DNA from: Naegleria gruberi
Lineage: Eukaryota
Length of the DNA stretch: 64,000 nt
Reading direction: 5' to 3' (one strand)
NCBI GenBank assembly: GCA_000004985.1
Contig: GG738866.1
Numbering within the stretch: the first letter of the stretch is position 1; every line of letters starts with the position of its first letter. The notes beneath the pieces are model-generated. The model did no database searches, was not told the DNA's origin, and worked only from the letters and a program-made list of their open reading frames with translations. The position numbers were made by a program, and so were the translations under genes. Below are positions 1 through 64,000 of the stretch, piece by piece.

Positions 1-1
1 T

Positions 2-1417
2 TCAGCATTTAAGGTTCAAGGATTGACAAGCTTTATTGAAATTGTCTTTGCTGACTTGGTTTTCAAGAGCGAAAATGTTAGTTGTGTCTATTTTGATGAA
101 GTTTCGAATGCTTGGAGTAGGGATGGATTGATTACTACTCTTGTCAAGAAACAAACAGGTGGATTTAATGTCAAATGTGAAACTAATCACTTGACAGCTT
201 TCTCTGTTGTTGTCAATGATGCAATCACACCAGTTCAACCAACTCAATCGCCAGCAAAGAGTGGCACCACTACTACAACTACTGACAATACATTGGCTAT
301 TGTTCTGGGTGTGGTCATTCCTTCTGTTGTGATTATTGCAGCAATTGTCACAGTCATCATTGTTGTAGCAATTGTTTGCATGAGAAAGAAGAAGAAAGGA
401 CAGTCAACAAATCAACCTAAGCTTACCAAACTTGACAGTGTCTATGAACAACCTAACATATCTGCTTATGAACATTCAAAACCTCATGACATTTTGACAG
501 ATACTGAACTTTCTGTCATGTCTGATTTCCCATCAAACAATAGCATGTTAATCAAACCATTAATGAGTGTTTACACAAGCACTGGTTCAACATCAAGCAC
601 TTCTTCTAAATTTGATCCAATGTCCAGATATAAGAATCTTGTTAGAATTGGTCAAGGCGGTTTTGGAAGTGTTTTCAAAGCAGAAGATGCCAAGTGTGGA
701 AATCAACTCAAAGCCCTCAAAGTTATCAAATATTCATCAGTGGAAGAATTGAACAACATTTTGAAGGAAGGAAATCGTTTAATGAACATTTCACATCCAT
801 ACATTCTCCATGTGAATGATGTCTTGATTGACTCTGATCAAATCCTATGTATTGATATGGACTATTATGAAAAGGGAGATTTAAATCAATTTGTAAAGGT
901 TGGTTCTGAATGCCCTGAAAATATTCTCAAACAAATTCTCTATCAAATGTGTAATGCTCTCGATTATGTTCACAACACTTTACAAATTGTTCACAGAGAT
1001 ATCAAACCATCGAATATTTTCATTAAGGAAATGTCTCAAGATAGTATTCATTTGATTTTAGCAGATTTTGGATTGGCTAGACAAACTCAAGGAAGTGTCA
1101 TGTTTTCCTATGCAGGAACTCCATTGTTCATGTCAACTGAGTTAGCTCTCGGTGGTAAATATACTGCCAATACTGATATTTATTCATTGGGTGTGACATT
1201 GTATCAAATTATTACAAAGGATGTAGAAACTTCATTGTCTCACATATCGCTCACTATGGATACAGCCGAATTTGAAAAGACTATTAGAAATAAGATGAAA
1301 CAAGCCAACCCTGCACTTTCGGATGAATTATTGGACATTATTGTGAGCATGTTGAAGAGAGATTATGCCACAAGACCTTATCCAAAGGATATTCTCTCCA
1401 ATTCCTACTTCCAATAA
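2..1417 (+). CDS. Receptor-like Ser/Thr protein kinase, 5' truncated by the window edge. Extracellular GPS (GAIN-type) motif, Thr-rich stalk, one TM helix, cytoplasmic kinase domain.
   Basis: The reading frame is open from position 2, and the track ORF at 23 begins at a TTG that is not a true start. Residues CVYFDEVSNAWSRDGL...NVKCETNHLTAFSVVV match the GPS consensus C-x-[FW]D...W...G...C-x-C-x-HLT-x-F-[AS]-V-[LV]. Next come TTTTTT and the TM segment LAIVLGVVIPSVVIIAAIVTVIIVVAIVC followed by a KKKK stop-transfer. Kinase subdomains are present: IGQGGFGSVFKA, ALKVIK, HRDIKPSN, DFGLAR, GTPLFMSTE. Stop is TAA at 1415..1417. Confidence 0.8.
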   Translation, partial: SAFKVQGLTSFIEIVFADLVFKSENVSCVYFDEVSNAWSRDGLITTLVKKQTGGFNVKCETNHLTAFSVVVNDAITPVQPTQSPAKSGTTTTTTDNTLAIVLGVVIPSVVIIAAIVTVIIVVAIVCMRKKKKGQSTNQPKLTKLDSVYEQPNISAYEHSKPHDILTDTELSVMSDFPSNNSMLIKPLMSVYTSTGSTSSTSSKFDPMSRYKNLVRIGQGGFGSVFKAEDAKCGNQLKALKVIKYSSVEELNNILKEGNRLMNISHPYILHVNDVLIDSDQILCIDMDYYEKGDLNQFVKVGSECPENILKQILYQMCNALDYVHNTLQIVHRDIKPSNIFIKEMSQDSIHLILADFGLARQTQGSVMFSYAGTPLFMSTELALGGKYTANTDIYSLGVTLYQIITKDVETSLSHISLTMDTAEFEKTIRNKMKQANPALSDELLDIIVSMLKRDYATRPYPKDILSNSYFQ

Positions 1418-1488
1418 CTATATTACCTTTTTATTGTAATAAAATTTCCAATTTTTTCTAGAAAATAAATTCTCAAGTTCACCAACAG

Positions 1489-2145
1489 ATGGAACTTGCA
1501 AAACTTTTTTTCAAATTAAAAATTACAAAAAAAATGACTTGCATTGAGGCTGGTATTTTCTACGGAGTAAAATTGAGAAGACTCAACAAGAACCCATCAT
1601 TCCTAAACAAGGTTTTATTAATTTTGTACAAACAAGTGAATAATATTGAATTGACAAAGGGGGAGAAGGAATTTGCCGAAAACTTAAAGACAATTGAACC
1701 ACAAGCATCGTCTTCCAATCTAGAAGATGAAGAGGATGATAAACCTAAAGTGCCTCCTCCTAAAAGTGCACCAAAGAGAAGACATGTCGAAGATGATGAA
1801 GGAGAGGATGAGGATGAAGTTGATGAACAAGTTGATGAAGAATATAATGTAGAAGAAGAACAATTGGAAGAATATGATTACCAGTTAATTTACAAAGCTC
1901 AAGAGAATTTAGGATTTTCTGTGATTACTTCAAAGGGAAATACATGGAATAGAAGTGGATTTGATTGTTTAGAAATAGTTGAGCCAGTCAATTCGGATAA
2001 TTGTAGCTCATTCAATCCACAAGATTTACTCGATATGGAAAAGAGTGTTTCAGATGAGAAGAGAAATAATGTTGCCATGTATTTGAAAATGATTGGGCAT
2101 CCACCTGCTTCATTATCTTGGTATTTGTATCCAAGTGCTGGTTAA
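1489..2145 (+). CDS. Hypothetical acidic protein, 218 aa, with a long D/E-rich central tract.
   Basis: Single ATG-initiated ORF. The DEGEDEDEVDEQVDEEYNVEEEQLEEY acidic run has no recognisable catalytic motif. Coding-like codon usage on the same strand as its neighbours. Confidence 0.45.
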   Translation: MELAKLFFKLKITKKMTCIEAGIFYGVKLRRLNKNPSFLNKVLLILYKQVNNIELTKGEKEFAENLKTIEPQASSSNLEDEEDDKPKVPPPKSAPKRRHVEDDEGEDEDEVDEQVDEEYNVEEEQLEEYDYQLIYKAQENLGFSVITSKGNTWNRSGFDCLEIVEPVNSDNCSSFNPQDLLDMEKSVSDEKRNNVAMYLKMIGHPPASLSWYLYPSAG

Positions 2146-2273
2146 ACCATTAAATAATTTATTATTAAATTGTAAAGTGCATTTAAAAAATTGTAAACTT
2201 TTTAGGTTCCAAAAAGGAAATCATTAATAAAACACTAAAAAGGTCAATATTCAAATTGATCAACACACAAAAA

Positions 2274-3065
2274 ATGTCTCTACTTCTCACTCAAGCCAGT
2301 TCTTGGATCAATTCTAATGAAACTCTGAAAAACTCCTCCATAACATTACACATTCTCTATTCGATTTGTCACAATATATTCGAACATCCATCGGAAATTA
2401 AATTGAGAACCCTCAAGTTGGATAATGCAAAATTTAAAGCCAATGTTCTCAATGTTGAAGGAGCTGTCGATCTGTTATATTTGTGTGGATTTGAAATGGA
2501 TACAAATAGCAATTGTTTAATTCTCAAACAAGTGAATGAGAATATGTTGAAGGAATTACATGATTTGGGAAATTTATTTAATAGTTATTGTTCTGATGAT
2601 GTTAAATCACCAAAACCAACAACTGTTTCGCATCAATCATCACATACAACAGTATCATCACATGATCCTTTCACAAGTACTCCAGAAAGAGCTCCTCCAG
2701 TGGTTCGTCATCATGATTTATTTCATCATCATGACACATCTCCTCCACCAATTAGCACTACACAAACAGTAAGCCAACAACAACAACATTCAACAAGTCA
2801 TGATTTCAATGATGAAGAATATTTGAAAAAACAACATGATTTGGAGGAGAGAAGAAAGCAACTTGCTGAGGAGAAACGAATCAAGAAGGAGGAAGCCATG
2901 AAAATTAAGAATCAATCTAAATTGGATAGAAAGGAAAAACATGATGAAGATGAATATGAACATGGATTGAATATTCCACAACATCATGCCACTCATCATC
3001 AAGGAAATACCTCTTCAAATCCATTCTATTCAGGAATGACTACTTATAAGGATCTTGGTCAATAG
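2274..3065 (+). CDS. PUB (PNGase/UBA-or-UBX) domain protein with a C-terminal charged coiled-coil and His-rich tail.
   Basis: The real ATG is at 2274; the track start at 2256 is TTG. TLHILYSICHNIFEHPSEIKLRTLKLDNAKFKANVLNVEGAVDLLYLCGFEMD fits the PUB-domain pattern (L..I..N......K.R......N..F..V....GA..LL...GF). EERRKQLAEEKRIKKEEAMKIK is a coiled-coil. Confidence 0.6.
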   Translation: MSLLLTQASSWINSNETLKNSSITLHILYSICHNIFEHPSEIKLRTLKLDNAKFKANVLNVEGAVDLLYLCGFEMDTNSNCLILKQVNENMLKELHDLGNLFNSYCSDDVKSPKPTTVSHQSSHTTVSSHDPFTSTPERAPPVVRHHDLFHHHDTSPPPISTTQTVSQQQQHSTSHDFNDEEYLKKQHDLEERRKQLAEEKRIKKEEAMKIKNQSKLDRKEKHDEDEYEHGLNIPQHHATHHQGNTSSNPFYSGMTTYKDLGQ

Positions 3066-3114
3066 CTCTTTCTGCCTTTGTAAATATATTTCACATCACA
3101 CATTAAAAAAGCAA

Positions 3115-4808
3115 TTAAATCTTGACAAACAAATTATTATCAGCATCAATTTGACCATCAAATGTGGAAATGCCATTTGATGAATTATTGGATGGTAATC
3201 TCACTAAATTCAGAACACTAGCCAATAGTTTTGATTTCAAATTGAAATCTCCCTTAAGAATACGCGAATGACTCACTCCAGCCAAATCAGGCATTGAGTT
3301 TACTTCCAACAAGTGAGGTTGCAAATTGCTATCAATCATAATATCATAACCATATAATTGAAAACATTTGGATTTTGATTGGTGGAATGTTTCATCTTGT
3401 TTTTGTGGATTCAATATGGTGAATTGGAGAGATTCTCTCACCAGTAATTTGATTTGTTCTTCAATTACATTCCAATCAATGTCCATCTTTTCCAGACATG
3501 GTATCAGTTCAGGCAAATACATGTTCGAAAAGAAGCCAAACTTTTGTGTGATGGTCTCATTCTGAATCTTGTTTTTCTTATCATTGACTGAATTATTGGT
3601 AATGTGAATGAATGGATTCTTCAAAGTATCTAAATCTGTCGTATAATCCTCACTTGCGAATCGAACAATGGCATCTCTGTAAAAGTAGGTGTGAAATTCC
3701 TCAGTGTTGGATCCAAATCTTTCTTGAGAACCTCCACCAATCAAGAGAACATACATTCTCATGTCAAACTTTTTGTTTTCAATCAATAGTGGATTGTCAA
3801 TGTATTTAGAGACAACCATCTTGTGTTTGCCAAGTTTTAAACTCTTTTCCGAAATGATTCCACTCTCAATCTCACATGTTGGAATTTGTGGAAATTCCCC
3901 AACAATAACTTGTTGATAGGATTGATATATTTGAATTCCTCTTCCTTTTAATTATCATCATTATATTTAAATTAATATTATAATAAAAAGTATTAATTAA
4001 CAAAAAACAAACCTTCTCCAGATCTACCTGGTTTAACAATCCAAATAGATTTCTCTGTTTCCTCCTGATTTTCACAATGATTAATAAACAAATTCAATTG
4101 ATCTGGCAAATAGAATGATACGGGAACATATTGTGATTTGGATTTAACTTTCTTCTCGGATAAATCCTGAAAATTCAATGCCATCAAACTCTTATTACAT
4201 AATTCATGTGAATTAACAAAGTGATTAATTAGAGTATGGGATGGTAACTCGAACCATTTGACAATGTTATTCCTTGGAAAAACATGTCCCCAGAATAGAG
4301 GTAAACCTCTATAATTATCATCTTCCAGGTTAGACTTGTTGTTCTTGTTGAATTGTGCAAAATCTTCCTTGTTGATGAGGAGATTAAAACCATTCTCTTC
4401 AAAGGTTCTTCTTAGGACGGAGGCTGCAAACTTTAATTCCTTTGCCATTGATATCCAACAATAGGTTTTGTTGTTGTTGCTGATAGGAGAAGAAAAAGAA
4501 GTGGTATTGTTGTTATTAGAAGAACTTTCCAAGGATGGTGATGATGAAGATACAAGCGTAGTAGAGGTGGTACTAGAATTAATATTATTTAATGTTGTTG
4601 TAGACTTCTTCTTATATAAATCATCATTGGACGGGATAATGTGTTGGTAGGGACAATCATCGTGCTTGCAAAACCCATTACTTCTGTAGAACCAACAAAT
4701 TCCCTGCACTGTTTCCACTGTAGAAAAGTGAATAAACTTTCCTTCTGGTTGATGTTGTTTACTTGCTTCCTCATCACGATGCAATTCTGTAGAGGAACAA
4801 CAAGACAT
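3115..4808 (-). CDS. Tubulin-tyrosine-ligase-like (TTLL) protein, two exons: join(4013..4808, 3115..3944), about 542 aa.
   Basis: The N-terminal exon ends ...IWIVKPGRSGEG at a GTTTGT donor. A 68 bp intron (3945..4012) ends in AG. Exon 2 continues RGIQIYQS, completing the TTL ATP-grasp motif KPGxSxxGRGI. Further TTL motifs follow: KFDMRMYVLL, HITNNSVN, QLYGYDIMIDSNLQPHLLEVNSMPD. ATG is at 4806..4808 on the minus strand. Confidence 0.85.
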
Positions 4809-4916
4809 TTTTAATTTGATGGTCAAAATTCAAGCAACATGCTGGTACAATCATCAATACCAATATTGACTTTGATGCTTACAGTTATTCAAAAATTCAC
4901 TTAATTATGGGAGAAA

Positions 4917-5118
4917 GGGTGGCTCCAAAACTGACGGATAGTGCAATGTCTGCTTGAAACCTACCAAAGGGTGCTCTCAACTTGTTTCCAAGGAGGCACA
5001 CCTCTGGACCCGACAAAAAATTGAGTTAATAGTAAACGCGCCCCGTAGGACGCTTTCAGCTATTAAACTGAAAAGAACAGATACTACACTCGATCAAAGC
5101 CAAAAGGCCGAGAAAGAT
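4917..5118 (-). ncRNA. U2: U2 spliceosomal snRNA.
   Basis: The minus-strand read begins AUCUUUCUCGGCCUUUUGGCUUUGAUCGAGUGUAGUAUCUGUUCUUUUCAGUUUAAUAGCUGA, near-identical to the canonical U2 5' end and including the GUAGUA branch-point-pairing box. An Sm site AAUUUUUUG is present, the stem-loop IV loop is AUUGCACUAUCC, and the 3' end is ...GGAGCCACCC (canonical U2 ends CACCC). Confidence 0.9.
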
Positions 5119-5574
5119 GTTTTGTAGAAAAGGCTTACCAGTAGTGTATAAATGCCATTTCAAAGTGGCTTTGTTGGTGGAGAAAATTTGTGGGATTTGA
5201 ATATTTTTAAACAAGTTTGAAAATAAAATTGTGAGGAATGAAAAAGCCATCACATACCTTTCATTGATCCATATGTTCAGTTACAAAGCTTTTAGTTCTT
5301 TATTGGCTTCGTCTTTCATGATCACTGGAGCGGAAAGAAGAAAAGCGTTTCGTTTGAACATGTGCTTCGCTTCACATAGAACAAAGCAAACTTGGTACTA
5401 CCTAGGTATTGTTCTTGTGATGTCATATTGATGACATCGATTGATGGTGCGAAGATCGTTGTCGGCTGTTTTTTTTTTATTATTTAAAATAATTTGTTAA
5501 CGGTAATATTTTTAAAATTACCAAACTTAACACTAGAGGGTATATTAAACCTTTTATTTTACAATTAATGTGCT

Positions 5575-5645
5575 CGTCTCGTGGTGTAATGGTAGCATAG
5601 TGGACTTTGAATCCATTGACGGAGGTTCGATTCCTCCCGAGACGG
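5575..5645 (+). tRNA. tRNA-Gln, anticodon UUG, 71 nt, no intron.
   Basis: Cloverleaf read by hand. Acceptor CGTCTCG pairs with CGAGACG. D arm GTGT/AATGGTA/GCAT. Anticodon stem GTGGA/TCCAT with loop CTTTGAA, anticodon TTG. T arm GGAGG/TTCGATT/CCTCC. Discriminator G. Internal Pol III A box TGGTGTAATGG and a perfect B box GGTTCGATTCC. Close to canonical eukaryotic tRNA-Gln(UUG). Confidence 0.9.
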
Positions 5646-5666
5646 TAAACGTGGCGAGCCATGAAA

Positions 5667-5676
5667 TTTTTATTTT
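5667..5676 (+). terminator. Pol III terminator: T5 then T4 run, 22 nt downstream of tRNA-Gln.
   Basis: TTTTTATTTT lies immediately 3' of the tRNA. An oligo-T tract is the standard RNA polymerase III termination signal. Confidence 0.5.
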
Positions 5677-5925
5677 CAAATTGTTCAAATTGATGCATCA
5701 CTTGCATGTTAATTTTGATGATACTCCAGTTCACTCCATCAATTCCACACAAAATTTCTCCATTAAGCTGAAATACCGTACTCAACGGTCCAAAATGAAC
5801 ACTTTTACAAAAACTGAAACAGCCCATTCAATGATTCACTTTGCACAATTTGCTATCCACGCAAACGCTCCCAACACCAAGATTTCAAAGATTTCGCAGC
5901 AAACCAACAATCCAAATTAAAAAAA

Positions 5926-6831
5926 ATGAAAATCTCAAGCCTTATTGTGTTCTCCGTATGTATCCTCCTCATCTTGGGAGGTGTTGCTTCGATGAATGCT
6001 GCTATTCCAATGCGTGATCAAAAGACTCATAAATCACTCTCTTTTACAATGAAGAAGATTTCTGATTCTACAGAATCACAAAAGCCAATTAAGGCTGGTT
6101 ATTTGTGCCCAACTTGTATTGGTAGGTTATTGTTGACTATTCATTCCTTATTTAATTGAACAATGTTTCTTCACTATTATTTATTTGTTCTTCATATAAT
6201 AGATATTCTCGATTTTGCATTGGCTGATTTGGCTGCTGCTGCTGATGCTGGTGTTATTGGTTCTTGTTACAAGTTGTGTAATGCCATTATTGGATCTGGT
6301 ACTTATGCCTGGGAAGGTTGCAATGTTATCTGTGATGCTATTGGTATCAATGTCTTTATTGACATTATCAAGAAGGCTGATTTGGATCCAATTTATGCCT
6401 GCCAATTGGCTAACATTTGTCCAGTTAAGGATTGTACTGCTAAGAGATGTGCTTCATTCCTCAACTCTGGCTTCATTCCAGAAAAGATCCAACACGGTTT
6501 TCCAACAACATTCTACTCTGGTTTGCAAGTTTATAATGCTTCAGGTCCTGGTGAAGTTGTCTTTACTTTGAATGGTGCCTTCTCCACTGAAAATATGATG
6601 CAACGTTTCTACCAACCTAATGGTTATACTCCTGGTACTTATTCTATCAAATTTACCGTTACTACTAAGGATGATGATGCTAAGGCCCTGGAATGGTTGC
6701 CAGGTCTTTATTATGCTGTTGTTGATGTATGTGAAGGTGTCTGTGGTGATCTAAAACCACACACAAGAACCCTTGCACAAGCTAAGGCTAACTTTACATT
6801 GACTCCTCCTCCATGGCCAGGCAAGAATTAA
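5926..6831 (+). CDS. Secreted cysteine-rich protein with saposin-like Cys spacing, two exons: join(5926..6121, 6203..6831).
   Basis: ATG is at 5926 and is followed by a signal peptide MKISSLIVFSVCILLILGGVASMNA. Exon 1 ends ...CPTCIG at a GTAGGT donor. An 81 bp intron (6122..6202) ends in AG, and exon 2 is in frame with the 6163..6831 ORF. The mature region shows paired CxxC and CxxxC motifs (CPTC, SCYKLC, CNVIC, ACQLANIC) as in saposin-B, amoebapore and naegleriapore-type folds, followed by a roughly 130 aa Gly/Tyr-rich C-terminal domain. Confidence 0.6.
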
Positions 6832-6899
6832 ATTCTTTATTCTATTCGATCAATTATTTCTCTTTAATTCTTGTTGTATTGCTTAATTGGTAAAACAAT

Positions 6900-8177
6900 T
6901 TATTGTAAAACCCAATTATTCGATAATGTGGAAAGTTTTTGAGTAGGAACAGATCGATTGGTCATTCTATCTCTCATGAAAATGATACTCAACTGTTTCT
7001 TAACAGTGTTATATTTGAAAACATAGAAGTAGTGTGAAAAATCCAATCCTTTCAATGTGGAATTTTGCAATGTGGAATATTGTAAGGATTTCACCTTCTT
7101 TCCCTCTGATAAAAGACTTGTCAGGGTCTTGATATGCTTACTATCAGTGATGAGATTGTCCTCCAAAATAAATACCTCGTCACTTTCTAAATCTGCAAAG
7201 ATGTGAACAATAATTTCACATTCAGAATCAAAATTGGCAAATTGACAATATGCTTCACTTTCATTGACATTGAATGGATAGTGTAATACATCAACAGTAT
7301 AAATTCTCTGAATGATGACAATACCATTCGATTGCCTATGAAAATGGTTGGACGGAGAGAAATCTCTCTTCAGTCCTAATATTTCAAAATTCTTATACTT
7401 GACACTCTTCATACCTTCCATCAAGTTTAACAATTTCACAAGATATTCATTCAAAACCTTGCATGATTCCATTCTTCTTTGTGGCAATAATTGAGCATCA
7501 ACATTTTTGAATCGATTCATTAAATTTTCCAATTTGGAATCATACTTTTCAATCAGGTCACGTTTCGTATAAATTTCAACTCCTTCAATAAGCGAAACAG
7601 TTTGAGCCAATCTAAACGCCAAATATTTCAAATCTTCAATACTCAAACCTGATTCAATTTTGCTAAAATCCAATCCTTTCAATGCTTGAATTCTCGTGTT
7701 CAAATCAAACGATTTCAAAGCATTCACGACCAAAGTTCTAACACTTTCAATTCGTCTAATCTTTACAAGAATATTCTGAACAGTCATGACACACTTGAGT
7801 GGCACAATTCTCTCCACTCTCACCAGCCATTCATTTTCCAAAAATACATTATCCGAATGTAATTTCATAGTTTCCAACACTCCATTATTGACCTCATCAA
7901 CAATTCCTTTAAAAACCCTTCGAACACAACTCGGACTCTCTCCAAACAATTCTAAAACATTCAAATCTTCAGCATCCACTCCCATCTCAGCAATGAAACA
8001 ACACTCCCTATGAGAAGGCATCCTATTCGTCTCATAATTAAACAGGAAAATCCTATCCCTATCCAACGAATCAGAAGAGCCATGAATTAAACTTGGAGTA
8101 GCTTGCAACAATTCAATAATTCGTTCCTTCTCCTCATCAGAGAGAAGAACTTTTCTGAAAATTTTCATCATCATCAT
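6900..8177 (-). CDS. Hypothetical conserved-looking protein, 425 aa, no recognisable motif.
   Basis: Long ATG-initiated ORF on the minus strand (MMMMKIFRKVLLSDEEKERIIELLQ...). Mixed alpha-helical composition. I cannot name a family from the sequence. Confidence 0.55.
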   Translation of the reverse strand: MMMMKIFRKVLLSDEEKERIIELLQATPSLIHGSSDSLDRDRIFLFNYETNRMPSHRECCFIAEMGVDAEDLNVLELFGESPSCVRRVFKGIVDEVNNGVLETMKLHSDNVFLENEWLVRVERIVPLKCVMTVQNILVKIRRIESVRTLVVNALKSFDLNTRIQALKGLDFSKIESGLSIEDLKYLAFRLAQTVSLIEGVEIYTKRDLIEKYDSKLENLMNRFKNVDAQLLPQRRMESCKVLNEYLVKLLNLMEGMKSVKYKNFEILGLKRDFSPSNHFHRQSNGIVIIQRIYTVDVLHYPFNVNESEAYCQFANFDSECEIIVHIFADLESDEVFILEDNLITDSKHIKTLTSLLSEGKKVKSLQYSTLQNSTLKGLDFSHYFYVFKYNTVKKQLSIIFMRDRMTNRSVPTQKLSTLSNNWVLQ

Positions 8178-8236
8178 ATCATCATCATTTAAAAATATAA
8201 ATAAAATTATTATTATTATTTAATGATGATCAATTC

Positions 8237-8437
8237 CTATAGTAAACTTACTCCGGATTGTTGTCGAGGAGAAAGAACCTTTTCTTTTTCCTTATTGTTC
8301 AAATCCATAATCTTTTGATTAATCTTCTTTCCTCTTGCATTGTTTTGATTGTAATCATTATCATCACCATCATCATCAATAATTGATGTGGGTTTCATCT
8401 TCTTGGTGGAAGCAGCAGCAACTTTCTTTGACTTCAT
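8237..8437 (-). CDS. Small Lys/Asp-rich hypothetical protein, 66 aa, possibly a separate small gene.
   Basis: ATG-initiated ORF just upstream of the 6900..8177 gene on the same strand. It contains a GTAAGT near its 3' end, but no in-frame acceptor joins it to the downstream ORF. Confidence 0.25.
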   Translation of the reverse strand: MKSKKVAAASTKKMKPTSIIDDDGDDNDYNQNNARGKKINQKIMDLNNKEKEKVLSPRQQSGVSLL

Positions 8438-8747
8438 TTTTTTTCAAAGATTTCAATTTGGGATTTGATTCAAGTTTACAATAAAAATTTCACTTGTATC
8501 AATTGAGAAATATGATAAATATCATTGTAATAGGAGGAATTTCACAGAACGAGTTTGGTTTGTTAACTTGAAAAAGTATCCATCAGTTTCGTCTAAAAAT
8601 TGTTGAAAATGGTCACCTTCCCAATTTGACAAATACCCAATTCAATCCTTCCAAACAATCAATATGCTTTCCTATTTGCAAAACCACTTTAATTCTTTCA
8701 TATCCCACCTTACAAAAAAAAACTATTCGAAATCAAAATAATCAAAC

Positions 8748-9929
8748 ATGGTCGAACAAAAATTTCAATACAATCAACAACAATGCATTCTCAAAGTTAT
8801 GATCTGCACAGGTGAGGACGATCCATTAGGTTTCCTCCTTGCTGAACAATTACTCACTCGTGGTTCGAAACAATTCGAACAAAATCCATTCGCTGAAGCA
8901 TTAGAAAGTAACATTTCACCATTTGCTAGATGTGTTCATGTTGGATTATTGGTTCATCCCACTCATGTAGAATCTGACAATGTCAAGAATCTCATTCAAA
9001 AGTATCAATCTACAAATTTATTAACCTGCATCGTTGGAGATGCTTTGGAGGAGAAACCAACCGAATTGTGTAAGAAACTTGATCATTATCAAGTGATTGT
9101 TTCGGCTGCCTTGAGAAACTCCATTCTCCATCCACATACTCAGTTTAGAACAGAAATGAATTTGATTGAAACTTGCAAATTGTTATCTCAACAACCATAT
9201 GGAATTTTCAAAAGTTTCGTTCCATGTCAATTCATGTTTGATTTTTCCAAGTTACAACAAAGTATGGTACTTGGAATGGGAAGTAACTTTTCAATTGTTT
9301 GGTCTTTCATTCAGGAACGTAAATTAATTGTTGAAGCATTGAGGGCCAAGTCAATTCCATATATGGTATTTAATTGTGGATTGTGCACTGACTATTTAGT
9401 TGAGTTTCTCACATTTTCAGATATTATCGAAGAGAGGAATATCAGAGGTTATGGAGGAGATATGACTGTTCAACTCTATTTAGATGGAGACTTCTCAGAT
9501 TTGACAATTGACTGCACTTCCCTTAAAGACATTGTCCAAATTGCTGCTTGTAAAATTTCACAAATTGGAACTGATGTTCCCTGTGGATTCCAAGAGTATT
9601 CATTCAGGGGAGATCGAATTAACTTGTTGCAAATTGCACAATCCCTAAATTGGAAATTGGTCAAGTTGGGTTCCACCAAGGATTGTGAACAGTATATTCA
9701 CAAACTTGTGTCCATTATTCAACAAGATGAAAATCATGGACACGATCAAGATAAGTACAGACTCGCTGCTCTATTGATGAAATACTTGATCGGAACCAAT
9801 CAAGCTGTAATGTCTGATTCACTCCTAACTCCGAAAGCTAAATTGGTTGAGAAGGGTTTCAACTTTGAAAATGTCATTCATTTCACCACTGAACATTTCC
9901 CAATTTCACAAACCAATCCAATCCACTAA
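8748..9929 (+). CDS. Hypothetical protein, 393 aa.
   Basis: ATG at 8748, single ORF. The N-terminus KVMICTGEDDPLGFLLAEQLL is faintly Rossmann-like, but no confident family call is possible. Confidence 0.55.
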   Translation: MVEQKFQYNQQQCILKVMICTGEDDPLGFLLAEQLLTRGSKQFEQNPFAEALESNISPFARCVHVGLLVHPTHVESDNVKNLIQKYQSTNLLTCIVGDALEEKPTELCKKLDHYQVIVSAALRNSILHPHTQFRTEMNLIETCKLLSQQPYGIFKSFVPCQFMFDFSKLQQSMVLGMGSNFSIVWSFIQERKLIVEALRAKSIPYMVFNCGLCTDYLVEFLTFSDIIEERNIRGYGGDMTVQLYLDGDFSDLTIDCTSLKDIVQIAACKISQIGTDVPCGFQEYSFRGDRINLLQIAQSLNWKLVKLGSTKDCEQYIHKLVSIIQQDENHGHDQDKYRLAALLMKYLIGTNQAVMSDSLLTPKAKLVEKGFNFENVIHFTTEHFPISQTNPIH

Positions 9930-10269
9930 CTCAACCTTAATATTATTATTTTCTTGTTCTATATGTAAATATATTTATATGATAATAAACAACAAAATTC
10001 CGATCAAGGAATGAAAACAAACCACTGAAAGGTCTCACAAGGAGCTGTAAACGGATCGCAATTACGATAGCACGCTAATATCTTCTCTCAGAGAAAGAAA
10101 AATCCTTAATGATTCATAGTGGAGTCTTAATTGATGGAACGTTTAATCATTGACAATAGTAGCAACTTTAATTCAATATATTTATATTTGTAATAATAAG
10201 AATAGCAAAATTAATTGTTCATTTGTAAGATAGTGGAAGCGGAATAAGATATTGAAAAAACGGTTAAAT

Positions 10270-12033
10270 ATGAAGAGTAAATCAATGAATAGTGTATTTA
10301 ATAGTACTGTAGTTGTTACATGTAGTTTTATGTTGGTGATTTTAGTGATGAATTTATTGTTTGCAGATTGTTCATCAAATAATAATAATTTTAATAATGT
10401 TAAGGCAAATACCATCACATCATTCTTAGGAAATTTAACAACTAACAACAATAATAATCATTCTAAATCAAAAGTATCATCCCCAATACATTATTTCGGA
10501 GAATGTATTTCGATAGAATCTAATCTTTCTACCAATCAAGAATTTATCTACCGAGTGAATGGCTCACGATCAAATCTCTATATTTCCATTCCAAGCTATT
10601 CACTACTAAGTGGTTCAATGTGTTTAGAATTGATCCAAACGTACAGACCGTACAATGATGAAATTCTTCCTCTTCCGAAAACCAAACAATTACTTCATCC
10701 TTTAACCTTATTCAAAATGAATTTAACATTTGTAAATATTAGCTCTGAATATGATGAAAATTCAGATATTGTGTATAATAGAACCTTAATTAATTTAGCA
10801 TTGGTTAGTGATATTCCATCTGCCTATCCAATAGATCCTTATTCATTGAGAGTGTTGACAATGATTGATCAGAGGTTTGAATTTCCGGATGGAAGTAAGG
10901 ATGAACCAACAGATCGATATGAATTCTTCATTCCTCAAGCGTTTAAGATGAAGTATACAACTTTGGGAGTTTTTGCTTTCAATGGTGAGTTGGACTCTGA
11001 CTTTGGAAAGTTTGTCCCAATAACCTATCCAATGAAGGTGAGGTTTAAACCAGTGAATGAGATTAAGAGTATGATGGTTGGTTATTCGTATTCTAATTTC
11101 TATCCACCTTCGACCCCTTTCGAAAGTATTCCAAATATGAAAGTGGGAGTAATTCAAGAATTGTTCTCTCCTATTCAATTGAATTTGGTGCCACTGGCAA
11201 GATATTCCTTTCAAACCTCAACATTTTTTCCAAACATGACTTCTGTAGCTCATGTTTTTCAATTTAAAACAAATTCTGACTTTTTCATAACCCAAGAACA
11301 CAAGCTGGTGGAAATTGAAAGAAAATCCCTACACTGTTTATATGTTTACAATCAGAAAGTGATTGCAAAAGAAGGAGTCTATACTAAAACTGGAGGGATA
11401 CCAAGACTTATTTGTAGACCAGTGTTGAAGAATGACATTGCTGGATTTGAATTGTTGGTTTTGGCAAGAATTAAAAATCCTCCTCATCCCTCAGATGATG
11501 TCAAAATTCATACTCTGAGGAATAATGTCCAACACTTGGCCAAGTTGGCAGAGAATTCAAAGGTGACCTTTAAGTATACGCTTTCAAGAAGATCTTCAGT
11601 AAGAATTGACACTGCTCTTGATAAGGTCAATGACCCATTCTATCCTCCTCCAACCTTCTACTTTGGATCTGGATATGCTCCAACAAATGTTGATTTTGAC
11701 GGTGTAATTGTTGGTCAGAGCTTTGATGTTTACTTCAATGACTATGATATTCCTTTGGATTTGTTCATTGTTGCCTACTCACCATCAGAGCACACAATAA
11801 CAATTACGCCAAGAGAACGAGCAATTCCCCCTAGTCCACTTGATTCGCATTCATCTTTCCATACTGAACAGGATGATATTGAGTTGACCATTTTGGTTGT
11901 GTGTGCATCTGTATTGTTGGTTGCTGTTGTTTTGGTTTGTTTGGCAACTATTATTGGAGTTGCCTGCATTATGAAAAAGACAGAAAAAAGTGAAGAATCG
12001 ATATCCTTACTTGGGAAAGGAAATAAAGTTTGA
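10270..12033 (+). CDS. Type I transmembrane glycoprotein, about 588 aa: signal peptide, large N-glycosylation-rich ectodomain, one C-terminal TM helix, short cytoplasmic tail.
   Basis: The first ATG is at 10270; the track start at 10252 is TTG. N-terminal hydrophobic segment VVVTCSFMLVILVMNLLFA. Many NxS/T sequons. C-terminal TM segment LTILVVCASVLLVAVVLVCLATIIGVACI followed by MKKTEKSEE. Confidence 0.6.
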   Translation: MKSKSMNSVFNSTVVVTCSFMLVILVMNLLFADCSSNNNNFNNVKANTITSFLGNLTTNNNNNHSKSKVSSPIHYFGECISIESNLSTNQEFIYRVNGSRSNLYISIPSYSLLSGSMCLELIQTYRPYNDEILPLPKTKQLLHPLTLFKMNLTFVNISSEYDENSDIVYNRTLINLALVSDIPSAYPIDPYSLRVLTMIDQRFEFPDGSKDEPTDRYEFFIPQAFKMKYTTLGVFAFNGELDSDFGKFVPITYPMKVRFKPVNEIKSMMVGYSYSNFYPPSTPFESIPNMKVGVIQELFSPIQLNLVPLARYSFQTSTFFPNMTSVAHVFQFKTNSDFFITQEHKLVEIERKSLHCLYVYNQKVIAKEGVYTKTGGIPRLICRPVLKNDIAGFELLVLARIKNPPHPSDDVKIHTLRNNVQHLAKLAENSKVTFKYTLSRRSSVRIDTALDKVNDPFYPPPTFYFGSGYAPTNVDFDGVIVGQSFDVYFNDYDIPLDLFIVAYSPSEHTITITPRERAIPPSPLDSHSSFHTEQDDIELTILVVCASVLLVAVVLVCLATIIGVACIMKKTEKSEESISLLGKGNKV

Positions 12034-12067
12034 GATAATATAAAGAGAATTACATAAAATTCAAAAT

Positions 12068-15000
12068 TTATTTGCTCACATAAGAAATTATATCAGCATA
12101 AGACATGGTAACAGGCAAAGTCTTGTCTTCCGTCAATTTCTTCAAGAATGTTCTGTGGAAATCATTGAAAAGTACCTTCTTGAATTTTTCATTGTTTGAA
12201 GTTTCATTAATAGCATTGGCAATTCTGACTGGCATTTCTGACTTGAGTTGAACTCTGAAAAGTTCGCACAAATCAAAAACTTTGGTAAGGAGAGCATCAT
12301 CAGAGTATGGCACTTCGCTTGGTTCTTCTTGTAAAGAGAATTTGTTAAAGTTCAAATCATGAATCAAGTCAAAGAACTTTTCTCTATCACCATCCCATTG
12401 CTTCTTACCTAACCAAATGTAGATAGCAACACCATCACAGAGCAAGTAAACACCATCGTCTGGATTAATGAGCTTTCTGGAGAGAGGTTCTAATTTGAGA
12501 ACCTTTGGCTTATCATTTTCTTGTTCGGCCGATTCTTCAGCAAGTAATTGTGAAACATTAATCATGAGTGGGTGAACCATCAATGTAGATTGTTGAATAG
12601 AACATGATGAGAAGAATAAAGAAGCAGCACTTCTACCATCAGCTCTAACTTCCTTACCACCAATAAGCATGGCAGACTTTGAAAGTCCACAAATGAAAAG
12701 AGGTAAGTATTGAAGAGCTGTAGGCATGACAATTCCCATACTTCCAACATTGGCAACAGTCTTATATCCAGCAACAGCTCCCTTAAGCCACTTATCAATG
12801 AGAATGTTCTTGGAATTGGTAATACCTTCCTTTGGTAAATCTGCAGCCAAAATCTTACCCATCAAATTAGTTAAACAAGTAGTTTGAGTACTATTATAGA
12901 GAACAGACAATGAAGTAGTAATTGGAAGAAGAAGGTTACAAACACGAATCTTTCTTTGACCTTGATCAGAAGTGTACAATACAGCAACTTGAACGCTGAC
13001 ATTAGGAGTAGAAAGCATTGCACCAGTGTGAACCATTTGGAAACCAAAAGTTTGAGTACCAGAAATGTTTGGTAAAGCCATCAAGTCGTGACCTCTAATG
13101 AAGAAGTTACCAAAGAAGTTAACAATCTTCATACCACTGCTCACTCTAATTCTCATAACACTTTCAAATCCTGTAATTTCTTCAATGATATTTTGTTTCA
13201 AATCAGAAGCCAATTGATGAGATAATTGATCTGGATATTCGTACAATTTACACCAACCACCAGTAAATTTAGAAAGATTGGAAATGGTGGAAATGTCCAA
13301 GAAGGAGTTACGTGATTCTGGAATTGAATAACAATACAAGTCAATACAAATTTGATCCTTATTGAAGAGGAGAGCAAAATCTCTATAGCTTTGATCAGCT
13401 GGTTGGAGTAATTTGGCTTCAGCCTTTTCATTACCGTAATCGTTCAAATTTTCACGATTGGTGAGTTTGTTTGGTCCAATAGTTGGCAATTGAGAAAGGA
13501 AGATGGAAACCTTTCCTCCAAATCTACCGATCAATCTACCAGCAGCATTCAAAGCAGATCCCAAACAACATTCAGCATTGGTTGATCCCTTAAACATCAA
13601 TTCCAATTTGTCCAATAAAATTTCAACTAAATGATAGCTTTCTTCCAAGTTGACGAGCAAATCGTTAGGAAGTGGTAAGAGAGATTCATTCAATTCACCA
13701 ACAACTAATTGCTGAGGATTTGAGAGTGTTGGTCTCAAATTGAAAAAGTGAATCTTGGTATCAAAACAGAGAATTCCAACCATGGTTCTTGGTGATTTTT
13801 CTTTCAATTCCTTCAAACAATTCTTGATAGCCTTAACAGCACTTTGGAAAAGTCCTCCATTAATACTATGGAAACTGGTATCAATCAAGAATAAGTATGC
13901 TGGTGGTTGAGGTGGACGAGACATGTATTCTTGTGGTGCCAAATATTCATAAACACCATTGACAAGTTCAGGTCTCTCGAAAAAGTCTTGTCTAACACCA
14001 TTATTATCAGTTGGGCTATAGTATCTCTTTGGAACTTCATTGATATTCTTACAAACGTTACATTGCCACTTGTTTCCGTATTCGATAAATTGAACAAATG
14101 GATTGATATAAGTTCTACAATTGTTACAACGAACAATAAAGTTTCCTCCAATGGTTGGTACTTCCTTTTGATAGAATGGATTTAAAACACAACCAAATGG
14201 TAAGCCATATCTGTTCAAAAGTTCTAAACTTTGTGGAACAGCATTACAACTCATTTTCATTGTGTTTTCATCACTTTGCAGGAATTTAAAAACTTCACTT
14301 GCTGGTCTATTTTCAGTGGATCCATATTTTTCTCTGAAAAGATTATAATGTGCTTGATAGAGAGGAGCAACATCAGGTTGTCCAGAAACATGAGAGGTAA
14401 GTAACTCGGCAGCATCCTTTGGTTGAGGCATATTATTTGGAGGTACAATTTGAACAAAAGGTTGTTGGTTTTGTTGTTGATTTAAAGTTAGTGTTCCCAT
14501 GTGAGAAATAACATCTTGAACCATGAAATTATGTCCTTGTTCAAAGGCTGATTCAGATTGAACACTTGATCCTTGAAGAGCAGATCCTGAAATTCCAACA
14601 CTTGGAGGTGGAGGTTGAACAACACCTGTAGTTGGTGGTTGGTGATGAGATTGTCCTACTGCACCATGTACATTCTCTCCAAATTTAAGTTCTGTTGGTG
14701 GTGGACCAACTGGCTTTGATAAAGCAGAAGTAGTAGGATTGAAAAAGCTGTTTCCGGTTGGAGGAGGTGGAAGGCTTGATCCAAATGTATTTGTTGTTGT
14801 TGGAATGGTAGAACTCGGATCATAAAAACCACTACTTGTTCCTGTCGATGGTTGATAAGAAGATGAAGAAGAAACAGGATTATAAAAACCGTAGCCTGTT
14901 GTTGGAGTGGATGGAGAGGAAAATCCTCCAACACTAGAACCTCCCATCATCATACCACCTGAAGTAGTAGGTGTAGTTGTTGTTGTTGTATTGGTACCAT

Positions 15001-15082
15001 AATTTCCGTATGGATTTGAAGTAGTTGTCTGAGATGGTTGATTCGTAGAGGTAGCTTGGAGAGGATTATAAAAGTTGTTCAT
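12068..15082 (-). CDS. SEC24: COPII coat subunit Sec24, 1004 aa, with a Pro/Gly/Thr-rich N-terminal extension.
   Basis: Sec23/24 zinc finger CNNCRTYINPFVQF...WQCNVC, followed by trunk (vWA-like), beta-barrel, helical and gelsolin-like regions of the expected length. The N-terminal low-complexity PTTSGG / PPPP region is typical of Sec24 rather than Sec23. Convergent with the upstream gene, with only 34 bp between the two stop codons. Confidence 0.9.
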   Translation of the reverse strand: MNNFYNPLQATSTNQPSQTTTSNPYGNYGTNTTTTTTPTTSGGMMMGGSSVGGFSSPSTPTTGYGFYNPVSSSSSYQPSTGTSSGFYDPSSTIPTTTNTFGSSLPPPPTGNSFFNPTTSALSKPVGPPPTELKFGENVHGAVGQSHHQPPTTGVVQPPPPSVGISGSALQGSSVQSESAFEQGHNFMVQDVISHMGTLTLNQQQNQQPFVQIVPPNNMPQPKDAAELLTSHVSGQPDVAPLYQAHYNLFREKYGSTENRPASEVFKFLQSDENTMKMSCNAVPQSLELLNRYGLPFGCVLNPFYQKEVPTIGGNFIVRCNNCRTYINPFVQFIEYGNKWQCNVCKNINEVPKRYYSPTDNNGVRQDFFERPELVNGVYEYLAPQEYMSRPPQPPAYLFLIDTSFHSINGGLFQSAVKAIKNCLKELKEKSPRTMVGILCFDTKIHFFNLRPTLSNPQQLVVGELNESLLPLPNDLLVNLEESYHLVEILLDKLELMFKGSTNAECCLGSALNAAGRLIGRFGGKVSIFLSQLPTIGPNKLTNRENLNDYGNEKAEAKLLQPADQSYRDFALLFNKDQICIDLYCYSIPESRNSFLDISTISNLSKFTGGWCKLYEYPDQLSHQLASDLKQNIIEEITGFESVMRIRVSSGMKIVNFFGNFFIRGHDLMALPNISGTQTFGFQMVHTGAMLSTPNVSVQVAVLYTSDQGQRKIRVCNLLLPITTSLSVLYNSTQTTCLTNLMGKILAADLPKEGITNSKNILIDKWLKGAVAGYKTVANVGSMGIVMPTALQYLPLFICGLSKSAMLIGGKEVRADGRSAASLFFSSCSIQQSTLMVHPLMINVSQLLAEESAEQENDKPKVLKLEPLSRKLINPDDGVYLLCDGVAIYIWLGKKQWDGDREKFFDLIHDLNFNKFSLQEEPSEVPYSDDALLTKVFDLCELFRVQLKSEMPVRIANAINETSNNEKFKKVLFNDFHRTFLKKLTEDKTLPVTMSYADIISYVSK

Positions 15083-15402
15083 TTTTTCGATCCTGATTCT
15101 TTATTAAAATTTTTCAATTTTTTATGTTTGAGTTGCTGTTGGTTGTGCTGCGTCATCATTGCGTCACTTGTTGTGTAGGCTTGTTGGATTTTTCTCCAAC
15201 TCTGGAAGACGAGGGATCATCGTAACACGTAGCTTCATCACTGGATGAAGATTTGATATTGATAAAGGATACATATTGTGATGAGGAAGAAGGACAGTCT
15301 AACAATTTATCAAGTAAGCTAACGAGTAGTAATTGATCTCAAAATACAAAAATTACCAAGTACCTATGGTAATTGGAAACTTTTTCATGAACAAGCAAAA
15401 AA

Positions 15403-16680
15403 ATGTCCGAAGGAAGAAGTAGAATACACGAGCATGATGAAGAATTAACTGATGAAGAGACAAGAGATGTAGAATTAGGAGGTAATTCTGCTAACGATAA
15501 TCATCATCATCATAATAGATTACATTATTATGAACGTGATGAAGTGAGTAGAGTGAATCATGAGAGAGGAAAACAATTTAAAACTCTTGCTGGACGTCTT
15601 GCTTGGGTTGTTATTTGTTTTACTATTTTCGTATTGCTTTTATTGATTATATTATATTCGATTCGATCTGCTTATTTATTTTCCTATGATGAATCCTATA
15701 CGAGTAGTATTGAAAAGACTCCATCATTGAATGTTCAAGTTTATACAACAGGAAGAAGAGATCGAGTTTTATTTAATTATTTGACAAAAGTTGATGATTC
15801 GAGGAAGAAACCAACGAAGGGAAATATGTATCTGGAAATGGATGATAATGGAAATACCAAACCAACACTCTTGTTTGTTAATCCATTCCCAGAGAGTTGT
15901 GAAGGAGCTTTTTTACCAGCCATTACTGAATTGAAAGCTGATTTTACCATTCATTGTATTAATTTGAGAGGATTCGGAACAACTGAATCTACCAATGCAA
16001 ATGATGACAATTATTTAACACTTGCAGCTATGGCTAATGAATTGGCAGTTATTGTTGAAACTAAGAAACCACAAGATGAATTAATATTGATTGGACAAGA
16101 ATTTTCAGGAACAATTATTTATCTTCTTCTTCATCAAAAAGGTAAAACTTGGGTTGATAATTATTTGAAAGCTGTCATTTTGCTTAACAGTCCTCATCCA
16201 AAGATTTATTCTAGTCTATTGATTGCCAACGAAAGACAAAAGTTCTTCACCCAAAAGGTAATGACTGCCAAGACTGTAGGTGATTGGACTTCACTCTACT
16301 ATTCAAACAGTTCAACAGAACAAATCAAAAAGGTTGAAACTGAATGGGGCTCAAACAATCATTTTGAAATTATTAGAAAGTACATTTCTGTTAATTTTTT
16401 GGGTAGTGTTGATAGAGGAGTAACCTATGCCTTCCCAACAGACATTTCTACAGATTATGATTTTACTGATTTATTGGTCATATTCTCCAATAACCATCCA
16501 CTTATGGTCTATCCAGAAAATGTCATTGGGTTGGAAGATGTCAAAACAAAGGAAGTTAAGGGAGGTGTTTGGTTTGCCAGAGATCATCCACAAGAGTTTT
16601 CTGAAATTGTCAGAAATTTCGTCTTTTCTCTCATTCATGATAAATCTGATGACAAAGTGTCCAACTCTCCAACCCTCTGA
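15403..16680 (+). CDS. Membrane-anchored alpha/beta-hydrolase-fold protein, epoxide-hydrolase/MEST-like, with an atypical nucleophile motif.
   Basis: N-terminal TM segment LAWVVICFTIFVLLLLIILYSI. The oxyanion-hole-type motif NPFPES aligns to HGFPES of epoxide hydrolases. The nucleophile elbow reads GQEFSG where epoxide hydrolases have GHDWGG, so Glu sits in the Asp position. Confidence 0.6.
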   Translation: MSEGRSRIHEHDEELTDEETRDVELGGNSANDNHHHHNRLHYYERDEVSRVNHERGKQFKTLAGRLAWVVICFTIFVLLLLIILYSIRSAYLFSYDESYTSSIEKTPSLNVQVYTTGRRDRVLFNYLTKVDDSRKKPTKGNMYLEMDDNGNTKPTLLFVNPFPESCEGAFLPAITELKADFTIHCINLRGFGTTESTNANDDNYLTLAAMANELAVIVETKKPQDELILIGQEFSGTIIYLLLHQKGKTWVDNYLKAVILLNSPHPKIYSSLLIANERQKFFTQKVMTAKTVGDWTSLYYSNSSTEQIKKVETEWGSNNHFEIIRKYISVNFLGSVDRGVTYAFPTDISTDYDFTDLLVIFSNNHPLMVYPENVIGLEDVKTKEVKGGVWFARDHPQEFSEIVRNFVFSLIHDKSDDKVSNSPTL

Positions 16681-16799
16681 GACTGTTAAAATTCACACAC
16701 AACCACAATCAACAAATCCTTATTTATTTAATTCCTTTCCACAAAAACTTGATTTTCCACCTACAGGTTGAAAGGATTTTACAATCACACACAAAAAAA

Positions 16800-18350
16800 A
16801 TGTCTCCTCACACGAATGTGTTACATAATCAGCAACAAGAAGAACACCAGGTGGATAGCGATTCGGAAGGAGACGCAATTATGAGTGAGTCGTCAAAAGA
16901 TAATCAACATCAGCTTGAAAAGAATAATTTAATAAATGATCATAGCCTTGATGATGTAACAAATAGTATTAACAATAATTTAATAATTATTCCTGATGAT
17001 AGTAATAATAACAATAATTTAATTTCGGAAGGAAATAATACATCAACTAATAATAATACTAATAACAATGAAATTGAAATGTATGATGATTGGTACAAGG
17101 AGGAACATATTCAATTCCTTCAAGCCTTTAAAAGATATGGAACTGATTGGGAGAAGGTTATGCAATGTCTTCCATCGAGAAATGATTTGGAACAAGTGAA
17201 ATCACATGGTATTAGATATTTGCAGAATGGTAAATTGGGACCTGCCTATTATGAGTATGTGGAAAGGCAAGAACAAATTCGAGAAAGTGCAATGAATGAT
17301 TCAATATCAGATGAGGAAGAATCAGATGAGGAGGATGCTATTGTGAGACATAGTCCATACTTGACTACTCCAGAAAGTTTGGCAAGTGCATTCTTGACCA
17401 ATAGGGAGAGTGTTAGAGAGTGGAATTTGGAAACGAGACGATTTGAAACTAATGTGGAAAAGGTCAAGAATAAGGAACCTGTTGATTGTTCTGCTGCCTC
17501 ATCAAGTAGTCTTCATACTGATAAGCTTTCTCTCATTCAATCAAATTATGGAGAATTATTGGACACATTGGATGTTGAAAAGCAAACTCAAATGATGGAT
17601 GAGGAGGTTAAATTAATGAGACAGGATTATAGAATGAAGAAATTAACGCCATTCGAAAGAATTGTAGTGCAAGAATCTAGGGAGAAAATTGAACAATTAA
17701 TTGGAAAGCAAGTTCAAGATGAACCACCAATTATTGAACCAATTTCAATAATTGAATCCAATCCTCAATCATTGAATGATGAGGATACACAAACAAATGG
17801 AGCATTACCATCTGCATCTAATAATTCAACACCATCCACCACTACTGCCAATAATAATCCAACAATAGTAACACCACCAATCAATCCAGAACTACTTACC
17901 AATCAACCAAACTTTAGAAATATTTACACATTTTTGGGAGCTCTATTTGAACCAACCAGATATGATACAGAAGAGCTAGGTGCCATGTTATCACCACAGG
18001 AGAAGGAAATTCTTCAAATTCTGCTTCATAATCTTTCAATTACACTTTCCACCCAACAATTCCAAGAGGAATACTCTACCTATGTACAACAAATATCCTC
18101 TAGCCAAACATTAAGGCAGCAGCAACAACAACAAGCCTCTTCAAATTTGGCTGTCAATCCAGCGAACAATGCTTCCTCATCTACAAGTAATGACACCACT
18201 ACAACAAATAATGAAACCACTGCAGTAAATGCTTCAACAAGCATTGTAAATCCATTTGCAGGTCAATCCCAAATGTCAATGTTACAATTACTTTCTAGTG
18301 AAGATCCACAACAACACCCACCACCTTTTAATAATATTAATTTCTTTTAA
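16800..18350 (+). CDS. SANT/Myb-like DNA-binding domain protein with long Asn- and Gln-rich low-complexity regions.
   Basis: ATG is at 16800; the track start at 16749 is TTG. DWYKEEHIQFLQAFKRYGTDWEKVMQCLPSRNDLEQVKSHGIRYL fits the SANT/Myb pattern W..EE...F..A...YG..W..V. The protein has poly-N runs and the tract QQQQQQASS. Confidence 0.6.
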   Translation: MSPHTNVLHNQQQEEHQVDSDSEGDAIMSESSKDNQHQLEKNNLINDHSLDDVTNSINNNLIIIPDDSNNNNNLISEGNNTSTNNNTNNNEIEMYDDWYKEEHIQFLQAFKRYGTDWEKVMQCLPSRNDLEQVKSHGIRYLQNGKLGPAYYEYVERQEQIRESAMNDSISDEEESDEEDAIVRHSPYLTTPESLASAFLTNRESVREWNLETRRFETNVEKVKNKEPVDCSAASSSSLHTDKLSLIQSNYGELLDTLDVEKQTQMMDEEVKLMRQDYRMKKLTPFERIVVQESREKIEQLIGKQVQDEPPIIEPISIIESNPQSLNDEDTQTNGALPSASNNSTPSTTTANNNPTIVTPPINPELLTNQPNFRNIYTFLGALFEPTRYDTEELGAMLSPQEKEILQILLHNLSITLSTQQFQEEYSTYVQQISSSQTLRQQQQQQASSNLAVNPANNASSSTSNDTTTTNNETTAVNASTSIVNPFAGQSQMSMLQLLSSEDPQQHPPPFNNINFF

Positions 18351-18453
18351 TTAGCTCATAGTCAACCAACCTAGGAAAAACATAACATTCAATAATAGCA
18401 ATAAATTAAGATAGTTTATATTTACAAAACTGTTCATCTATTCAATTCTGAAT

Positions 18454-19225
18454 TTAATTGAATGGTTGAGGTGGATAACCATAAGGATTGAATGGTTGTG
18501 GTTGCATACCGTATGGTTGAGGTGGCATACCATATGGTTGAGGAGGAGGAACTCCCATACCCATATTCATATTCATTCCCATGCCCATATTCATTCCCAT
18601 TCCCATTCCCATACCTCCAAAACGATGTCTGTAAGATGGAATTGGTTGAATGTATGAAGCACCTCCAGCCATAATGAACAAGTAAGCTGCAAATGAATTA
18701 GTCACAAATTATTGAATAATTTCAAAACATACCATTAACAAATTCATCAATGGTCATGACTCCATTACCATCACGATCCTATTTCAAATTTCTAATAAAA
18801 TTGCAAAATAAAACTAAAACTTACCATCATTCTGAAAAGGAATTTAGCTTGATGTGGAGGAATACCACTATTTTAAATCAATCATATTAATATTACTATT
18901 TAAAAAATCATTATAAAACATACAAATGAGTAGCAGCAGCAAATTTGAATTCCTTCTTTGAAAGAGTTCCACTACGATTGAGATCGTATTGCCAGAAAAT
19001 TTGTTGAGCTGCTTGCATGTAATTCATACGATTGACCATGACATGAGGAGGCTAATTAGGGAGAAATTTGGGAATTTTTCATCATTATGAGAAAAATGTA
19101 AAAAAACAACTTACAACAACGAAACCTTGTGGCAACCAAGTTGGTTGACCCATTCCTTGCCAATAAGTGGTAACAGTAGTTGTGGTAGTAGAACCTGGTT
19201 GTTGATATGATCCGTAGCCGTACAT
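18454..19225 (-). CDS. Small EF-hand calcium-binding protein, two canonical EF-hand loops, with Tyr/Gly/Gln-rich N-terminus and Gly/Met/Pro-rich C-terminal tail. Five exons: join(19115..19225, 18924..19051, 18825..18867, 18733..18778, 18454..18686), 186 aa.
   Basis: Exon 1 is MYGYGSYQQPG...LPQGFVV with a GTAAGT donor. Exon 2 ...QQIFWQYDLNRSGTLSKKEFKFAAATH holds EF loop D-x-N-x-S-G-x-L-x-x-x-E. Exon 3 is GIPPHQAKFLFRMM. Exon 4 DRDGNGVMTIDEFVN is a canonical loop DxDxNGxxxxxE. Exon 5 is AYLFIMAGG...GMGMGMNMGMG...PPQPYGMPPQPYG. Introns are 63, 56, 46 and 46 bp, all GT..AG with phases consistent. Confidence 0.6.
18541..18625. repeat. Imperfect short tandem repeat (cccat / tcccat units) inside the coding exon, encoding (GM)n.
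   Basis: Visible periodicity cccatacccatattcatattcattcccatgcccatattcattcccattcccattcccat. It translates on the minus strand to MGMGMNMGMGMNMNMGMG. Confidence 0.6.
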
Positions 19226-19656
19226 TTTTTCTATAAATTTTCATCATCACCCACCGATAAATCATTCATCATCATCATGATGAAAATATTTTCATTCGAA
19301 TAATTATTATTATGTAAATAGATATTGGATCACACAATTGTTTTTCAAGACGTGTGTATTTTGGTCAATCATTTAATAAATATATTGATCAAATAATTTG
19401 TTGAGAGTAGGAAGAGAGAAAATCAACGGTTAGTGGTAGTGTGGGAATATGACAAGATCAAAAATTTATCCGAACATTAGAATTGTTACATACAGTTGTT
19501 GTGAATTTTTTTGCTTGTTTTGGGGCGATTTCCAGGTCATGATTTATTATTAGAGTGCCAAATTAGAATCACCCTGTAACAAGTTAATTTGGAACAAACT
19601 TTACAATACAAGTACATGTAAATTTCGACTGTTTTTATCAATTAAAGATACATTTA

Positions 19657-22600
19657 TTAAGGATGAAGAGTATTGTCAATTGAAGTCAGTGTATACTCAC
19701 AAACATCTTCTTGGCCTGTTTTTGATCTGTCCTGTTTTGGGGTTTGATTTTGGAATTGATATAAATTTTGTTGTGATCCATTGTTGGAACCACCATACAT
19801 GGAATTAGATCTGGAGCGAGCTCTTTCAACTTCACCCAAATCAACTCTGAGTGGTGGATATTCTCTCTGTTGAATTTCTGGACATTTCACTTCAAATATT
19901 CTTGTTGATTCAGAAAGCCCTTTTAGTGGATAAACTCCCAAATCTCTAGCAGAGAACACTCTCTCAGCTTGAATTCTCTGTCTTTTCTTGGAGAAACTTG
20001 AACTGGACGAGAAGCTGGCACTATTGGTTTCATCAACATTTAAAAAGTTACTATAACCTGCTTCAACATTTGCTTCATCCAAGTATTGGACATCCTTATA
20101 AAGAGATCTGGTCTTGTAGAATAAATCCTCGCTCACACATACTTGACCACCATGGGCCAAGGCTTCAATACGGGCAGACTTGTTTACAACAGTACCAAAA
20201 TAATCATATCTCTTCATTGTCTTGTCAAAAACACAGTCACCCTTACCATAATGCAAACCAATTCTCACTCTCAAACCACTCCAATAGGCTTTTCTTGTCT
20301 TAGAGTCCCACTCTTGTCTACAATCCCATTCATGATATAGATCACTAGGCCATTTAGCTGAAAGCAATTCTAATTGAACAGCCATAGCCCACAACATGGC
20401 ATCATATGGATCTCTGAAAGCAACATAAAAACTGTCACCGTTCGTCTTTACTTCATACCCTCTATAGAGTTGGAGATTTCTTCTCATTATTTGATTGTGA
20501 ATTTCCAAAGATTCCCTCATAGCCTTCTCATTACCTTGCCACAACTTGGTACTATTCTGAACATCAGTGAATGCACAAGTGATAAAACCTGATTTAGGTG
20601 CATACTTTTCGCTTGAATCCTTTCTAAAACAGCATAAAAGCAGTGTCATTATAGAACATGCACAAATAATGCAAACGGCAGAACCAATAGAAATACCAAC
20701 AATTGCACCAGTTGAAAGTGTTCTTACTATTGGTTTCAATCCACATGTGTCTAGATCTAATTTATAGGTGGTATTCAAATTTGAAGAAGCATATTGCAAG
20801 TACAACATTTTAGAACCTTGATTACATCCACAAGTAGTCATATCCAAATCACAATTAGATGAGGAAATAGATCTTGCACTAATTGTTGTTGAAGAAGTGG
20901 TAGGACAGGTGTCCCCATAAGGTCCAAAATAATCTTCACCTAACTCAAAAACTGATCTCAAAAATAACGAAGAAGTAAATGTTGATCTAGTCATTTCAAT
21001 ATTTGCTTGTTGCATATAGCTTAAAATGTTCGATACCATTGTTGCAAGGGCATAGCCTTCATAGGCTTCCATAGTCTTATTCAAATTAGGGAAATATGCT
21101 GGATAATCAATCAGAAATTCTCTGGCCATTATATTTGTTGAGCCCGCTTTAGCAAATGAAATAAGGAAAGAAGTGGAAATAATATTGGAAGGGAATGTGA
21201 ATCCTTTGAATTCCACATCTGACATGACCTCAGATGGAATGAGAATAAGTGAAGATGATCCTGTATATCTGTTCAAAAAGTCCTTCACATCCACAGCACT
21301 GGCCATCACAATAACAACATCTCCCAAACTTTGTGTCCAATCAACAACACTTCTGGATCTAGAAAATTGCTTGTATGAAGGAGTTATATCTTCATTACTT
21401 GTCTTGAAGAAGTAAGTTACGTTAGCCACGGCTGATTTCCAATACTGATCAGTACTGTGAATGATTGTAACATCTGGTTCCGTAATGATGCTACTCGCAT
21501 ATCTTGTTGCTGAAACTACTTCTTCAACAATACTTGGTCTCAAATTCACTACATATCTTGAGTATGGATATCTCAACTCTGGATGTCCTGAAACAGATCC
21601 TATCATTGCTACTTGGTATGAGTTCAACACATCTCTAATAGCAGATACATTACCAGTAATTACAGAGCCCAAAATACCAAATACCTTATTCTTTTCAATA
21701 AGGGTTTTAGCCTTTGAAATAATATCTGTCTCATCAGTATAATACTCTGAATAAATGTGTACTTGTGTATCGATAGTACCTTTCTCATTCATTTTGGAGA
21801 AGAGTGATTGAATACCAGTTACCAGATCATTGTTGACATTCTTATATGAAGAGGGATAAAGTCCTCCAAATATGATTGGACTCTTGATACCAGTAGAAGC
21901 TATAATGCTGTCCTTCTGAGCTCCACATTTTTCCTTGTTGTACACAAAATTATCAACCAACTCAAAGGATGTGCCAGTGTATTGGTAAATAAAATGAGAT
22001 CTCATGCCTTGATTACAGGAACCAGACATAAATTTACCAAATGGAATTTGGTATTTCAAAAATTCCTTACTGGAATATAATGTTTCATAGATGGATTTAC
22101 CATTGATAGTTGAAGTAAGAGGAATATTATCTAACACTTCAATAATAAAACTTCCAACAAGGAAACCTTCGACTGCTCCCAAAGTGGTTGGATTTGTTTC
22201 ATAGTATTTAGCCATTATTGAAGAATAAGAATCTATGAGAGTATGTTTCACGCTGAGATAAGGGAATGATTGTGAAATGTAGAATTTAACACTAGACATA
22301 GAAGGATTAGAAAGAAGATTGGATAGTTCTGCCTCCCATGAAATCTGCCTAAAGAAGAGACAAAAGACATGAATCTCATTTCTCAGACCAACAGATTTGA
22401 TACCTTCCAATACTGATTGTAAATATTTGAAACTAGTAACATCTTCAGGAATGGAAATGATAACTACTTGAGGATTTGCATCTTGGGAAAGTGAGTTGGT
22501 AATCAAAGATGAATTAACAGTTTGATCCATAGAAAATAGATAGCTACTGTCAATAGCTAGTCCATATGCTGAAATGATGGAAGAGAATTCTGAAAAGATG

Positions 22601-24647
22601 TTCTGACCATCCTTGCAGTTAGATCCCACAAACGAAAATCTGGACAATCCCAAAGTATTCATTCCAAAACTCATAATTGCTAGTATTCTTTCTCTAACAG
22701 TTAGTGTAACGAGAGCAACATTATTATAGAAGGTTGATCTCAATGCTGGTGAATCGTAGCCAGTTAGAGGTGAAATCATGACAATACTAGGGAAATTCGA
22801 GGAAAATTCCCCAATAAAATCCTTCATTACAGACTCGGCAGCTTTGCTTCCTACTAAGCCGACAATATCATGATCTACCACAAAGTTCCTTGTTGCTGAA
22901 ATCAAAGTTGAGGAGTTGTAGCTTTCCGAGACTGACAATACTTCAATTCTTCTTCCTCTGACTCCTTTCTGTAAATCATTTCTGTCATTAAAAGCAGCCA
23001 ACAATCCCATTAAAAAGTCATTGTCGTAAACACTTCCATCAGATGTATGCCCAAAAATGATTGGAAGCGAAATCTTTGTTGGATCAAAAAAGCAAGTAAA
23101 AGTGGAGGATCCAGGTAAATCCCAAGTCATTGGCTCACCAATTTCCGAGAATGAATTGTCTGTGTTTTGAATGGTTTTCCACACAGCCCTCATACCTTGG
23201 TTACATGAGCAAGAGGACATGTATGCATCATCTAATGTTATTAGACTTCTCTTATTGAGCTTGATACTTGGTGCAAGAGAAGCTGTCAAACTGTGTAGCA
23301 CAAGAGGATTAGAAATTTGCTCCTCGAAAAAGAAATATCGTCTTCTGCTCTGAACAGTTGTGCATTTAGTATAAGGACCTACTACTTGATTGTCCATAAT
23401 GTAGGTAGAGGATGAATAAATTAAGTTGATAAAATTGTCTCTGGTCAAGTCGCCTGAAACTCTCTGGGTGAGTACACTGATTGCAAGTTTACCAGCCATG
23501 TATCCTTCCAATTCTACAATGGATGGTACGTAGGATGGATTCAGAGCTTTCATGGCTCTTTGATAAGACAACACAATTGGATATTTGGTATTTGTTGGAG
23601 CTGGATATACTTGGGTAATTACAATGCTTGATCGATAGGGTAATGGATTTGATCCAATGAATGATCCTGTCATGAAAATGATATTCGAATCAAAGTCAGT
23701 CCTATTCTTTACAGCCTCAATAAAAGCAACTGTTGGCTTGTAGGTTGACATGCAAATGATTGCTTGTGGTTTTCCCTTGACAATATCCTCTACTGCCTGG
23801 GCAACATTAATGGTATTTCTCTCGTATTTACCCTATTAAGGTGAGATAGTAGCAACATTACTCAGTTGTGTTGTAATTTTGAGAATTATAATAATAACAT
23901 ACCATTGAGGTCAAATTCATTCCCAGTGGTTTAAGCGCAAGGGTTGATCCATCCACTCCTGACAGACCAAATGCATCGTTTTGATAAAAGATGGAGATTC
24001 TTCTCACCATTTTGACATTTACCAAATACTCAACCATTGCGGCGCACTCGTCCTGATAACTGGCTCTCACATTAATAATATTTGGTACGAAAGGATGTCT
24101 CATAAAAAGACCACCTGTTAAGGCTCCAACAAATGGCATTTTAGATGCAGTAATAAGGTCAAGAATTGCCTGACTGGTACCAGTTCCCATAAACCCAATA
24201 AATCCAAATATTGTATGGTTGCTAAGAAGAGTGAGTGTATTGTTGACACATCGAGCTGGCTCATAGCCATCATCAACAGAGTACAGGCGAAGTTTCTTAC
24301 CTCCCCACACACCTCCTAATTCGTTGATTTCCTTAAATGCAGCTTGAATGCCAACCATGAGCGGATAGCCCAGTCTGTTTTTCAACAGTGATGAATCATA
24401 CATAATGTTAAATTCATTGCAAATAACAAAAATACAGTATTATTCACACCTCATCTTTAACATTTAAAACTTACTCTCTGGTCTGTCCAGTAAGGGCAGT
24501 TGATTGCCCGAACCAAATATCGGTCTCATCATTCCATTTTTTGTCGTACTCTGTCTGGTCAAAGGTAAAAGATGTGTTAACAGTATTTCTATTCATCAAT
24601 ACAATAAGCAGCACGATTAATATTAATATTTTCAAAATATTCTTCAT
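19657..24647 (-). CDS. Receptor-type adenylate cyclase: signal peptide, tandem periplasmic-binding-protein type-1 (ANF-receptor-like) ectodomains, one TM helix, class III cyclase catalytic domain, no kinase-homology domain. Three exons: join(24475..24647, 23903..24374, 19657..23832), about 1606 aa.
   Basis: Exon 1 is MKNILKILILIVLLIVLMNRNTVNT (signal peptide) and ends ...GQTR at a GTAAGT donor. A 100 bp intron ends in AG. Exon 2 is LGYPLMVGIQAAFKEINELGG...VRASYQDECAAMVEY (PBP1 fold) and ends ...NLTSM at GTATGT. A 70 bp intron follows. Exon 3 is a 4176 nt single exon. TM segment AIVGISIGSAVCIICACSIMTLLLCCF. Cyclase motifs: FTDVQNSTKLW, KTNGDSFYVAF, RVRIGLHYG, FGTVVNKSARIEALAHGGQVCVS. The substrate-specifying positions are Lys (KTNGDSF) and Asp (YDYFG), which predict ATP rather than GTP. 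Confidence 0.85.
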
Positions 24648-25012
24648 TTTAGTTGTACTGCTCTTACTATATATCGGCGTAAGGTGCCCTATATTACTAG
24701 AACTACTATTATATTTACAATTTGATGAATTCATCCTAGAGTTTTTAAATTTCCTCCTTAATGCAATTTGTTATTAAAGTTTCTTAGTAGAGCAAGAACC
24801 AAACGCTCCACAATTTTTCGGTATTGCTGTTGTTTTTTTCGCTTGTTCAAAGTTGCTTCTTCTTTGAGACCAGCCTTTCCCTCGATTGAACTACGCGCTT
24901 GTGGGGGCTGTAATTTGAGGCGTTTGTTACGTTGTTTTTTGTACGTTCCTTAATAGCGGCAAGTATTTTTGTCTTTGGTTAAATTATCACTGTTTTAGAA
25001 AGAAAGAATCTC

Positions 25013-25306
25013 TTAACAAGATTCATAGTCAACCGATGAGGAGGACATTAAGGTCCATTCACTAATGTTCACCACACCTACTTGATCGCCTCCAACATGA
25101 ATTCCTATTAACATGCCTTCTGAATTTAAAACAGGAGCATCACTTATTCCTCTCAATGTTGGACAAGTGTGAGTAGAGAGGCATTTTGGAGAATTGGCCT
25201 TCACCTCACATGCAATCTTGGTTTCGAAGTAGCCCATCACATTACCTTCCTTAGAGTCCGTGGTGCTATTCACCTGCTGAATGTCTTCTAAGGCTGGCTG
25301 TTCCAT
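25013..25306 (-). CDS. Orphan 97 aa ORF resembling only the C-terminal (Ser-bearing) half of a chymotrypsin-fold HtrA-like protease. Possible gene fragment or pseudogene.
   Basis: CPTLRGISDAPVLNSEGMLIGIHVGGD aligns to the HtrA/DegP active-site region GNSGGPLVNLDGEVIGINT with the Ser retained. There is no coding capacity upstream for the His/Asp-bearing N-terminal barrel, because the next gene on the other strand starts 200 bp away. Confidence 0.3.
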   Translation of the reverse strand: MEQPALEDIQQVNSTTDSKEGNVMGYFETKIACEVKANSPKCLSTHTCPTLRGISDAPVLNSEGMLIGIHVGGDQVGVVNISEWTLMSSSSVDYESC

Positions 25307-25507
25307 ATAGCTGGTGCCACGAACATTTCAAAGACATAATCAACTGATTGGATTAATCTTTTAATTCAGCTTGTTGATTCTCAATCTTTTTGTTAATTGT
25401 TATTTGATTGGATGTTTCTAAATATTTGCTTCTCCAAATTTTAAAAAAGCTCTGTTACTTCCCATTCAATTTAAATATTAAATAATATTAAAAATAATTA
25501 AAAAAAA

Positions 25508-26305
25508 ATGTCAAATTCTTCATCCAATGAAATCCAACCACACGTTCAAGCCATTTCCAATCTTTCCGATAGAATCGCATCCACAATAACACCTCTTGAG
25601 AATCATGTAAATGATCATCTCTCCAAGGAACAATTAATTTCCATATTTTTCCATGATGAATCCGAGTATCAGTCCTCAACTTTGCAATATACGGCTCCTT
25701 TCAAGGCTACAATTAGAATTTGTACACCTCCGAACGATCAAGAATCTTGTATTATTAATTCATCGGAAGAGTTTCATCTCTATGTGATGAGTGAGCACTT
25801 GTTATTGTTTAATATGGTACATGCTTACAAGATTCACTTTTCTGATATTCTAATGCATGGTGTTCAGAAACAACCACAAATTTGTATGTATTGTCAATTG
25901 GCTTGTGATAGTGGAGTTGCCAAAGATGAAAAGGATGAATCACAAATGGATGAAGATGATGATGAAGGATTTGAAAGTGTTTGTGAAATGATTATTCAAT
26001 TGCAAGTTCAATCATCAGCTTTGGAACAAATTTATAATCAAATGTATCAGGCCTTTTCGAGAGCTGCTGAAAATGTACCTCTCTCTGATATGCAAGATGA
26101 TGATGAAAGTAATTCCATTAAATTTGATCCAAAATCATTGGATGATAAATTGAGCATTAGCACTGATGGATGGATTTATAATGTTGAGGAAATGAGAAGG
26201 GGTGTTCTTATTAGAGATCGTACTGAAAGAGAGGAAGATGATGACGAAGATGGATGGGAGGATGTGGATGAAGAGGATGAAAAGAATAAGAAATTGAAAA
26301 TGTAA
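25508..26305 (+). CDS. Acidic protein, 265 aa, tentatively pICln-like (methylosome subunit / nucleotide-sensitive chloride current regulator family).
   Basis: ATG at 25508. EFHLYVMSEHLLLFNMV resembles the pICln core motif (EHLYVMV). Two long acidic clusters (DEDDDEGFE, EREEDDDEDGWEDVDEEDEK) flank a short helical segment, as in pICln. The family call is by memory only. Confidence 0.45.
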   Translation: MSNSSSNEIQPHVQAISNLSDRIASTITPLENHVNDHLSKEQLISIFFHDESEYQSSTLQYTAPFKATIRICTPPNDQESCIINSSEEFHLYVMSEHLLLFNMVHAYKIHFSDILMHGVQKQPQICMYCQLACDSGVAKDEKDESQMDEDDDEGFESVCEMIIQLQVQSSALEQIYNQMYQAFSRAAENVPLSDMQDDDESNSIKFDPKSLDDKLSISTDGWIYNVEEMRRGVLIRDRTEREEDDDEDGWEDVDEEDEKNKKLKM

Positions 26306-26580
26306 ATGAAATTCTTGTTGTTGCCTTCTATCCAATTAGTTTTTTAATGCTTCTGCACAAATTTAACTCATTCTTTAATCATCAGTCAGCAACAGATTTC
26401 ATTGTTATAATTTTTAATAATATGAGGATGAAAAGAACAGAGGAGATAATAGTTCTATAAATTAATTACTATTTAATTTATTATTATTACAAATATTGTA
26501 CATGGTGTATGCCACTTTGTTGGCACTACTACTGCTATATTATACAAGGAAGAAGTGTGAAATTATTAGAATTATTACGT

Positions 26581-26757
26581 TTAGAATACCATTCCAATAA
26601 CAGCCAAGATGGCAATCAACAACATGGCAGTGAATCCTTGTTCAGCAGCACCAGCATAAACTTCAGATTCGTAATATTGAGCATTAATTGGTGAGGCAAA
26701 GAAGAACATGATACAAGCCAAGAGCATCATGACAATCATAGTTTGTTGGGCAGACAT
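26581..26757 (-). CDS. Small hydrophobic protein, 58 aa: predicted signal/anchor segment plus a C-terminal TM helix. Not in the supplied ORF track because it is under 60 aa.
   Basis: Read by hand on the minus strand as MSAQQTMIVMMLLACIMFFFASPINAQYYESEVYAGAAEQGFTAMLLIAILAVIGMVF*. It starts with ATG, stops with TAA, has coding-like codon usage, and lies in an otherwise empty 1.2 kb interval. Confidence 0.35.
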   Translation of the reverse strand: MSAQQTMIVMMLLACIMFFFASPINAQYYESEVYAGAAEQGFTAMLLIAILAVIGMVF

Positions 26758-27529
26758 TTTTGAGTTTTAATTGAGAGTTTGAATTATTGAATTGTTTTTT
26801 TGTTTGTTGTTATTGAGTGAATCAACGGCAATAGTAGCTTCATTTATAGGGTTGGCAAGTAGTCTATCAACAATTTAATTTACAATAATAGAAGGGCAAT
26901 GCACAAAGAAGATGTCTAACTAAATCCATTGCAAAGTTTAATTTGGTTACCGTGTTCTATACTTGGTAAAGTAGAATCATTAATGGAAATCAAGGTTTTT
27001 TGAAGGGATACCTTGAAAAAGTGTTCGGCAATTGAATTTGTGTTGCCGTGAAAATCTATGCTTGAATGAGGAGTCCTTAAAGTTCGATCCGAGTGAGCTT
27101 TTCTTTCCAATAACTGTAAATTCCTATTGAGGGGATTTAAATTGTCAATTTATTAATAATAAAATACTCTATTAATAAATAATAAATGCTCGAAAGTATT
27201 ATTGTTACAATGCTTTACAATGCCAATCTGAATTGAGAGGCATGAACTGTAAATTTGGTTATTCTGTTCGAATGATTGGAGCGACACATATACCACGTTC
27301 ACTGACACTCTTCAATTTCAAGAGCAGTTGGAGAAATAGATTCAAGTTCGAACAATTACAGTTGTTTTGAAGAATCTGCTCAGATCCATATTACTCCTCT
27401 CACTTCTGTAATAATTTGCAAGGAAAATCCAATCATAATGATAATTCTTGTTGTTAATACAGGTTTTATGAGAAGGTCAAAAGAGTTGAAAGATAGATTG
27501 TGGCAATAAATGTATTACTTTCATTTGGT

Positions 27530-28723
27530 TCAACAACAATTTCTGTGAACAATTGATGGACCAACATCGTCATAATCTTGTTTTGAAATGTAATTCTGTT
27601 GGGTTTCAGAGGATGCCATTATTGAACCACCAATCCAACTGAGGTAATGTCTTTCTGGTGGGGCAGTAACCTTGATACTCATGGAAACAGGGGCTAAACT
27701 ACATAATTCCCTTTGCAATCTTTCTCCAATACCTTCAAACATGGTATTTCCACCACTAAGCACAATGTTGTTGAATAGATCTGGTCTCAATTCAAGGTTA
27801 CACTTTCCAATTGATTTAAATATCATTTCATGAATTCCACCCTCATCCAATCCTATTGATTCTGGATGAAACAATACTTCTGGACATCTGAATCTTTCAC
27901 TTTCAATCGTGATCATGTTTCCATCTGGTAATTCATATTGTTTCGATTTAAATTGTTCAAGTTCCTTATCAAAATCCAAAGCCACGTAACAAAATTTCTT
28001 AATTTCTGCAGACAACCACCTCTCATTCACATTTACCTTCTTTCCATTACGCTCCAAAAAGCAACGTCCACTTCTTGTCTCAGCCCCATAGCATGGCTCT
28101 TCAAAATACCTCGTCAATTTAAATTTACCCTGTTCGTTTAGAATCTGATATAACCAATCAGACAAATCCTCTCCACCCAATTCCAATCTAGAAACTGCAT
28201 GTTTAATAGCACGTCCCTCATGAATTGGAACTGATTGAGTAATTCCACCCCCACTCTCCAACACCACACCAGTTAGACAATCACAAGCTACCATCGACAA
28301 AGCTGCCTGATTTGCCAAACACAACAATGGTACCATAAAAGATTCAAACATGATCTGTGTTGTCTTTTCACGACTTGCCTCATCACTCAACACACTCTCT
28401 GTCACTAATACACCTAGATCCTCAGGATCAGTTCTCAATTCATTGTAAAATATGTGATACCACACCTTCTCCATGCCTTCCCAATCCACAACAGTGCCAC
28501 GTTCGATGGGAAACTTGGCCCACGTTGTACCAATCTTGCAAAATACTTCATCTCCAACTCTCCCAAATTTATCCTTATAACCGAACATGATTGAATTACT
28601 ACTAATCTTGTGATATTCGACAACGGAAGGGAATATGGCGATAGGTGTTTCATCTCCTGCAAAACCTACATTGCACATTGATGATCCACAGTCAATCACT
28701 ACGTTTTGAATAAGTGAAGACAT
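27530..28723 (-). CDS. Actin-related protein (Arp family, divergent actin-fold ATPase), 397 aa.
   Basis: VVIDCGSSMCNVGFAGDETPIAIFPSVV corresponds to actin [28 protein letters not shown]. The C-terminus KQDYDDVGPSIVHRNCC corresponds to actin KQEYDESGPSIVHRKCF. Insertions relative to actin are typical of Arps. The subfamily (Arp1 versus other) is not resolvable by eye. Confidence 0.8.
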   Translation of the reverse strand: MSSLIQNVVIDCGSSMCNVGFAGDETPIAIFPSVVEYHKISSNSIMFGYKDKFGRVGDEVFCKIGTTWAKFPIERGTVVDWEGMEKVWYHIFYNELRTDPEDLGVLVTESVLSDEASREKTTQIMFESFMVPLLCLANQAALSMVACDCLTGVVLESGGGITQSVPIHEGRAIKHAVSRLELGGEDLSDWLYQILNEQGKFKLTRYFEEPCYGAETRSGRCFLERNGKKVNVNERWLSAEIKKFCYVALDFDKELEQFKSKQYELPDGNMITIESERFRCPEVLFHPESIGLDEGGIHEMIFKSIGKCNLELRPDLFNNIVLSGGNTMFEGIGERLQRELCSLAPVSMSIKVTAPPERHYLSWIGGSIMASSETQQNYISKQDYDDVGPSIVHRNCC

Positions 28724-28915
28724 TTTTTCTATTAGTGATCAAAGTTGCAAGTTCATAGGTAATGATGAAGTTGACTTCGGTATTGTATTAAACCCTAATT
28801 TGAAATAGAAAGACAGAAATGGAGTGTTTTTGGCAATATGTCACTGATATCTTACAATTTTTGTACTTTGGAAAGTTTTAAAAACTCTTAATTTTATCGA
28901 AATGAGAATCAACTC

Positions 28916-30097
28916 TTACTTCTTTTCAACAAATTCAGCATCCATAATACCAACATTCATACTAGTACCAGAATCATTTGAAGATAATTCATCGAATGAA
29001 ATTAAAATTTCACCTCCATCAAGTTCTTCCTTTTCTGTTGTGAGAATGTCCAATTTTTTGAATTGTTTCCACTCTCCATATTCATAAGTTGCATGAATAT
29101 CCAAGTAGAGAGGTAAACTCAACTTGTACTCTTTCAAAATTTCATTATCCTCATTAAGTGTCATTCCCAACATTGGTTCTGGTTTGGCATTCTTCAATTG
29201 TTCAATTTCTTTCTCACTCATTTTAACCATAATGAATATTGGTACACGCCTAATCATGGTATTGCCTGCTCCTGAGACCTGTCTTGTTGAAATCATTTGT
29301 GGATCAGTAACGAGTCGAATGAATTTTGAATTGCTGAAACACATCTTATTGGATTCTCCATTATCTCTTTCAACCTTCTCTTTAGAATCATGAAGTGAAA
29401 TACTAAAAGATTCCTTCATAGAGTCACTTCTCTTGATAGCTTCCTCCTTCAATCTTTCATAGACTAATTGATTATTATCCATAAAATTTAAGCAATCTTC
29501 CAATACTTCATCAACCAGACTTGGTTGTCCAGTCATCATATCTCTAAAGAATATTTGTCCCTCTGTGAATTTATCGTTTCTATACAAGGTATTCAAAGAT
29601 TTGACATTTCTCAATGTTGTTCGAGTCATCATTTGTTCCATTTCCTTTAATTTTCTCCTAAATATCATCTTTCCAACAAATAGAGCTCCAAACATTAGAA
29701 TAGATCCAACAATCTTGAAGGGCAATGTAATAATTTTCCATACAAGACTAACCAAAGTGCCCACAAGAGTTCTTTTCTCTGGAAGAAAAGGTCCATCAAA
29801 ACCATGCCCACTTGGATTTCTATAATGTTTAAAATTACGTTTGTTTCTTAAAAACTCTTCAAATCTTGGATCATCAAAAGGCATTCGGAAATTCTTTAAA
29901 TTTGTATGAAAGCACTGTTGTTGAGTAGTTATTGTTGTGTTTCCATTTGTAAGGTTATTATTCTTCTTATTGATTGAATAATGATGATTATTAAATTGAT
30001 TGGATATAAATAATTTGTTAGTGCTATTGCTCGATGATGACAATCCCGACGAAAGAATTTTTGATCGTGATGAGTTAATTCTTCCAAATCGATACAT
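28916..30097 (-). CDS. Hypothetical protein, 393 aa, with an N-terminal presequence-like region and one internal TM segment. Possible mitochondrial inner-membrane protein.
   Basis: The N-terminus MYRFGRINSSRSKILSSGLSS is basic and hydroxylated with no acidic residues. The hydrophobic segment is LVGTLVSLVWKIITLPFKIVGSILMFGALFVGKMIF. The remainder is a charged helical domain. Confidence 0.55.
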   Translation of the reverse strand: MYRFGRINSSRSKILSSGLSSSSNSTNKLFISNQFNNHHYSINKKNNNLTNGNTTITTQQQCFHTNLKNFRMPFDDPRFEEFLRNKRNFKHYRNPSGHGFDGPFLPEKRTLVGTLVSLVWKIITLPFKIVGSILMFGALFVGKMIFRRKLKEMEQMMTRTTLRNVKSLNTLYRNDKFTEGQIFFRDMMTGQPSLVDEVLEDCLNFMDNNQLVYERLKEEAIKRSDSMKESFSISLHDSKEKVERDNGESNKMCFSNSKFIRLVTDPQMISTRQVSGAGNTMIRRVPIFIMVKMSEKEIEQLKNAKPEPMLGMTLNEDNEILKEYKLSLPLYLDIHATYEYGEWKQFKKLDILTTEKEELDGGEILISFDELSSNDSGTSMNVGIMDAEFVEKK

Positions 30098-31275
30098 TTT
30101 TTTTGATTTTTAATTTATTTAATATATAATAGAGTAATATATTTAATATTAAATAATATAATTACAATCATATTTCCAATATTTCCATGATATTTTACAA
30201 TATGTAATATTCACATTATTAATAATTTTTACAATCAAAAATTAGTTTAAAATAACTACTGTTAGGGTTAATTTGTTGAAGAAGAATCAAAAACAATTCC
30301 GATGCCTGACAATACATGCAAAACATTTCCATTAAGCATAAAACCAATCATTCCGATTATGGAAAACCAAGAATAATGGAAAGTAAACAAATTCCTTCAA
30401 CGTTCCTATCTCTCCCGCATTACAATAACAACCTCCAACCTCCTCAATAATGAGAGAATCTATTCATACAACAACCACCTACCTTCTTAACGTACAACAA
30501 TCGAGAGAGAAGTGAGAATATAAATATTTTTAATTTTCTTTCATGCATCTTCATAGTTCTTCATACAACCACAGGAACAACTAGTCCTCATTCAATGAAT
30601 GATTCCGGCTATCCAATATTGAATGATACCTTACTCAAAGTCAGTACCAAATATTCTTCATCTCTACATCATCTTTACGCGGAGCTTCTTTTGTTCTCAT
30701 TTAAAATACCTCCCACTCAATAAGGTGGTGAAAATATTATAAATGAACCCTCAGTTTGTTCTATTTTTAAAACCAAACATCAAAAAAAATCTAGAGACTC
30801 GAACAACACTCCTAATAGTGTAGTAAAAACTCTCCGCGCAAAACAAACCAACGCTTTTTTTTAAACCCTCCTTTTTTCTTTGCTTTGTGCACTTCATCTA
30901 GAGATCTTATTATCTCCTTATAATACTAGATAGAATATACGGCTTTGCAGGCGAGCGATGCAAAAGTTTTTCCATATTAATTGCAAAAAGAATTTGAATT
31001 ATAACCCAAGTAATCATAATAATAGTGATTTTCCAATCATTACCATTAATTATTAATTAATACTCACATTAATATTAATAGTAATACTCTACATTTATTA
31101 ACTATATCAATGCAAAATTGCTCTCTATAAGCATTTCCATTTCATTTAAACTAAACAGTTTTTTTATATATAATATCCATCATAATAGTAGTATATATAT
31201 ATCCACTCTATTATTTTATATTAAATAACCAAACCATATAATTTCATCAATTAACCTCTCAACACTTCATTGAAA

Positions 31276-32184
31276 ATGTCTATTTTAATGATTCCATCAG
31301 TAGAAAACGCAACCAGCTCCAATATTAACAAGAAGAATAGTAGTAGTGGTATCTTGTCCAACGATGTTTTAGCCAAGACCATTCCAACTCCAACCAAGGC
31401 AACAACCAATGTTGTTGAAGTTGGACACGCTGCCGTTACTTCCCCTCAACCAATTGCAGACCAATTTGATATTGTTCTCTTCACTCAAGAGTATGTACAA
31501 CAAGTAGCCGTAGCTCTCTCTGTTGTTTTTGCTCAAGAAGAACCTCTCTGTATTGCCACTCGTACCAATCCAATCAACTTTTTCGCCTACTCTCTTGTCT
31601 ATGCACAACAATGTTGTGATGGCAAGTTGAGCATGTTGGCCATTGACAGAAACTCCAAGATGGTTGTTGGATTCCACTTGTGCCATGACTATGAAACCTG
31701 GGTTGAACCTCACAGTGATGATCCTGGTGTTACTGTTCAAGGTGAATTGCTTGAACGTTTGCATGAAGTTTTTCATGCTAACGAAAAGGCTATTCAAGAA
31801 GAACCAGAATCACCATTCGAATCTCATGGTTCCCCTCGTACTTCATTCGATGGCATCAAAAGCGGCGAAAAGAAGAAGAAGACTATGAAAGTCTGTAGTG
31901 CTGGTGTCTTTGCCTTTGCTCGTAGAATGAGATTGGCTACCAGAATGCTCGAGAAGAACCTCGAATATGCCAAACAACTTGGATACAACGAAGTCCTTGT
32001 TGAATGTACTGGTGCCTACTCTCAACAACTCTACAAGAGTTATGGCTTTAATGAAAAGGCTAGAATCTACTACAATGAATATGAAGTGGAGGTACTCGCC
32101 GAGGATAAGAAGGTAAAGGTCAAACCATTTATTACCATTCCAAAGCCTCACGAGTTTATCAACTTGTCCATTTTGGACTTGTAG
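31276..32184 (+). CDS. GNAT-family N-acetyltransferase (arylalkylamine-N-acetyltransferase-like).
   Basis: ATG is at 31276; the track start at 31270 is TTG. Acetyl-CoA-binding motif A is FARRMRLATRMLEKNLEYAKQLGYNEVLVECTG, followed by motif B YKSYGF. Confidence 0.7.
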   Translation: MSILMIPSVENATSSNINKKNSSSGILSNDVLAKTIPTPTKATTNVVEVGHAAVTSPQPIADQFDIVLFTQEYVQQVAVALSVVFAQEEPLCIATRTNPINFFAYSLVYAQQCCDGKLSMLAIDRNSKMVVGFHLCHDYETWVEPHSDDPGVTVQGELLERLHEVFHANEKAIQEEPESPFESHGSPRTSFDGIKSGEKKKKTMKVCSAGVFAFARRMRLATRMLEKNLEYAKQLGYNEVLVECTGAYSQQLYKSYGFNEKARIYYNEYEVEVLAEDKKVKVKPFITIPKPHEFINLSILDL

Positions 32185-32427
32185 ATTAAGGAATTATTGG
32201 GATGAGTTTTATTTTATGGTGGCAGTGGTTCATTTATATATTATGCATATTTACTTGTAGTAGTGTTGCTCACTTTACTTGTCAAGCTCCAAAACTTTAT
32301 ATTGGCAAATAGTGGTGATACTGCTTCAACTGTACTATATTTACAAGTTTGGTTTGTTTTGGGAGTGGAACATTTAATAGTTCTTCCTCTTCCTTGACAA
32401 ACCTATATGCTAACATCCATCAAATCT

Positions 32428-32637
32428 CTAACCAAAAACCAGAGGCACATTGTTTAATCTCATCTCAAGCGGCGTTGACACAATACTTGTTTTGAGATTG
32501 ATTCTGGTTTCTCCACGCCCACCAACCAATTTACTTAACACATTTGTATAACACCCTTTGCAAGTTTGTATGTGATTGTTGTCTGACAACGTTTTGCCAG
32601 CATACTCACTTGTACGGAATATTGGTCTCATCACCAC
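32428..32637 (-). CDS. Small hypothetical ORF, 69 aa, possibly with an internal GTGAGT intron.
   Basis: ATG-initiated and sits in the 650 bp interval between the GNAT gene and the TPR gene. No recognisable motif. Weak support. Confidence 0.2.
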   Translation of the reverse strand: MVMRPIFRTSEYAGKTLSDNNHIQTCKGCYTNVLSKLVGGRGETRINLKTSIVSTPLEMRLNNVPLVFG

Positions 32638-32840
32638 CCTTAAACCTTCACTGCAGATATTAGTTATAACTAATCTCTGAAATTTATATACATTTATATA
32701 CCCCTTAATAAATTTATTTTATATTAAATCTTTCTCAATTTATGACATTTGGCAGATCACTTGTGATTATCATTGACATTATCTTTTGATATCGGAATTG
32801 TTGTAACAGTATCAATTCCGATAACCAAGCTTTCAAAAAA

Positions 32841-35780
32841 ATGTCTCAACCAGAGCAAGCACAAAAATTTAAAGAAGAAGGAAATCAATTTTTCAAATTG
32901 AAAAAGTATGATCGAGCCATTGAATTATATTCAAAATGTATAGAATTAGATCCGAACAATTCCATCTATTATTCCAACAGAAGTGCCTGCTATCAGAATA
33001 TTGCCGATTATCGATCCATGATTCGTGATGCAGAACAAACCATAAAATTGGATCCGAAATTCAGTAAAGGTTATTTCAGACTTTCGAAAGGTTTGATGGA
33101 ATTGAATCGTTTCGGAAAAGCCTATCAAGTATTAGCAGATGCTCTCAATAATCAACAATTAAATCAATCAAAGGAAGAGAGATCAACTTTTGAATCGGAA
33201 TTGAACAAGTGCATTCAGAAATTACAGGATGAACAGGCACTGTTGGAAAAAACTCAGGAATTGATTAATCCCTTCTCGAATATGAATTCATCATCATCAG
33301 TGATGAGGAGAATTGAAATGGAAATGAGAAGGGAATTTTATTTAAATCATTTCGTAAGGAAGGAACACAAGATTGTCATTATTGAAAAATTGGATGATTT
33401 ATTGAAGGCAATGAAGAGTGTTGTGAAAAGAGTTGGAAATTTGGATCAATTGAAACAAGCAAATGATAGCACTGTAACTGAAAAGGATGGAAAGATCATG
33501 TTGGGTGAAAAGGAGCAAGATTTAATCAATGAGGAATATAAGAATAGAGCCCTTCCAACAAGTTGCTTAAATTGGAGATATCAAGTGCAACACATTGAAC
33601 CAATCATGAAGGAATTGGAAGAGATGGGAATTGGATTCTTGGAAATTTGTGCTGTCATTTTGGTTTTCTTTGCGAGACCAGAAATTTCCTACACCTTGCT
33701 GAAGAGAATGTTAAAGAGTGATACTTCCCTTCAATCGAATGAGAGTAAGGTTCATGCCTATGTACTTCTCGCTCAGTCTCATCTCTTCTGGAAGGGAGTC
33801 CCAAGAAGGGATATTGGCCTCTCATCAAATGATAACAGGCCATTGCAATATTTGAGAAGTGCACTCTCCTTGTTGGAAAAGGTTGACAAGAAGAATTACA
33901 ACTCCACTGTGAATCATATCCTCGTTTGGACCTATATCAACTTGATTCAACAATGCTGTCTACCTGGTGATGAGACAAGAATCTCTGTGGAGGATTTAGA
34001 ACATTTGATGAATGATTTTTATCAGATTCTTTTCATTTTGGACAGCTCAGAATTGTCAGAGTTTTCTCACATGAATGCTCTCTGTCAGGATGGAATTAGA
34101 TTTTGGTTTGCTCATTTACAAAGTCAACTAGGAGCTTTTGATCAGTTCCAAAGAGTTTCTCTTCTTCCTGATCATGAGGTTGTTTCATTGGTAGAGAAAA
34201 TGTTCAATGAATTCCACTCTGCCAACTTGCCCCTCCCAAAGCAATGCCTGAACAAGTTCTTTTTGCATGCCTTGTCAGAGAGTTTACTCATGAGAAACAA
34301 TTTGGAAGGATTTTTGAGGAATATTCGATTAGGTTTATTGTCAATTGCAGAGATGAATCGAACAAGAGAAAAGAAGAATTCATCATTCCTCGAGCCAAGT
34401 ATGCACTCTTTACACTATGCACTTGCTCTTCAATGTTTCCACAATAGATATGCTTTTAGAAAGACTGATAATGAGAGGAATTTATTGAAGAATTGCATTG
34501 AAAGATTTGATGAAATTGTTCATGCCTATGATTTCTCCAACTCTAAAAAGTTGAATTTGTTGGAAAATTTGGAGTTGCACGATTTATTGGTAGTGATTAG
34601 CATGTATGGATCTGATTATTTGTGTGAATCATTCACTCATTTCTGCACCATTACTCATTTACATCATCGTGATTATCCATATTTATTGACAAGATTATTG
34701 ATTCAAACTGTAAGAATACCAAAAAAGATCAAATCCATTCATCAATTGAATGAAGGAGGAATTTTATCTGATTATTATGAAAAGTCTTTATCAATTATTT
34801 CTAATGAAGATTCTCTGGTAAAGAGCAATAATATTATAACATCTACTCTAAAGATTAATAAGGAAATTGAGTGGATAAATAACAATGAGTATTGGTCCCA
34901 AGGATTCGATCAGGAGAATGTAAAAGTATTATTAATTAAGGATGCAATTGATTTGGGAGATTTAAAGAAATATACTCACAAATATCAATCATGTTTATTG
35001 ACAGCTATGGAAACGAGTTCTGATTTTCATTTTGCATTCTTGAAGGAGGTGCTAAAAAGTGAAGTTAACTTGCTGAGAGCAAACACTGATTCATCAACAA
35101 TTTTGGAAAAATTGACAGGAAGCGTCTTTGATGTTTTGGAAACAAATACTCACCTATTCAAGCAAGAAAAGACACTCCAAGATTTGATACAACACAACGT
35201 GAGAGAAGGTGCCATTGTAAAGCTTTCACTTCCATCTCAATATTTGGCCAAGTTTCTAAAGTCGGTGAGAAACTTTTTGATTCAATCTTTAGCAATAGAT
35301 ATCTTTGAAAGGGATGAATTTGATAATATTCCAAAATTGAAGAGAGCTCCAACTAAGGATGAACTAATAAGAGCAAGAGAATTGCTTTCTCTTCATCCTT
35401 CACCGTTTGCTGAGCAATTTTCAAAATTGGCAGAATTTTATAATTTGAATTCATTTGCTGATTTGATATTTTCACCATTGGGGAATGATTTGGATGAGAA
35501 TAATAGGAATGGATTTTCTTTTGAGAAAATGGCTCAATATGTGGAAAAGACTCTTGGATTGAGAATTATTTCACTCTCAACCTCTTTAATGCCATTCCAA
35601 GGCATTCTTCAGGAATACATTGAAGAAACAAAGGATATCAAGTTGAGAGATTGGAAAGCAATGGATTTATTTGCAAAATCAAATAGTGCATATTTCACAT
35701 CTCCACTTTATGTTTTATGTGAAAAGCCAGTCAAGAAGGTTGATATTTCATTGATAAGAAGAAAGATCCACTTGGCTTGA
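32841..35780 (+). CDS. Protein with three N-terminal TPRs, 979 aa, followed by a long helical-repeat body. Architecture compatible with the UNC-45/Cro1/She4 (UCS) myosin-chaperone family.
   Basis: The N-terminus KFKEEGNQFFKLKKYDRAIELYSKCIELDPNNSIYYSNRSACYQNI...KLDPKFSKGYFRLSKGL is a three-TPR Hsp90/Hsp70-binding-type module. There is no phosphatase, J-domain or PPIase motif downstream. An 850 aa alpha-helical remainder of this length is what UNC-45 has, but the UCS assignment is inference only. Confidence 0.75.
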   Translation: MSQPEQAQKFKEEGNQFFKLKKYDRAIELYSKCIELDPNNSIYYSNRSACYQNIADYRSMIRDAEQTIKLDPKFSKGYFRLSKGLMELNRFGKAYQVLADALNNQQLNQSKEERSTFESELNKCIQKLQDEQALLEKTQELINPFSNMNSSSSVMRRIEMEMRREFYLNHFVRKEHKIVIIEKLDDLLKAMKSVVKRVGNLDQLKQANDSTVTEKDGKIMLGEKEQDLINEEYKNRALPTSCLNWRYQVQHIEPIMKELEEMGIGFLEICAVILVFFARPEISYTLLKRMLKSDTSLQSNESKVHAYVLLAQSHLFWKGVPRRDIGLSSNDNRPLQYLRSALSLLEKVDKKNYNSTVNHILVWTYINLIQQCCLPGDETRISVEDLEHLMNDFYQILFILDSSELSEFSHMNALCQDGIRFWFAHLQSQLGAFDQFQRVSLLPDHEVVSLVEKMFNEFHSANLPLPKQCLNKFFLHALSESLLMRNNLEGFLRNIRLGLLSIAEMNRTREKKNSSFLEPSMHSLHYALALQCFHNRYAFRKTDNERNLLKNCIERFDEIVHAYDFSNSKKLNLLENLELHDLLVVISMYGSDYLCESFTHFCTITHLHHRDYPYLLTRLLIQTVRIPKKIKSIHQLNEGGILSDYYEKSLSIISNEDSLVKSNNIITSTLKINKEIEWINNNEYWSQGFDQENVKVLLIKDAIDLGDLKKYTHKYQSCLLTAMETSSDFHFAFLKEVLKSEVNLLRANTDSSTILEKLTGSVFDVLETNTHLFKQEKTLQDLIQHNVREGAIVKLSLPSQYLAKFLKSVRNFLIQSLAIDIFERDEFDNIPKLKRAPTKDELIRARELLSLHPSPFAEQFSKLAEFYNLNSFADLIFSPLGNDLDENNRNGFSFEKMAQYVEKTLGLRIISLSTSLMPFQGILQEYIEETKDIKLRDWKAMDLFAKSNSAYFTSPLYVLCEKPVKKVDISLIRRKIHLA

Positions 35781-35826
35781 AGAAGTATCTACACAAATTT
35801 TCAAATAAATAAAATTTACAATGAGT

Positions 35827-37662
35827 TTATCTACGAGTACAAATGAGTTGACCTCTTGGATGTAAACCTTCTTCTTCCAAAGTCTTGTTAATATTAGCTG
35901 ATGTGAGGGAGTATGTTTTTGGTGGAACACCTGGGCAATTGAATGAGAAAGTAGAATCCTTAACCAATGTGGCAATGTGAGCATGGACAGCCTTAATGGT
36001 ATCAGTTGGTTTGAATTTGGCAGTTATGGTTGTACCATCCAAAAGACGAACTCTGATGGCACTTTCTTGTGGTTGGGCAGGAGTTTGAGTGGTAGTTGGA
36101 GTGCTAGTGGCTGAGGATGAACCTTCAGAGCTAGTTGGAGTGGTGTCACGAGCGAGGAAGGCCTTCAAACCCATTCTTTGCAAATCAGTGAGATCCTTTT
36201 CGGCTTGACGAAGTTCTTCAGCCTTACCTTCTTGTCTGAATCTGTCCATCTTTCTTCTAATTTTATCTTCTTCGAGCAATTGTTTCATTCTGAGTTTTTC
36301 CTTCTTTTCGTCTTGCTTTTCCTTCTTGAATAATTCCAAATCTCTCTTCTTTTGATCTTCCTTGAGCTTTTCCATAGTTTCCATGGCCAATTTACCTTGT
36401 TCTCTACGTTTTAATTCTCTTTCCCTTTGTGATTTCTTTTCCTCTTCTTCCATCTTTCTCTTATTTTCCATTCTCTTTTGTTTGAGAAGTTCCTTCATTT
36501 CTTCAGCACGTTTCTTCTTATCTTCTTCAGTTTCAACAGTGAATTGAATCATTTCATCAATATCAGGATCTTCTTGATGTTCAAGCAACCATTCAATACA
36601 TCCTTCCTTTGAAGGTGGTTGTGGTGAATTCAAGAGAGCCTTCATTGATCTCAATTTAGAAAATTCCATTTCCATAAGTTCCTTAAGAATGTTAGCATCA
36701 ACAACTTTTTCAATTTCAGCCATAACTTGTTCATCAGAAACAGTTGTATCTACAGCTTTGGTTTCAGAGCTTGATGATTCTGTGGTGGTTGATGATGGTG
36801 TAGTTGTGGAGGATGAAGAATCAGTCTTTTTAGCATCAGTAGATGGCTTTGTTGTGGCCTTCTTTAACTTGTTTTGCAACAAGGACAATTCAATAGCCTT
36901 ACGAGTTTCGTCATCCAATTCATCAATTTCATCTTCCATAGCATCAACCTTTCTTACTGGTCTATGTTCATCAGCCCATGGATTTTTATAGACTTGACCT
37001 GCCAATCCTGATGAAGTTGTTGTATCAGAACTACTACTACTACTGGTTGCTCCCAAACTTCTACCACCTCCTTGGAAGGCTTGGAATGAATCTCCATATT
37101 CGTTAATCAATTTTTCTACTTTTTGAATATCAGCTCCGACTACAGATGTGAGCTTTGTATTATTCTTATAAAAGACAAATGTTGGCATTGCTCTAACTTC
37201 TTCCTTTGAGGAAATTGCATTATGTTTATCAACATCAACTTTGAGGAAGACAACGTTTGAATATTTAGAGGCAAGTGCTTCATAATGTGGTTTAATCATT
37301 TGACATGGTCTATATTATTATCATCATTAAATCATATGAATGATTTTGTATATTATTATTATTTCAATCAATGAAAATACAAGATATACATTGTGATCAC
37401 AAAATTAAATCATCGTCATTACATAACCAATTATAATTATCATCATCCGAATATTATTATTATTAAACCAATGATTAATATAAATTATTAATTAGTTAAT
37501 ATATTAATGATCACACAACAATCTCTACCCGATCAAAATCCAACATCACACAACTTACCCACACCATTCAGCATAAAAATCAGCAACCACCAACTTTCCA
37601 GTGCTATTACGGAGGTAACCTCTGAATTCCTCTTCAGAATTAATGTGTTTAACCTTGGACAT
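35827..37662 (-). CDS. Thioredoxin-domain plus UBX-domain protein, two exons: join(37559..37662, 35827..37309), with S/T-rich linkers, a UIM-like [19 protein letters not shown] segment and a K/E-rich coiled-coil.
   Basis: Exon 1, read by hand, is [35 protein letters not shown] with a GTAAGT donor. A 249 bp intron (37310..37558) ends in AG. Exon 2 begins [12 protein letters not shown]..., so the thioredoxin active site WCGPC is reconstituted across the splice junction. The C-terminus [27 protein letters not shown]...[14 protein letters not shown]...[13 protein letters not shown] is a UBX/ubiquitin-like fold. Confidence 0.8.
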
Positions 37663-38169
37663 TTTTGATCAACAACAAACAAAAAAAAACCTTTTTTTTT
37701 AAATTTACTTTGGAATTGTGAGGTTATTTTTAGATTTAAAGTTTGTTTGAACTTGGAAATTGTAAACTTTGTTTAATATTATTATTTTTATTCATTTAAC
37801 AAGTTGAATAATATGCAAAATTGATTAAGGGAGCGGAATATCACCATTACATTGAACATGATAAAACTATTCTTTTTCCAAGAAAAATTTGAGAAATTTG
37901 TTAAAAGTTGGATGAGTTCAAAAGAGGTTAGGAAAATAGGCGCGCATTTCACTTTACAGTTTTGATTAGAGTAGAGTCAAGACATGATTGTGAACCAATC
38001 TCAGTAATTTGAGGAAGGAACTTCAACACTTTCTGTAGTTTGAAACGTAGCAAGTTTTCACATAAGGTTTCGAATATACAATTGTGGAAGGTAAAACAGA
38101 AATGAGTAAAAAGAAAGAGGTGGAGAAACGGAATCACTCTACAACTAATCAAATGCTAATGTGTCTGTT

Positions 38170-38585
38170 CTCATTGTTGTACAGCACGTTTACTTCAAGT
38201 TTGACAAGATTTGGGGAAATTAAAATTGTTTTTTTTAAAATTTAAAGTATTTCATCTTTCAATTTTGATTTGGCAAGTAAACTCAACTCCATTTGAAAAG
38301 AATCTGTAACGATAATATTTTATTCAACAAAATGCTAATTTCTCGATGGAATTAAGGTAGTTTTGAAATCTGACTTCAAATTATGAATCCTCGCATTGAC
38401 ATACCCCTTGGGGTGGCAGCATTCTCAAAAATATGTAGAAATGAGTAAGAACGAGTGGTTAGGTGTTGTTCTATTGAAATGCTTATTTTGGATTTGACAG
38501 CAGAAGAACAACAAAATTTTTTCTAAATAATTTATTTTCTTTCAAAAAACGCGTCAAATTTGAAGTAAACGTGCTGTATCATCTG
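38170..38585. repeat. Inverted-repeat pair (24 of 25 bp) about 390 bp apart. Possible MITE-like non-autonomous element.
   Basis: At 38173..38199: GTACAGCACGTTTACTTCAAGTTTGAC. At 38557..38583: GTCAAATTTGAAGTAAACGTGCTGTAT. These are reverse complements with one mismatch. The interior is AT-rich and non-coding. Confidence 0.35.
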
Positions 38586-38802
38586 AAAATGATTATTGTA
38601 CGAGAATCGAATAATGTTAAAAATATGTTGAAACGTGATAGATCGAACATTTCAGGGCCAAACTCCATATTTCCAAATGAGTAGCAAATGTGAAACCACA
38701 ACATCAAGTTAATACATTGGAGTTCCTTCCTTAAATTACTGAGATGCGCCAATTCTGTCAAAGTTGTACAATTAATAAGTCACAAATCAAAACCAATTTT
38801 GG

Positions 38803-39432
38803 ATGCCATTTAAGGAAACTTTAAAAACCAAAGAAATGTGTCAGCTCATGGCGTCAAGGCTTGTGAAATGGTTCATGCCTACCGCCAACTATCATGTTCG
38901 AAAAACAATCAAAAAAAACACAATGATGAACAACTCTAACATCAAGGAATTACATTTTAATAATCAAGAAACAAGCCTTGTTTCGAATGAAAAGATGATC
39001 AGCTCACCATTATCAGAAGAAACATGCTGTACTAACGAACCAGAGAGGGTTTGGATTCATTTCGGTCACATTCCACATGTTTCGAATAGTTTACAACCAA
39101 CAAGCCTTGAGCAAATGAAATCAACTCTTCACCAACCTAAAGTGATGATTGAGAAACAGAGAAAAACAGAAAGACTCCTTCAGGATAGAATCACAGGTAA
39201 ATTATTCTATCAATCAACCGAATCTCATTCGAAATCTCTCAAACAACCTCTGTTTATCCCATCTCAATTCAACGATTCTGAAAGAAAGCCTCCTTCGATC
39301 AAGGAAGAACGTAGAAGAGCCAAAGAGAGGTCTCAAAAAGCCTTGTTAGAAAGCATTCGAAACCAGCCTATTTCACTTCCAACATCCTATTCCATCGTGA
39401 GAAGAGTACTTAACTTCGATGATGAGGAATAA
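38803..39432 (+). CDS. Hypothetical low-complexity protein, 209 aa, founder copy of the local repeat family.
   Basis: ATG-initiated ORF. Its 3' half plus downstream flank is the template for the two degenerate copies at 40055..40570 and 41590..41982. Confidence 0.4.
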   Translation: MPFKETLKTKEMCQLMASRLVKWFMPTANYHVRKTIKKNTMMNNSNIKELHFNNQETSLVSNEKMISSPLSEETCCTNEPERVWIHFGHIPHVSNSLQPTSLEQMKSTLHQPKVMIEKQRKTERLLQDRITGKLFYQSTESHSKSLKQPLFIPSQFNDSERKPPSIKEERRRAKERSQKALLESIRNQPISLPTSYSIVRRVLNFDDEE

Positions 39433-39720
39433 TCAAAATGTCCACCCAAATATCACCAAACGTTCTACGTTCCCTCCAAATAATGGCCTTATATAATAAA
39501 CTTCAATTGTAATCTCAAAAATTTCAGATCTCCTTCCTGTTTCAAGAAAATCTTTTAAAGGAATTTTTGAAGGAGATTTATTTGGTACAAAACTTCCATT
39601 ACTCCAAGCAATTATTAATTGTTGCAAAAAATTGACCTTATTTATCAGAAATGCCCGAGATCATTTTCTCCATTCTGTCACCTTGAAAAAATTGCATATG
39701 AACAAAAGTTCATTCTCGAA
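39047..39720 (+). repeat. Local tandem repeat family, copy A (intact, overlaps the 3' half of gene 38803..39432 and its 3' flank).
   Basis: Aligns by eye with 40055..40570 (offset 1010 bp) and 41590..41982. The shared blocks are CCACATGTTTCGAATA.TTTACA.CCAA.AAGCCTTGAGCA, GATGATTGA.AAACAGAGAAAAAC.GAAAGACTCCTTCA.GATAGA, CAAACGTTCTACGTTCC and GACCTTATTTATCA.AAATGCC. Confidence 0.6.
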
Positions 39721-40054
39721 TTACCAATTCTAAACTTTGAAACTTTAATGGTTTCGAATAATACAACGACTCCAACCACGATTGTATTTGCTCATTTCCT
39801 TATTCTATTTGATCTTTGATGAAAATCGTTTAGGCGAATCATATTATTAAAATGTCATTTTCATGCATGCTTAATATTTTCGAAATGGTCAATAAACTAC
39901 GATATTCGAAATGTAAAGTGACTAGGATAACTAACTTAACTATTACCTTTTTACATTTGTGAAAGATTGAAAAATTCTCATAAAAGTTTCGAATAGATGT
40001 TATATATACCAACAACATCTCTGCTACTCATACGACATGTCATGCATCCAAAAT

Positions 40055-40570
40055 AATACACCATTTAGTCCAGAGACACTTTCCACATGTTTCGAATAAT
40101 TTACATCCAAAAAGCCTTGAGCATGAATTAACTCTGCAACACCTAAAATTATGATGATTGAAAAACAGAGAAAAACTGAAAGACTCCTTCAAGATAGAAT
40201 CACACACAGAGTCTTTCAACATCCTATTCCAACACGAGAAGAGTGCTAAACTTTGCTGACGATGAATAATCAAAAATCACACAAATATCATCAAACGTTC
40301 TACGTTCCATGCCAACACCATAATAAATTTCATAAAATCTCAAAAGTCGTTCCAAATAATTCTATAAAAGGATTTATTGAAAGAATGTCCAAGCAATTTG
40401 ACATACTTGGTCCTCTTCAATTACCTTATAAAAATGACCTTATTTATCACAAATGCCGATCATATTCTCCTTCCATCAACCACAGCTGTCTCCATGAAAA
40501 TTGTTGATTAAAATAATCAAACAGACCCTTAATTGGAAGATCATCATGTTGCATCTCAGTTAGGGTTCTT
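40055..40570 (+). repeat. Local tandem repeat family, copy B (degenerate, with a roughly 190 bp internal deletion and frame disruptions; pseudogene-like).
   Basis: It has the same blocks as copy A but lacks the segment GTAAATTATTC...CACTTCCA, and stops interrupt the reading frame. Confidence 0.6.
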
Positions 40571-40743
40571 TTTGAGATGCAATTCTCTGATTGAGACGCT
40601 AACCCTGGTAAGACTGTGTAGTCTGATTGTGTGGGGTACTTATGTAAAATGGAGTTCAATACTTGTTGAAGAAAATTTTTGAAACAATTTTTCACAACAT
40701 TCAAGAGTTAAACAAATAAACAACAAACAAGTTGAGTTATCTG

Positions 40744-41217
40744 ATGGAAAGTTCAAGAAGAATGGGTGGTGGCTCATCTGGAGAGGTTGCAATCATGATG
40801 GAAGAATCAGAAATGTTAAAGGAAAGAGATCAGGAAGGCTTGGAAAGGTATTGTAGAATAGTTTCGAATACATGTGGAGATTATCCTTTGGCATGTTGGA
40901 GTGGAAGGCTTCCCTTTTTTACTTCTATTGATGAGAGTGTGCATAACACGAATCATTGGGATGATCTTTTCAATCAATACTATTCAACTCAACATGTATT
41001 CGAAACATGTCAGGACGAATTGAAACTTTCCACTTTGAAAAGAAAGAGAAGAGTGAAAGAGCCTTCTTTGAGTGCAACACATGAAGAACCTATTGACAAC
41101 GAGGAACAAGATGAATTAGTACAGCTGAATGAAGAGGATTCATTCTCTGGACGAAACATTAAAAAGACGAAACGTTTACATGCATGCTCTTCATTATCAG
41201 AGCAGAAGGAAGAATAA
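40744..41217 (+). CDS. Hypothetical protein, 157 aa, lying between repeat copies B and C.
   Basis: ATG is at 40744; the track start at 40732 is TTG. No motif. It contains two in-frame instances of the locally enriched GTTTCGAATA motif, one on each strand. Confidence 0.3.
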   Translation: MESSRRMGGGSSGEVAIMMEESEMLKERDQEGLERYCRIVSNTCGDYPLACWSGRLPFFTSIDESVHNTNHWDDLFNQYYSTQHVFETCQDELKLSTLKRKRRVKEPSLSATHEEPIDNEEQDELVQLNEEDSFSGRNIKKTKRLHACSSLSEQKEE

Positions 41218-41589
41218 ACATCAAAATTATATTCACCCATAAACATGTTCATTCAATATAAAGAAAGAATTCGTTTTTTTATAGTTTTGTTTTTGTTGAT
41301 CAGAATAATGTGAATGAATTGTTTGAAACTTGGACATGTAGTGATGGTAACGAATGGTATCTGTAAACTCTAGAATAGGTTTCCTGAGAATATCATCCAT
41401 TTCGAATAGCATCTCTCCAATATTTCACTTCCCAACAACATCTTTCAATCTCTGAAACGATGCAGTAGTTTCAAATGATATCCCTGCTAAGATTGAAAAA
41501 CTTGATAATCACACTATCTTAGTCACGGTTAATATTTCATATTAATTGCTTGGATGATATTGGGGATTCCAATAACACTGAGCTTACAT

Positions 41590-41982
41590 CGAAAAAGCGT
41601 TGAACAAATGAATTAACTCTGCAATACCTAAAGTGATTATTGAAAAACAGAGAAAAACTGAAAGACTCCTTCAAGATAGATAAAATCACACAAATATCAT
41701 CAAACGTTCTACGTTACATGCCAACACCACAAAAAATTTCATAAAATCTCAAAAATTCAGGTCTCTTTCCTCTTGTTCCAAATAATTCTATAAAAGGATT
41801 TATTGAAAGAATGTCCAAGCAATTTGACATACTTGGTCCTCTTCACTTACCTAATAAAAATGACCTTATTTATCACAAATGCCGATCATATTCTCCTTCC
41901 ATCAACCACAGCCTAAAAAACCCATGAAAATTGTTGATTAAAAAAATCTAACAGACCCTTAATGGAAGAGCATCATGTGCTC
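41590..41982 (+). repeat. Local tandem repeat family, copy C (degenerate, larger internal deletion, truncated by the 50 nt gap).
   Basis: It is closest to copy B, sharing AATTAACTCTGCAA.ACCTAAA and the whole 3' flank TCTATAAAAGGATTTATTGAAAGAATGTCCAAGCAATTTGACATACTTGGTCCTCTTCA.TTACCT.ATAAAAATGACCTTATTTATCACAAATGCCGATCATATTCTCCTTCCATCAACCACAGC. Confidence 0.6.
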
Positions 41983-42032
41983 NNNNNNNNNNNNNNNNNN
42001 NNNNNNNNNNNNNNNNNNNNNNNNNNNNNNNN
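41983..42032. other. Assembly gap: 50 N, conventional unknown-size scaffold gap.
   Basis: Run of exactly 50 N. Confidence 0.95.
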
Positions 42033-42047
42033 TAATAATAGGAGAAA

Positions 42048-42249
42048 GGGTGGCTCCAAAACTGACGGATAGTGCAATGTCTGCTTGAAACCTACCAAAG
42101 GGTGCTCTCAACTTGTTTCCAAGGAGGCACACCTCTGGACCCGACAAAAAATTGAGTTAATAGTAAACGCGCCCCGTAGGACGCTTTCAGCTATTAAACT
42201 GAAAAGAACAGATACTACACTCGATCAAAGCCAAAAGGCCGAGAAAGAT
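42048..42249 (-). ncRNA. U2: U2 spliceosomal snRNA, second copy.
   Basis: Identical to 4917..5118 at offset 37131. Confidence 0.85.
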
Positions 42250-42705
42250 GTTTTGTAGAAAAGGCTTACCAGTAGTGTATAAATGCCATTTCAAAGTGGC
42301 TTTGTTGGTGGAGAAAATTTGTGGGATTTGAATATTTTTAAACAAGTTTGAAAATAAAATTGTGAGGAATGAAAAAGCCATCACATACCTTTCATTGATC
42401 CATATGTTCAGTTACAAAGCTTTTAGTTCTTTATTGGCTTCGTCTTTCATGATCACTGGAGCGGAAAGAAGAAAAGCGTTTCGTTTGAACATGTGCTTCG
42501 CTTCACATAGAACAAAGCAAACTTGGTACTACCTAGGTATTGTTCTTGTGATGTCATATTGATGACATCGATTGATGGTGCGAAGATCGTTGTCGGCTGT
42601 TTTTTTTTTATTATTTAAAATAATTTGTTAACGGTAATATTTTTAAAATTACCAAACTTAACACTAGAGGGTATATTAAACCTTTTATTTTACAATTAAT
42701 GTGCT

Positions 42706-42776
42706 CGTCTCGTGGTGTAATGGTAGCATAGTGGACTTTGAATCCATTGACGGAGGTTCGATTCCTCCCGAGACGG
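42706..42776 (+). tRNA. tRNA-Gln(UUG), second copy.
   Basis: Identical to 5575..5645 at offset 37131. Confidence 0.85.
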
Positions 42777-43058
42777 TAAACGTGGCGAGCCATGAAATTT
42801 TTATTTTCAAATTGTTCAAATTGATGCATCACTTGTATGTTAATTTTGATGATACTCCAGTTCACTCCATCAATTCCACACAAAATTTCTCCATTAAGCT
42901 GAAATACCGTACTCAACGGTCCAAAATGAACACTTTTACAAAAACTGAAACAGCCCATTCAATGATTCACTTTGCACAATTTGCTATCCACGCAAACGCT
43001 CCCAACACCAAGATTTCAAAGATTTCGCAGCAAACCAAAATCCAAATAAAAAAAATAA

Positions 43059-46000
43059 NNNNNNNNNNNNNNNNNNNNNNNNNNNNNNNNNNNNNNNNNN
43101 NNNNNNNNNNNNNNNNNNNNNNNNNNNNNNNNNNNNNNNNNNNNNNNNNNNNNNNNNNNNNNNNNNNNNNNNNNNNNNNNNNNNNNNNNNNNNNNNNNNN
43201 NNNNNNNNNNNNNNNNNNNNNNNNNNNNNNNNNNNNNNNNNNNNNNNNNNNNNNNNNNNNNNNNNNNNNNNNNNNNNNNNNNNNNNNNNNNNNNNNNNNN
43301 NNNNNNNNNNNNNNNNNNNNNNNNNNNNNNNNNNNNNNNNNNNNNNNNNNNNNNNNNNNNNNNNNNNNNNNNNNNNNNNNNNNNNNNNNNNNNNNNNNNN
43401 NNNNNNNNNNNNNNNNNNNNNNNNNNNNNNNNNNNNNNNNNNNNNNNNNNNNNNNNNNNNNNNNNNNNNNNNNNNNNNNNNNNNNNNNNNNNNNNNNNNN
43501 NNNNNNNNNNNNNNNNNNNNNNNNNNNNNNNNNNNNNNNNNNNNNNNNNNNNNNNNNNNNNNNNNNNNNNNNNNNNNNNNNNNNNNNNNNNNNNNNNNNN
43601 NNNNNNNNNNNNNNNNNNNNNNNNNNNNNNNNNNNNNNNNNNNNNNNNNNNNNNNNNNNNNNNNNNNNNNNNNNNNNNNNNNNNNNNNNNNNNNNNNNNN
43701 NNNNNNNNNNNNNNNNNNNNNNNNNNNNNNNNNNNNNNNNNNNNNNNNNNNNNNNNNNNNNNNNNNNNNNNNNNNNNNNNNNNNNNNNNNNNNNNNNNNN
43801 NNNNNNNNNNNNNNNNNNNNNNNNNNNNNNNNNNNNNNNNNNNNNNNNNNNNNNNNNNNNNNNNNNNNNNNNNNNNNNNNNNNNNNNNNNNNNNNNNNNN
43901 NNNNNNNNNNNNNNNNNNNNNNNNNNNNNNNNNNNNNNNNNNNNNNNNNNNNNNNNNNNNNNNNNNNNNNNNNNNNNNNNNNNNNNNNNNNNNNNNNNNN
44001 NNNNNNNNNNNNNNNNNNNNNNNNNNNNNNNNNNNNNNNNNNNNNNNNNNNNNNNNNNNNNNNNNNNNNNNNNNNNNNNNNNNNNNNNNNNNNNNNNNNN
44101 NNNNNNNNNNNNNNNNNNNNNNNNNNNNNNNNNNNNNNNNNNNNNNNNNNNNNNNNNNNNNNNNNNNNNNNNNNNNNNNNNNNNNNNNNNNNNNNNNNNN
44201 NNNNNNNNNNNNNNNNNNNNNNNNNNNNNNNNNNNNNNNNNNNNNNNNNNNNNNNNNNNNNNNNNNNNNNNNNNNNNNNNNNNNNNNNNNNNNNNNNNNN
44301 NNNNNNNNNNNNNNNNNNNNNNNNNNNNNNNNNNNNNNNNNNNNNNNNNNNNNNNNNNNNNNNNNNNNNNNNNNNNNNNNNNNNNNNNNNNNNNNNNNNN
44401 NNNNNNNNNNNNNNNNNNNNNNNNNNNNNNNNNNNNNNNNNNNNNNNNNNNNNNNNNNNNNNNNNNNNNNNNNNNNNNNNNNNNNNNNNNNNNNNNNNNN
44501 NNNNNNNNNNNNNNNNNNNNNNNNNNNNNNNNNNNNNNNNNNNNNNNNNNNNNNNNNNNNNNNNNNNNNNNNNNNNNNNNNNNNNNNNNNNNNNNNNNNN
44601 NNNNNNNNNNNNNNNNNNNNNNNNNNNNNNNNNNNNNNNNNNNNNNNNNNNNNNNNNNNNNNNNNNNNNNNNNNNNNNNNNNNNNNNNNNNNNNNNNNNN
44701 NNNNNNNNNNNNNNNNNNNNNNNNNNNNNNNNNNNNNNNNNNNNNNNNNNNNNNNNNNNNNNNNNNNNNNNNNNNNNNNNNNNNNNNNNNNNNNNNNNNN
44801 NNNNNNNNNNNNNNNNNNNNNNNNNNNNNNNNNNNNNNNNNNNNNNNNNNNNNNNNNNNNNNNNNNNNNNNNNNNNNNNNNNNNNNNNNNNNNNNNNNNN
44901 NNNNNNNNNNNNNNNNNNNNNNNNNNNNNNNNNNNNNNNNNNNNNNNNNNNNNNNNNNNNNNNNNNNNNNNNNNNNNNNNNNNNNNNNNNNNNNNNNNNN
45001 NNNNNNNNNNNNNNNNNNNNNNNNNNNNNNNNNNNNNNNNNNNNNNNNNNNNNNNNNNNNNNNNNNNNNNNNNNNNNNNNNNNNNNNNNNNNNNNNNNNN
45101 NNNNNNNNNNNNNNNNNNNNNNNNNNNNNNNNNNNNNNNNNNNNNNNNNNNNNNNNNNNNNNNNNNNNNNNNNNNNNNNNNNNNNNNNNNNNNNNNNNNN
45201 NNNNNNNNNNNNNNNNNNNNNNNNNNNNNNNNNNNNNNNNNNNNNNNNNNNNNNNNNNNNNNNNNNNNNNNNNNNNNNNNNNNNNNNNNNNNNNNNNNNN
45301 NNNNNNNNNNNNNNNNNNNNNNNNNNNNNNNNNNNNNNNNNNNNNNNNNNNNNNNNNNNNNNNNNNNNNNNNNNNNNNNNNNNNNNNNNNNNNNNNNNNN
45401 NNNNNNNNNNNNNNNNNNNNNNNNNNNNNNNNNNNNNNNNNNNNNNNNNNNNNNNNNNNNNNNNNNNNNNNNNNNNNNNNNNNNNNNNNNNNNNNNNNNN
45501 NNNNNNNNNNNNNNNNNNNNNNNNNNNNNNNNNNNNNNNNNNNNNNNNNNNNNNNNNNNNNNNNNNNNNNNNNNNNNNNNNNNNNNNNNNNNNNNNNNNN
45601 NNNNNNNNNNNNNNNNNNNNNNNNNNNNNNNNNNNNNNNNNNNNNNNNNNNNNNNNNNNNNNNNNNNNNNNNNNNNNNNNNNNNNNNNNNNNNNNNNNNN
45701 NNNNNNNNNNNNNNNNNNNNNNNNNNNNNNNNNNNNNNNNNNNNNNNNNNNNNNNNNNNNNNNNNNNNNNNNNNNNNNNNNNNNNNNNNNNNNNNNNNNN
45801 NNNNNNNNNNNNNNNNNNNNNNNNNNNNNNNNNNNNNNNNNNNNNNNNNNNNNNNNNNNNNNNNNNNNNNNNNNNNNNNNNNNNNNNNNNNNNNNNNNNN
45901 NNNNNNNNNNNNNNNNNNNNNNNNNNNNNNNNNNNNNNNNNNNNNNNNNNNNNNNNNNNNNNNNNNNNNNNNNNNNNNNNNNNNNNNNNNNNNNNNNNNN

Positions 46001-49000
46001 NNNNNNNNNNNNNNNNNNNNNNNNNNNNNNNNNNNNNNNNNNNNNNNNNNNNNNNNNNNNNNNNNNNNNNNNNNNNNNNNNNNNNNNNNNNNNNNNNNNN
46101 NNNNNNNNNNNNNNNNNNNNNNNNNNNNNNNNNNNNNNNNNNNNNNNNNNNNNNNNNNNNNNNNNNNNNNNNNNNNNNNNNNNNNNNNNNNNNNNNNNNN
46201 NNNNNNNNNNNNNNNNNNNNNNNNNNNNNNNNNNNNNNNNNNNNNNNNNNNNNNNNNNNNNNNNNNNNNNNNNNNNNNNNNNNNNNNNNNNNNNNNNNNN
46301 NNNNNNNNNNNNNNNNNNNNNNNNNNNNNNNNNNNNNNNNNNNNNNNNNNNNNNNNNNNNNNNNNNNNNNNNNNNNNNNNNNNNNNNNNNNNNNNNNNNN
46401 NNNNNNNNNNNNNNNNNNNNNNNNNNNNNNNNNNNNNNNNNNNNNNNNNNNNNNNNNNNNNNNNNNNNNNNNNNNNNNNNNNNNNNNNNNNNNNNNNNNN
46501 NNNNNNNNNNNNNNNNNNNNNNNNNNNNNNNNNNNNNNNNNNNNNNNNNNNNNNNNNNNNNNNNNNNNNNNNNNNNNNNNNNNNNNNNNNNNNNNNNNNN
46601 NNNNNNNNNNNNNNNNNNNNNNNNNNNNNNNNNNNNNNNNNNNNNNNNNNNNNNNNNNNNNNNNNNNNNNNNNNNNNNNNNNNNNNNNNNNNNNNNNNNN
46701 NNNNNNNNNNNNNNNNNNNNNNNNNNNNNNNNNNNNNNNNNNNNNNNNNNNNNNNNNNNNNNNNNNNNNNNNNNNNNNNNNNNNNNNNNNNNNNNNNNNN
46801 NNNNNNNNNNNNNNNNNNNNNNNNNNNNNNNNNNNNNNNNNNNNNNNNNNNNNNNNNNNNNNNNNNNNNNNNNNNNNNNNNNNNNNNNNNNNNNNNNNNN
46901 NNNNNNNNNNNNNNNNNNNNNNNNNNNNNNNNNNNNNNNNNNNNNNNNNNNNNNNNNNNNNNNNNNNNNNNNNNNNNNNNNNNNNNNNNNNNNNNNNNNN
47001 NNNNNNNNNNNNNNNNNNNNNNNNNNNNNNNNNNNNNNNNNNNNNNNNNNNNNNNNNNNNNNNNNNNNNNNNNNNNNNNNNNNNNNNNNNNNNNNNNNNN
47101 NNNNNNNNNNNNNNNNNNNNNNNNNNNNNNNNNNNNNNNNNNNNNNNNNNNNNNNNNNNNNNNNNNNNNNNNNNNNNNNNNNNNNNNNNNNNNNNNNNNN
47201 NNNNNNNNNNNNNNNNNNNNNNNNNNNNNNNNNNNNNNNNNNNNNNNNNNNNNNNNNNNNNNNNNNNNNNNNNNNNNNNNNNNNNNNNNNNNNNNNNNNN
47301 NNNNNNNNNNNNNNNNNNNNNNNNNNNNNNNNNNNNNNNNNNNNNNNNNNNNNNNNNNNNNNNNNNNNNNNNNNNNNNNNNNNNNNNNNNNNNNNNNNNN
47401 NNNNNNNNNNNNNNNNNNNNNNNNNNNNNNNNNNNNNNNNNNNNNNNNNNNNNNNNNNNNNNNNNNNNNNNNNNNNNNNNNNNNNNNNNNNNNNNNNNNN
47501 NNNNNNNNNNNNNNNNNNNNNNNNNNNNNNNNNNNNNNNNNNNNNNNNNNNNNNNNNNNNNNNNNNNNNNNNNNNNNNNNNNNNNNNNNNNNNNNNNNNN
47601 NNNNNNNNNNNNNNNNNNNNNNNNNNNNNNNNNNNNNNNNNNNNNNNNNNNNNNNNNNNNNNNNNNNNNNNNNNNNNNNNNNNNNNNNNNNNNNNNNNNN
47701 NNNNNNNNNNNNNNNNNNNNNNNNNNNNNNNNNNNNNNNNNNNNNNNNNNNNNNNNNNNNNNNNNNNNNNNNNNNNNNNNNNNNNNNNNNNNNNNNNNNN
47801 NNNNNNNNNNNNNNNNNNNNNNNNNNNNNNNNNNNNNNNNNNNNNNNNNNNNNNNNNNNNNNNNNNNNNNNNNNNNNNNNNNNNNNNNNNNNNNNNNNNN
47901 NNNNNNNNNNNNNNNNNNNNNNNNNNNNNNNNNNNNNNNNNNNNNNNNNNNNNNNNNNNNNNNNNNNNNNNNNNNNNNNNNNNNNNNNNNNNNNNNNNNN
48001 NNNNNNNNNNNNNNNNNNNNNNNNNNNNNNNNNNNNNNNNNNNNNNNNNNNNNNNNNNNNNNNNNNNNNNNNNNNNNNNNNNNNNNNNNNNNNNNNNNNN
48101 NNNNNNNNNNNNNNNNNNNNNNNNNNNNNNNNNNNNNNNNNNNNNNNNNNNNNNNNNNNNNNNNNNNNNNNNNNNNNNNNNNNNNNNNNNNNNNNNNNNN
48201 NNNNNNNNNNNNNNNNNNNNNNNNNNNNNNNNNNNNNNNNNNNNNNNNNNNNNNNNNNNNNNNNNNNNNNNNNNNNNNNNNNNNNNNNNNNNNNNNNNNN
48301 NNNNNNNNNNNNNNNNNNNNNNNNNNNNNNNNNNNNNNNNNNNNNNNNNNNNNNNNNNNNNNNNNNNNNNNNNNNNNNNNNNNNNNNNNNNNNNNNNNNN
48401 NNNNNNNNNNNNNNNNNNNNNNNNNNNNNNNNNNNNNNNNNNNNNNNNNNNNNNNNNNNNNNNNNNNNNNNNNNNNNNNNNNNNNNNNNNNNNNNNNNNN
48501 NNNNNNNNNNNNNNNNNNNNNNNNNNNNNNNNNNNNNNNNNNNNNNNNNNNNNNNNNNNNNNNNNNNNNNNNNNNNNNNNNNNNNNNNNNNNNNNNNNNN
48601 NNNNNNNNNNNNNNNNNNNNNNNNNNNNNNNNNNNNNNNNNNNNNNNNNNNNNNNNNNNNNNNNNNNNNNNNNNNNNNNNNNNNNNNNNNNNNNNNNNNN
48701 NNNNNNNNNNNNNNNNNNNNNNNNNNNNNNNNNNNNNNNNNNNNNNNNNNNNNNNNNNNNNNNNNNNNNNNNNNNNNNNNNNNNNNNNNNNNNNNNNNNN
48801 NNNNNNNNNNNNNNNNNNNNNNNNNNNNNNNNNNNNNNNNNNNNNNNNNNNNNNNNNNNNNNNNNNNNNNNNNNNNNNNNNNNNNNNNNNNNNNNNNNNN
48901 NNNNNNNNNNNNNNNNNNNNNNNNNNNNNNNNNNNNNNNNNNNNNNNNNNNNNNNNNNNNNNNNNNNNNNNNNNNNNNNNNNNNNNNNNNNNNNNNNNNN

Positions 49001-52000
49001 NNNNNNNNNNNNNNNNNNNNNNNNNNNNNNNNNNNNNNNNNNNNNNNNNNNNNNNNNNNNNNNNNNNNNNNNNNNNNNNNNNNNNNNNNNNNNNNNNNNN
49101 NNNNNNNNNNNNNNNNNNNNNNNNNNNNNNNNNNNNNNNNNNNNNNNNNNNNNNNNNNNNNNNNNNNNNNNNNNNNNNNNNNNNNNNNNNNNNNNNNNNN
49201 NNNNNNNNNNNNNNNNNNNNNNNNNNNNNNNNNNNNNNNNNNNNNNNNNNNNNNNNNNNNNNNNNNNNNNNNNNNNNNNNNNNNNNNNNNNNNNNNNNNN
49301 NNNNNNNNNNNNNNNNNNNNNNNNNNNNNNNNNNNNNNNNNNNNNNNNNNNNNNNNNNNNNNNNNNNNNNNNNNNNNNNNNNNNNNNNNNNNNNNNNNNN
49401 NNNNNNNNNNNNNNNNNNNNNNNNNNNNNNNNNNNNNNNNNNNNNNNNNNNNNNNNNNNNNNNNNNNNNNNNNNNNNNNNNNNNNNNNNNNNNNNNNNNN
49501 NNNNNNNNNNNNNNNNNNNNNNNNNNNNNNNNNNNNNNNNNNNNNNNNNNNNNNNNNNNNNNNNNNNNNNNNNNNNNNNNNNNNNNNNNNNNNNNNNNNN
49601 NNNNNNNNNNNNNNNNNNNNNNNNNNNNNNNNNNNNNNNNNNNNNNNNNNNNNNNNNNNNNNNNNNNNNNNNNNNNNNNNNNNNNNNNNNNNNNNNNNNN
49701 NNNNNNNNNNNNNNNNNNNNNNNNNNNNNNNNNNNNNNNNNNNNNNNNNNNNNNNNNNNNNNNNNNNNNNNNNNNNNNNNNNNNNNNNNNNNNNNNNNNN
49801 NNNNNNNNNNNNNNNNNNNNNNNNNNNNNNNNNNNNNNNNNNNNNNNNNNNNNNNNNNNNNNNNNNNNNNNNNNNNNNNNNNNNNNNNNNNNNNNNNNNN
49901 NNNNNNNNNNNNNNNNNNNNNNNNNNNNNNNNNNNNNNNNNNNNNNNNNNNNNNNNNNNNNNNNNNNNNNNNNNNNNNNNNNNNNNNNNNNNNNNNNNNN
50001 NNNNNNNNNNNNNNNNNNNNNNNNNNNNNNNNNNNNNNNNNNNNNNNNNNNNNNNNNNNNNNNNNNNNNNNNNNNNNNNNNNNNNNNNNNNNNNNNNNNN
50101 NNNNNNNNNNNNNNNNNNNNNNNNNNNNNNNNNNNNNNNNNNNNNNNNNNNNNNNNNNNNNNNNNNNNNNNNNNNNNNNNNNNNNNNNNNNNNNNNNNNN
50201 NNNNNNNNNNNNNNNNNNNNNNNNNNNNNNNNNNNNNNNNNNNNNNNNNNNNNNNNNNNNNNNNNNNNNNNNNNNNNNNNNNNNNNNNNNNNNNNNNNNN
50301 NNNNNNNNNNNNNNNNNNNNNNNNNNNNNNNNNNNNNNNNNNNNNNNNNNNNNNNNNNNNNNNNNNNNNNNNNNNNNNNNNNNNNNNNNNNNNNNNNNNN
50401 NNNNNNNNNNNNNNNNNNNNNNNNNNNNNNNNNNNNNNNNNNNNNNNNNNNNNNNNNNNNNNNNNNNNNNNNNNNNNNNNNNNNNNNNNNNNNNNNNNNN
50501 NNNNNNNNNNNNNNNNNNNNNNNNNNNNNNNNNNNNNNNNNNNNNNNNNNNNNNNNNNNNNNNNNNNNNNNNNNNNNNNNNNNNNNNNNNNNNNNNNNNN
50601 NNNNNNNNNNNNNNNNNNNNNNNNNNNNNNNNNNNNNNNNNNNNNNNNNNNNNNNNNNNNNNNNNNNNNNNNNNNNNNNNNNNNNNNNNNNNNNNNNNNN
50701 NNNNNNNNNNNNNNNNNNNNNNNNNNNNNNNNNNNNNNNNNNNNNNNNNNNNNNNNNNNNNNNNNNNNNNNNNNNNNNNNNNNNNNNNNNNNNNNNNNNN
50801 NNNNNNNNNNNNNNNNNNNNNNNNNNNNNNNNNNNNNNNNNNNNNNNNNNNNNNNNNNNNNNNNNNNNNNNNNNNNNNNNNNNNNNNNNNNNNNNNNNNN
50901 NNNNNNNNNNNNNNNNNNNNNNNNNNNNNNNNNNNNNNNNNNNNNNNNNNNNNNNNNNNNNNNNNNNNNNNNNNNNNNNNNNNNNNNNNNNNNNNNNNNN
51001 NNNNNNNNNNNNNNNNNNNNNNNNNNNNNNNNNNNNNNNNNNNNNNNNNNNNNNNNNNNNNNNNNNNNNNNNNNNNNNNNNNNNNNNNNNNNNNNNNNNN
51101 NNNNNNNNNNNNNNNNNNNNNNNNNNNNNNNNNNNNNNNNNNNNNNNNNNNNNNNNNNNNNNNNNNNNNNNNNNNNNNNNNNNNNNNNNNNNNNNNNNNN
51201 NNNNNNNNNNNNNNNNNNNNNNNNNNNNNNNNNNNNNNNNNNNNNNNNNNNNNNNNNNNNNNNNNNNNNNNNNNNNNNNNNNNNNNNNNNNNNNNNNNNN
51301 NNNNNNNNNNNNNNNNNNNNNNNNNNNNNNNNNNNNNNNNNNNNNNNNNNNNNNNNNNNNNNNNNNNNNNNNNNNNNNNNNNNNNNNNNNNNNNNNNNNN
51401 NNNNNNNNNNNNNNNNNNNNNNNNNNNNNNNNNNNNNNNNNNNNNNNNNNNNNNNNNNNNNNNNNNNNNNNNNNNNNNNNNNNNNNNNNNNNNNNNNNNN
51501 NNNNNNNNNNNNNNNNNNNNNNNNNNNNNNNNNNNNNNNNNNNNNNNNNNNNNNNNNNNNNNNNNNNNNNNNNNNNNNNNNNNNNNNNNNNNNNNNNNNN
51601 NNNNNNNNNNNNNNNNNNNNNNNNNNNNNNNNNNNNNNNNNNNNNNNNNNNNNNNNNNNNNNNNNNNNNNNNNNNNNNNNNNNNNNNNNNNNNNNNNNNN
51701 NNNNNNNNNNNNNNNNNNNNNNNNNNNNNNNNNNNNNNNNNNNNNNNNNNNNNNNNNNNNNNNNNNNNNNNNNNNNNNNNNNNNNNNNNNNNNNNNNNNN
51801 NNNNNNNNNNNNNNNNNNNNNNNNNNNNNNNNNNNNNNNNNNNNNNNNNNNNNNNNNNNNNNNNNNNNNNNNNNNNNNNNNNNNNNNNNNNNNNNNNNNN
51901 NNNNNNNNNNNNNNNNNNNNNNNNNNNNNNNNNNNNNNNNNNNNNNNNNNNNNNNNNNNNNNNNNNNNNNNNNNNNNNNNNNNNNNNNNNNNNNNNNNNN

Positions 52001-55000
52001 NNNNNNNNNNNNNNNNNNNNNNNNNNNNNNNNNNNNNNNNNNNNNNNNNNNNNNNNNNNNNNNNNNNNNNNNNNNNNNNNNNNNNNNNNNNNNNNNNNNN
52101 NNNNNNNNNNNNNNNNNNNNNNNNNNNNNNNNNNNNNNNNNNNNNNNNNNNNNNNNNNNNNNNNNNNNNNNNNNNNNNNNNNNNNNNNNNNNNNNNNNNN
52201 NNNNNNNNNNNNNNNNNNNNNNNNNNNNNNNNNNNNNNNNNNNNNNNNNNNNNNNNNNNNNNNNNNNNNNNNNNNNNNNNNNNNNNNNNNNNNNNNNNNN
52301 NNNNNNNNNNNNNNNNNNNNNNNNNNNNNNNNNNNNNNNNNNNNNNNNNNNNNNNNNNNNNNNNNNNNNNNNNNNNNNNNNNNNNNNNNNNNNNNNNNNN
52401 NNNNNNNNNNNNNNNNNNNNNNNNNNNNNNNNNNNNNNNNNNNNNNNNNNNNNNNNNNNNNNNNNNNNNNNNNNNNNNNNNNNNNNNNNNNNNNNNNNNN
52501 NNNNNNNNNNNNNNNNNNNNNNNNNNNNNNNNNNNNNNNNNNNNNNNNNNNNNNNNNNNNNNNNNNNNNNNNNNNNNNNNNNNNNNNNNNNNNNNNNNNN
52601 NNNNNNNNNNNNNNNNNNNNNNNNNNNNNNNNNNNNNNNNNNNNNNNNNNNNNNNNNNNNNNNNNNNNNNNNNNNNNNNNNNNNNNNNNNNNNNNNNNNN
52701 NNNNNNNNNNNNNNNNNNNNNNNNNNNNNNNNNNNNNNNNNNNNNNNNNNNNNNNNNNNNNNNNNNNNNNNNNNNNNNNNNNNNNNNNNNNNNNNNNNNN
52801 NNNNNNNNNNNNNNNNNNNNNNNNNNNNNNNNNNNNNNNNNNNNNNNNNNNNNNNNNNNNNNNNNNNNNNNNNNNNNNNNNNNNNNNNNNNNNNNNNNNN
52901 NNNNNNNNNNNNNNNNNNNNNNNNNNNNNNNNNNNNNNNNNNNNNNNNNNNNNNNNNNNNNNNNNNNNNNNNNNNNNNNNNNNNNNNNNNNNNNNNNNNN
53001 NNNNNNNNNNNNNNNNNNNNNNNNNNNNNNNNNNNNNNNNNNNNNNNNNNNNNNNNNNNNNNNNNNNNNNNNNNNNNNNNNNNNNNNNNNNNNNNNNNNN
53101 NNNNNNNNNNNNNNNNNNNNNNNNNNNNNNNNNNNNNNNNNNNNNNNNNNNNNNNNNNNNNNNNNNNNNNNNNNNNNNNNNNNNNNNNNNNNNNNNNNNN
53201 NNNNNNNNNNNNNNNNNNNNNNNNNNNNNNNNNNNNNNNNNNNNNNNNNNNNNNNNNNNNNNNNNNNNNNNNNNNNNNNNNNNNNNNNNNNNNNNNNNNN
53301 NNNNNNNNNNNNNNNNNNNNNNNNNNNNNNNNNNNNNNNNNNNNNNNNNNNNNNNNNNNNNNNNNNNNNNNNNNNNNNNNNNNNNNNNNNNNNNNNNNNN
53401 NNNNNNNNNNNNNNNNNNNNNNNNNNNNNNNNNNNNNNNNNNNNNNNNNNNNNNNNNNNNNNNNNNNNNNNNNNNNNNNNNNNNNNNNNNNNNNNNNNNN
53501 NNNNNNNNNNNNNNNNNNNNNNNNNNNNNNNNNNNNNNNNNNNNNNNNNNNNNNNNNNNNNNNNNNNNNNNNNNNNNNNNNNNNNNNNNNNNNNNNNNNN
53601 NNNNNNNNNNNNNNNNNNNNNNNNNNNNNNNNNNNNNNNNNNNNNNNNNNNNNNNNNNNNNNNNNNNNNNNNNNNNNNNNNNNNNNNNNNNNNNNNNNNN
53701 NNNNNNNNNNNNNNNNNNNNNNNNNNNNNNNNNNNNNNNNNNNNNNNNNNNNNNNNNNNNNNNNNNNNNNNNNNNNNNNNNNNNNNNNNNNNNNNNNNNN
53801 NNNNNNNNNNNNNNNNNNNNNNNNNNNNNNNNNNNNNNNNNNNNNNNNNNNNNNNNNNNNNNNNNNNNNNNNNNNNNNNNNNNNNNNNNNNNNNNNNNNN
53901 NNNNNNNNNNNNNNNNNNNNNNNNNNNNNNNNNNNNNNNNNNNNNNNNNNNNNNNNNNNNNNNNNNNNNNNNNNNNNNNNNNNNNNNNNNNNNNNNNNNN
54001 NNNNNNNNNNNNNNNNNNNNNNNNNNNNNNNNNNNNNNNNNNNNNNNNNNNNNNNNNNNNNNNNNNNNNNNNNNNNNNNNNNNNNNNNNNNNNNNNNNNN
54101 NNNNNNNNNNNNNNNNNNNNNNNNNNNNNNNNNNNNNNNNNNNNNNNNNNNNNNNNNNNNNNNNNNNNNNNNNNNNNNNNNNNNNNNNNNNNNNNNNNNN
54201 NNNNNNNNNNNNNNNNNNNNNNNNNNNNNNNNNNNNNNNNNNNNNNNNNNNNNNNNNNNNNNNNNNNNNNNNNNNNNNNNNNNNNNNNNNNNNNNNNNNN
54301 NNNNNNNNNNNNNNNNNNNNNNNNNNNNNNNNNNNNNNNNNNNNNNNNNNNNNNNNNNNNNNNNNNNNNNNNNNNNNNNNNNNNNNNNNNNNNNNNNNNN
54401 NNNNNNNNNNNNNNNNNNNNNNNNNNNNNNNNNNNNNNNNNNNNNNNNNNNNNNNNNNNNNNNNNNNNNNNNNNNNNNNNNNNNNNNNNNNNNNNNNNNN
54501 NNNNNNNNNNNNNNNNNNNNNNNNNNNNNNNNNNNNNNNNNNNNNNNNNNNNNNNNNNNNNNNNNNNNNNNNNNNNNNNNNNNNNNNNNNNNNNNNNNNN
54601 NNNNNNNNNNNNNNNNNNNNNNNNNNNNNNNNNNNNNNNNNNNNNNNNNNNNNNNNNNNNNNNNNNNNNNNNNNNNNNNNNNNNNNNNNNNNNNNNNNNN
54701 NNNNNNNNNNNNNNNNNNNNNNNNNNNNNNNNNNNNNNNNNNNNNNNNNNNNNNNNNNNNNNNNNNNNNNNNNNNNNNNNNNNNNNNNNNNNNNNNNNNN
54801 NNNNNNNNNNNNNNNNNNNNNNNNNNNNNNNNNNNNNNNNNNNNNNNNNNNNNNNNNNNNNNNNNNNNNNNNNNNNNNNNNNNNNNNNNNNNNNNNNNNN
54901 NNNNNNNNNNNNNNNNNNNNNNNNNNNNNNNNNNNNNNNNNNNNNNNNNNNNNNNNNNNNNNNNNNNNNNNNNNNNNNNNNNNNNNNNNNNNNNNNNNNN

Positions 55001-58000
55001 NNNNNNNNNNNNNNNNNNNNNNNNNNNNNNNNNNNNNNNNNNNNNNNNNNNNNNNNNNNNNNNNNNNNNNNNNNNNNNNNNNNNNNNNNNNNNNNNNNNN
55101 NNNNNNNNNNNNNNNNNNNNNNNNNNNNNNNNNNNNNNNNNNNNNNNNNNNNNNNNNNNNNNNNNNNNNNNNNNNNNNNNNNNNNNNNNNNNNNNNNNNN
55201 NNNNNNNNNNNNNNNNNNNNNNNNNNNNNNNNNNNNNNNNNNNNNNNNNNNNNNNNNNNNNNNNNNNNNNNNNNNNNNNNNNNNNNNNNNNNNNNNNNNN
55301 NNNNNNNNNNNNNNNNNNNNNNNNNNNNNNNNNNNNNNNNNNNNNNNNNNNNNNNNNNNNNNNNNNNNNNNNNNNNNNNNNNNNNNNNNNNNNNNNNNNN
55401 NNNNNNNNNNNNNNNNNNNNNNNNNNNNNNNNNNNNNNNNNNNNNNNNNNNNNNNNNNNNNNNNNNNNNNNNNNNNNNNNNNNNNNNNNNNNNNNNNNNN
55501 NNNNNNNNNNNNNNNNNNNNNNNNNNNNNNNNNNNNNNNNNNNNNNNNNNNNNNNNNNNNNNNNNNNNNNNNNNNNNNNNNNNNNNNNNNNNNNNNNNNN
55601 NNNNNNNNNNNNNNNNNNNNNNNNNNNNNNNNNNNNNNNNNNNNNNNNNNNNNNNNNNNNNNNNNNNNNNNNNNNNNNNNNNNNNNNNNNNNNNNNNNNN
55701 NNNNNNNNNNNNNNNNNNNNNNNNNNNNNNNNNNNNNNNNNNNNNNNNNNNNNNNNNNNNNNNNNNNNNNNNNNNNNNNNNNNNNNNNNNNNNNNNNNNN
55801 NNNNNNNNNNNNNNNNNNNNNNNNNNNNNNNNNNNNNNNNNNNNNNNNNNNNNNNNNNNNNNNNNNNNNNNNNNNNNNNNNNNNNNNNNNNNNNNNNNNN
55901 NNNNNNNNNNNNNNNNNNNNNNNNNNNNNNNNNNNNNNNNNNNNNNNNNNNNNNNNNNNNNNNNNNNNNNNNNNNNNNNNNNNNNNNNNNNNNNNNNNNN
56001 NNNNNNNNNNNNNNNNNNNNNNNNNNNNNNNNNNNNNNNNNNNNNNNNNNNNNNNNNNNNNNNNNNNNNNNNNNNNNNNNNNNNNNNNNNNNNNNNNNNN
56101 NNNNNNNNNNNNNNNNNNNNNNNNNNNNNNNNNNNNNNNNNNNNNNNNNNNNNNNNNNNNNNNNNNNNNNNNNNNNNNNNNNNNNNNNNNNNNNNNNNNN
56201 NNNNNNNNNNNNNNNNNNNNNNNNNNNNNNNNNNNNNNNNNNNNNNNNNNNNNNNNNNNNNNNNNNNNNNNNNNNNNNNNNNNNNNNNNNNNNNNNNNNN
56301 NNNNNNNNNNNNNNNNNNNNNNNNNNNNNNNNNNNNNNNNNNNNNNNNNNNNNNNNNNNNNNNNNNNNNNNNNNNNNNNNNNNNNNNNNNNNNNNNNNNN
56401 NNNNNNNNNNNNNNNNNNNNNNNNNNNNNNNNNNNNNNNNNNNNNNNNNNNNNNNNNNNNNNNNNNNNNNNNNNNNNNNNNNNNNNNNNNNNNNNNNNNN
56501 NNNNNNNNNNNNNNNNNNNNNNNNNNNNNNNNNNNNNNNNNNNNNNNNNNNNNNNNNNNNNNNNNNNNNNNNNNNNNNNNNNNNNNNNNNNNNNNNNNNN
56601 NNNNNNNNNNNNNNNNNNNNNNNNNNNNNNNNNNNNNNNNNNNNNNNNNNNNNNNNNNNNNNNNNNNNNNNNNNNNNNNNNNNNNNNNNNNNNNNNNNNN
56701 NNNNNNNNNNNNNNNNNNNNNNNNNNNNNNNNNNNNNNNNNNNNNNNNNNNNNNNNNNNNNNNNNNNNNNNNNNNNNNNNNNNNNNNNNNNNNNNNNNNN
56801 NNNNNNNNNNNNNNNNNNNNNNNNNNNNNNNNNNNNNNNNNNNNNNNNNNNNNNNNNNNNNNNNNNNNNNNNNNNNNNNNNNNNNNNNNNNNNNNNNNNN
56901 NNNNNNNNNNNNNNNNNNNNNNNNNNNNNNNNNNNNNNNNNNNNNNNNNNNNNNNNNNNNNNNNNNNNNNNNNNNNNNNNNNNNNNNNNNNNNNNNNNNN
57001 NNNNNNNNNNNNNNNNNNNNNNNNNNNNNNNNNNNNNNNNNNNNNNNNNNNNNNNNNNNNNNNNNNNNNNNNNNNNNNNNNNNNNNNNNNNNNNNNNNNN
57101 NNNNNNNNNNNNNNNNNNNNNNNNNNNNNNNNNNNNNNNNNNNNNNNNNNNNNNNNNNNNNNNNNNNNNNNNNNNNNNNNNNNNNNNNNNNNNNNNNNNN
57201 NNNNNNNNNNNNNNNNNNNNNNNNNNNNNNNNNNNNNNNNNNNNNNNNNNNNNNNNNNNNNNNNNNNNNNNNNNNNNNNNNNNNNNNNNNNNNNNNNNNN
57301 NNNNNNNNNNNNNNNNNNNNNNNNNNNNNNNNNNNNNNNNNNNNNNNNNNNNNNNNNNNNNNNNNNNNNNNNNNNNNNNNNNNNNNNNNNNNNNNNNNNN
57401 NNNNNNNNNNNNNNNNNNNNNNNNNNNNNNNNNNNNNNNNNNNNNNNNNNNNNNNNNNNNNNNNNNNNNNNNNNNNNNNNNNNNNNNNNNNNNNNNNNNN
57501 NNNNNNNNNNNNNNNNNNNNNNNNNNNNNNNNNNNNNNNNNNNNNNNNNNNNNNNNNNNNNNNNNNNNNNNNNNNNNNNNNNNNNNNNNNNNNNNNNNNN
57601 NNNNNNNNNNNNNNNNNNNNNNNNNNNNNNNNNNNNNNNNNNNNNNNNNNNNNNNNNNNNNNNNNNNNNNNNNNNNNNNNNNNNNNNNNNNNNNNNNNNN
57701 NNNNNNNNNNNNNNNNNNNNNNNNNNNNNNNNNNNNNNNNNNNNNNNNNNNNNNNNNNNNNNNNNNNNNNNNNNNNNNNNNNNNNNNNNNNNNNNNNNNN
57801 NNNNNNNNNNNNNNNNNNNNNNNNNNNNNNNNNNNNNNNNNNNNNNNNNNNNNNNNNNNNNNNNNNNNNNNNNNNNNNNNNNNNNNNNNNNNNNNNNNNN
57901 NNNNNNNNNNNNNNNNNNNNNNNNNNNNNNNNNNNNNNNNNNNNNNNNNNNNNNNNNNNNNNNNNNNNNNNNNNNNNNNNNNNNNNNNNNNNNNNNNNNN

Positions 58001-61000
58001 NNNNNNNNNNNNNNNNNNNNNNNNNNNNNNNNNNNNNNNNNNNNNNNNNNNNNNNNNNNNNNNNNNNNNNNNNNNNNNNNNNNNNNNNNNNNNNNNNNNN
58101 NNNNNNNNNNNNNNNNNNNNNNNNNNNNNNNNNNNNNNNNNNNNNNNNNNNNNNNNNNNNNNNNNNNNNNNNNNNNNNNNNNNNNNNNNNNNNNNNNNNN
58201 NNNNNNNNNNNNNNNNNNNNNNNNNNNNNNNNNNNNNNNNNNNNNNNNNNNNNNNNNNNNNNNNNNNNNNNNNNNNNNNNNNNNNNNNNNNNNNNNNNNN
58301 NNNNNNNNNNNNNNNNNNNNNNNNNNNNNNNNNNNNNNNNNNNNNNNNNNNNNNNNNNNNNNNNNNNNNNNNNNNNNNNNNNNNNNNNNNNNNNNNNNNN
58401 NNNNNNNNNNNNNNNNNNNNNNNNNNNNNNNNNNNNNNNNNNNNNNNNNNNNNNNNNNNNNNNNNNNNNNNNNNNNNNNNNNNNNNNNNNNNNNNNNNNN
58501 NNNNNNNNNNNNNNNNNNNNNNNNNNNNNNNNNNNNNNNNNNNNNNNNNNNNNNNNNNNNNNNNNNNNNNNNNNNNNNNNNNNNNNNNNNNNNNNNNNNN
58601 NNNNNNNNNNNNNNNNNNNNNNNNNNNNNNNNNNNNNNNNNNNNNNNNNNNNNNNNNNNNNNNNNNNNNNNNNNNNNNNNNNNNNNNNNNNNNNNNNNNN
58701 NNNNNNNNNNNNNNNNNNNNNNNNNNNNNNNNNNNNNNNNNNNNNNNNNNNNNNNNNNNNNNNNNNNNNNNNNNNNNNNNNNNNNNNNNNNNNNNNNNNN
58801 NNNNNNNNNNNNNNNNNNNNNNNNNNNNNNNNNNNNNNNNNNNNNNNNNNNNNNNNNNNNNNNNNNNNNNNNNNNNNNNNNNNNNNNNNNNNNNNNNNNN
58901 NNNNNNNNNNNNNNNNNNNNNNNNNNNNNNNNNNNNNNNNNNNNNNNNNNNNNNNNNNNNNNNNNNNNNNNNNNNNNNNNNNNNNNNNNNNNNNNNNNNN
59001 NNNNNNNNNNNNNNNNNNNNNNNNNNNNNNNNNNNNNNNNNNNNNNNNNNNNNNNNNNNNNNNNNNNNNNNNNNNNNNNNNNNNNNNNNNNNNNNNNNNN
59101 NNNNNNNNNNNNNNNNNNNNNNNNNNNNNNNNNNNNNNNNNNNNNNNNNNNNNNNNNNNNNNNNNNNNNNNNNNNNNNNNNNNNNNNNNNNNNNNNNNNN
59201 NNNNNNNNNNNNNNNNNNNNNNNNNNNNNNNNNNNNNNNNNNNNNNNNNNNNNNNNNNNNNNNNNNNNNNNNNNNNNNNNNNNNNNNNNNNNNNNNNNNN
59301 NNNNNNNNNNNNNNNNNNNNNNNNNNNNNNNNNNNNNNNNNNNNNNNNNNNNNNNNNNNNNNNNNNNNNNNNNNNNNNNNNNNNNNNNNNNNNNNNNNNN
59401 NNNNNNNNNNNNNNNNNNNNNNNNNNNNNNNNNNNNNNNNNNNNNNNNNNNNNNNNNNNNNNNNNNNNNNNNNNNNNNNNNNNNNNNNNNNNNNNNNNNN
59501 NNNNNNNNNNNNNNNNNNNNNNNNNNNNNNNNNNNNNNNNNNNNNNNNNNNNNNNNNNNNNNNNNNNNNNNNNNNNNNNNNNNNNNNNNNNNNNNNNNNN
59601 NNNNNNNNNNNNNNNNNNNNNNNNNNNNNNNNNNNNNNNNNNNNNNNNNNNNNNNNNNNNNNNNNNNNNNNNNNNNNNNNNNNNNNNNNNNNNNNNNNNN
59701 NNNNNNNNNNNNNNNNNNNNNNNNNNNNNNNNNNNNNNNNNNNNNNNNNNNNNNNNNNNNNNNNNNNNNNNNNNNNNNNNNNNNNNNNNNNNNNNNNNNN
59801 NNNNNNNNNNNNNNNNNNNNNNNNNNNNNNNNNNNNNNNNNNNNNNNNNNNNNNNNNNNNNNNNNNNNNNNNNNNNNNNNNNNNNNNNNNNNNNNNNNNN
59901 NNNNNNNNNNNNNNNNNNNNNNNNNNNNNNNNNNNNNNNNNNNNNNNNNNNNNNNNNNNNNNNNNNNNNNNNNNNNNNNNNNNNNNNNNNNNNNNNNNNN
60001 NNNNNNNNNNNNNNNNNNNNNNNNNNNNNNNNNNNNNNNNNNNNNNNNNNNNNNNNNNNNNNNNNNNNNNNNNNNNNNNNNNNNNNNNNNNNNNNNNNNN
60101 NNNNNNNNNNNNNNNNNNNNNNNNNNNNNNNNNNNNNNNNNNNNNNNNNNNNNNNNNNNNNNNNNNNNNNNNNNNNNNNNNNNNNNNNNNNNNNNNNNNN
60201 NNNNNNNNNNNNNNNNNNNNNNNNNNNNNNNNNNNNNNNNNNNNNNNNNNNNNNNNNNNNNNNNNNNNNNNNNNNNNNNNNNNNNNNNNNNNNNNNNNNN
60301 NNNNNNNNNNNNNNNNNNNNNNNNNNNNNNNNNNNNNNNNNNNNNNNNNNNNNNNNNNNNNNNNNNNNNNNNNNNNNNNNNNNNNNNNNNNNNNNNNNNN
60401 NNNNNNNNNNNNNNNNNNNNNNNNNNNNNNNNNNNNNNNNNNNNNNNNNNNNNNNNNNNNNNNNNNNNNNNNNNNNNNNNNNNNNNNNNNNNNNNNNNNN
60501 NNNNNNNNNNNNNNNNNNNNNNNNNNNNNNNNNNNNNNNNNNNNNNNNNNNNNNNNNNNNNNNNNNNNNNNNNNNNNNNNNNNNNNNNNNNNNNNNNNNN
60601 NNNNNNNNNNNNNNNNNNNNNNNNNNNNNNNNNNNNNNNNNNNNNNNNNNNNNNNNNNNNNNNNNNNNNNNNNNNNNNNNNNNNNNNNNNNNNNNNNNNN
60701 NNNNNNNNNNNNNNNNNNNNNNNNNNNNNNNNNNNNNNNNNNNNNNNNNNNNNNNNNNNNNNNNNNNNNNNNNNNNNNNNNNNNNNNNNNNNNNNNNNNN
60801 NNNNNNNNNNNNNNNNNNNNNNNNNNNNNNNNNNNNNNNNNNNNNNNNNNNNNNNNNNNNNNNNNNNNNNNNNNNNNNNNNNNNNNNNNNNNNNNNNNNN
60901 NNNNNNNNNNNNNNNNNNNNNNNNNNNNNNNNNNNNNNNNNNNNNNNNNNNNNNNNNNNNNNNNNNNNNNNNNNNNNNNNNNNNNNNNNNNNNNNNNNNN

Positions 61001-64000
61001 NNNNNNNNNNNNNNNNNNNNNNNNNNNNNNNNNNNNNNNNNNNNNNNNNNNNNNNNNNNNNNNNNNNNNNNNNNNNNNNNNNNNNNNNNNNNNNNNNNNN
61101 NNNNNNNNNNNNNNNNNNNNNNNNNNNNNNNNNNNNNNNNNNNNNNNNNNNNNNNNNNNNNNNNNNNNNNNNNNNNNNNNNNNNNNNNNNNNNNNNNNNN
61201 NNNNNNNNNNNNNNNNNNNNNNNNNNNNNNNNNNNNNNNNNNNNNNNNNNNNNNNNNNNNNNNNNNNNNNNNNNNNNNNNNNNNNNNNNNNNNNNNNNNN
61301 NNNNNNNNNNNNNNNNNNNNNNNNNNNNNNNNNNNNNNNNNNNNNNNNNNNNNNNNNNNNNNNNNNNNNNNNNNNNNNNNNNNNNNNNNNNNNNNNNNNN
61401 NNNNNNNNNNNNNNNNNNNNNNNNNNNNNNNNNNNNNNNNNNNNNNNNNNNNNNNNNNNNNNNNNNNNNNNNNNNNNNNNNNNNNNNNNNNNNNNNNNNN
61501 NNNNNNNNNNNNNNNNNNNNNNNNNNNNNNNNNNNNNNNNNNNNNNNNNNNNNNNNNNNNNNNNNNNNNNNNNNNNNNNNNNNNNNNNNNNNNNNNNNNN
61601 NNNNNNNNNNNNNNNNNNNNNNNNNNNNNNNNNNNNNNNNNNNNNNNNNNNNNNNNNNNNNNNNNNNNNNNNNNNNNNNNNNNNNNNNNNNNNNNNNNNN
61701 NNNNNNNNNNNNNNNNNNNNNNNNNNNNNNNNNNNNNNNNNNNNNNNNNNNNNNNNNNNNNNNNNNNNNNNNNNNNNNNNNNNNNNNNNNNNNNNNNNNN
61801 NNNNNNNNNNNNNNNNNNNNNNNNNNNNNNNNNNNNNNNNNNNNNNNNNNNNNNNNNNNNNNNNNNNNNNNNNNNNNNNNNNNNNNNNNNNNNNNNNNNN
61901 NNNNNNNNNNNNNNNNNNNNNNNNNNNNNNNNNNNNNNNNNNNNNNNNNNNNNNNNNNNNNNNNNNNNNNNNNNNNNNNNNNNNNNNNNNNNNNNNNNNN
62001 NNNNNNNNNNNNNNNNNNNNNNNNNNNNNNNNNNNNNNNNNNNNNNNNNNNNNNNNNNNNNNNNNNNNNNNNNNNNNNNNNNNNNNNNNNNNNNNNNNNN
62101 NNNNNNNNNNNNNNNNNNNNNNNNNNNNNNNNNNNNNNNNNNNNNNNNNNNNNNNNNNNNNNNNNNNNNNNNNNNNNNNNNNNNNNNNNNNNNNNNNNNN
62201 NNNNNNNNNNNNNNNNNNNNNNNNNNNNNNNNNNNNNNNNNNNNNNNNNNNNNNNNNNNNNNNNNNNNNNNNNNNNNNNNNNNNNNNNNNNNNNNNNNNN
62301 NNNNNNNNNNNNNNNNNNNNNNNNNNNNNNNNNNNNNNNNNNNNNNNNNNNNNNNNNNNNNNNNNNNNNNNNNNNNNNNNNNNNNNNNNNNNNNNNNNNN
62401 NNNNNNNNNNNNNNNNNNNNNNNNNNNNNNNNNNNNNNNNNNNNNNNNNNNNNNNNNNNNNNNNNNNNNNNNNNNNNNNNNNNNNNNNNNNNNNNNNNNN
62501 NNNNNNNNNNNNNNNNNNNNNNNNNNNNNNNNNNNNNNNNNNNNNNNNNNNNNNNNNNNNNNNNNNNNNNNNNNNNNNNNNNNNNNNNNNNNNNNNNNNN
62601 NNNNNNNNNNNNNNNNNNNNNNNNNNNNNNNNNNNNNNNNNNNNNNNNNNNNNNNNNNNNNNNNNNNNNNNNNNNNNNNNNNNNNNNNNNNNNNNNNNNN
62701 NNNNNNNNNNNNNNNNNNNNNNNNNNNNNNNNNNNNNNNNNNNNNNNNNNNNNNNNNNNNNNNNNNNNNNNNNNNNNNNNNNNNNNNNNNNNNNNNNNNN
62801 NNNNNNNNNNNNNNNNNNNNNNNNNNNNNNNNNNNNNNNNNNNNNNNNNNNNNNNNNNNNNNNNNNNNNNNNNNNNNNNNNNNNNNNNNNNNNNNNNNNN
62901 NNNNNNNNNNNNNNNNNNNNNNNNNNNNNNNNNNNNNNNNNNNNNNNNNNNNNNNNNNNNNNNNNNNNNNNNNNNNNNNNNNNNNNNNNNNNNNNNNNNN
63001 NNNNNNNNNNNNNNNNNNNNNNNNNNNNNNNNNNNNNNNNNNNNNNNNNNNNNNNNNNNNNNNNNNNNNNNNNNNNNNNNNNNNNNNNNNNNNNNNNNNN
63101 NNNNNNNNNNNNNNNNNNNNNNNNNNNNNNNNNNNNNNNNNNNNNNNNNNNNNNNNNNNNNNNNNNNNNNNNNNNNNNNNNNNNNNNNNNNNNNNNNNNN
63201 NNNNNNNNNNNNNNNNNNNNNNNNNNNNNNNNNNNNNNNNNNNNNNNNNNNNNNNNNNNNNNNNNNNNNNNNNNNNNNNNNNNNNNNNNNNNNNNNNNNN
63301 NNNNNNNNNNNNNNNNNNNNNNNNNNNNNNNNNNNNNNNNNNNNNNNNNNNNNNNNNNNNNNNNNNNNNNNNNNNNNNNNNNNNNNNNNNNNNNNNNNNN
63401 NNNNNNNNNNNNNNNNNNNNNNNNNNNNNNNNNNNNNNNNNNNNNNNNNNNNNNNNNNNNNNNNNNNNNNNNNNNNNNNNNNNNNNNNNNNNNNNNNNNN
63501 NNNNNNNNNNNNNNNNNNNNNNNNNNNNNNNNNNNNNNNNNNNNNNNNNNNNNNNNNNNNNNNNNNNNNNNNNNNNNNNNNNNNNNNNNNNNNNNNNNNN
63601 NNNNNNNNNNNNNNNNNNNNNNNNNNNNNNNNNNNNNNNNNNNNNNNNNNNNNNNNNNNNNNNNNNNNNNNNNNNNNNNNNNNNNNNNNNNNNNNNNNNN
63701 NNNNNNNNNNNNNNNNNNNNNNNNNNNNNNNNNNNNNNNNNNNNNNNNNNNNNNNNNNNNNNNNNNNNNNNNNNNNNNNNNNNNNNNNNNNNNNNNNNNN
63801 NNNNNNNNNNNNNNNNNNNNNNNNNNNNNNNNNNNNNNNNNNNNNNNNNNNNNNNNNNNNNNNNNNNNNNNNNNNNNNNNNNNNNNNNNNNNNNNNNNNN
63901 NNNNNNNNNNNNNNNNNNNNNNNNNNNNNNNNNNNNNNNNNNNNNNNNNNNNNNNNNNNNNNNNNNNNNNNNNNNNNNNNNNNNNNNNNNNNNNNNNNNN
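43059..64000. other. Assembly gap: 20,942 N. No sequence information.
   Basis: Uninterrupted N run to the end of the window. Confidence 0.99.

Follow-up and report, generated by a model that had tools for sequence, protein, structure and literature searches.

Positions 2 to 1417 of the window (by which we mean the whole 64,000-nucleotide stretch of Naegleria gruberi DNA analysed here), read on the + strand, very probably encode the C-terminal part, 471 residues long, of an N. gruberi Ser/Thr receptor kinase that is of type I and crosses the membrane once; its membrane-proximal module consists of the final part of a GAIN domain, with a GPS motif. Frame 2 is open from base 2 and runs for 471 codons to a TAA stop at 1415-1417. 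Since the frame is still open at the 5' edge of the window, the N-terminal ectodomain lies upstream of it, and we infer what this upstream part looks like from the other members of the family. From the N- to the C-terminus, the fragment contains the GPS motif, a Thr/Pro stalk of 25 residues, one TM helix, a linker of 82 residues and the kinase (Table 1). Both the homology to GAIN domains and the GAIN-1TM-kinase architecture are solid. The original prediction had counted about 55 ectodomain residues in the window, while the number is actually about 97, of which about 72 belong to GAIN subdomain B and 25 to the stalk.

Table 1. Features of the receptor-kinase gene in the window (aa, residue of the 471-residue fragment)
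Feature	Position	Strand	Basis
Receptor-kinase gene, 3' part	2..1417	+	ORF translation; C-terminal 471 residues
GAIN subdomain B, C-terminal strands, aa 1-72	2..217	+	aligns with 36 family members and adhesion-GPCR GAIN domains
GPS motif, one-disulfide variant, aa 27-69	80..208	+	Pfam PF01825 and alignment columns
Predicted autoproteolysis triad H63-L64/T65, scissile bond between bases 193 and 194	188..196	+	family alignment, homologue model
Last GAIN beta-strand, T65-AFSVVV, at the 'Stachel' (tethered-agonist strand) position of adhesion GPCRs	194..217	+	alignment, homologue models
Thr/Pro/Ser-rich extracellular stalk, NDAITPVQPTQSPAKSGTTTTTTDNT, aa 73-97	218..292	+	sequence
TM helix, aa 98-127, then RKKKK (positive-inside)	293..382	+	hydropathy scan
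Cytoplasmic juxtamembrane linker, Ser/Thr-rich, aa 128-209	383..628	+	sequence
Protein kinase, RD type, aa 210-470	629..1411	+	Pkinase PF00069

The GPS motif and its homology to GAIN domains

The GPS stretch on which the original prediction relied, CVYFDEVSNAWSRDGL...NVKCETNHLTAFSVVV, is present at residues 28-71, and its first side runs on to VKCETNHL/TAFSVVV within the first ~72 residues (the slash marks the scissile bond). The Pfam GPS model (PF01825, cut-off 22.5 bits) matches the ectodomain alone with 28.7 bits (E 1.9e-6) and the whole fragment with 24.7 bits (E 3.5e-5), spanning model positions 2-44 of 45, so that the motif is recovered above the curated cut-off by an HMM search. Farther towards the N-terminus, inside the subdomain B part, the conserved strand 'L..xIxIxF' at residues 8-16 is in register with 36 family members.

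A match of this size could be a chance short motif in a protein that has no GAIN domain at all, and indeed the E-value of PF01825 on the full fragment is modest and the relatives fall below threshold. Against this reading, which we regard as scarcely credible, stand two results that rule it out. The profile of the family alignment (A3, 37 sequences with a mean column identity of 16%) was compared with all PDB sequences, and the only matches were adhesion-GPCR ectodomains, that is GAIN domains, at E-values from 4.7e-17 to 1e-4: ADGRG6 came first (4.7e-17, both subdomains), followed by ADGRG3 (2.3e-13), ADGRL3 (1.6e-11) and ADGRG1 (1.8e-11), with weaker values for ADGRF1, ADGRE5, ADGRD1, BAI2 and BAI3. 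Moreover, a GAIN fold is predicted in two homologues, and in both models the position of T65-AFSVVV is a strand. One of the two is P0130, the closest full-length homologue, in which ectodomain, GAIN domain, TM helix and kinase are continuous; its model places the triad in the turn that joins the last two beta-strands, and its helical subdomain is modelled at moderate confidence (pLDDT 55-70).

The motif had also been called textbook. The GPS motif and its HL/T triad were borne out, but the adjective was not. The canonical motif has two disulfides (four Cys) and two Trp; here C28 (C1), C59 (C3) and the second Trp, W38, are kept, each in 37 of the 37 aligned sequences, while L43 stands at C2, T61 at C4 and F31 at the first Trp. 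With L43 and T61 where the four-Cys members of the alignment have Cys, both partners of one disulfide have been replaced together. This two-Cys pattern is common to most of the 143 relatives examined. CL1 secures the turn around its scissile bond with two disulfides, C801-C832 and C820-C834 (PMC3321182).

Around the cleavage site conservation is very high: H63 is found in 37 of 37 sequences, L64 in 36 and F67 in all, V69 is kept in 30, and the position of T65 is occupied by T in 32 sequences and by S in the remaining 5. A near-invariant triad in an alignment with so low a mean identity suggests selection on the catalytic triad, and autoproteolysis at HL/T is therefore probable, as far as it can be judged from conservation. 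It is also conceivable, if rather unlikely in our opinion, that the GAIN/GPS region is a non-cleaving structural stalk which spaces or orients an adhesive ectodomain, and that the protein signals as an ordinary ligand-clustered receptor kinase. The missing disulfide and first Trp are consistent with such a stalk, as are the functional yet uncleaved GAIN domains already known: some stay uncleaved with intact motifs, e.g. that of BAI3, and Araç et al. found that cleavage is tuned by the whole GAIN domain (PMC3321182). However, fold constraints alone hardly explain a His, a Leu and a Thr or Ser so strictly retained against so divergent a background, and about 130 of the 143 relatives keep H-[LMIV]-[TSC], the pattern that was searched.

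Stalk, transmembrane helix and kinase

The single TM helix of the original prediction was confirmed, as residues 98-127 are the sole hydrophobic segment above threshold in the fragment, with Kyte-Doolittle values up to 3.45. Stalk-type linkers of comparable length occur also in P0130 and in the metagenomic homologue P0002, and O-glycosylation of the Thr/Pro/Ser stalk is plausible. Weak Pfam matches between residues 62 and 160 (TMEM154, DAG1, RIFIN, SKG6 and similar models) were rejected as reflecting the composition of the stalk and TM region; TMEM154 clears its own cut-off marginally (31.0 versus 30.3 bits), while DAG1, RIFIN, SKG6 and the similar ones remain below theirs. No Pfam domain was found in the juxtamembrane linker.

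The kinase is complete, as had been predicted. PF00069 matches with 167.7 bits over its full length (model positions 1-263), and the motifs HRDIKPSN (aa 331-338, bases 992-1015), DFGLAR (aa 355-360, with DFG at bases 1064-1072) and GTPLFMSTE are all present, together with GxGxxG (GQGGFGSV), the VAIK Lys (ALKVIK) and the subdomain XI Arg (TRP). With every catalytic motif in place, one expects an active kinase of RD type, and a pseudokinase was ruled out on the same ground.

In animals and plants, TK, TKL and IRAK kinases act as receptors. The nearest solved kinases to the one described here are ULK3 (E 4e-29), NEK1/2, STK33 and the STE20-type MST3/4, with EGFR at 7.5e-21; judged from these neighbours, the kinase probably lies outside the TK and TKL clades, and the family would then document a non-TK/TKL type of receptor kinase in Naegleria, the pathogen N. 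fowleri included.

A GAIN-1TM-kinase family in Naegleria

Relatives of the ectodomain were searched for with a profile of two ecto regions against 1.84 billion representatives, and 204 proteins were found at the threshold of E <= 1e-3. Among the relatives of the GPS region, 143 representatives were sorted by a crude hydropathy scan: 54 have a single TM helix without a kinase match (mostly with a short tail), about 43 are multi-TM proteins, among them proteins combining REJ and GPS (P0143, P0184), 31 are incomplete or end shortly after the GPS motif, and six possess the GPS motif, one TM helix and a kinase. These six kinase carriers indicate that the wiring is real and recurrent in Naegleria and that it concerns a small minority of GPS proteins, in agreement with its earlier description as uncommon. 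PF01825 is below threshold in most relatives; the Pfam GPS model thus misses most members and the family is under-annotated.

Among the six, P0130 (with P0275) corresponds to N. fowleri CAG4715597/FDP41_013523 and is 46% identical to residues 8-470 of the window protein. Two are N. gruberi paralogues with the same architecture: P0169 and P0245, which are NAEGRDRAFT_70317 (2271 aa) and NAEGRDRAFT_59090 (1389 aa). P0223 is FDP41_011216 of N. fowleri (2316 aa), which UniProt lists as 'GPS domain-containing protein', and P0161 is N. lovaniensis C9374_002447. The sixth, P0246, comes from the amoebozoan Planoprotostelium fungivorum (PRP87245); its kinase bears only a distant resemblance to that of the window protein, and the Pfam Tyr/Ser-Thr model outscores Pkinase on it. 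In the kinase domain, identity to the window protein is 58% for P0130, 58% for NAEGRDRAFT_70317 over a partial alignment of 189 residues, and 36-38% for FDP41_011216, NAEGRDRAFT_59090 and C9374_002447. Compared with the Naegleria relatives in databases, the window gene is a separate locus, at most 46% identical overall.

The same layout is found in the metagenomic protein P0002, which aligns with 99% of the fragment at 39% identity. It shows an EGF repeat, about 150 residues ending in CKYLD...W...CLTTHLTSFAV, and then a TM helix followed by the same kinase. At least four further EGF-like repeats lie in the open frame that continues to the 5' end of its contig. The only thing recovered by a metagenome scan was a kinase with 25% identity. 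The ectodomains of the large Naegleria members have an NHL propeller and EGF arrays, both of teneurin type (Pfam TEN_NHL, EGF_TEN), and several hundred residues with no assigned domain separate these arrays from the GPS motif. In P0130 no Pfam match to a REJ domain was found. We also observed related kinase domains behind NHL and EGF ectodomains that have no detectable GPS motif (P0005, P0006).

Comparison with known receptors

The closest known systems are the adhesion GPCRs (ADGRL, BAI/ADGRB, ADGRG6, CELSR), which have a homologous GAIN/GPS region just outside the membrane (PMC3321182). Likeness extends to the position of HL/T, in the turn that leads into the last beta-strand, to the TxF[AS]V pattern of that strand and to the adhesion-type modules (EGF and others) found upstream in members of the family. 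On the other hand, where adhesion GPCRs have seven TM helices the window protein has one, followed by a Ser/Thr kinase, and it has no tethered-agonist pocket; its GPS motif also differs by the single disulfide and by Phe in place of the first Trp. An adhesion GPCR of class B2 was accordingly rejected as an identification, there being one TM helix only, no 7tm_2 match and a kinase that follows. A PKD1-like (polycystin-1) protein was rejected as well, as the fragment has one TM helix and no PLAT or PKD_channel match.

PKD1/REJ proteins and single-TM GAIN proteins resemble the window protein in having a GPS/GAIN region ahead of a membrane anchor that is not a GPCR, but they have no kinase, and the window fragment is devoid of REJ, PLAT and channel domains. 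Single-TM isoforms are known for Drosophila Cirl (bioRxiv 10.1101/2023.01.11.521585). Teneurins share the NHL propeller and the EGF arrays with the large members of the family; unlike the family, however, they are type-II proteins with neither a GAIN domain nor a kinase.

A module of GPCR signalling wired straight to a kinase is found also in GPCR-kinase fusions, such as the choanoflagellate GPCR-TKL/K proteins (PMC12716839) and the oomycete and amoebozoan GPCR-PIPK proteins (PMC5784254). In those fusions it is the 7TM domain that is joined to the kinase, whereas in the window protein the GAIN domain is joined to it and the 7TM domain is absent. A 2025 analysis places the linkage of GAIN and 7TM in stem holozoans (PMC12716839).

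Full-text literature searches retrieved no paper on GPS or GAIN in Naegleria, on GAIN-kinase receptors or fusions or on Naegleria receptor kinases, and no experiment on any member of the GAIN-1TM-kinase family; nor do Naegleria or GPS come up in a survey of transmembrane kinases in protists from 2023 (PMC10463195). Members of the family are already in public databases, a few of them named automatically 'GPS domain-containing protein' or 'GAIN-B domain-containing protein'. What is new is therefore an undescribed combination of a known domain with a known receptor logic, with a one-disulfide GPS motif.

A possible mode of action

From the arrangement of the domains it is possible to propose how such a receptor might work. 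The GAIN domain would cleave itself at HL/T in the secretory pathway, giving an adhesive N-terminal fragment that would stay non-covalently tied to the C-terminal fragment through the last beta-strand, TAFSVVV. When the ectodomain meets a surface, a prey or another cell, the receptors would cluster, or the N-terminal fragment would be pulled off; either event could change how the TM-kinase fragment oligomerises, which in turn would allow trans-autophosphorylation of the RD-type activation loop. Taken as a whole, the chain from cleavage through ectodomain engagement and oligomeric change to trans-autophosphorylation is a tentative proposal, which may well prove wrong in one or more of its links.

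A tethered-agonist or mechanosensing role had been suggested for this receptor, and it must be considered speculation. As there is no 7TM pocket to receive the freed strand, the GAIN domain would act as a force-sensitive latch and not as the donor of a tethered agonist, and a tethered-agonist mechanism in the sense of adhesion GPCRs is unlikely. The stronger statement, that GAIN in Naegleria serves a single-pass kinase as a latch which cleaves itself and responds to force, with no need for a 7TM domain or for a pocket that takes up a tethered agonist, is one that we consider doubtful at present.

Cleavage at the GPS could also be the first step of a Notch-like cascade, in which the N-terminal fragment is shed, juxtamembrane and intramembrane cuts come next and a soluble kinase is released into the cytoplasm. 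This seems quite improbable to us. Two N. gruberi models consisting of the kinase only, P0001 and P0004, speak for it in that they start at the juxtamembrane position, but they may simply be shortened gene predictions, and no protease site or motif was identified.

To our knowledge, work on GAIN domains has dealt almost solely with their role as activation switches in adhesion GPCRs and polycystins. The GAIN-kinase family offers a simple natural system in which to ask what cleavage and N-terminal shedding do when there is no 7TM partner, and it extends GAIN to Heterolobosea, which bears on the age of the domain. If the latch reading were true, GAIN-dependent signalling independent of 7TM domains would exist naturally in Discoba, very far from animals; GAIN autoproteolysis would then be an ancient and portable mechanosensory module, and the holozoan pairing with 7TM would be one of several solutions.

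The locus and its neighbourhood

In a search of 5.8 billion proteins no protein identical or nearly identical to the 471-residue fragment was found, the best match being a kinase-only N. gruberi model with 55% identity, and the window protein is absent among the 285 proteins retrieved. Since no identical protein was found, this N. gruberi locus appears to have no gene model; nor did any sign of its expression turn up. One may then ask whether it is a functional receptor gene at all, or else a pseudogene, a fragment of a gene or an artefact of the assembly, particularly as there are gaps in the scaffold and a duplicated piece of 1 kb close to the end of the window. We consider this very improbable: the 471 codons are uninterrupted, the key residues of both the catalytic site and the GPS motif are intact, and the same domain order is shared by three Naegleria species and by one metagenomic contig.

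The letters of the window are real up to base 43058 and the remainder is N. The translations of four complete ORFs in the window match exactly the N. gruberi NEG-M proteins EFC44734 (NAEGRDRAFT_48808), EFC44820 (NAEGRDRAFT_79609, Sec24), EFC44823 (actin-like) and EFC44824, which sit on a scaffold of 469,335 bp of the same strain. The neighbourhood is that of an ordinary amoeboflagellate chromosome, with PUB, TTL, Sec24, Myb, receptor-type cyclase, ICln, actin and UBX genes.

Homologues of the receptor kinase and origin of the fusion

The GAIN domain of P0002, the metagenomic homologue with the same layout as the window protein, consists in the predicted structure of subdomain B alone, placed immediately after an EGF repeat. 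Since Araç et al. (PMC3321182) found that the whole GAIN domain is necessary for cleavage, the combination of such a predicted B-only domain with an intact HLT triad is noteworthy. The called gene of P0002 begins at an internal methionine (L001 2-2134, contig ena:ERZ27315067:k141_505436); its frame is open up to the 5' end of the contig and contains at least four further EGF-like repeats.

GAIN-B is also found in many Naegleria proteins that end in a short tail, in which NHL/EGF modules are followed by GAIN-B and one TM helix (P0127, P0129, P0131, P0133, P0140 and P0282, from N. gruberi and N. lovaniensis). They share a conserved ending, HLTSFAVID.N[FY]KK, directly N-terminal to the TM helix, and look like a large family of adhesion proteins whose ectodomain plan is common to the receptor kinases. 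Concerning the kinase, two kinase-only gene models of N. gruberi, P0001 with 290 aa and P0004 with 283 aa, show 51-56% identity to the kinase of the window protein. Both start precisely at the juxtamembrane region, and rather than true cytosolic kinases they may represent additional receptor kinases whose models are truncated.

In an amoebozoan, Planoprotostelium fungivorum, the protein P0246 (PRP87245) likewise combines a kinase with a single TM helix and a GAIN-like region. This kinase is only distantly similar to that of the window, and its score with the Pfam Tyr/Ser-Thr model is higher than with Pkinase. P0246 suggests that the GAIN-kinase fusion originated more than once.

Other features of the window

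A second single-gene receptor of the "sensor plus enzyme" type is present in the neighbourhood of the window gene, an adenylate/guanylate cyclase whose ectodomain modules are periplasmic-binding-protein/ANF-receptor-like and whose split into two ORFs is probably due to an intron. It was also observed that a unit of 1026 bp, carrying a U2 snRNA and a tRNA-Gln, occurs twice in the window with 99.5% identity. Copy 2 forms a small contig of its own, with N gaps on both sides, where the real sequence ends. The duplication represents either a U2/tRNA-Gln cassette that is dispersed or an artefact of scaffolding.

Coordinates of the cyclase and of the RNA genes in the duplicated unit
Feature	Position	Strand	Remarks
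U2 snRNA, copy 1	4915-5120	-	Rfam RF00004, 121 bits
tRNA-Gln(TTG), copy 1	5574-5646		within unit 4902-5927
Receptor-type adenylate/guanylate cyclase	19657-24403	-	ORFs 19657-23751 and 23858-24403
U2 snRNA, copy 2	42046-42251	-	Rfam RF00004, 121 bits
tRNA-Gln(TTG), copy 2	42705-42777		within unit 42033-43058

Follow-up and report, generated by a model that had tools for sequence, protein, structure and literature searches.

A back-to-back U2 snRNA and tRNA-Gln(UUG) gene pair in Naegleria gruberi and its near-identical occurrence on an orphan contig between scaffold gaps

The genome of Naegleria gruberi was published in 2010. One of its scaffolds carries a U2 spliceosomal snRNA gene and a tRNA-Gln gene side by side on opposite strands, and the same stretch of about 1 kb appears again 37 kb further on, between runs of N. 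This raises the question of what is repeated here: a unit of snRNA and tRNA genes that moves or multiplies as such, or a single locus that the assembly presents twice. We addressed the question in a window of 64,000 nucleotides of contig GG738866.1 (GenBank assembly GCA_000004985.1). The window is gene-dense, with a G+C content of 34.5%, and includes at 12068-15082 on the minus strand a 1004-aa open reading frame (ORF) that is 100% identical to N. gruberi Sec24. Rfam cmscan returns four matches above the gathering score in the whole window, two to U2 and two to tRNA. In what follows, copy 1 is the occurrence near 5 kb and copy 2, or the island, is the occurrence near 42 kb.

The U2 and tRNA-Gln genes of copy 1

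The U2 gene of copy 1 lies on the minus strand at 4908-5120 (Rfam limits 4915-5120), and that of copy 2, also on the minus strand, at 42046-42251. Both match the RF00004 model full-length (positions 1-192) and score 121.4 bits, where the gathering threshold is 46. The probable +1 of copy 1 is at 5118 (AUCUUUCUCGG) and the 5' end of the RNA reads AUCUUUCUCGGCC. The branch-point recognition sequence GUAGUA is found within GAGUGUAGUAUCUGUUCU, and the Sm site is AAUUUUUUGU, with its U6 run at 5020-5015. Stem-loops I, IIa, IIb, III and IV are all present in the alignment to the Rfam structure, with which the MFE fold (z = -4.0) agrees. The insertion in stem-loop III is longer than in the Rfam consensus (26 versus 14 unaligned nt), which is ordinary lineage variation. 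Judged by its sequence, the locus is a canonical member of RF00004.

The tRNA-Gln(UUG) gene occupies 5574-5646 on the plus strand in copy 1 (ARAGORN; Rfam RF00005 gives 5575-5645 and 68.8 bits) and 42705-42777 on the plus strand in copy 2 (ARAGORN; Rfam gives 42706-42776, likewise at 68.8 bits). In copy 1 the gene is intronless and has an A box, TGGTGTAATGG, at 5582-5592 and a B box, GGTTCGATTCC, at 5624-5634, the latter an exact match to the consensus; in a motif scan, exact A and B boxes were confined to the tRNA. A T5-A-T4 run of the Pol III terminator type (5667-5676, plus strand; the T5 is 5667-5671) starts 21 nt past the gene. Because the internal A and B boxes are standard and a T-run follows downstream, tRNA-Gln is most simply read as a Pol III unit. 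The two genes are divergent, U2 on the minus and tRNA-Gln on the plus strand with their 5' ends pointing apart, and these ends are separated by 453 nt with the Rfam limits or by 455 nt if U2 starts at 5118. A preliminary description of this stretch had called a full U2 gene and a tRNA-Gln(UUG) gene on these strands, 456 bp apart; Rfam and ARAGORN agree on the genes in both copies, and the separation is in keeping with our measurement.

Copy 1 stands between two protein-coding genes. Its left neighbour, on the same strand as U2, belongs to the TTL family (3115-4808, minus; Pfam TTL, 3e-42) and contains a 68-nt intron at 4012-3945. The spliced model encodes 541 aa, and its product is a 100% match to the N. 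gruberi 'tubulin tyrosine ligase' P0121; the 3' end of U2 is ~100 nt upstream of the start codon (4808-4806, minus). The right neighbour, sharing the strand of the tRNA, is a predicted secreted-protein gene (5926-6831, plus; ATG at 5926-5928), and the N terminus of its product resembles a signal peptide (MKISSLIVFSVCILLILGGVAS...). This gene has at least one intron, and its ORF at 6163-6831 gave no Pfam family match. Copy 1 fills nearly the whole of the 1.1 kb intergenic region between the TTL gene and the secreted-protein gene: by BLASTN and the gene models, the part matched by the island is 4902-5929. A larger segmental duplication was considered and rejected, as the copy 1 flanks have no DNA or translated match (BLASTN and TBLASTX) elsewhere in the window.

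The minus strand upstream of U2 offers putative promoter elements at 5147-5169. They comprise a TATA-like TTTATA at 5152-5147 (-34 to -29 relative to 5118) and a near-palindrome, GCCACTTTGAAATGGC, at 5169-5154 (-51 to -36 of U2), which was also scored as a hairpin; both are candidate elements read from one Naegleria snRNA locus. The U2 gene contains internal runs of T4, T4, T6 and T4, and the first T5 downstream is at 4895-4891, 13-20 nt beyond the 3' end. Pol III terminates at internal U-runs of such length in most eukaryotes. The combination of a TATA-like box at about -30 with internal U4-U6 runs suggests that U2 has an upstream promoter to itself, the likeliest type being Pol II.

The spacer between the genes (5121-5573, 453 nt) was examined with cmscan, a motif scan and folds. 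It contains a palindrome, GATGTCA-TATTGA-TGACATC, at ~5419-5438 and a T10 run at ~5469-5478, and its folds score z = -2.9 on the plus strand and -1.8 on the minus strand. A cmscan search of the spacer at E<=1 for a further RNA family or tRNA-like element returned nothing beyond U2 and the tRNA themselves, and the motif scan found no tRNA-like pair of A and B boxes in it. A 115-aa ORF lies inside the U2-tRNA block.

Trypanosomatids are famed for snRNA, 7SL and U3 genes that rely on divergent upstream tRNA genes. By analogy, tRNA-Gln could supply A- and B-box elements that recruit TFIIIC and TFIIIB for Pol III transcription of U2. A dependence of this kind would explain the joint travel of the two genes. 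The divergent orientation is that of trypanosomatids, both Naegleria and trypanosomatids belong to Discoba, and in Willaertia a 5S rRNA gene and a tRNA-Ser gene are likewise divergent, with 185 bp between them. However, the spacer holds no tRNA-like element or A/B pair, the internal T6 and three T4 runs of U2 would stop Pol III in most eukaryotes, and a TATA-like box at -30 belongs to U2 itself. Moreover, co-duplication of the two genes is trivial if the island is an arbitrary 1 kb piece. The spacing also speaks against a tRNA-dependent promoter, since 453-455 nt compares with 93-105 nt for trypanosomatid snRNA-tRNA pairs (Nakaar et al. 1994, as cited in PMC2784804) and with a tRNA-like A box at 104 nt in the case of Leishmania major U2, where tRNA-Ala follows at 211 nt (PMC4950102). 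Of the trypanosomatid traits, divergent orientation is present at the N. gruberi locus, and a tight spacing and, at the level of sequence, a Pol III-compatible transcript are absent. We consider transcription of U2 from the tRNA promoter highly unlikely.

The island and its edges

The large left contig of the window stops at 41,982 inside a local repeat family, which a repeat search and self-BLASTN place at 39067-41982. Three partial copies of this family (39067-39480, 40077-40549 and 41581-41978) show 84-89% identity across 100-300 nt, with sub-blocks of up to 99%. The family has a period of ~1.0-1.4 kb and is unrelated to the U2-tRNA block. The contig ends partway through a unit of ~1.4 kb. 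This repeat family probably made the assembly break off here, and it explains the gap better than an array of U2 and tRNA genes would. The gap that follows, 50 N at 41983-42032, has a nominal size, because the interrupted repeat unit requires ~1 kb more sequence. Past 41,982 we would expect more units of the 1.4 kb family.

Copy 2 is an orphan contig of 1,026 bp (42033-43058) that carries U2 on the minus and tRNA-Gln on the plus strand and has N runs on both sides. The N run on its right, 43059-64000, comprises at least 20,942 nucleotides and extends to the end of the window. It is more likely to be a real scaffold gap than window padding at the end of a scaffold, since 43,058 real bases in a scaffold of 469,335 bp do not agree with simple tiling by 64 kb or 32 kb.

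BLASTN aligns the island to copy 1 with 1021 identities over 1026 positions and 2 gaps. Homology spans 4902-5929 of copy 1 and reaches the first and the last base of the island; a match of ~1 kb with 99.5% identity lies well outside what chance would give. The lone interior difference over ~1,000 nt is T42836 in the island versus C5705 in copy 1. All else is at the ends, with 2 substitutions in the first 8 nt and 2-3 single-base losses in the last 25 nt, and five of the six differences fall inside the terminal 33 nt of the island (binomial P≈2e-7). The losses at the right end each drop a single non-A base from an A-rich run. Losses of this sort typify Sanger read-end miscalls.

No head-to-tail, wrap-around or circular-permutation junction is seen in the island. 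Nor does it contain any sequence particular to a second locus, as it is homologous to copy 1 up to both ends. Because homology reaches the last base and the differences cluster at the termini, the edges of the island are read or contig ends and not biological repeat boundaries. We infer that these ends are covered by very few reads, and that the 1,026 bp represent two or three overlapping Sanger reads.

These observations bear out much of what the preliminary description had said of copy 2, namely that the block recurs ~37 kb away with a single internal substitution, here C5705 versus T42836, and that it is bounded by gaps and has ragged ends. The description had further delimited the recurring block as 4903-5925. 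The recurrence stands, but the limits do not: homology covers 4902-5929, and the ends quoted are those of the island. A defined module of 1,023 bp is also lost on this evidence, as the block ends coincide with contig ends and the terminal differences resemble read-end errors. The distance of 37.1 kb between the copies is close to the size of a fosmid insert. We examined a fosmid-mate geometry and rejected it, finding no coherent way in which a read originating at 5 kb would end up at 42 kb, and we treat the agreement as a coincidence.

Origin of the island

The island might be a genuine dispersed duplicate near 42 kb, recent in origin and at least 1,028 bp long, whose reads were mostly collapsed onto copy 1. 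Such a duplicate would span U2, the spacer, tRNA-Gln and, on either side, the margin of the neighbouring gene at the least. Placement within a scaffold would normally demand mate-pair links to the neighbouring contigs, and one interior substitution separates the copies. In addition, snRNA genes are commonly multi-copy (PMC10161547), as with the three U2 copies of Trypanosoma cruzi (PMC4950102). One difference per kb, however, is matched equally well by an allelic SNP or by an error in a consensus of low coverage; Naegleria has been described as a heterozygous diploid for the most part (PMC9928731). The island is also tiny and without second-locus-specific sequence, whereas at normal coverage the assembly of a real second locus should exceed 1 kb. 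Moreover, a second near-identical TTL protein is missing from the N. gruberi set: the TTL cluster P0121 consists of one member on one contig, and a second copy of this flank is therefore absent from the assembly. On balance, we place a genuine duplicate just short of an even chance.

The same features can be read as assembly redundancy, in which left-over reads of the 4.9-5.9 kb locus were misplaced at 42 kb, and there would be a single U2/tRNA-Gln pair here. Such reads might have been left over for their poor ends or odd insert size, might represent the second allele, or might come from a clone that was chimeric or mis-tracked. One to two Sanger reads would roughly cover the length of the island, errors crowd at its ragged ends (P=2e-7), and its interior is identical to copy 1 one base aside. 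It has no unique flank, and the 50-N gap before it is nominal. What this origin accommodates poorly is the position of the island, since redundant contigs usually land no more than a few kb from their source and not 37 kb off, and the mates of reads from position 5 kb would presumably indicate 0-13 kb. Redundancy is a plausible origin, to which we give somewhat less than an even chance.

A tandem or clustered array has also been suggested for this locus: many U2-tRNA-Gln units would be hidden in the N run, which is 20.9 kb or longer, and the island would be their collapsed consensus. A large unresolved gap does adjoin the island, and arrays of small-RNA genes are known in protists (PMC2652664; PMC10161547); given that U2 is multi-copy or arrayed in some Discoba (PMC10161547), the proposal is not far-fetched. 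Yet unique genes surround copy 1, and the island tracks the unique flanks of copy 1 to the last base with no wrap-around. TRF finds no tandem repeats in the U2-tRNA block, so the short tandem repeats of such arrays are absent, and another repeat family accounts for the contig break. A collapsed high-copy contig would, besides, be expected to be deep and clean-ended, not ragged. The preliminary description had posed a fair either/or in asking for a genuine repeat or a misplaced contig. Its suggestion that a U2-tRNA array would fit the 20.9 kb gap next to the island fails on the unique flanks of copy 1, the lack of wrap-around, the blank TRF result and the other repeat at the break. Its further suggestion, that the assembly shows too few copies, may be right. 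A tandem array of U2 and tRNA genes is improbable and is the least likely reading of the island.

The account that we prefer, and hold with moderate confidence, combines a genuine copy 1 containing independent transcription units with an island that is an undelimited orphan contig, be it an extra copy or a redundancy. At copy 1, an Sm-class U2 and tRNA-Gln(UUG) would form independent back-to-back units between the TTL and secreted-protein genes, with U2 probably transcribed from its own upstream elements and not from the tRNA promoter elements 455 bp off. Copy 2 would be a low-coverage contig of ~1 kb, probably two or three Sanger reads, bounded by read ends, and the scaffolder would have set it into a gap that starts within an unrelated local repeat family. 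The island may stem either from a very recent duplication of more than 1 kb collapsed onto copy 1, or from left-over reads or the other allele. The chances of an extra copy and of redundancy are roughly even; scaffold placement requires mate-pair links, which tips the balance slightly towards a real second copy nearby.

The practical value of these results is as a note on the assembly: the region past 41,982 is unresolved, and the 50-N gap is nominal. Counts of U2 and tRNA-Gln genes taken from the N. gruberi assembly may err by one, either way.

Relation to known systems

As individual genes, both members of the pair conform to their families. Compared with canonical U2 (RF00004) and nuclear tRNA-Gln(UUG), they show the same model matches, landmarks, A and B boxes and T-run, and only stem-loop III is longer. 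The biology of U2 and tRNA-Gln is already known and ordinary, and nothing shown here makes the pair a special repeat module. The island, for its part, resembles Sanger-era orphan contigs in its read-length size, its N bounds, its end-to-end near-identity to another assembled region and its terminal errors. Unlike the usual orphan contig, it sits 37 kb from its twin and not adjacent to it, and this distance keeps a real second copy in play.

Arrays of small-RNA genes offer a looser parallel. In Diplonema papillatum U2 is present 163 times, in tandemly repeated SL-5S-U2 units (PMC10161547), and Entamoeba has tRNA arrays, some with 5S or suspected snRNA genes, in which the units carry short tandem repeats (PMC2652664). 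The likeness consists in a stretch of ~1 kb with tRNA and snRNA genes that is seen more than once beside unresolved sequence. In contrast to these arrays, there are two occurrences in N. gruberi, of which copy 1 lies among unique genes, and they come without a head-to-tail junction or short repeats.

Two pairs of divergent small-RNA and tRNA genes were seen in heteroloboseans, U2/tRNA-Gln in N. gruberi and 5S/tRNA-Ser in Willaertia. Orthologous or paralogous loci of Willaertia magna, N. fowleri and N. lovaniensis reached through Sec24 and TTL homologues (L001-L007, ~116 kb) contain no U2 gene, and their gene order is not conserved with that of the window. Metagenome scans with a 34-nt U2 pattern and a 35-nt tRNA-Gln pattern gave no matches, and a protein database queried with a spurious antisense-U2 ORF for ORFs miscalled over U2 genes in other Naegleria assemblies gave no candidates. 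It is conceivable that back-to-back pairing of small-RNA and tRNA genes is conserved in heteroloboseans, with the TFIIIC and TFIIIB of the tRNA acting at a relaxed distance and the module duplicating as a functional unit; these factors may then serve as a promoter or as a chromatin-opening element for the neighbouring gene. We give conserved pairing of this kind a very slim chance.

With the snRNA, 7SL and U3 genes of trypanosomatids the N. gruberi locus shares the divergent upstream tRNA, and both hosts are discobids. It differs from them in a spacing of ~455 nt, in the absence of a tRNA-like element, in the T-runs within U2 and in the TATA-like box. If a systematic pairing of snRNA and tRNA genes in Heterolobosea were true, it would bear on the origin of the small-RNA promoters of trypanosomatids.

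The TTL gene and the 3′ flank of U2

The ORF-supported model of the tubulin-tyrosine-ligase-family (TTL) gene, the left neighbour of U2, occupies 3115–4808 on the minus strand and encodes 541 aa, with one 68-nt intron at 4012–3945. Its N terminus bears a CCCH-type zinc-finger-like motif (CWFYRSNGFCKHDDCPYQH), and the N. fowleri homologue (P0125) carries the name 'C3H1-type domain-containing protein'. Since the database N. gruberi TTL protein (437 aa) covers only 78% of the 541-aa model, the public model may be truncated at its N terminus.

The TTL start codon lies only ~100 nt downstream of the U2 3′ end, both genes being on the minus strand (4808–4915). Hence, the promoter or 5′ UTR of TTL must be compressed into the U2 3′ flank or overlap it. 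This flank includes a T5 run at 4895–4891.

We compared window positions 1–8200 with the N. lovaniensis and N. fowleri loci that harbour TTL homologues. The N. gruberi order is kinase, PUB-domain protein, TTL, U2 and tRNA, while the homologues are surrounded by genes for an RZ-type AAA protein, saposin, TCP1 and a phosphatase. No gene order is shared between these loci and the window segment; either the homologues are not strict orthologues or micro-synteny is poor within the genus.

The U2–tRNA spacer

A palindrome in the spacer, GATGTCA-TATTGA-TGACATC, precedes a T10 run (both within 5419–5478). The TGACATC of this palindrome is similar to a bZIP half-site pair. On the plus strand, spacer positions 5200–5560 fold better than shuffled controls (z = −2.9); the same segment has no RNA family match.

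A repeat family at the contig break

Three partial copies of a local repeat family (39067–39480, 40077–40549 and 41581–41978), spaced 1.0–1.4 kb apart, span 39067–41982 with 84–89% identity and sub-blocks at 99%. The family overlaps ORFs 38803–39432 and 40732–41217, neither of which has a Pfam match. The 42 kb contig ends within the family, which therefore probably extends into the adjoining gap.

5S and tRNA genes in Willaertia magna

At positions 20078–20462 of a Willaertia magna locus (JBEGDK010000005.1), genes for 5S rRNA (minus) and tRNA-Ser(AGA) (plus) sit back-to-back with 185 bp between them. Outside the window, no other tRNA gene was seen, and this one is likewise the divergent partner of a small-RNA gene. 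A second 5S gene (9361–9479) is solitary and immediately upstream of Sec24. Thus, 5S genes are dispersed in this heterolobosean, scattered among protein genes.

Follow-up and report, generated by a model that had tools for sequence, protein, structure and literature searches.

The window analysed here is a stretch of 64,000 nucleotides from Naegleria gruberi (GCA_000004985.1, GG738866.1). Its minus strand carries an intact gene for a receptor adenylate cyclase (AC) that is almost unannotated in N. gruberi, the public annotation at this gene consisting of a 151-aa fragment only. In window coordinates, the coding sequence runs from an ATG at 24647 to a stop codon at 19657-19659 and is divided into three exons (24647-24475, 24374-23903, and 23832-19657), the last of which is 4176 nt long. 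The assembled coding sequence of 4821 nt encodes 1606 amino acids and was translated with no internal stop and no frameshift, and the splice sites are canonical GT-AG sites. The coordinates 19657-24647, as well as two short 5′ introns followed by a single 4.2-kb exon, had been proposed in an earlier note made on this DNA and were borne out; the junctions of the introns of 100 and 70 nt preserve the frame and are gap-free against homologs. The junction of intron 1 (TGQTRE/LGYPL) was aligned without gaps with P0003, P0004, and P0005, and that of intron 2 (LTSM/GKYERNT) with the paralogs P0001 and P0002. A second in-frame ATG is located upstream at 24734 and could add 29 residues to the N-terminus, so that the start codon is ambiguous (24647 or 24734). 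The features of the gene are as follows:

19657..24647, minus strand: whole gene, three exons, translated without internal stop; the N. gruberi partial protein P0006 is 100% identical over residues 1300-1450 of the predicted 1606-aa protein.
24582..24647, minus strand: predicted signal peptide, MKNILKILILIVLLIVLMNRNT, with Kyte-Doolittle windows above 2 at residues 1-23.
24375..24474, minus strand: intron 1, 100 nt, GTAAGT...CAG, phase 2, with the frame restored across it.
23833..23902, minus strand: intron 2, 70 nt, GTATGT...TAG, phase 0.
23074..24527, minus strand: flytrap module M1, covering residues 41-468 and interrupted by both introns (PF13458, E 1e-36; PF01094, E 3e-9).
23194..23211, minus strand: motif copy 1 (end of M1), C-S-C-N-Q-G at residues 423-428.
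21889..23073, minus strand: M2, residues 469-863, a divergent PBP module (PF13458, E 7e-9; blastp against M1, E 1e-10).
22006..22023, minus strand: motif copy 2 (end of M2), G-S-C-N-Q-G at residues 819-824.
20713..21888, minus strand: M3, residues 864-1255, the membrane-proximal PBP module (PF13458, E 1e-8; PF25493, E 2.6e-5; blastp against M1, E 2e-18).
20815..20832, minus strand: motif copy 3 (end of M3), C-G-C-N-Q-G at residues 1216-1221.
20626..20712, minus strand: single transmembrane (TM) helix, residues ~1256-1284, the sole internal hydrophobic window above 1.6.
20584..20625, minus strand: juxtamembrane linker RKDSSEKYAPKSGF, 14 residues with a (Y/N)APK motif.
19843..20592, minus strand: class III cyclase homology domain, residues ~1296-1545 (PF00211, E 5e-24; 1FX4 and 1FX2).

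The protein therefore consists, in order, of a signal peptide, three PBP/Venus-flytrap modules of ~395 aa each, one TM helix, a 14-residue linker, and a class III cyclase. The N-terminus is hydrophobic over residues 1 to ~22, and the signal peptide is predicted from hydrophobicity alone. The ectodomain is made up of three type-I PBP modules that arose by internal triplication. Two PBP ectodomains had been counted in the earlier note, but there are three, since PF13458 matched M1, M2, and M3 each above threshold in the Pfam search; the internal triplication that the same note suggested is upheld by the homology of the three modules. The first strand of the cyclase follows the TM helix after 14 residues, and the segment between the two contains neither a HAMP domain nor a coiled coil nor a kinase-homology domain (KHD). 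In a Pfam scan of the 323 cytosolic residues (E<=1), neither a KHD nor any other cytosolic domain was found, and PF00211 was the only match. The claims that a single TM helix leads directly into the cyclase, and that no KHD separates them, are both supported by these results.

The ends of the modules are marked by a short repeated motif. CNQG is found at residues 425, 821, and 1218, once per module end, with spacings of 396 and 397 aa, and the protein contains each of the three strings SCSCNQGMRAVW, SGSCNQGMRSHF, and TCGCNQGSKMLY. The expected number of copies from composition is 0.003, and none of 20000 shuffles contained more than one copy. The motif had been described as a thrice-repeated C-x-C-N-Q-G; the three spaced CNQG copies stand, but the strict form occurs only twice, the middle copy being G-S-C-N-Q-G. 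Throughout the heterolobosean family, the membrane-proximal module retains C-x-C-N-Q, and the motif recurs at module ends across this family and aligns with bacterial 'SNHQGSHRVW'. It is a eukaryotic, cysteine-bearing form of the N-[HQ]-Q-G signature found at the same place in a bacterial Peripla_BP_6 protein, and CNQG thus marks the module ends and not a new function; it is an end-of-domain signature of the PBP family and not a novel element. The motif is positioned immediately before the terminal beta-hairpin of each module, and its cysteines are probably engaged in disulfides. One bridge would link the second Cys to a conserved Cys 30-40 residues downstream (TCF, KCG, TCG), and another would link the first Cys to the one that follows the GPY motif; in M2, the two cysteines of this latter pair are jointly absent. 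This scheme is drawn from the co-occurrence of cysteines (sequence covariation) alone. The AF2 pLDDT is below 50 at the motif (model residues 352-354 and 722-751).

In terms of their relationships, all three modules belong by fold and sequence family with the bacterial HAAT solute-binding proteins (LivJ/LivK, AmiC, UrtA; 4KV7, 3LOP). M1 is ~35% identical to proteins of the HAAT type, and its best PDB sequence match was 4KV7, a 'probable Leu/Ile/Val-binding protein' (E 3e-44), with 3LOP at 2e-25. The AF2 model of M2 and M3 has the PBP fold (pLDDT 78), and the top Foldseek matches to this model were LivJ, AmiC, UrtA, and 4KV7 (TMt 0.70-0.75). The bacterial proteins differ in that they are soluble or lipid-anchored single domains serving ABC transporters or regulators, whereas the Naegleria modules are triplicated, carry extra cysteines, and are fused to a TM helix and a cyclase. 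The tandem-PBP subfamily, with a C-(N/T)-Q-G end motif and a downstream Cys, is also found in two uncharacterised receptors, P0003 and P0004, in which two PBP modules are joined to a class-C 7TM region, so that the output is a 7tm_3 GPCR rather than a TM helix and a cyclase. When the protein was compared with its paralog P0001, identity was 67% for M1 and 68% for the TM helix and cyclase, but 39% for M2 and M3.

The cyclase domain was matched by PF00211 with 85 bits (cut-off 21.9), and it is interrupted by a low-complexity insert of ~45 aa (residues 1466-1510, 19948-20082). The six catalytic residues (D1305, K1344, D1348, D1425, N1432, and R1436) are all canonical, and the strings KTNGDSF and YDYFG are both present. 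In this set, D1305 and D1348 reportedly bind metal, N1432 and R1436 act at the transition state, and K1344 and D1425 form the substrate pair (Tesmer et al. 1997; Linder 2006). The full D-K-D-D-N-R set is the same as that of GRESAG4.3 and of 15 of the 15 heterolobosean-clade sequences in the tree described below, and K1344 and D1425 align column for column with T. brucei GRESAG4.1 and GRESAG4.3, which confirms the earlier assignment of Lys and Asp as the specificity residues. The best PDB sequence matches were GRESAG4.3 (1FX4, E 2e-28) and GRESAG4.1 (1FX2, 5e-27), while the beta subunit of soluble guanylate cyclase (GC) was matched at 1.7e-4 and no membrane GC was present among the PDB sequence matches at E<=0.001. 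The AF2 model of the cyclase (pLDDT 82) gave the same ranking in the Foldseek search, with 1FX4 and 1FX2 at the top (E 1e-18, TMt 0.78-0.80) and soluble GC at ~4e-10. Trypanosomatid ACs have a conserved C-terminal region of ~110 aa that is particular to them; in the alignment with the PDB sequences, the sole part that corresponds is (P/A)(P/A)LR(V/L)D at the end of the domain. The domain is predicted to be a homodimeric AC, with all catalytic and ATP-specificity residues present, and because D-K-D-D-N-R is complete in each chain it would have to act as a homodimer.

Metazoan receptor GCs (NPR-A/GC-A) are similar in having an ANF_receptor flytrap, a single TM helix, and a dimeric class III cyclase, with the extracellular flytrap controlling the intracellular cyclase. 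However, they have one flytrap, a KHD and a coiled coil between the TM helix and the cyclase, and E/C specificity residues, none of which is a property of the Naegleria protein. A guanylate or dual-specificity cyclase of this type is extremely improbable even though PF00211 spans both activities and PF01094 (ANF_receptor) matches M1, given K1344 and D1425 in place of E/C, the missing KHD for which there is no room, and GC domains that lie far below the trypanosomal ACs in both sequence (1.7e-4 versus 2e-28) and fold (~4e-10 versus 1e-18). The two observations that the earlier note had set against its own reading, clustering inside the metazoan membrane GCs with a degenerate KHD, and E/C at the aligned specificity positions, were both looked for and neither was obtained. 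It is also very unlikely that the long ORF represents a pseudogene or an artefact of gene modelling, with the annotated 151-aa cyclase fragment alone being real; this fragment is the sole entry in the public annotation, but the 4.8-kb coding sequence has no stop or frameshift and has canonical splice sites, the catalytic residues are intact, and all domains are kept in full-length paralogs and orthologs from four heterolobosean genera.

The gene product is very probably a type-I membrane receptor AC, with three flytraps, a TM helix, and a class III cyclase, that would work as a flytrap-regulated homodimer. By analogy with the T. brucei GRESAG4 enzymes, the homodimer would form two symmetric active sites at its interface. 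Because no HAMP domain, coiled coil, or KHD intervenes, regulation most likely acts on the spacing and orientation of the two TM/cyclase units, which would be set by the state of the ectodomain. Trypanosomal receptor ACs have two flytrap domains and show dimerisation-dependent activation (PMC6027212, PMC4561360); they are not known to have a ligand, and they respond to acid, hypotonic/osmotic, and proteolytic stress (PMC6027212). For this reason, ligand gating of the Naegleria cyclase is an assumption.

A protein with this same architecture may instead be a stress, osmotic, or pH sensor, in which the flytraps no longer bind solutes and perturbation drives dimerisation. The trypanosomal enzymes, stress-responsive and with no known ligand, would be in line with such a sensor, as would the strong divergence of M2 and M3 (39% between paralogs, with weak Pfam scores). 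We consider this unlikely. M1 is under constraint as strong as that on the catalytic domain and is similar to bacterial solute-binding proteins (E 3e-44), a combination that would be difficult to account for if binding had not been conserved as a function. For a receptor regulated through its flytraps, M1 is the best-conserved module and likely the ligand sensor, since its conservation between paralogs equals that of the catalytic domain and it retains its identity to the HAAT-type proteins. Its putative ligand would be a small solute resembling an amino acid or an organic acid. The other two modules, M2 and M3, appear to diverge about twice as fast and probably have spacer, dimerisation, or transmission roles.

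The layout that leads from a signal peptide through tandem PBP modules and one TM helix to a class III cyclase is also that of the trypanosomatid receptor ACs (PMC6027212, PMC10470820), which have been called a trypanosomatid hallmark (PMC6027212), and the trypanosomatid-style layout claimed in the earlier note holds at the level of architecture. The trypanosomatid enzymes (T. brucei ESAG4/GRESAG4, T. cruzi TcAC, and Leishmania RAC) share with the Naegleria protein a type-I topology, a flytrap ectodomain, a single TM helix, and a D-K-D-D-N-R class III cyclase that needs homodimerisation, and they have no KHD. In trypanosomes, NAPKEPTDP is found at the position of (Y/N)APK in the Naegleria linker. 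They differ in having one or two flytraps compared to three, and the low-complexity insert of ~45 aa sets the Naegleria cyclase domain apart. The alpha3-beta4 segment is 25 residues in Naegleria versus 41 in T. brucei and T. cruzi, and the 36-residue Delta-subdomain of the trypanosomatid loop is absent in its full form. The three Naegleria modules were all matched more strongly by the generic Peripla_BP_6 family (PF13458) than by the trypanosomatid-AC family PF25493, M1 being near bacterial solute-binding proteins. PF25493 scored 42.7 bits on the whole protein (cut-off 27.2), a total made up of three stretches that each stay below threshold at 15-24 bits, and PF25495 reached 14 bits only.

The family of paralogs and orthologs, whose members have one to three modules, extends over N. 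gruberi, N. lovaniensis, Willaertia, and Acrasis. In a neighbor-joining (NJ) tree of 48 cyclase domains (BLOSUM62), a placement that the earlier note had proposed as a check, the heterolobosean cyclases formed one clade with 100% bootstrap support. A sister relation to the trypanosomatid ACs was not recovered; the clade was grouped, with 53% support, with diplonemid, PH-domain, and PP2C-linked cyclases, and the trypanosomatid ACs fell outside. The 25-residue form of the alpha3-beta4 segment is common to these same diplonemid, PH-domain, and PP2C-linked enzymes. More generally, eukaryotic Cyr1-like cyclases (fungal PP2C-cyclase, PH-domain, and diplonemid multi-cyclase proteins) share FTD(V/I)xxST, YEVKTxGD(S/A)F, an alpha3-beta4 insertion of ~24-29 residues starting with WP, and a C-terminal PPLR motif, but they are cytosolic or multi-domain proteins without a PBP ectodomain. 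This catalytic subtype is presumably the 'class IIId' of the Linder-Schultz nomenclature.

It is quite possible, although short of an even chance, that the shared layout is convergent and that Heterolobosea independently joined Peripla_BP_6 modules of the bacterial type to a Cyr1-like cyclase of eukaryotes. The position of the clade in the NJ tree, the preference of all three modules for PF13458, and the shorter alpha3-beta4 segment point in this direction, as does the comparison of the ectodomain end with trypanosome fragments, which was not significant (BLASTP E 0.083; hhalign E 0.2). Against convergence, PF25493 matched both the query and P0079 from Acrasis (66.9 bits) above its cut-off, but not a bacterial protein whose PBP_6 score is far higher. 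The register of the motifs is the same (GPF..C...C-G-x-N-Y-G in the trypanosome and GPY..C...C-G-C-N-Q-G in Naegleria), the juxtamembrane NAPK is common to both lineages, and the T. brucei enzymes are the best solved matches in sequence and in fold. Heterolobosea and trypanosomatids also both fall within Discoba. We tentatively raise the possibility that the three-flytrap cyclases of Heterolobosea and the two-flytrap cyclases of trypanosomatids derive from one receptor AC in the common ancestor of Discoba.

The protein is not a new kind of system, as paralogs with the same domains are already public under the name 'predicted protein'. It does reveal an annotation gap, because a 1606-aa receptor stands in the public N. 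gruberi protein set as a 151-aa fragment, and counts of 'membrane-bound cyclases' and of sensor domains in Naegleria are therefore likely underestimates. The receptor-type ACs of trypanosomatids have been without a known ligand for about 30 years. The family in Naegleria, Willaertia, and Acrasis presents the trypanosomatid receptor-AC design in free-living relatives, with one flytrap module more. Ligand screening becomes realistic because the outermost module is so similar to bacterial binding proteins that have been characterised. If the receptors of the two lineages do share an ancestor, the trypanosomatid 'hallmark' would be older than parasitism, and Naegleria, in which M1 still resembles a bacterial solute-binding protein, would be a free-living, culturable system for finding the ligand of these orphan receptors.

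An ORF scan of the minus strand returned a long ORF at 19657-23751 with two shorter in-frame ORFs ahead of it. The canonical splice sites read from the sequence join these frames into a gene of three exons and two introns.

Exons and introns of the receptor cyclase gene
24647-24475, minus strand: exon 1, ending in ...ACCAGAGA, then GTAAGT
24474-24375, minus strand: intron 1, 100 nt, with GTAAGT donor and ...AAAACAG acceptor
24374-23903, minus strand: exon 2, ending in ...TCAATG, then GTATGT
23902-23833, minus strand: intron 2, 70 nt, with GTATGT donor and ...TTAATAG acceptor
23832-19657, minus strand: exon 3

The spliced coding sequence is 4821 nt long, has one terminal stop and encodes 1606 amino acids. 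The exon 1/2 junction (TGQTRE/LGYPL) aligned without gaps to P0003 and P0004, which are proteins with two periplasmic-binding protein (PBP) modules and a class-C 7TM domain, and to P0005, a bacterial kinase-linked PBP. The exon 2/3 junction (LTSM/GKYERNT) aligned in the same way to the N. gruberi paralog P0001 and to the homolog P0002. Because of the splice sites, the open frame and these gap-free junctions, the layout proposed in the earlier note, with two short 5' introns followed by a 4.2-kb exon, is right. Translation could begin at 24647 or at an upstream in-frame ATG, 24734, in which case the hydrophobic N-terminus would be preceded by 29 more residues (MNSSNCKYNSSSSNIGHLTPIYSKSSTTK, window 24648-24734); it is possible that a start at 24734 would convert the signal peptide into a signal anchor.

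The public N. gruberi annotation covers less than one tenth of this 1606-aa receptor gene. Residues 1300-1450 (window ~20128-20580) are 100% identical to P0006, a 151-aa entry named 'predicted protein, partial [Naegleria gruberi]', and no protein covering the ectodomain at high identity was found in a 5.8-billion-sequence database. The full-length homolog search, which scored 8000 word-sharing candidates and gave 5 matches among those, had the paralog P0001 (50% identical) as its top full-length match. P0001 is likewise truncated at its N-terminus.

The surrounding sequence has ~35% GC and fits an ordinary eukaryotic chromosome arm, with genes for a protein kinase, Sec24, actin, a Myb protein and a UBX-thioredoxin protein, and two tRNA-Gln genes. 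No second cyclase or cluster of related receptors was found in the window.

Other features of the window
23-1417, 12068-15082, 27530-28723 and 35827-37299: TM-linked protein kinase, Sec24, actin and thioredoxin-UBA-UBX protein, respectively; ordinary housekeeping or signalling neighbours
5574-5646 and 42705-42777, plus strand: two tRNA-Gln(TTG) genes, 37 kb apart
18454-18705, minus strand: 83-aa ORF a short way downstream of the cyclase gene, encoding a low-complexity peptide built of (GM)n/(NM)n and PPQPYGM repeats; possibly an exon segment of an adjacent gene
41983-42032: 50-N assembly gap
43059-64000: N only, probably padding or the end of a scaffold; the real sequence is 43,058 bases

Hydrophobicity analysis of the predicted protein gave two hydrophobic segments only, at residues 1-~23 and ~1256-1284. 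The ectodomain between them arose by tandem triplication of one ~395-aa module of the type-I PBP/Venus-flytrap kind, the copies being referred to here as M1 (residues 41-468), M2 (469-863) and M3 (864-1255). This follows from three lines of evidence. Peripla_BP_6 (PF13458) matched all three modules (M1, residues ~46-370, E 1e-36; M2, ~474-834, E 7e-9; M3, starting at ~877, E 1e-8), with ANF_receptor (PF01094) also matching M1. In blastp comparisons, M1 matched M2 at E 1e-10 and M3 at E 2e-18. Finally, an AlphaFold2 model of the M2+M3 segment (pLDDT 78, pTM 0.69) matched LivJ, AmiC, urea-binding proteins and the bacterial solute-binding protein 4KV7 with TMt of 0.70-0.75 over the whole target chains, as well as GABA-B and taste-receptor flytraps. 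The earlier note had described two PBP ectodomains while also suggesting an internal triplication; the count of two was rejected, and the triplication holds.

On the cytosolic side, only 14 residues (RKDSSEKYAPKSGF) separate the transmembrane (TM) helix from the first cyclase strand. Guanylate_cyc (PF00211, E 5e-24) begins 11 residues inside the cytosolic part, and a Pfam scan of these 323 aa at E<=1 found no other family. A receptor containing a kinase-homology domain (KHD) was therefore rejected, as the linker leaves no room for one, in agreement with what had been claimed from the sequence.

There are three copies of the sequence CNQG, at residues 425, 821 and 1218, with spacings of 396 and 397 aa. 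The expected number of copies from composition is 0.003, and more than one copy was seen in 0 of 20000 shuffles. The three copies were aligned by MAFFT, as was a conserved downstream Cys (TCFFDP, KCGAQ, TCGLK). A module-closing C-(N/T/S)-(Q/L)-G followed by R/K was also found in N. gruberi P0001 and P0058, Willaertia P0040 and Acrasis P0079, P0086 and P0088, as well as in the uncharacterised P0003 and P0004. In the membrane-proximal module, C-x-C-N-Q and the 'TCG' ahead of the TM helix are nearly invariant among 12 family members. The stretch of bacterial P0005 that aligns to the motif reads SNHQGSHRVW; the 'NQG' core is therefore the Peripla_BP_6 end-of-domain signature ahead of the last beta-hairpin, and strands directly follow the motif in the M2+M3 model. 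On these grounds the motif was rejected as a novel functional element, and its cysteines are a eukaryotic, extracellular addition to the NQG core.

These cysteines covary. Modules with a Cys after 'GPY' carry C-x-C, modules without it (every M2) carry a single C, and the downstream Cys is present in all modules compared. This pattern suggests two disulfides per full motif, with pairing predicted for C425-C462, C821-C851 and C1218-C1245 and, in addition, for C372-C423 and C1191 (or C1209)-C1216. Since the AlphaFold2 model has low confidence exactly at the motif, the disulfide scheme was drawn from sequence only.

The catalytic domain was compared with the PDB by phmmer and by fold. The top two phmmer matches were the T. 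brucei receptor adenylate cyclases (ACs) GRESAG4.3 (E 2e-28) and GRESAG4.1 (E 5e-27), followed at lower rank by mycobacterial Ma1120 (E 1e-8) and soluble guanylate cyclase (GC) beta (E 1.7e-4); membrane GCs and ACs of metazoans were absent from the matches at E<=0.001. The AlphaFold2 model of the domain (pLDDT 82, pTM 0.81) gave the same ranking, with 1FX4 and 1FX2, the two T. brucei structures, at E 1e-18 and TMt 0.78-0.80, Ma1120 at 1e-13 and GC domains at ~1e-10. A class III cyclase with Lys and Asp at its specificity positions uses ATP, and one with Glu and Cys uses GTP; two Asp serve as metal ligands, with transition-state stabilisation by Asn and Arg. In an alignment of 48 domains, D1305, K1344, D1348, D1425, N1432 and R1436 are all present, and these six residues are identical in GRESAG4.3 and in every sequence of the heterolobosean clade. 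The earlier assignment of the specificity residues thus stands (K1344/D1425). By the class III rules, the protein is predicted to be an adenylate cyclase that must homodimerise to complete its two active sites. A metazoan-type GC was rejected on the Lys/Asp residues, the lack of a KHD and the ranking of GC matches below the T. brucei ACs.

The alpha3-beta4 segment, site of the Delta-subdomain in trypanosomal enzymes, has 25 residues in the query compared to 41 in T. brucei and T. cruzi. The length of 25 is shared with diplonemid, PH-domain-linked and PP2C-linked cyclases, and a bacterial outgroup has 7. Judged by these lengths, the cyclase is of the eukaryotic Cyr1/trypanosomal subtype without a full Delta-subdomain. 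A low-complexity insert of ~45 residues (1466-1510) interrupts the domain ahead of its last strands.

Relatives linked to PBP modules were recovered mainly by a cyclase-domain search of representative proteins. The cytosolic part gave 657 matches at E<=1e-30 among 1.8 billion such proteins. PBP-bearing proteins among the best 150 of the 657 came from N. gruberi, N. lovaniensis, Willaertia magna, Acrasis kona and metagenome contigs, with one to three modules each; N. gruberi XP_002673284 (1647 aa) has three, and the Acrasis kona relative is annotated 'adenylate cyclase'. Summed scores were highest for proteins from diplonemids and Fabomonas in which four or five cyclase domains are present. By phmmer, which returned up to five stretches each, the proteins P0016-P0018, P0021 and P0024 from diplonemids (Diplonema, Namystynia, Hemistasia, Sulcionema) and Fabomonas carry 3-5 cyclase domains per chain. 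In the three diplonemid proteins with five domains, domain 2 has lost its catalytic residues (e.g. RLDTPA vs DKDDNR).

A neighbour-joining tree (BLOSUM62 distances, 100 bootstraps) placed the PBP-linked heterolobosean cyclases in a clade with 100% bootstrap, within which the query, P0001 and N. lovaniensis P0020 formed a subclade, also at 100%. A weak 53% group joined the heterolobosean clade to diplonemid, PH-domain and PP2C-linked cyclases. The trypanosomatid ACs fall outside this weakly supported group, so a specific sister relationship to them is neither shown nor excluded.

Likeness to the trypanosomatid ectodomain was assessed with ~90-aa T. conorhini fragments, as the retrieved trypanosomatid AC sequences were all <=285 aa. 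One point in favour of it is the end of the T. conorhini ectodomain, YYGPFVDDTAC...ECGVNYGATLLSVW, whose register matches that of YFGPYGDTC...TCGCNQGSKMLYLQ in M3; another is (N/Y)APK 8-11 residues ahead of the FTD strand, common to trypanosomatid receptor ACs and heterolobosean cyclases. The motifs are in register, but the match of the M3 end to these fragments is not significant (BLASTP E 0.083, hhalign E 0.2). PF25493, described in Pfam as an adenylate-cyclase PBP-like domain, scored 42.7 bits over three stretches of the query (cut-off 27.2) and 66.9 bits on Acrasis P0079, and did not match bacterial P0005 despite a far stronger PBP_6 score there. PF25493 is also a precomputed match on P0001. 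Its membership may already include heterolobosean sequences, and the Pfam argument for trypanosomatid likeness is therefore partly circular.

The same sensor subfamily was observed on other outputs. P0003 and P0004 have two tandem PBP modules of this subfamily, the C-(N/T)-Q-G end motif and a class-C (7tm_3) GPCR domain, a tandem-flytrap layout whose sensor cassette is common with the cyclases. P0005 is a gammaproteobacterial Ser/Thr kinase followed by a TM region and a PBP domain 34% identical to M1, and is thus a bacterial receptor kinase with the same sensor subfamily.

Identity to P0001 is 67% in M1 and 68% in the TM and cyclase region, compared to 39% in M2 and M3, and the same gradient was observed against P0002, P0058 and Acrasis P0079. 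Among solute-binding proteins of bacteria, M1 also matches 4KV7 (E 3e-44) and 3LOP (E 2e-25). On the basis of this gradient and similarity, we propose that M1 would be the flytrap that binds a small-solute ligand, and that M2 and M3 would evolve faster and serve in transmission or dimerisation. A change in the ectodomain could then be relayed by the lone TM helix and the linker of 14 residues, and so shift the two catalytic domains relative to each other. Such signalling parallels reports on trypanosomal ACs, for which dimerisation is needed and two flytrap domains, but no known ligand, are described (PMC6027212, PMC4561360, PMC10470820). The main functional rival to ligand binding by M1 is a role as stress sensor, which has been seen for the trypanosomal enzymes.

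No description of PBP-linked or receptor-type cyclases of Naegleria, Acrasis or other Heterolobosea was found in the literature searched. Public databases already contain paralogs with the same Pfam matches. The very large cyclase repertoire of Naegleria is well known, and the three-flytrap cyclase is a variation on an already known design.

What the first reader, a model, noticed from the sequence alone, without database searches (positions are those of the whole stretch)
38050..41990. Gene-poor 4 kb tract: three tandem copies in progressive decay, plus a strongly over-represented GTTTCGAATA motif
The 3' half of hypothetical gene 38803..39432 and about 300 bp of its flank reappear at 40055 and again at 41590. 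Each later copy has larger internal deletions and a broken frame. Copies B and C are more similar to each other than to A, which suggests serial tandem duplication followed by pseudogenisation. The tract ends at the assembly gap, so more copies may exist. The 10-mer GTTTCGAATA (core TTCGAA is palindromic) occurs at 38067, 39079, 39751, 39986, 40089, 40861, as the reverse complement at 40996 and as ATTTCGAATA at 41399, often extended to CATGTTTCGAATA. Looser TTTCGAAA / ATTCGAAATG variants occur at 38886, 39871 and 39906. I did not notice the 10-mer elsewhere in the resolved 43 kb. It occurs both inside ORFs, where it encodes VSN or FET, and in non-coding DNA, so it behaves as a DNA-level element such as a transcription-factor site, recombination hotspot or repeat seed.
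Basis: seen in the sequence. Interest (0 to 1): 0.5.

Follow-up and report, generated by a model that had tools for sequence, protein, structure and literature searches.

The report
Orphan-gene tandem array with clustered 10-mer
At the end of a Naegleria gruberi scaffold, a two-gene unit found only in this lineage has been copied in tandem and is partly decaying; the same stretch is studded with a real but unexplained 10-base DNA word, a local curiosity rather than a new kind of system.

Summary
Both observations hold. The window is the last 43 kb of a 469-kb Naegleria gruberi scaffold; bases 43059-64000 are N padding.

**Repeats.** The 3' half of gene A (NAEGRDRAFT_48817) and its flank recur at about 40077 (copy B) and about 41581 (copy C). 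Each later copy has larger deletions and a broken frame. Flank identity is 94.5% for B-C and about 68% for either against A. The true repeat unit is larger, about 1.45 kb: truncated gene A, flank, gene 2 (NAEGRDRAFT_67165) and a spacer. Two metagenome contigs from a related amoeba (L001, L002) carry the same units, so the array is old. The gap at 41983 probably hides another gene 2 copy.

**Motif.** RTTTCGAATR occurs 12 times in 3.3 kb (0.06 expected) and twice in the other 39.7 kb. Flanks of the sites are unrelated except for the A/B pair. All three Val-Ser-Asn tripeptides in the two genes use the rarest Ser codon, so the word is a DNA-level element. It fails the tRNA B-box and heat-shock-element definitions and is not a short tandem repeat.

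**Function.** My best guess, at low confidence, is a cluster of binding sites for an unknown DNA-binding factor. Conservation in the relative does not exceed background. The genome-wide count could not be run. Both genes are orphans without a confident fold.

The parts
37998..38745 (.). Degraded palindrome of about 750 bp upstream of gene A. The terminal arms are 29 nt at 93% and an inner block is 26 nt at 96%. The left arm carries motif site 38067; the right arm has no counterpart.
   Evidence: alignment score 114 against 41 +/- 8 for shuffles
38803..39432 (+). Gene A, NAEGRDRAFT_48817. The ORF starts at 38803 and the annotated model at 38848. The coding part conserved in the relative is 38923-39432 (169 aa). 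It is an orphan protein, mostly disordered with two confident helices. It holds motif sites 38980 (+), 39079 (+), 39226 (-) and 39354 (-), plus a looser site at 38897.
   Evidence: (dN/dS 0.18 against L001)
39433..39672 (+). 3' flank of gene A (flank copy A).
39673..40076 (.). Spacer 1, absent from relative contig L001. It is motif-rich: 39751 (+), 39879 (TTTTCGAAAT), 39903 (-), 39986 (+). Its 3' half shows weak colinear traces of the gene 2 3' end plus spacer 2, so it may be a collapsed gene 2 copy.
   Evidence: z = 2.3 only
40077..40269 (+). Copy B, a truncated gene A with frameshifts. It lacks about 180 bp of A and keeps motif site 40089.
   Evidence: frames read from the sequence
40270..40549 (+). 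Flank copy B: 94.5% identical to C, 92.1% to L002, 69% to A.
40744..41217 (+). Gene 2, NAEGRDRAFT_67165 (annotated from 40762). The TTG at 40732 is an ATG in the relative. It is an orphan with no confident fold. Motif sites 40861 (+) and 40997 (-) form a perfect 15-nt inverted repeat, GTTTCGAATACATGT, at 40861-40875 and 40992-41006.
   Evidence: (dN/dS 0.42)
41218..41580 (.). Spacer 2, with motif site 41399 (ATTTCGAATA). It shares TTTCGAATAG ... CCAACAACATCT with site 39986.
41581..41681 (+). Copy C, the shortest remnant of gene A. Only the helix-1 segment is left, and the motif site has been deleted.
41682..41982 (+). Flank copy C, running into the assembly gap. It is 94.5% identical to the flank in L002, which continues straight into a full gene 2.
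41983..42032 (.). Assembly gap of 50 N. It probably hides at least one more gene 2 copy.
   Evidence: inference
38067..41408 (.). Span of the RTTTCGAATR cluster, 12 sites. On +: 38067, 38980, 39079, 39751, 39986, 40089, 40861, 41399. On -: 39226, 39354, 39903, 40997. Two looser TTCGAA sites lie at 38897 and 39879.

Best explanation
**Structure (shown).** The tract is the end of a Naegleria gruberi scaffold. It carries a tandem array, restricted to this lineage, of an about 1.45-kb unit made of orphan gene A, its 3' flank, orphan gene 2 and a spacer.
- Unit 1 keeps an intact gene A that is under purifying selection. Its gene 2 has been lost or collapsed into a 400-bp spacer.
- Unit 2 keeps a frame-broken stump of gene A (copy B) and an intact gene 2.
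- Unit 3 keeps a smaller stump (copy C) and runs into the assembly gap.
- The array predates the split from a related amoeba seen in a metagenome.

**Motif (shown).** Superimposed on the array is an oriented 10-bp DNA word, RTTTCGAATR. At its fullest it is the 19-bp near-palindrome ACATGTTTCGAATACATGT. It occurs 12 times in 3.3 kb. Neither the visible duplications nor coding requirements account for it.

**Function (inferred).** The sites are most likely recognition sites for a sequence-specific DNA-binding protein acting on this locus, that is, a homotypic binding-site cluster controlling transcription or chromatin of the orphan genes. Some sites were inherited along with the duplicated units. 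The stated confidence applies to this functional reading; the structural part I hold at about 0.85.
For: **Organism and genes.** Two window ORFs are identical to N. gruberi XP_002677478 and XP_002677480 on a 469,335-bp contig. Gene A is NAEGRDRAFT_48817 and gene 2 is NAEGRDRAFT_67165.

**Array.** The colinear copies are shown. Flank identities are B-C 94.5%, C-L002 94.5%, B-L002 92.1% and A against these 67-69%. L001 runs gene A, flank, then the start of a gene 2. L002 runs a truncated gene A, flank, then a full gene 2. Gene A has dN/dS 0.18 and gene 2 has 0.42.

**Motif enrichment.** See, and (12 observed against 0.06 expected; scan bound 6e-10).

**Independence of the sites.** Only 39079/40089 have homologous flanks, and 39986/41399 are marginal. 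There is no short-period repeat. After masking B and C the motif and the 37998-38745 inverted repeat stand out among the 148 repeated 9-mers, a total compared only with unmasked full-length controls.

**DNA-level constraint.** TCG makes up 6.3% of Ser codons in 8,313 neighbouring codons, yet all three VSN tripeptides are GTT TCG AAT. VSN is also about 25 times more frequent in these two genes than in their neighbours.

**Shape of the motif.** Position -1 is T in 13 of 14 sites, +1 is T in 12 of 14, and both outer positions are purines. Sites occur on both strands, as expected for a protein recognition site of about 17 bits. The single substitution seen in any site between this strain and the relative is A to G at a degenerate R position.
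Against: - No binding factor is known, and the word matches no motif I could name.
- Conservation of the sites in the relative is not significantly above background: 1 change in 80 motif positions against 19 in 430 flank positions, p = 0.15. Neutral divergence is only about 6-12%.
- Sites are not concentrated just upstream of the two genes. Six of the twelve lie inside coding sequence, which is unusual for a promoter element.
- Copy C lost its site through a small deletion, so not every site is maintained.
- Whether the word is rare across the genome or marks other loci could not be tested. The N. gruberi assembly is not in any DNA collection the tools reach.
- If the weak colinearity of spacer 1 with gene 2 plus spacer 2 is real, several sites are duplication copies and the number of independent sites drops to about 9.
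Confidence: 0.4

Rival explanations
1. The motif sites are the last recognisable cores of much older duplications of a short segment, either an ancient repeat or the termini of a small mobile element. They were carried along passively and have no present function.
For: The locus is demonstrably prone to duplication. Sites 39079/40089 certainly, and 39986/41399 probably, are duplication copies. In both unit 1 and unit 2 the site order (+, -, +, then the gene A stump) is the same. There are three convergent (+,-) pairs, spaced 147, 152 and 136 bp. One of them is a perfect 15-nt inverted repeat.
Against: Neutral decay should erode the 10-mer as fast as its flanks. Yet 7 copies are perfect while their flanks show no similarity. 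There is no tandem periodicity and no target-site duplications. Two of the pairs sit inside ORFs that are conserved in the relative. No copy exists elsewhere in the 39.7 kb of neighbouring DNA.
Confidence: 0.25
2. The word is a recombination or breakage hotspot, for example the target of a site-specific nuclease or recombinase, or a small palindrome prone to hairpin formation. On this reading it causes the duplications and deletions of the tract.
For: Several rearrangement end points lie close to sites. The 5' edge of B is about 23 bp upstream of 40089. The deletion in C removes the site. The 53-bp deletion in L002 starts 7 nt after the site. The 180-bp deletion in B ends 12 bp from 39354. The core TTCGAA is palindromic, and one site is a 19-bp near-palindrome.
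Against: With one site every 100-150 bp in that stretch, lying within 30 bp of a site is expected about 40-50% of the time by chance. The breakpoint between the gene A flank and spacer 1 (39672) is 80 bp from any site. No recombinase or nuclease gene is nearby. The consensus is asymmetric (T on both sides of TTCGAA), so most sites are not hairpin-forming palindromes.
Confidence: 0.1
3. The sites are relics of tRNA genes or SINEs, or function as B-box-like 'extra TFIIIC' sites. That would fit the neighbouring U2 snRNA and tRNA-Gln cassette.
For: GTTTCGAATA matches 8 of 10 positions of the canonical T-arm and B-box sequence GGTTCGAATC (consensus recalled from memory). A tRNA-Gln and U2 snRNA cassette lies just beyond the gap.
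Against: The position equivalent to the invariant G53 is T in 13 of 14 sites, and the trailing CC is replaced by T plus a purine. The window's own tRNA-Gln B box is GGTTCGATTCC. ARAGORN and Rfam at E <= 1 find no tRNA-like sequence in the tract. Random decay of tRNA genes would not give the same substitutions at every site.
Confidence: 0.04
4. The apparent array and enrichment are assembly artefacts at a poorly resolved scaffold end, caused by collapsed or chimeric reads or by haplotypes placed in tandem.
For: The tract abuts a gap. The only contig beyond the gap is a 1,026-bp near-identical (99.5%) copy of 4902-5925 that ends the scaffold.
Against: B and C differ by 5.5% and by several indels, too much for read error. 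Independent metagenome contigs reproduce both unit types and eight of the motif sites.
Confidence: 0.03

Closest known systems
Birth-and-death tandem gene arrays (segmental tandem duplication with pseudogene remnants)
   Same: The copies are colinear and in the same orientation, with a period of about 1.4-1.5 kb. Later copies have nested deletions and broken frames. The paralogues predate a split between strains or species. One copy stays under purifying selection.
   Different: The unit holds two unrelated orphan genes, and different units keep a different one of the two. In a relative the truncated copy is still an in-frame mini-ORF.
Homotypic clusters of transcription-factor binding sites in eukaryotic regulatory DNA; as a loose analogy, the SPE2 arrays bound by PfSIP2 in Plasmodium subtelomeres (recalled from memory)
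   Same: There are many copies of one short oriented word, on both strands, packed into a few kb, with unrelated flanks.
   Different: Half of the sites lie inside coding sequence. No factor is known, and there is no evidence for the same word at other loci. Conservation is not shown, and a subtelomeric position is not shown.
tRNA B box and extra-TFIIIC (ETC) sites
   Same: They share the TTCGAAT core and lie close to Pol III- and snRNA-type genes.
   Different: The motif fails the defining G53 and C61-C62 positions, and no tRNA-like structure is present.
Heat-shock elements (nTTCnnGAAn)
   Same: Both contain TTC and GAA triplets in inverted orientation.
   Different: The triplets abut with no 2-bp spacer, so the pentamer register of a heat-shock element is absent.

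Membership tests
Tandem segmental duplication / birth-and-death array | Two or more colinear, same-strand copies of a multi-hundred-bp segment at a regular distance | tested here: met
   A, B and C are on the + strand with spacings of about 1010 and 1409-1485 bp.
Tandem segmental duplication / birth-and-death array | Copies diverged by substitutions and indels, with some losing the reading frame | tested here: met
   B-C identity is 94.5%, and A against B or C is 67-69%. Frameshifts and deletions in B and C were read.
Tandem segmental duplication / birth-and-death array | Independent support that the copies are real rather than an assembly artefact | tested here: met
   Metagenome contigs L001 and L002 reproduce both unit types.
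Homotypic transcription-factor binding-site cluster | Local density of one short word far above the composition-based and neighbourhood expectation | tested here: met
   12 sites against 0.06 expected; scan bound 6e-10.
Homotypic transcription-factor binding-site cluster | Sites independent of one another, not copies of a longer repeat | tested here: met
   Flanks are unrelated except for one sure pair and one marginal pair. TRF finds nothing.
Homotypic transcription-factor binding-site cluster | Sites conserved beyond the neutral rate in relatives | tested here: inconclusive
   1 change in 80 motif positions against 19 in 430 flank positions, p = 0.15. Divergence is too low to discriminate.
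Homotypic transcription-factor binding-site cluster | A protein binds the word, and/or the word marks co-regulated genes genome-wide | not testable with these tools
   The N. gruberi assembly is not in any reachable DNA collection. No expression or binding data were found.
tRNA B box / ETC (TFIIIC) site | Match to GGTTCGANTCC, including G53, C56 and C61-C62 | tested here: not met
   T replaces G53 in 13 of 14 sites, and T plus a purine replaces the CC. The window's own tRNA-Gln has GGTTCGATTCC.
tRNA B box / ETC (TFIIIC) site | tRNA-like or SINE-like context (A box, cloverleaf) | tested here: not met
   ARAGORN finds no tRNA in the tract. Rfam at E <= 1 finds only a chance MS2 hit.
Heat-shock element | Inverted nGAAn pentamers, i.e. 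TTC and GAA separated by 2 nt | tested here: not met
   All sites have TTCGAA with zero spacing.
Mini- or microsatellite | Head-to-tail periodic copies | tested here: not met
   TRF at minimum score 30 finds only trivial AT-rich arrays.
MITE / TIR transposon with the word as terminus | Terminal inverted repeats plus target-site duplication, and insertion polymorphism | tested here: inconclusive
   Three convergent pairs lie 136-152 bp apart, one with 15-nt perfect arms. Two of the pairs lie inside ORFs conserved in the relative and the third lies in spacer 1. No target-site duplication was seen, and no other copies occur in the window.

The most novel reading that the evidence does not exclude
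RTTTCGAATR is the recognition site of a Naegleria-specific DNA-binding factor, conceivably one of the two nuclear-looking orphan proteins encoded in the array itself. The factor and its site cluster would form a self-contained module, either autoregulatory or selfish. The module's sites would be preserved even where the surrounding unit decays beyond recognition, as in spacer 1. Alternatively, the cluster marks a chromosomal landmark such as an insulator or a replication- or segregation-related site.
Probability: 0.1. Interest if true: 0.55.

Novelty: new member of a known kind. Interest (0 to 1): 0.3.

Why it matters
Almost nothing is known about cis-regulatory DNA in Naegleria or in Heterolobosea generally. 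A sharply defined 10-bp word with 12 copies in 3.3 kb is a ready-made probe for finding a sequence-specific DNA-binding protein in this lineage, by EMSA, DNA pull-down or DAP-seq.

The array is also a compact example of orphan-gene birth and death in which different units keep different genes.

Beyond that it is a local feature of one scaffold end. Nothing found here suggests a new class of genetic element.

Tried and rejected
- **Homologues of gene A and gene 2.** The word-indexed search and exhaustive HMMER over 1.84 billion representatives returned only self and the metagenome contigs. One further hit, P0008, is a spurious low-complexity tandem-repeat protein. Pfam found nothing significant and the PDB sequence search found nothing.
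- **Related loci in other collections.** Scans of JGI metagenome contigs with both proteins and of IMG/VR with gene A found nothing.
- **Non-genic ORFs.** A concatenate of all non-genic ORF translations of the tract was searched, hoping to pull more contigs covering the spacers. Nothing was found.
- **N. gruberi DNA.** Fetching it through the look-up of encoding contigs failed; the assembly is not on record. The genome-wide k-mer count therefore could not be run.
- **Structure prediction.** Gene 2 gave pLDDT 46. Gene A gave pLDDT 62 and pTM 0.24, with two isolated helices. Both are too poor for fold search, which I did not run.
- **Literature.** There were no hits for the gene identifiers, nothing useful for the motif string (only primers), and no Naegleria promoter-motif study. 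The supplements of the mitosis RNA-seq paper are not held. The Naegleria kinetochore preprint gives no centromere sequences.
- **Spacer homology.** Spacer 1 against spacer 2 gives no significant local alignment. A colinear alignment against gene 2 plus spacer 2 is only marginal, z = 2.3.
- **Known RNAs.** Rfam finds none in the tract.
- **Conservation test.** An initial version that counted gap columns as changes gave p = 0.006. I rejected it as inflated by a 53-bp deletion; counting substitutions only gives p = 0.15.

Full report
**What the window is**

Only bases 1-43058 are sequence. Bases 41983-42032 are a 50-N gap and 43059-64000 are padding. GC content is about 34% and the window holds long intron-poor ORFs. 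Two ORFs are residue-for-residue identical to Naegleria gruberi XP_002677478 and XP_002677480 on a 469,335-bp contig. The tract therefore sits at the end of a N. gruberi NEG-M scaffold. The two ORFs in the tract are annotated predicted proteins:
- Gene A is NAEGRDRAFT_48817 (EFC44739).
- Gene 2 is NAEGRDRAFT_67165 (EFC44740).

**Checking the repeats**

The repeat finder, BLAST and MAFFT confirm three colinear copies on the + strand:

| Copy | Gene A part | 3' flank |
|---|---|---|
| A | 39067-39432 | 39433-39672 |
| B | 40077-40269 | 40270-40549 |
| C | 41581-41681 | 41682-41982 |

- B lacks about 180 bp of A (about 39197-39375). Small indels bring in a stop codon.
- C keeps only the segment encoding helix 1 of gene A. 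It has lost both the motif site and the whole C-terminal coding part.
- In the flank, B-C identity is 94.5%, while A is 67-69% identical to either.

The only homologues of either protein anywhere are two short contigs from one ENA metagenome, ERZ929261.
- L001 (1311 bp) carries a gene A orthologue. Its CDS is 95.9% identical with dN/dS 0.18, so gene A is a real gene under selection. Its flank follows, and then directly the start of a gene 2 copy.
- L002 (1069 bp) starts at CATGTTTCGAATA. It carries a truncated gene A, a flank, and a complete gene 2. Its flank is 94.5% identical to copy C and 92.1% to B, and it shares C-specific indels.

From this I draw four conclusions.
- The ancestral unit is gene A (or its stump), flank, gene 2 and a spacer, about 1.45 kb in all.
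- The relative has at least two units.
- The B-C split is about as old as the split between the two amoebae.
- Copy C in this strain is very probably followed, inside the gap, by another gene 2.

In this strain the first unit has no gene 2. A 404-bp spacer (39673-40076), absent from L001, stands in its place. Its 3' half shares colinear short matches with the gene 2 3' end and spacer 2: CATGCATGCT, TTTCGAATAG and CCAACAACATCT. The alignment is only marginally better than shuffles (z = 2.3; local alignment not significant). 'Collapsed gene 2 copy' is therefore a suggestion, not a result.

In L002 the truncated gene A copy is still an uninterrupted in-frame ORF from HVSN to the stop codon (read). 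The frame-broken state of B and C applies to this strain only.

**Checking the motif**

- GTTTCGAATA has 7 exact hits, all between 38067 and 41006, against 0.08 expected from shuffles.
- With one mismatch allowed, 11 of 18 hits lie in the tract.
- TTCGAA occurs 30 times in the window, 14 of them in 38069-41401.
- Aligned and oriented, the sites give R-T-TTCGAA-T-R. The T at -1 is present in 13 of 14 sites and the T at +1 in 12 of 14. The word is therefore directional despite its palindromic core.
- Eight sites are on the + strand and four on the - strand.
- RTTTCGAATR has 12 sites in a 3,342-bp span (0.06 expected from composition) and 2 in the remaining 39.7 kb (0.7 expected). The scan-statistic bound is 6e-10, or 6e-8 after removing the two possibly paralogous sites.
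- An unbiased k-mer comparison of the tract with the rest of the window ranks this word first at k = 7, 8 and 10; at k = 6 the overlapping TCGAAA ranks just above the TTCGAA core.
- ACATGT is a weaker second signal. Five of its eight copies abut the motif. The fullest version is the 19-bp near-palindrome ACATGTTTCGAATACATGT, read on the - strand at 40991-41009.

**Is the motif a by-product of the duplications or of coding?**

Not of the visible duplications.
- With the 10-mer excluded, only the flanks of 39079 and 40089 (the A/B pair) are clearly homologous. The pair 39986/41399 is marginal, and all other pairs are at background.
- TRF finds no periodic array.
- With B and C masked, the motif and the 37998-38745 inverted repeat stand out among the 148 repeated 9-mers; the total was not compared with length-matched controls.

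Not of coding.
- In 8,313 codons of neighbouring genes, TCG is the rarest Ser codon (6.3%) and the tripeptide VSN occurs 3 times.
- In the 326 codons of gene A and gene 2, VSN also occurs 3 times, each time as GTT TCG AAT.
- Other sites are read as HSK, IRN and FET, or lie in non-coding DNA.

**What it is not**

- *tRNA B box or extra-TFIIIC site.* The canonical form is GGTTCGANTCC (recalled from memory), and the window's own tRNA-Gln has GGTTCGATTCC. The motif has T at the G53 position and T plus a purine in place of CC. ARAGORN and Rfam find nothing tRNA-like in the tract.
- *Heat-shock element.* There is no 2-nt spacer between TTC and GAA.
- *Satellite.* TRF finds no array.
- *Known RNA.* Rfam finds none.
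- *Virus-derived.* No IMG/VR relative of gene A was found.

**What it most likely is**

A 10-bp oriented word of about 17 bits, present on both strands in unrelated contexts, is what a cluster of protein recognition sites looks like. I commit to that reading at about 0.4.

The comparative test that could have strengthened it has no power. All eight sites covered by L001 and L002 keep the TTTCGAAT core, and the single change is A to G at a degenerate R position. However, substitutions in the flanks run at only 4.4%, which gives p = 0.15. An earlier p of 0.006 was inflated by gap columns and I discarded it.

Points against a simple promoter role:
- Six of the twelve sites lie inside coding sequence.
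- The sites are not concentrated just upstream of the start codons.
- Copy C has lost its site.

The rival readings are set out in the rival-explanations section with their evidence: passive relics of older duplications or of a small inverted-repeat element (0.25), a recombination or breakage hotspot (0.1), B-box relics (0.04), and assembly artefact (0.03).

Two patterns are worth recording.
- There are three convergent (+,-) site pairs: 39079/39226, 39751/39903 and 40861/40997. Their spacings are 147, 152 and 136 bp. The last pair is a perfect 15-nt inverted repeat that folds as single-stranded DNA with z = -3.3.
- The order of sites (+, -, +, then the gene A stump) is the same in unit 1 and unit 2.

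If spacer 1 really is a collapsed gene 2, the sites have outlived everything around them. That would argue for selection on them, but it rests on the weak alignment.

**The proteins**

Both are orphans.
- Gene A is predicted to be mostly disordered, with two confident basic helices (pLDDT 62, pTM 0.24).
- Gene 2 has no confident structure (pLDDT 46).

Both contain basic stretches resembling nuclear localisation signals (KRKRRVK, KKTKR, EERRRAKER). These were read by eye only. No DNA-binding domain is detectable.

**Limits**

The N. gruberi assembly is not in any DNA collection the tools can read. 'Absent elsewhere' therefore rests on 39.7 kb of neighbouring sequence. No expression or binding data were reachable.

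**Verdict**

The duplication interpretation is right in outline, but the unit is larger and the events are older than proposed. The motif is a genuine DNA-level cluster of unknown function.

In kind it is ordinary: a decaying tandem orphan-gene array plus an uncharacterised cis-word. I score interest at 0.3 and novelty as a new member of a known kind.

Noticed in passing
window 4902-5925 and 42033-43055: A cassette of U2 snRNA (- strand, 4915-5120 and 42046-42251) and tRNA-Gln(TTG) (+ strand, 5574-5646 and 42705-42777) is present twice at 99.5% identity. The second copy is the entire 1,026-bp contig after the gap and ends the scaffold. It may be a mis-scaffolded read or a genuinely dispersed snRNA/tRNA cassette. 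The 115-aa ORFs listed at 5480-5827 and 42611-42958 lie on the - strand across the tRNA-Gln copies (5574-5646, 42705-42777) and may be spurious; not checked.
   Followed up: partly
window 37998-38745: A degraded palindrome of about 750 bp lies in the 1.5-kb intergenic region upstream of gene A. Its terminal arms are 29 nt at 93% and an inner block is 26 nt at 96%. The overall arm alignment scores 114 against 41 +/- 8 for shuffles. It is foldback- or MITE-like and has no other copy in the window. Contig L001 breaks off exactly at its right arm.
   Followed up: partly
window 1-38029 versus 38030-41982: The CpG observed/expected ratio is 0.39 in the bulk of the window and 0.65 in the tract. The strong general CpG depletion is notable for an organism with a Tet-like enzyme (from memory). 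The local excess may reflect the 14 TTCGAA sites, each of which carries a CpG; their share of the excess was not computed.
   Followed up: no
window 38740-38922, and L001 3-187: The 183 bp upstream of the conserved gene A start (ATG at 38923) is 96% identical to the relative. A 1-nt indel nevertheless destroys the annotated N-terminal extension (models starting at 38803 or 38848). The real start is probably 38923, and the upstream block would then be a conserved 5' UTR or promoter.
   Followed up: partly
window 40732, and L002 582: The gene 2 start differs between the strains. The relative has ATG where this strain has TTG, and the first ATG here is at 40744 (annotated start 40762). The N-terminal 25 residues also differ by in-frame indels among the window, L001 and L002.
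   Followed up: no
L002 1-117: In the metagenome relative the truncated gene A copy is an intact 38-codon in-frame ORF, HVSNSLHERRKTDRLLQDRLSFTSYSSARRELNYADDE*. It keeps the helix-1 and C-terminal segments through two in-frame deletions, so it could be a functional mini-paralogue rather than a pseudogene.
   Followed up: no
window 39135-39189, 40144-40198, 41626-41680: The segment encoding helix 1 of gene A (KVMIEKQRKTERLLQDR) is the best preserved piece in every copy: 82-93% identity to A, and nearly identical among B, C and L002. This holds even where the rest of the gene has been deleted.
   Followed up: no
window 8724-8733: One of the only two RTTTCGAATR sites outside the tract (ATTTCGAATA, - strand) lies 15 bp upstream of the ATG of NAEGRDRAFT_48808. 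The other, at 101-110, is inside a kinase-like ORF.
   Followed up: no
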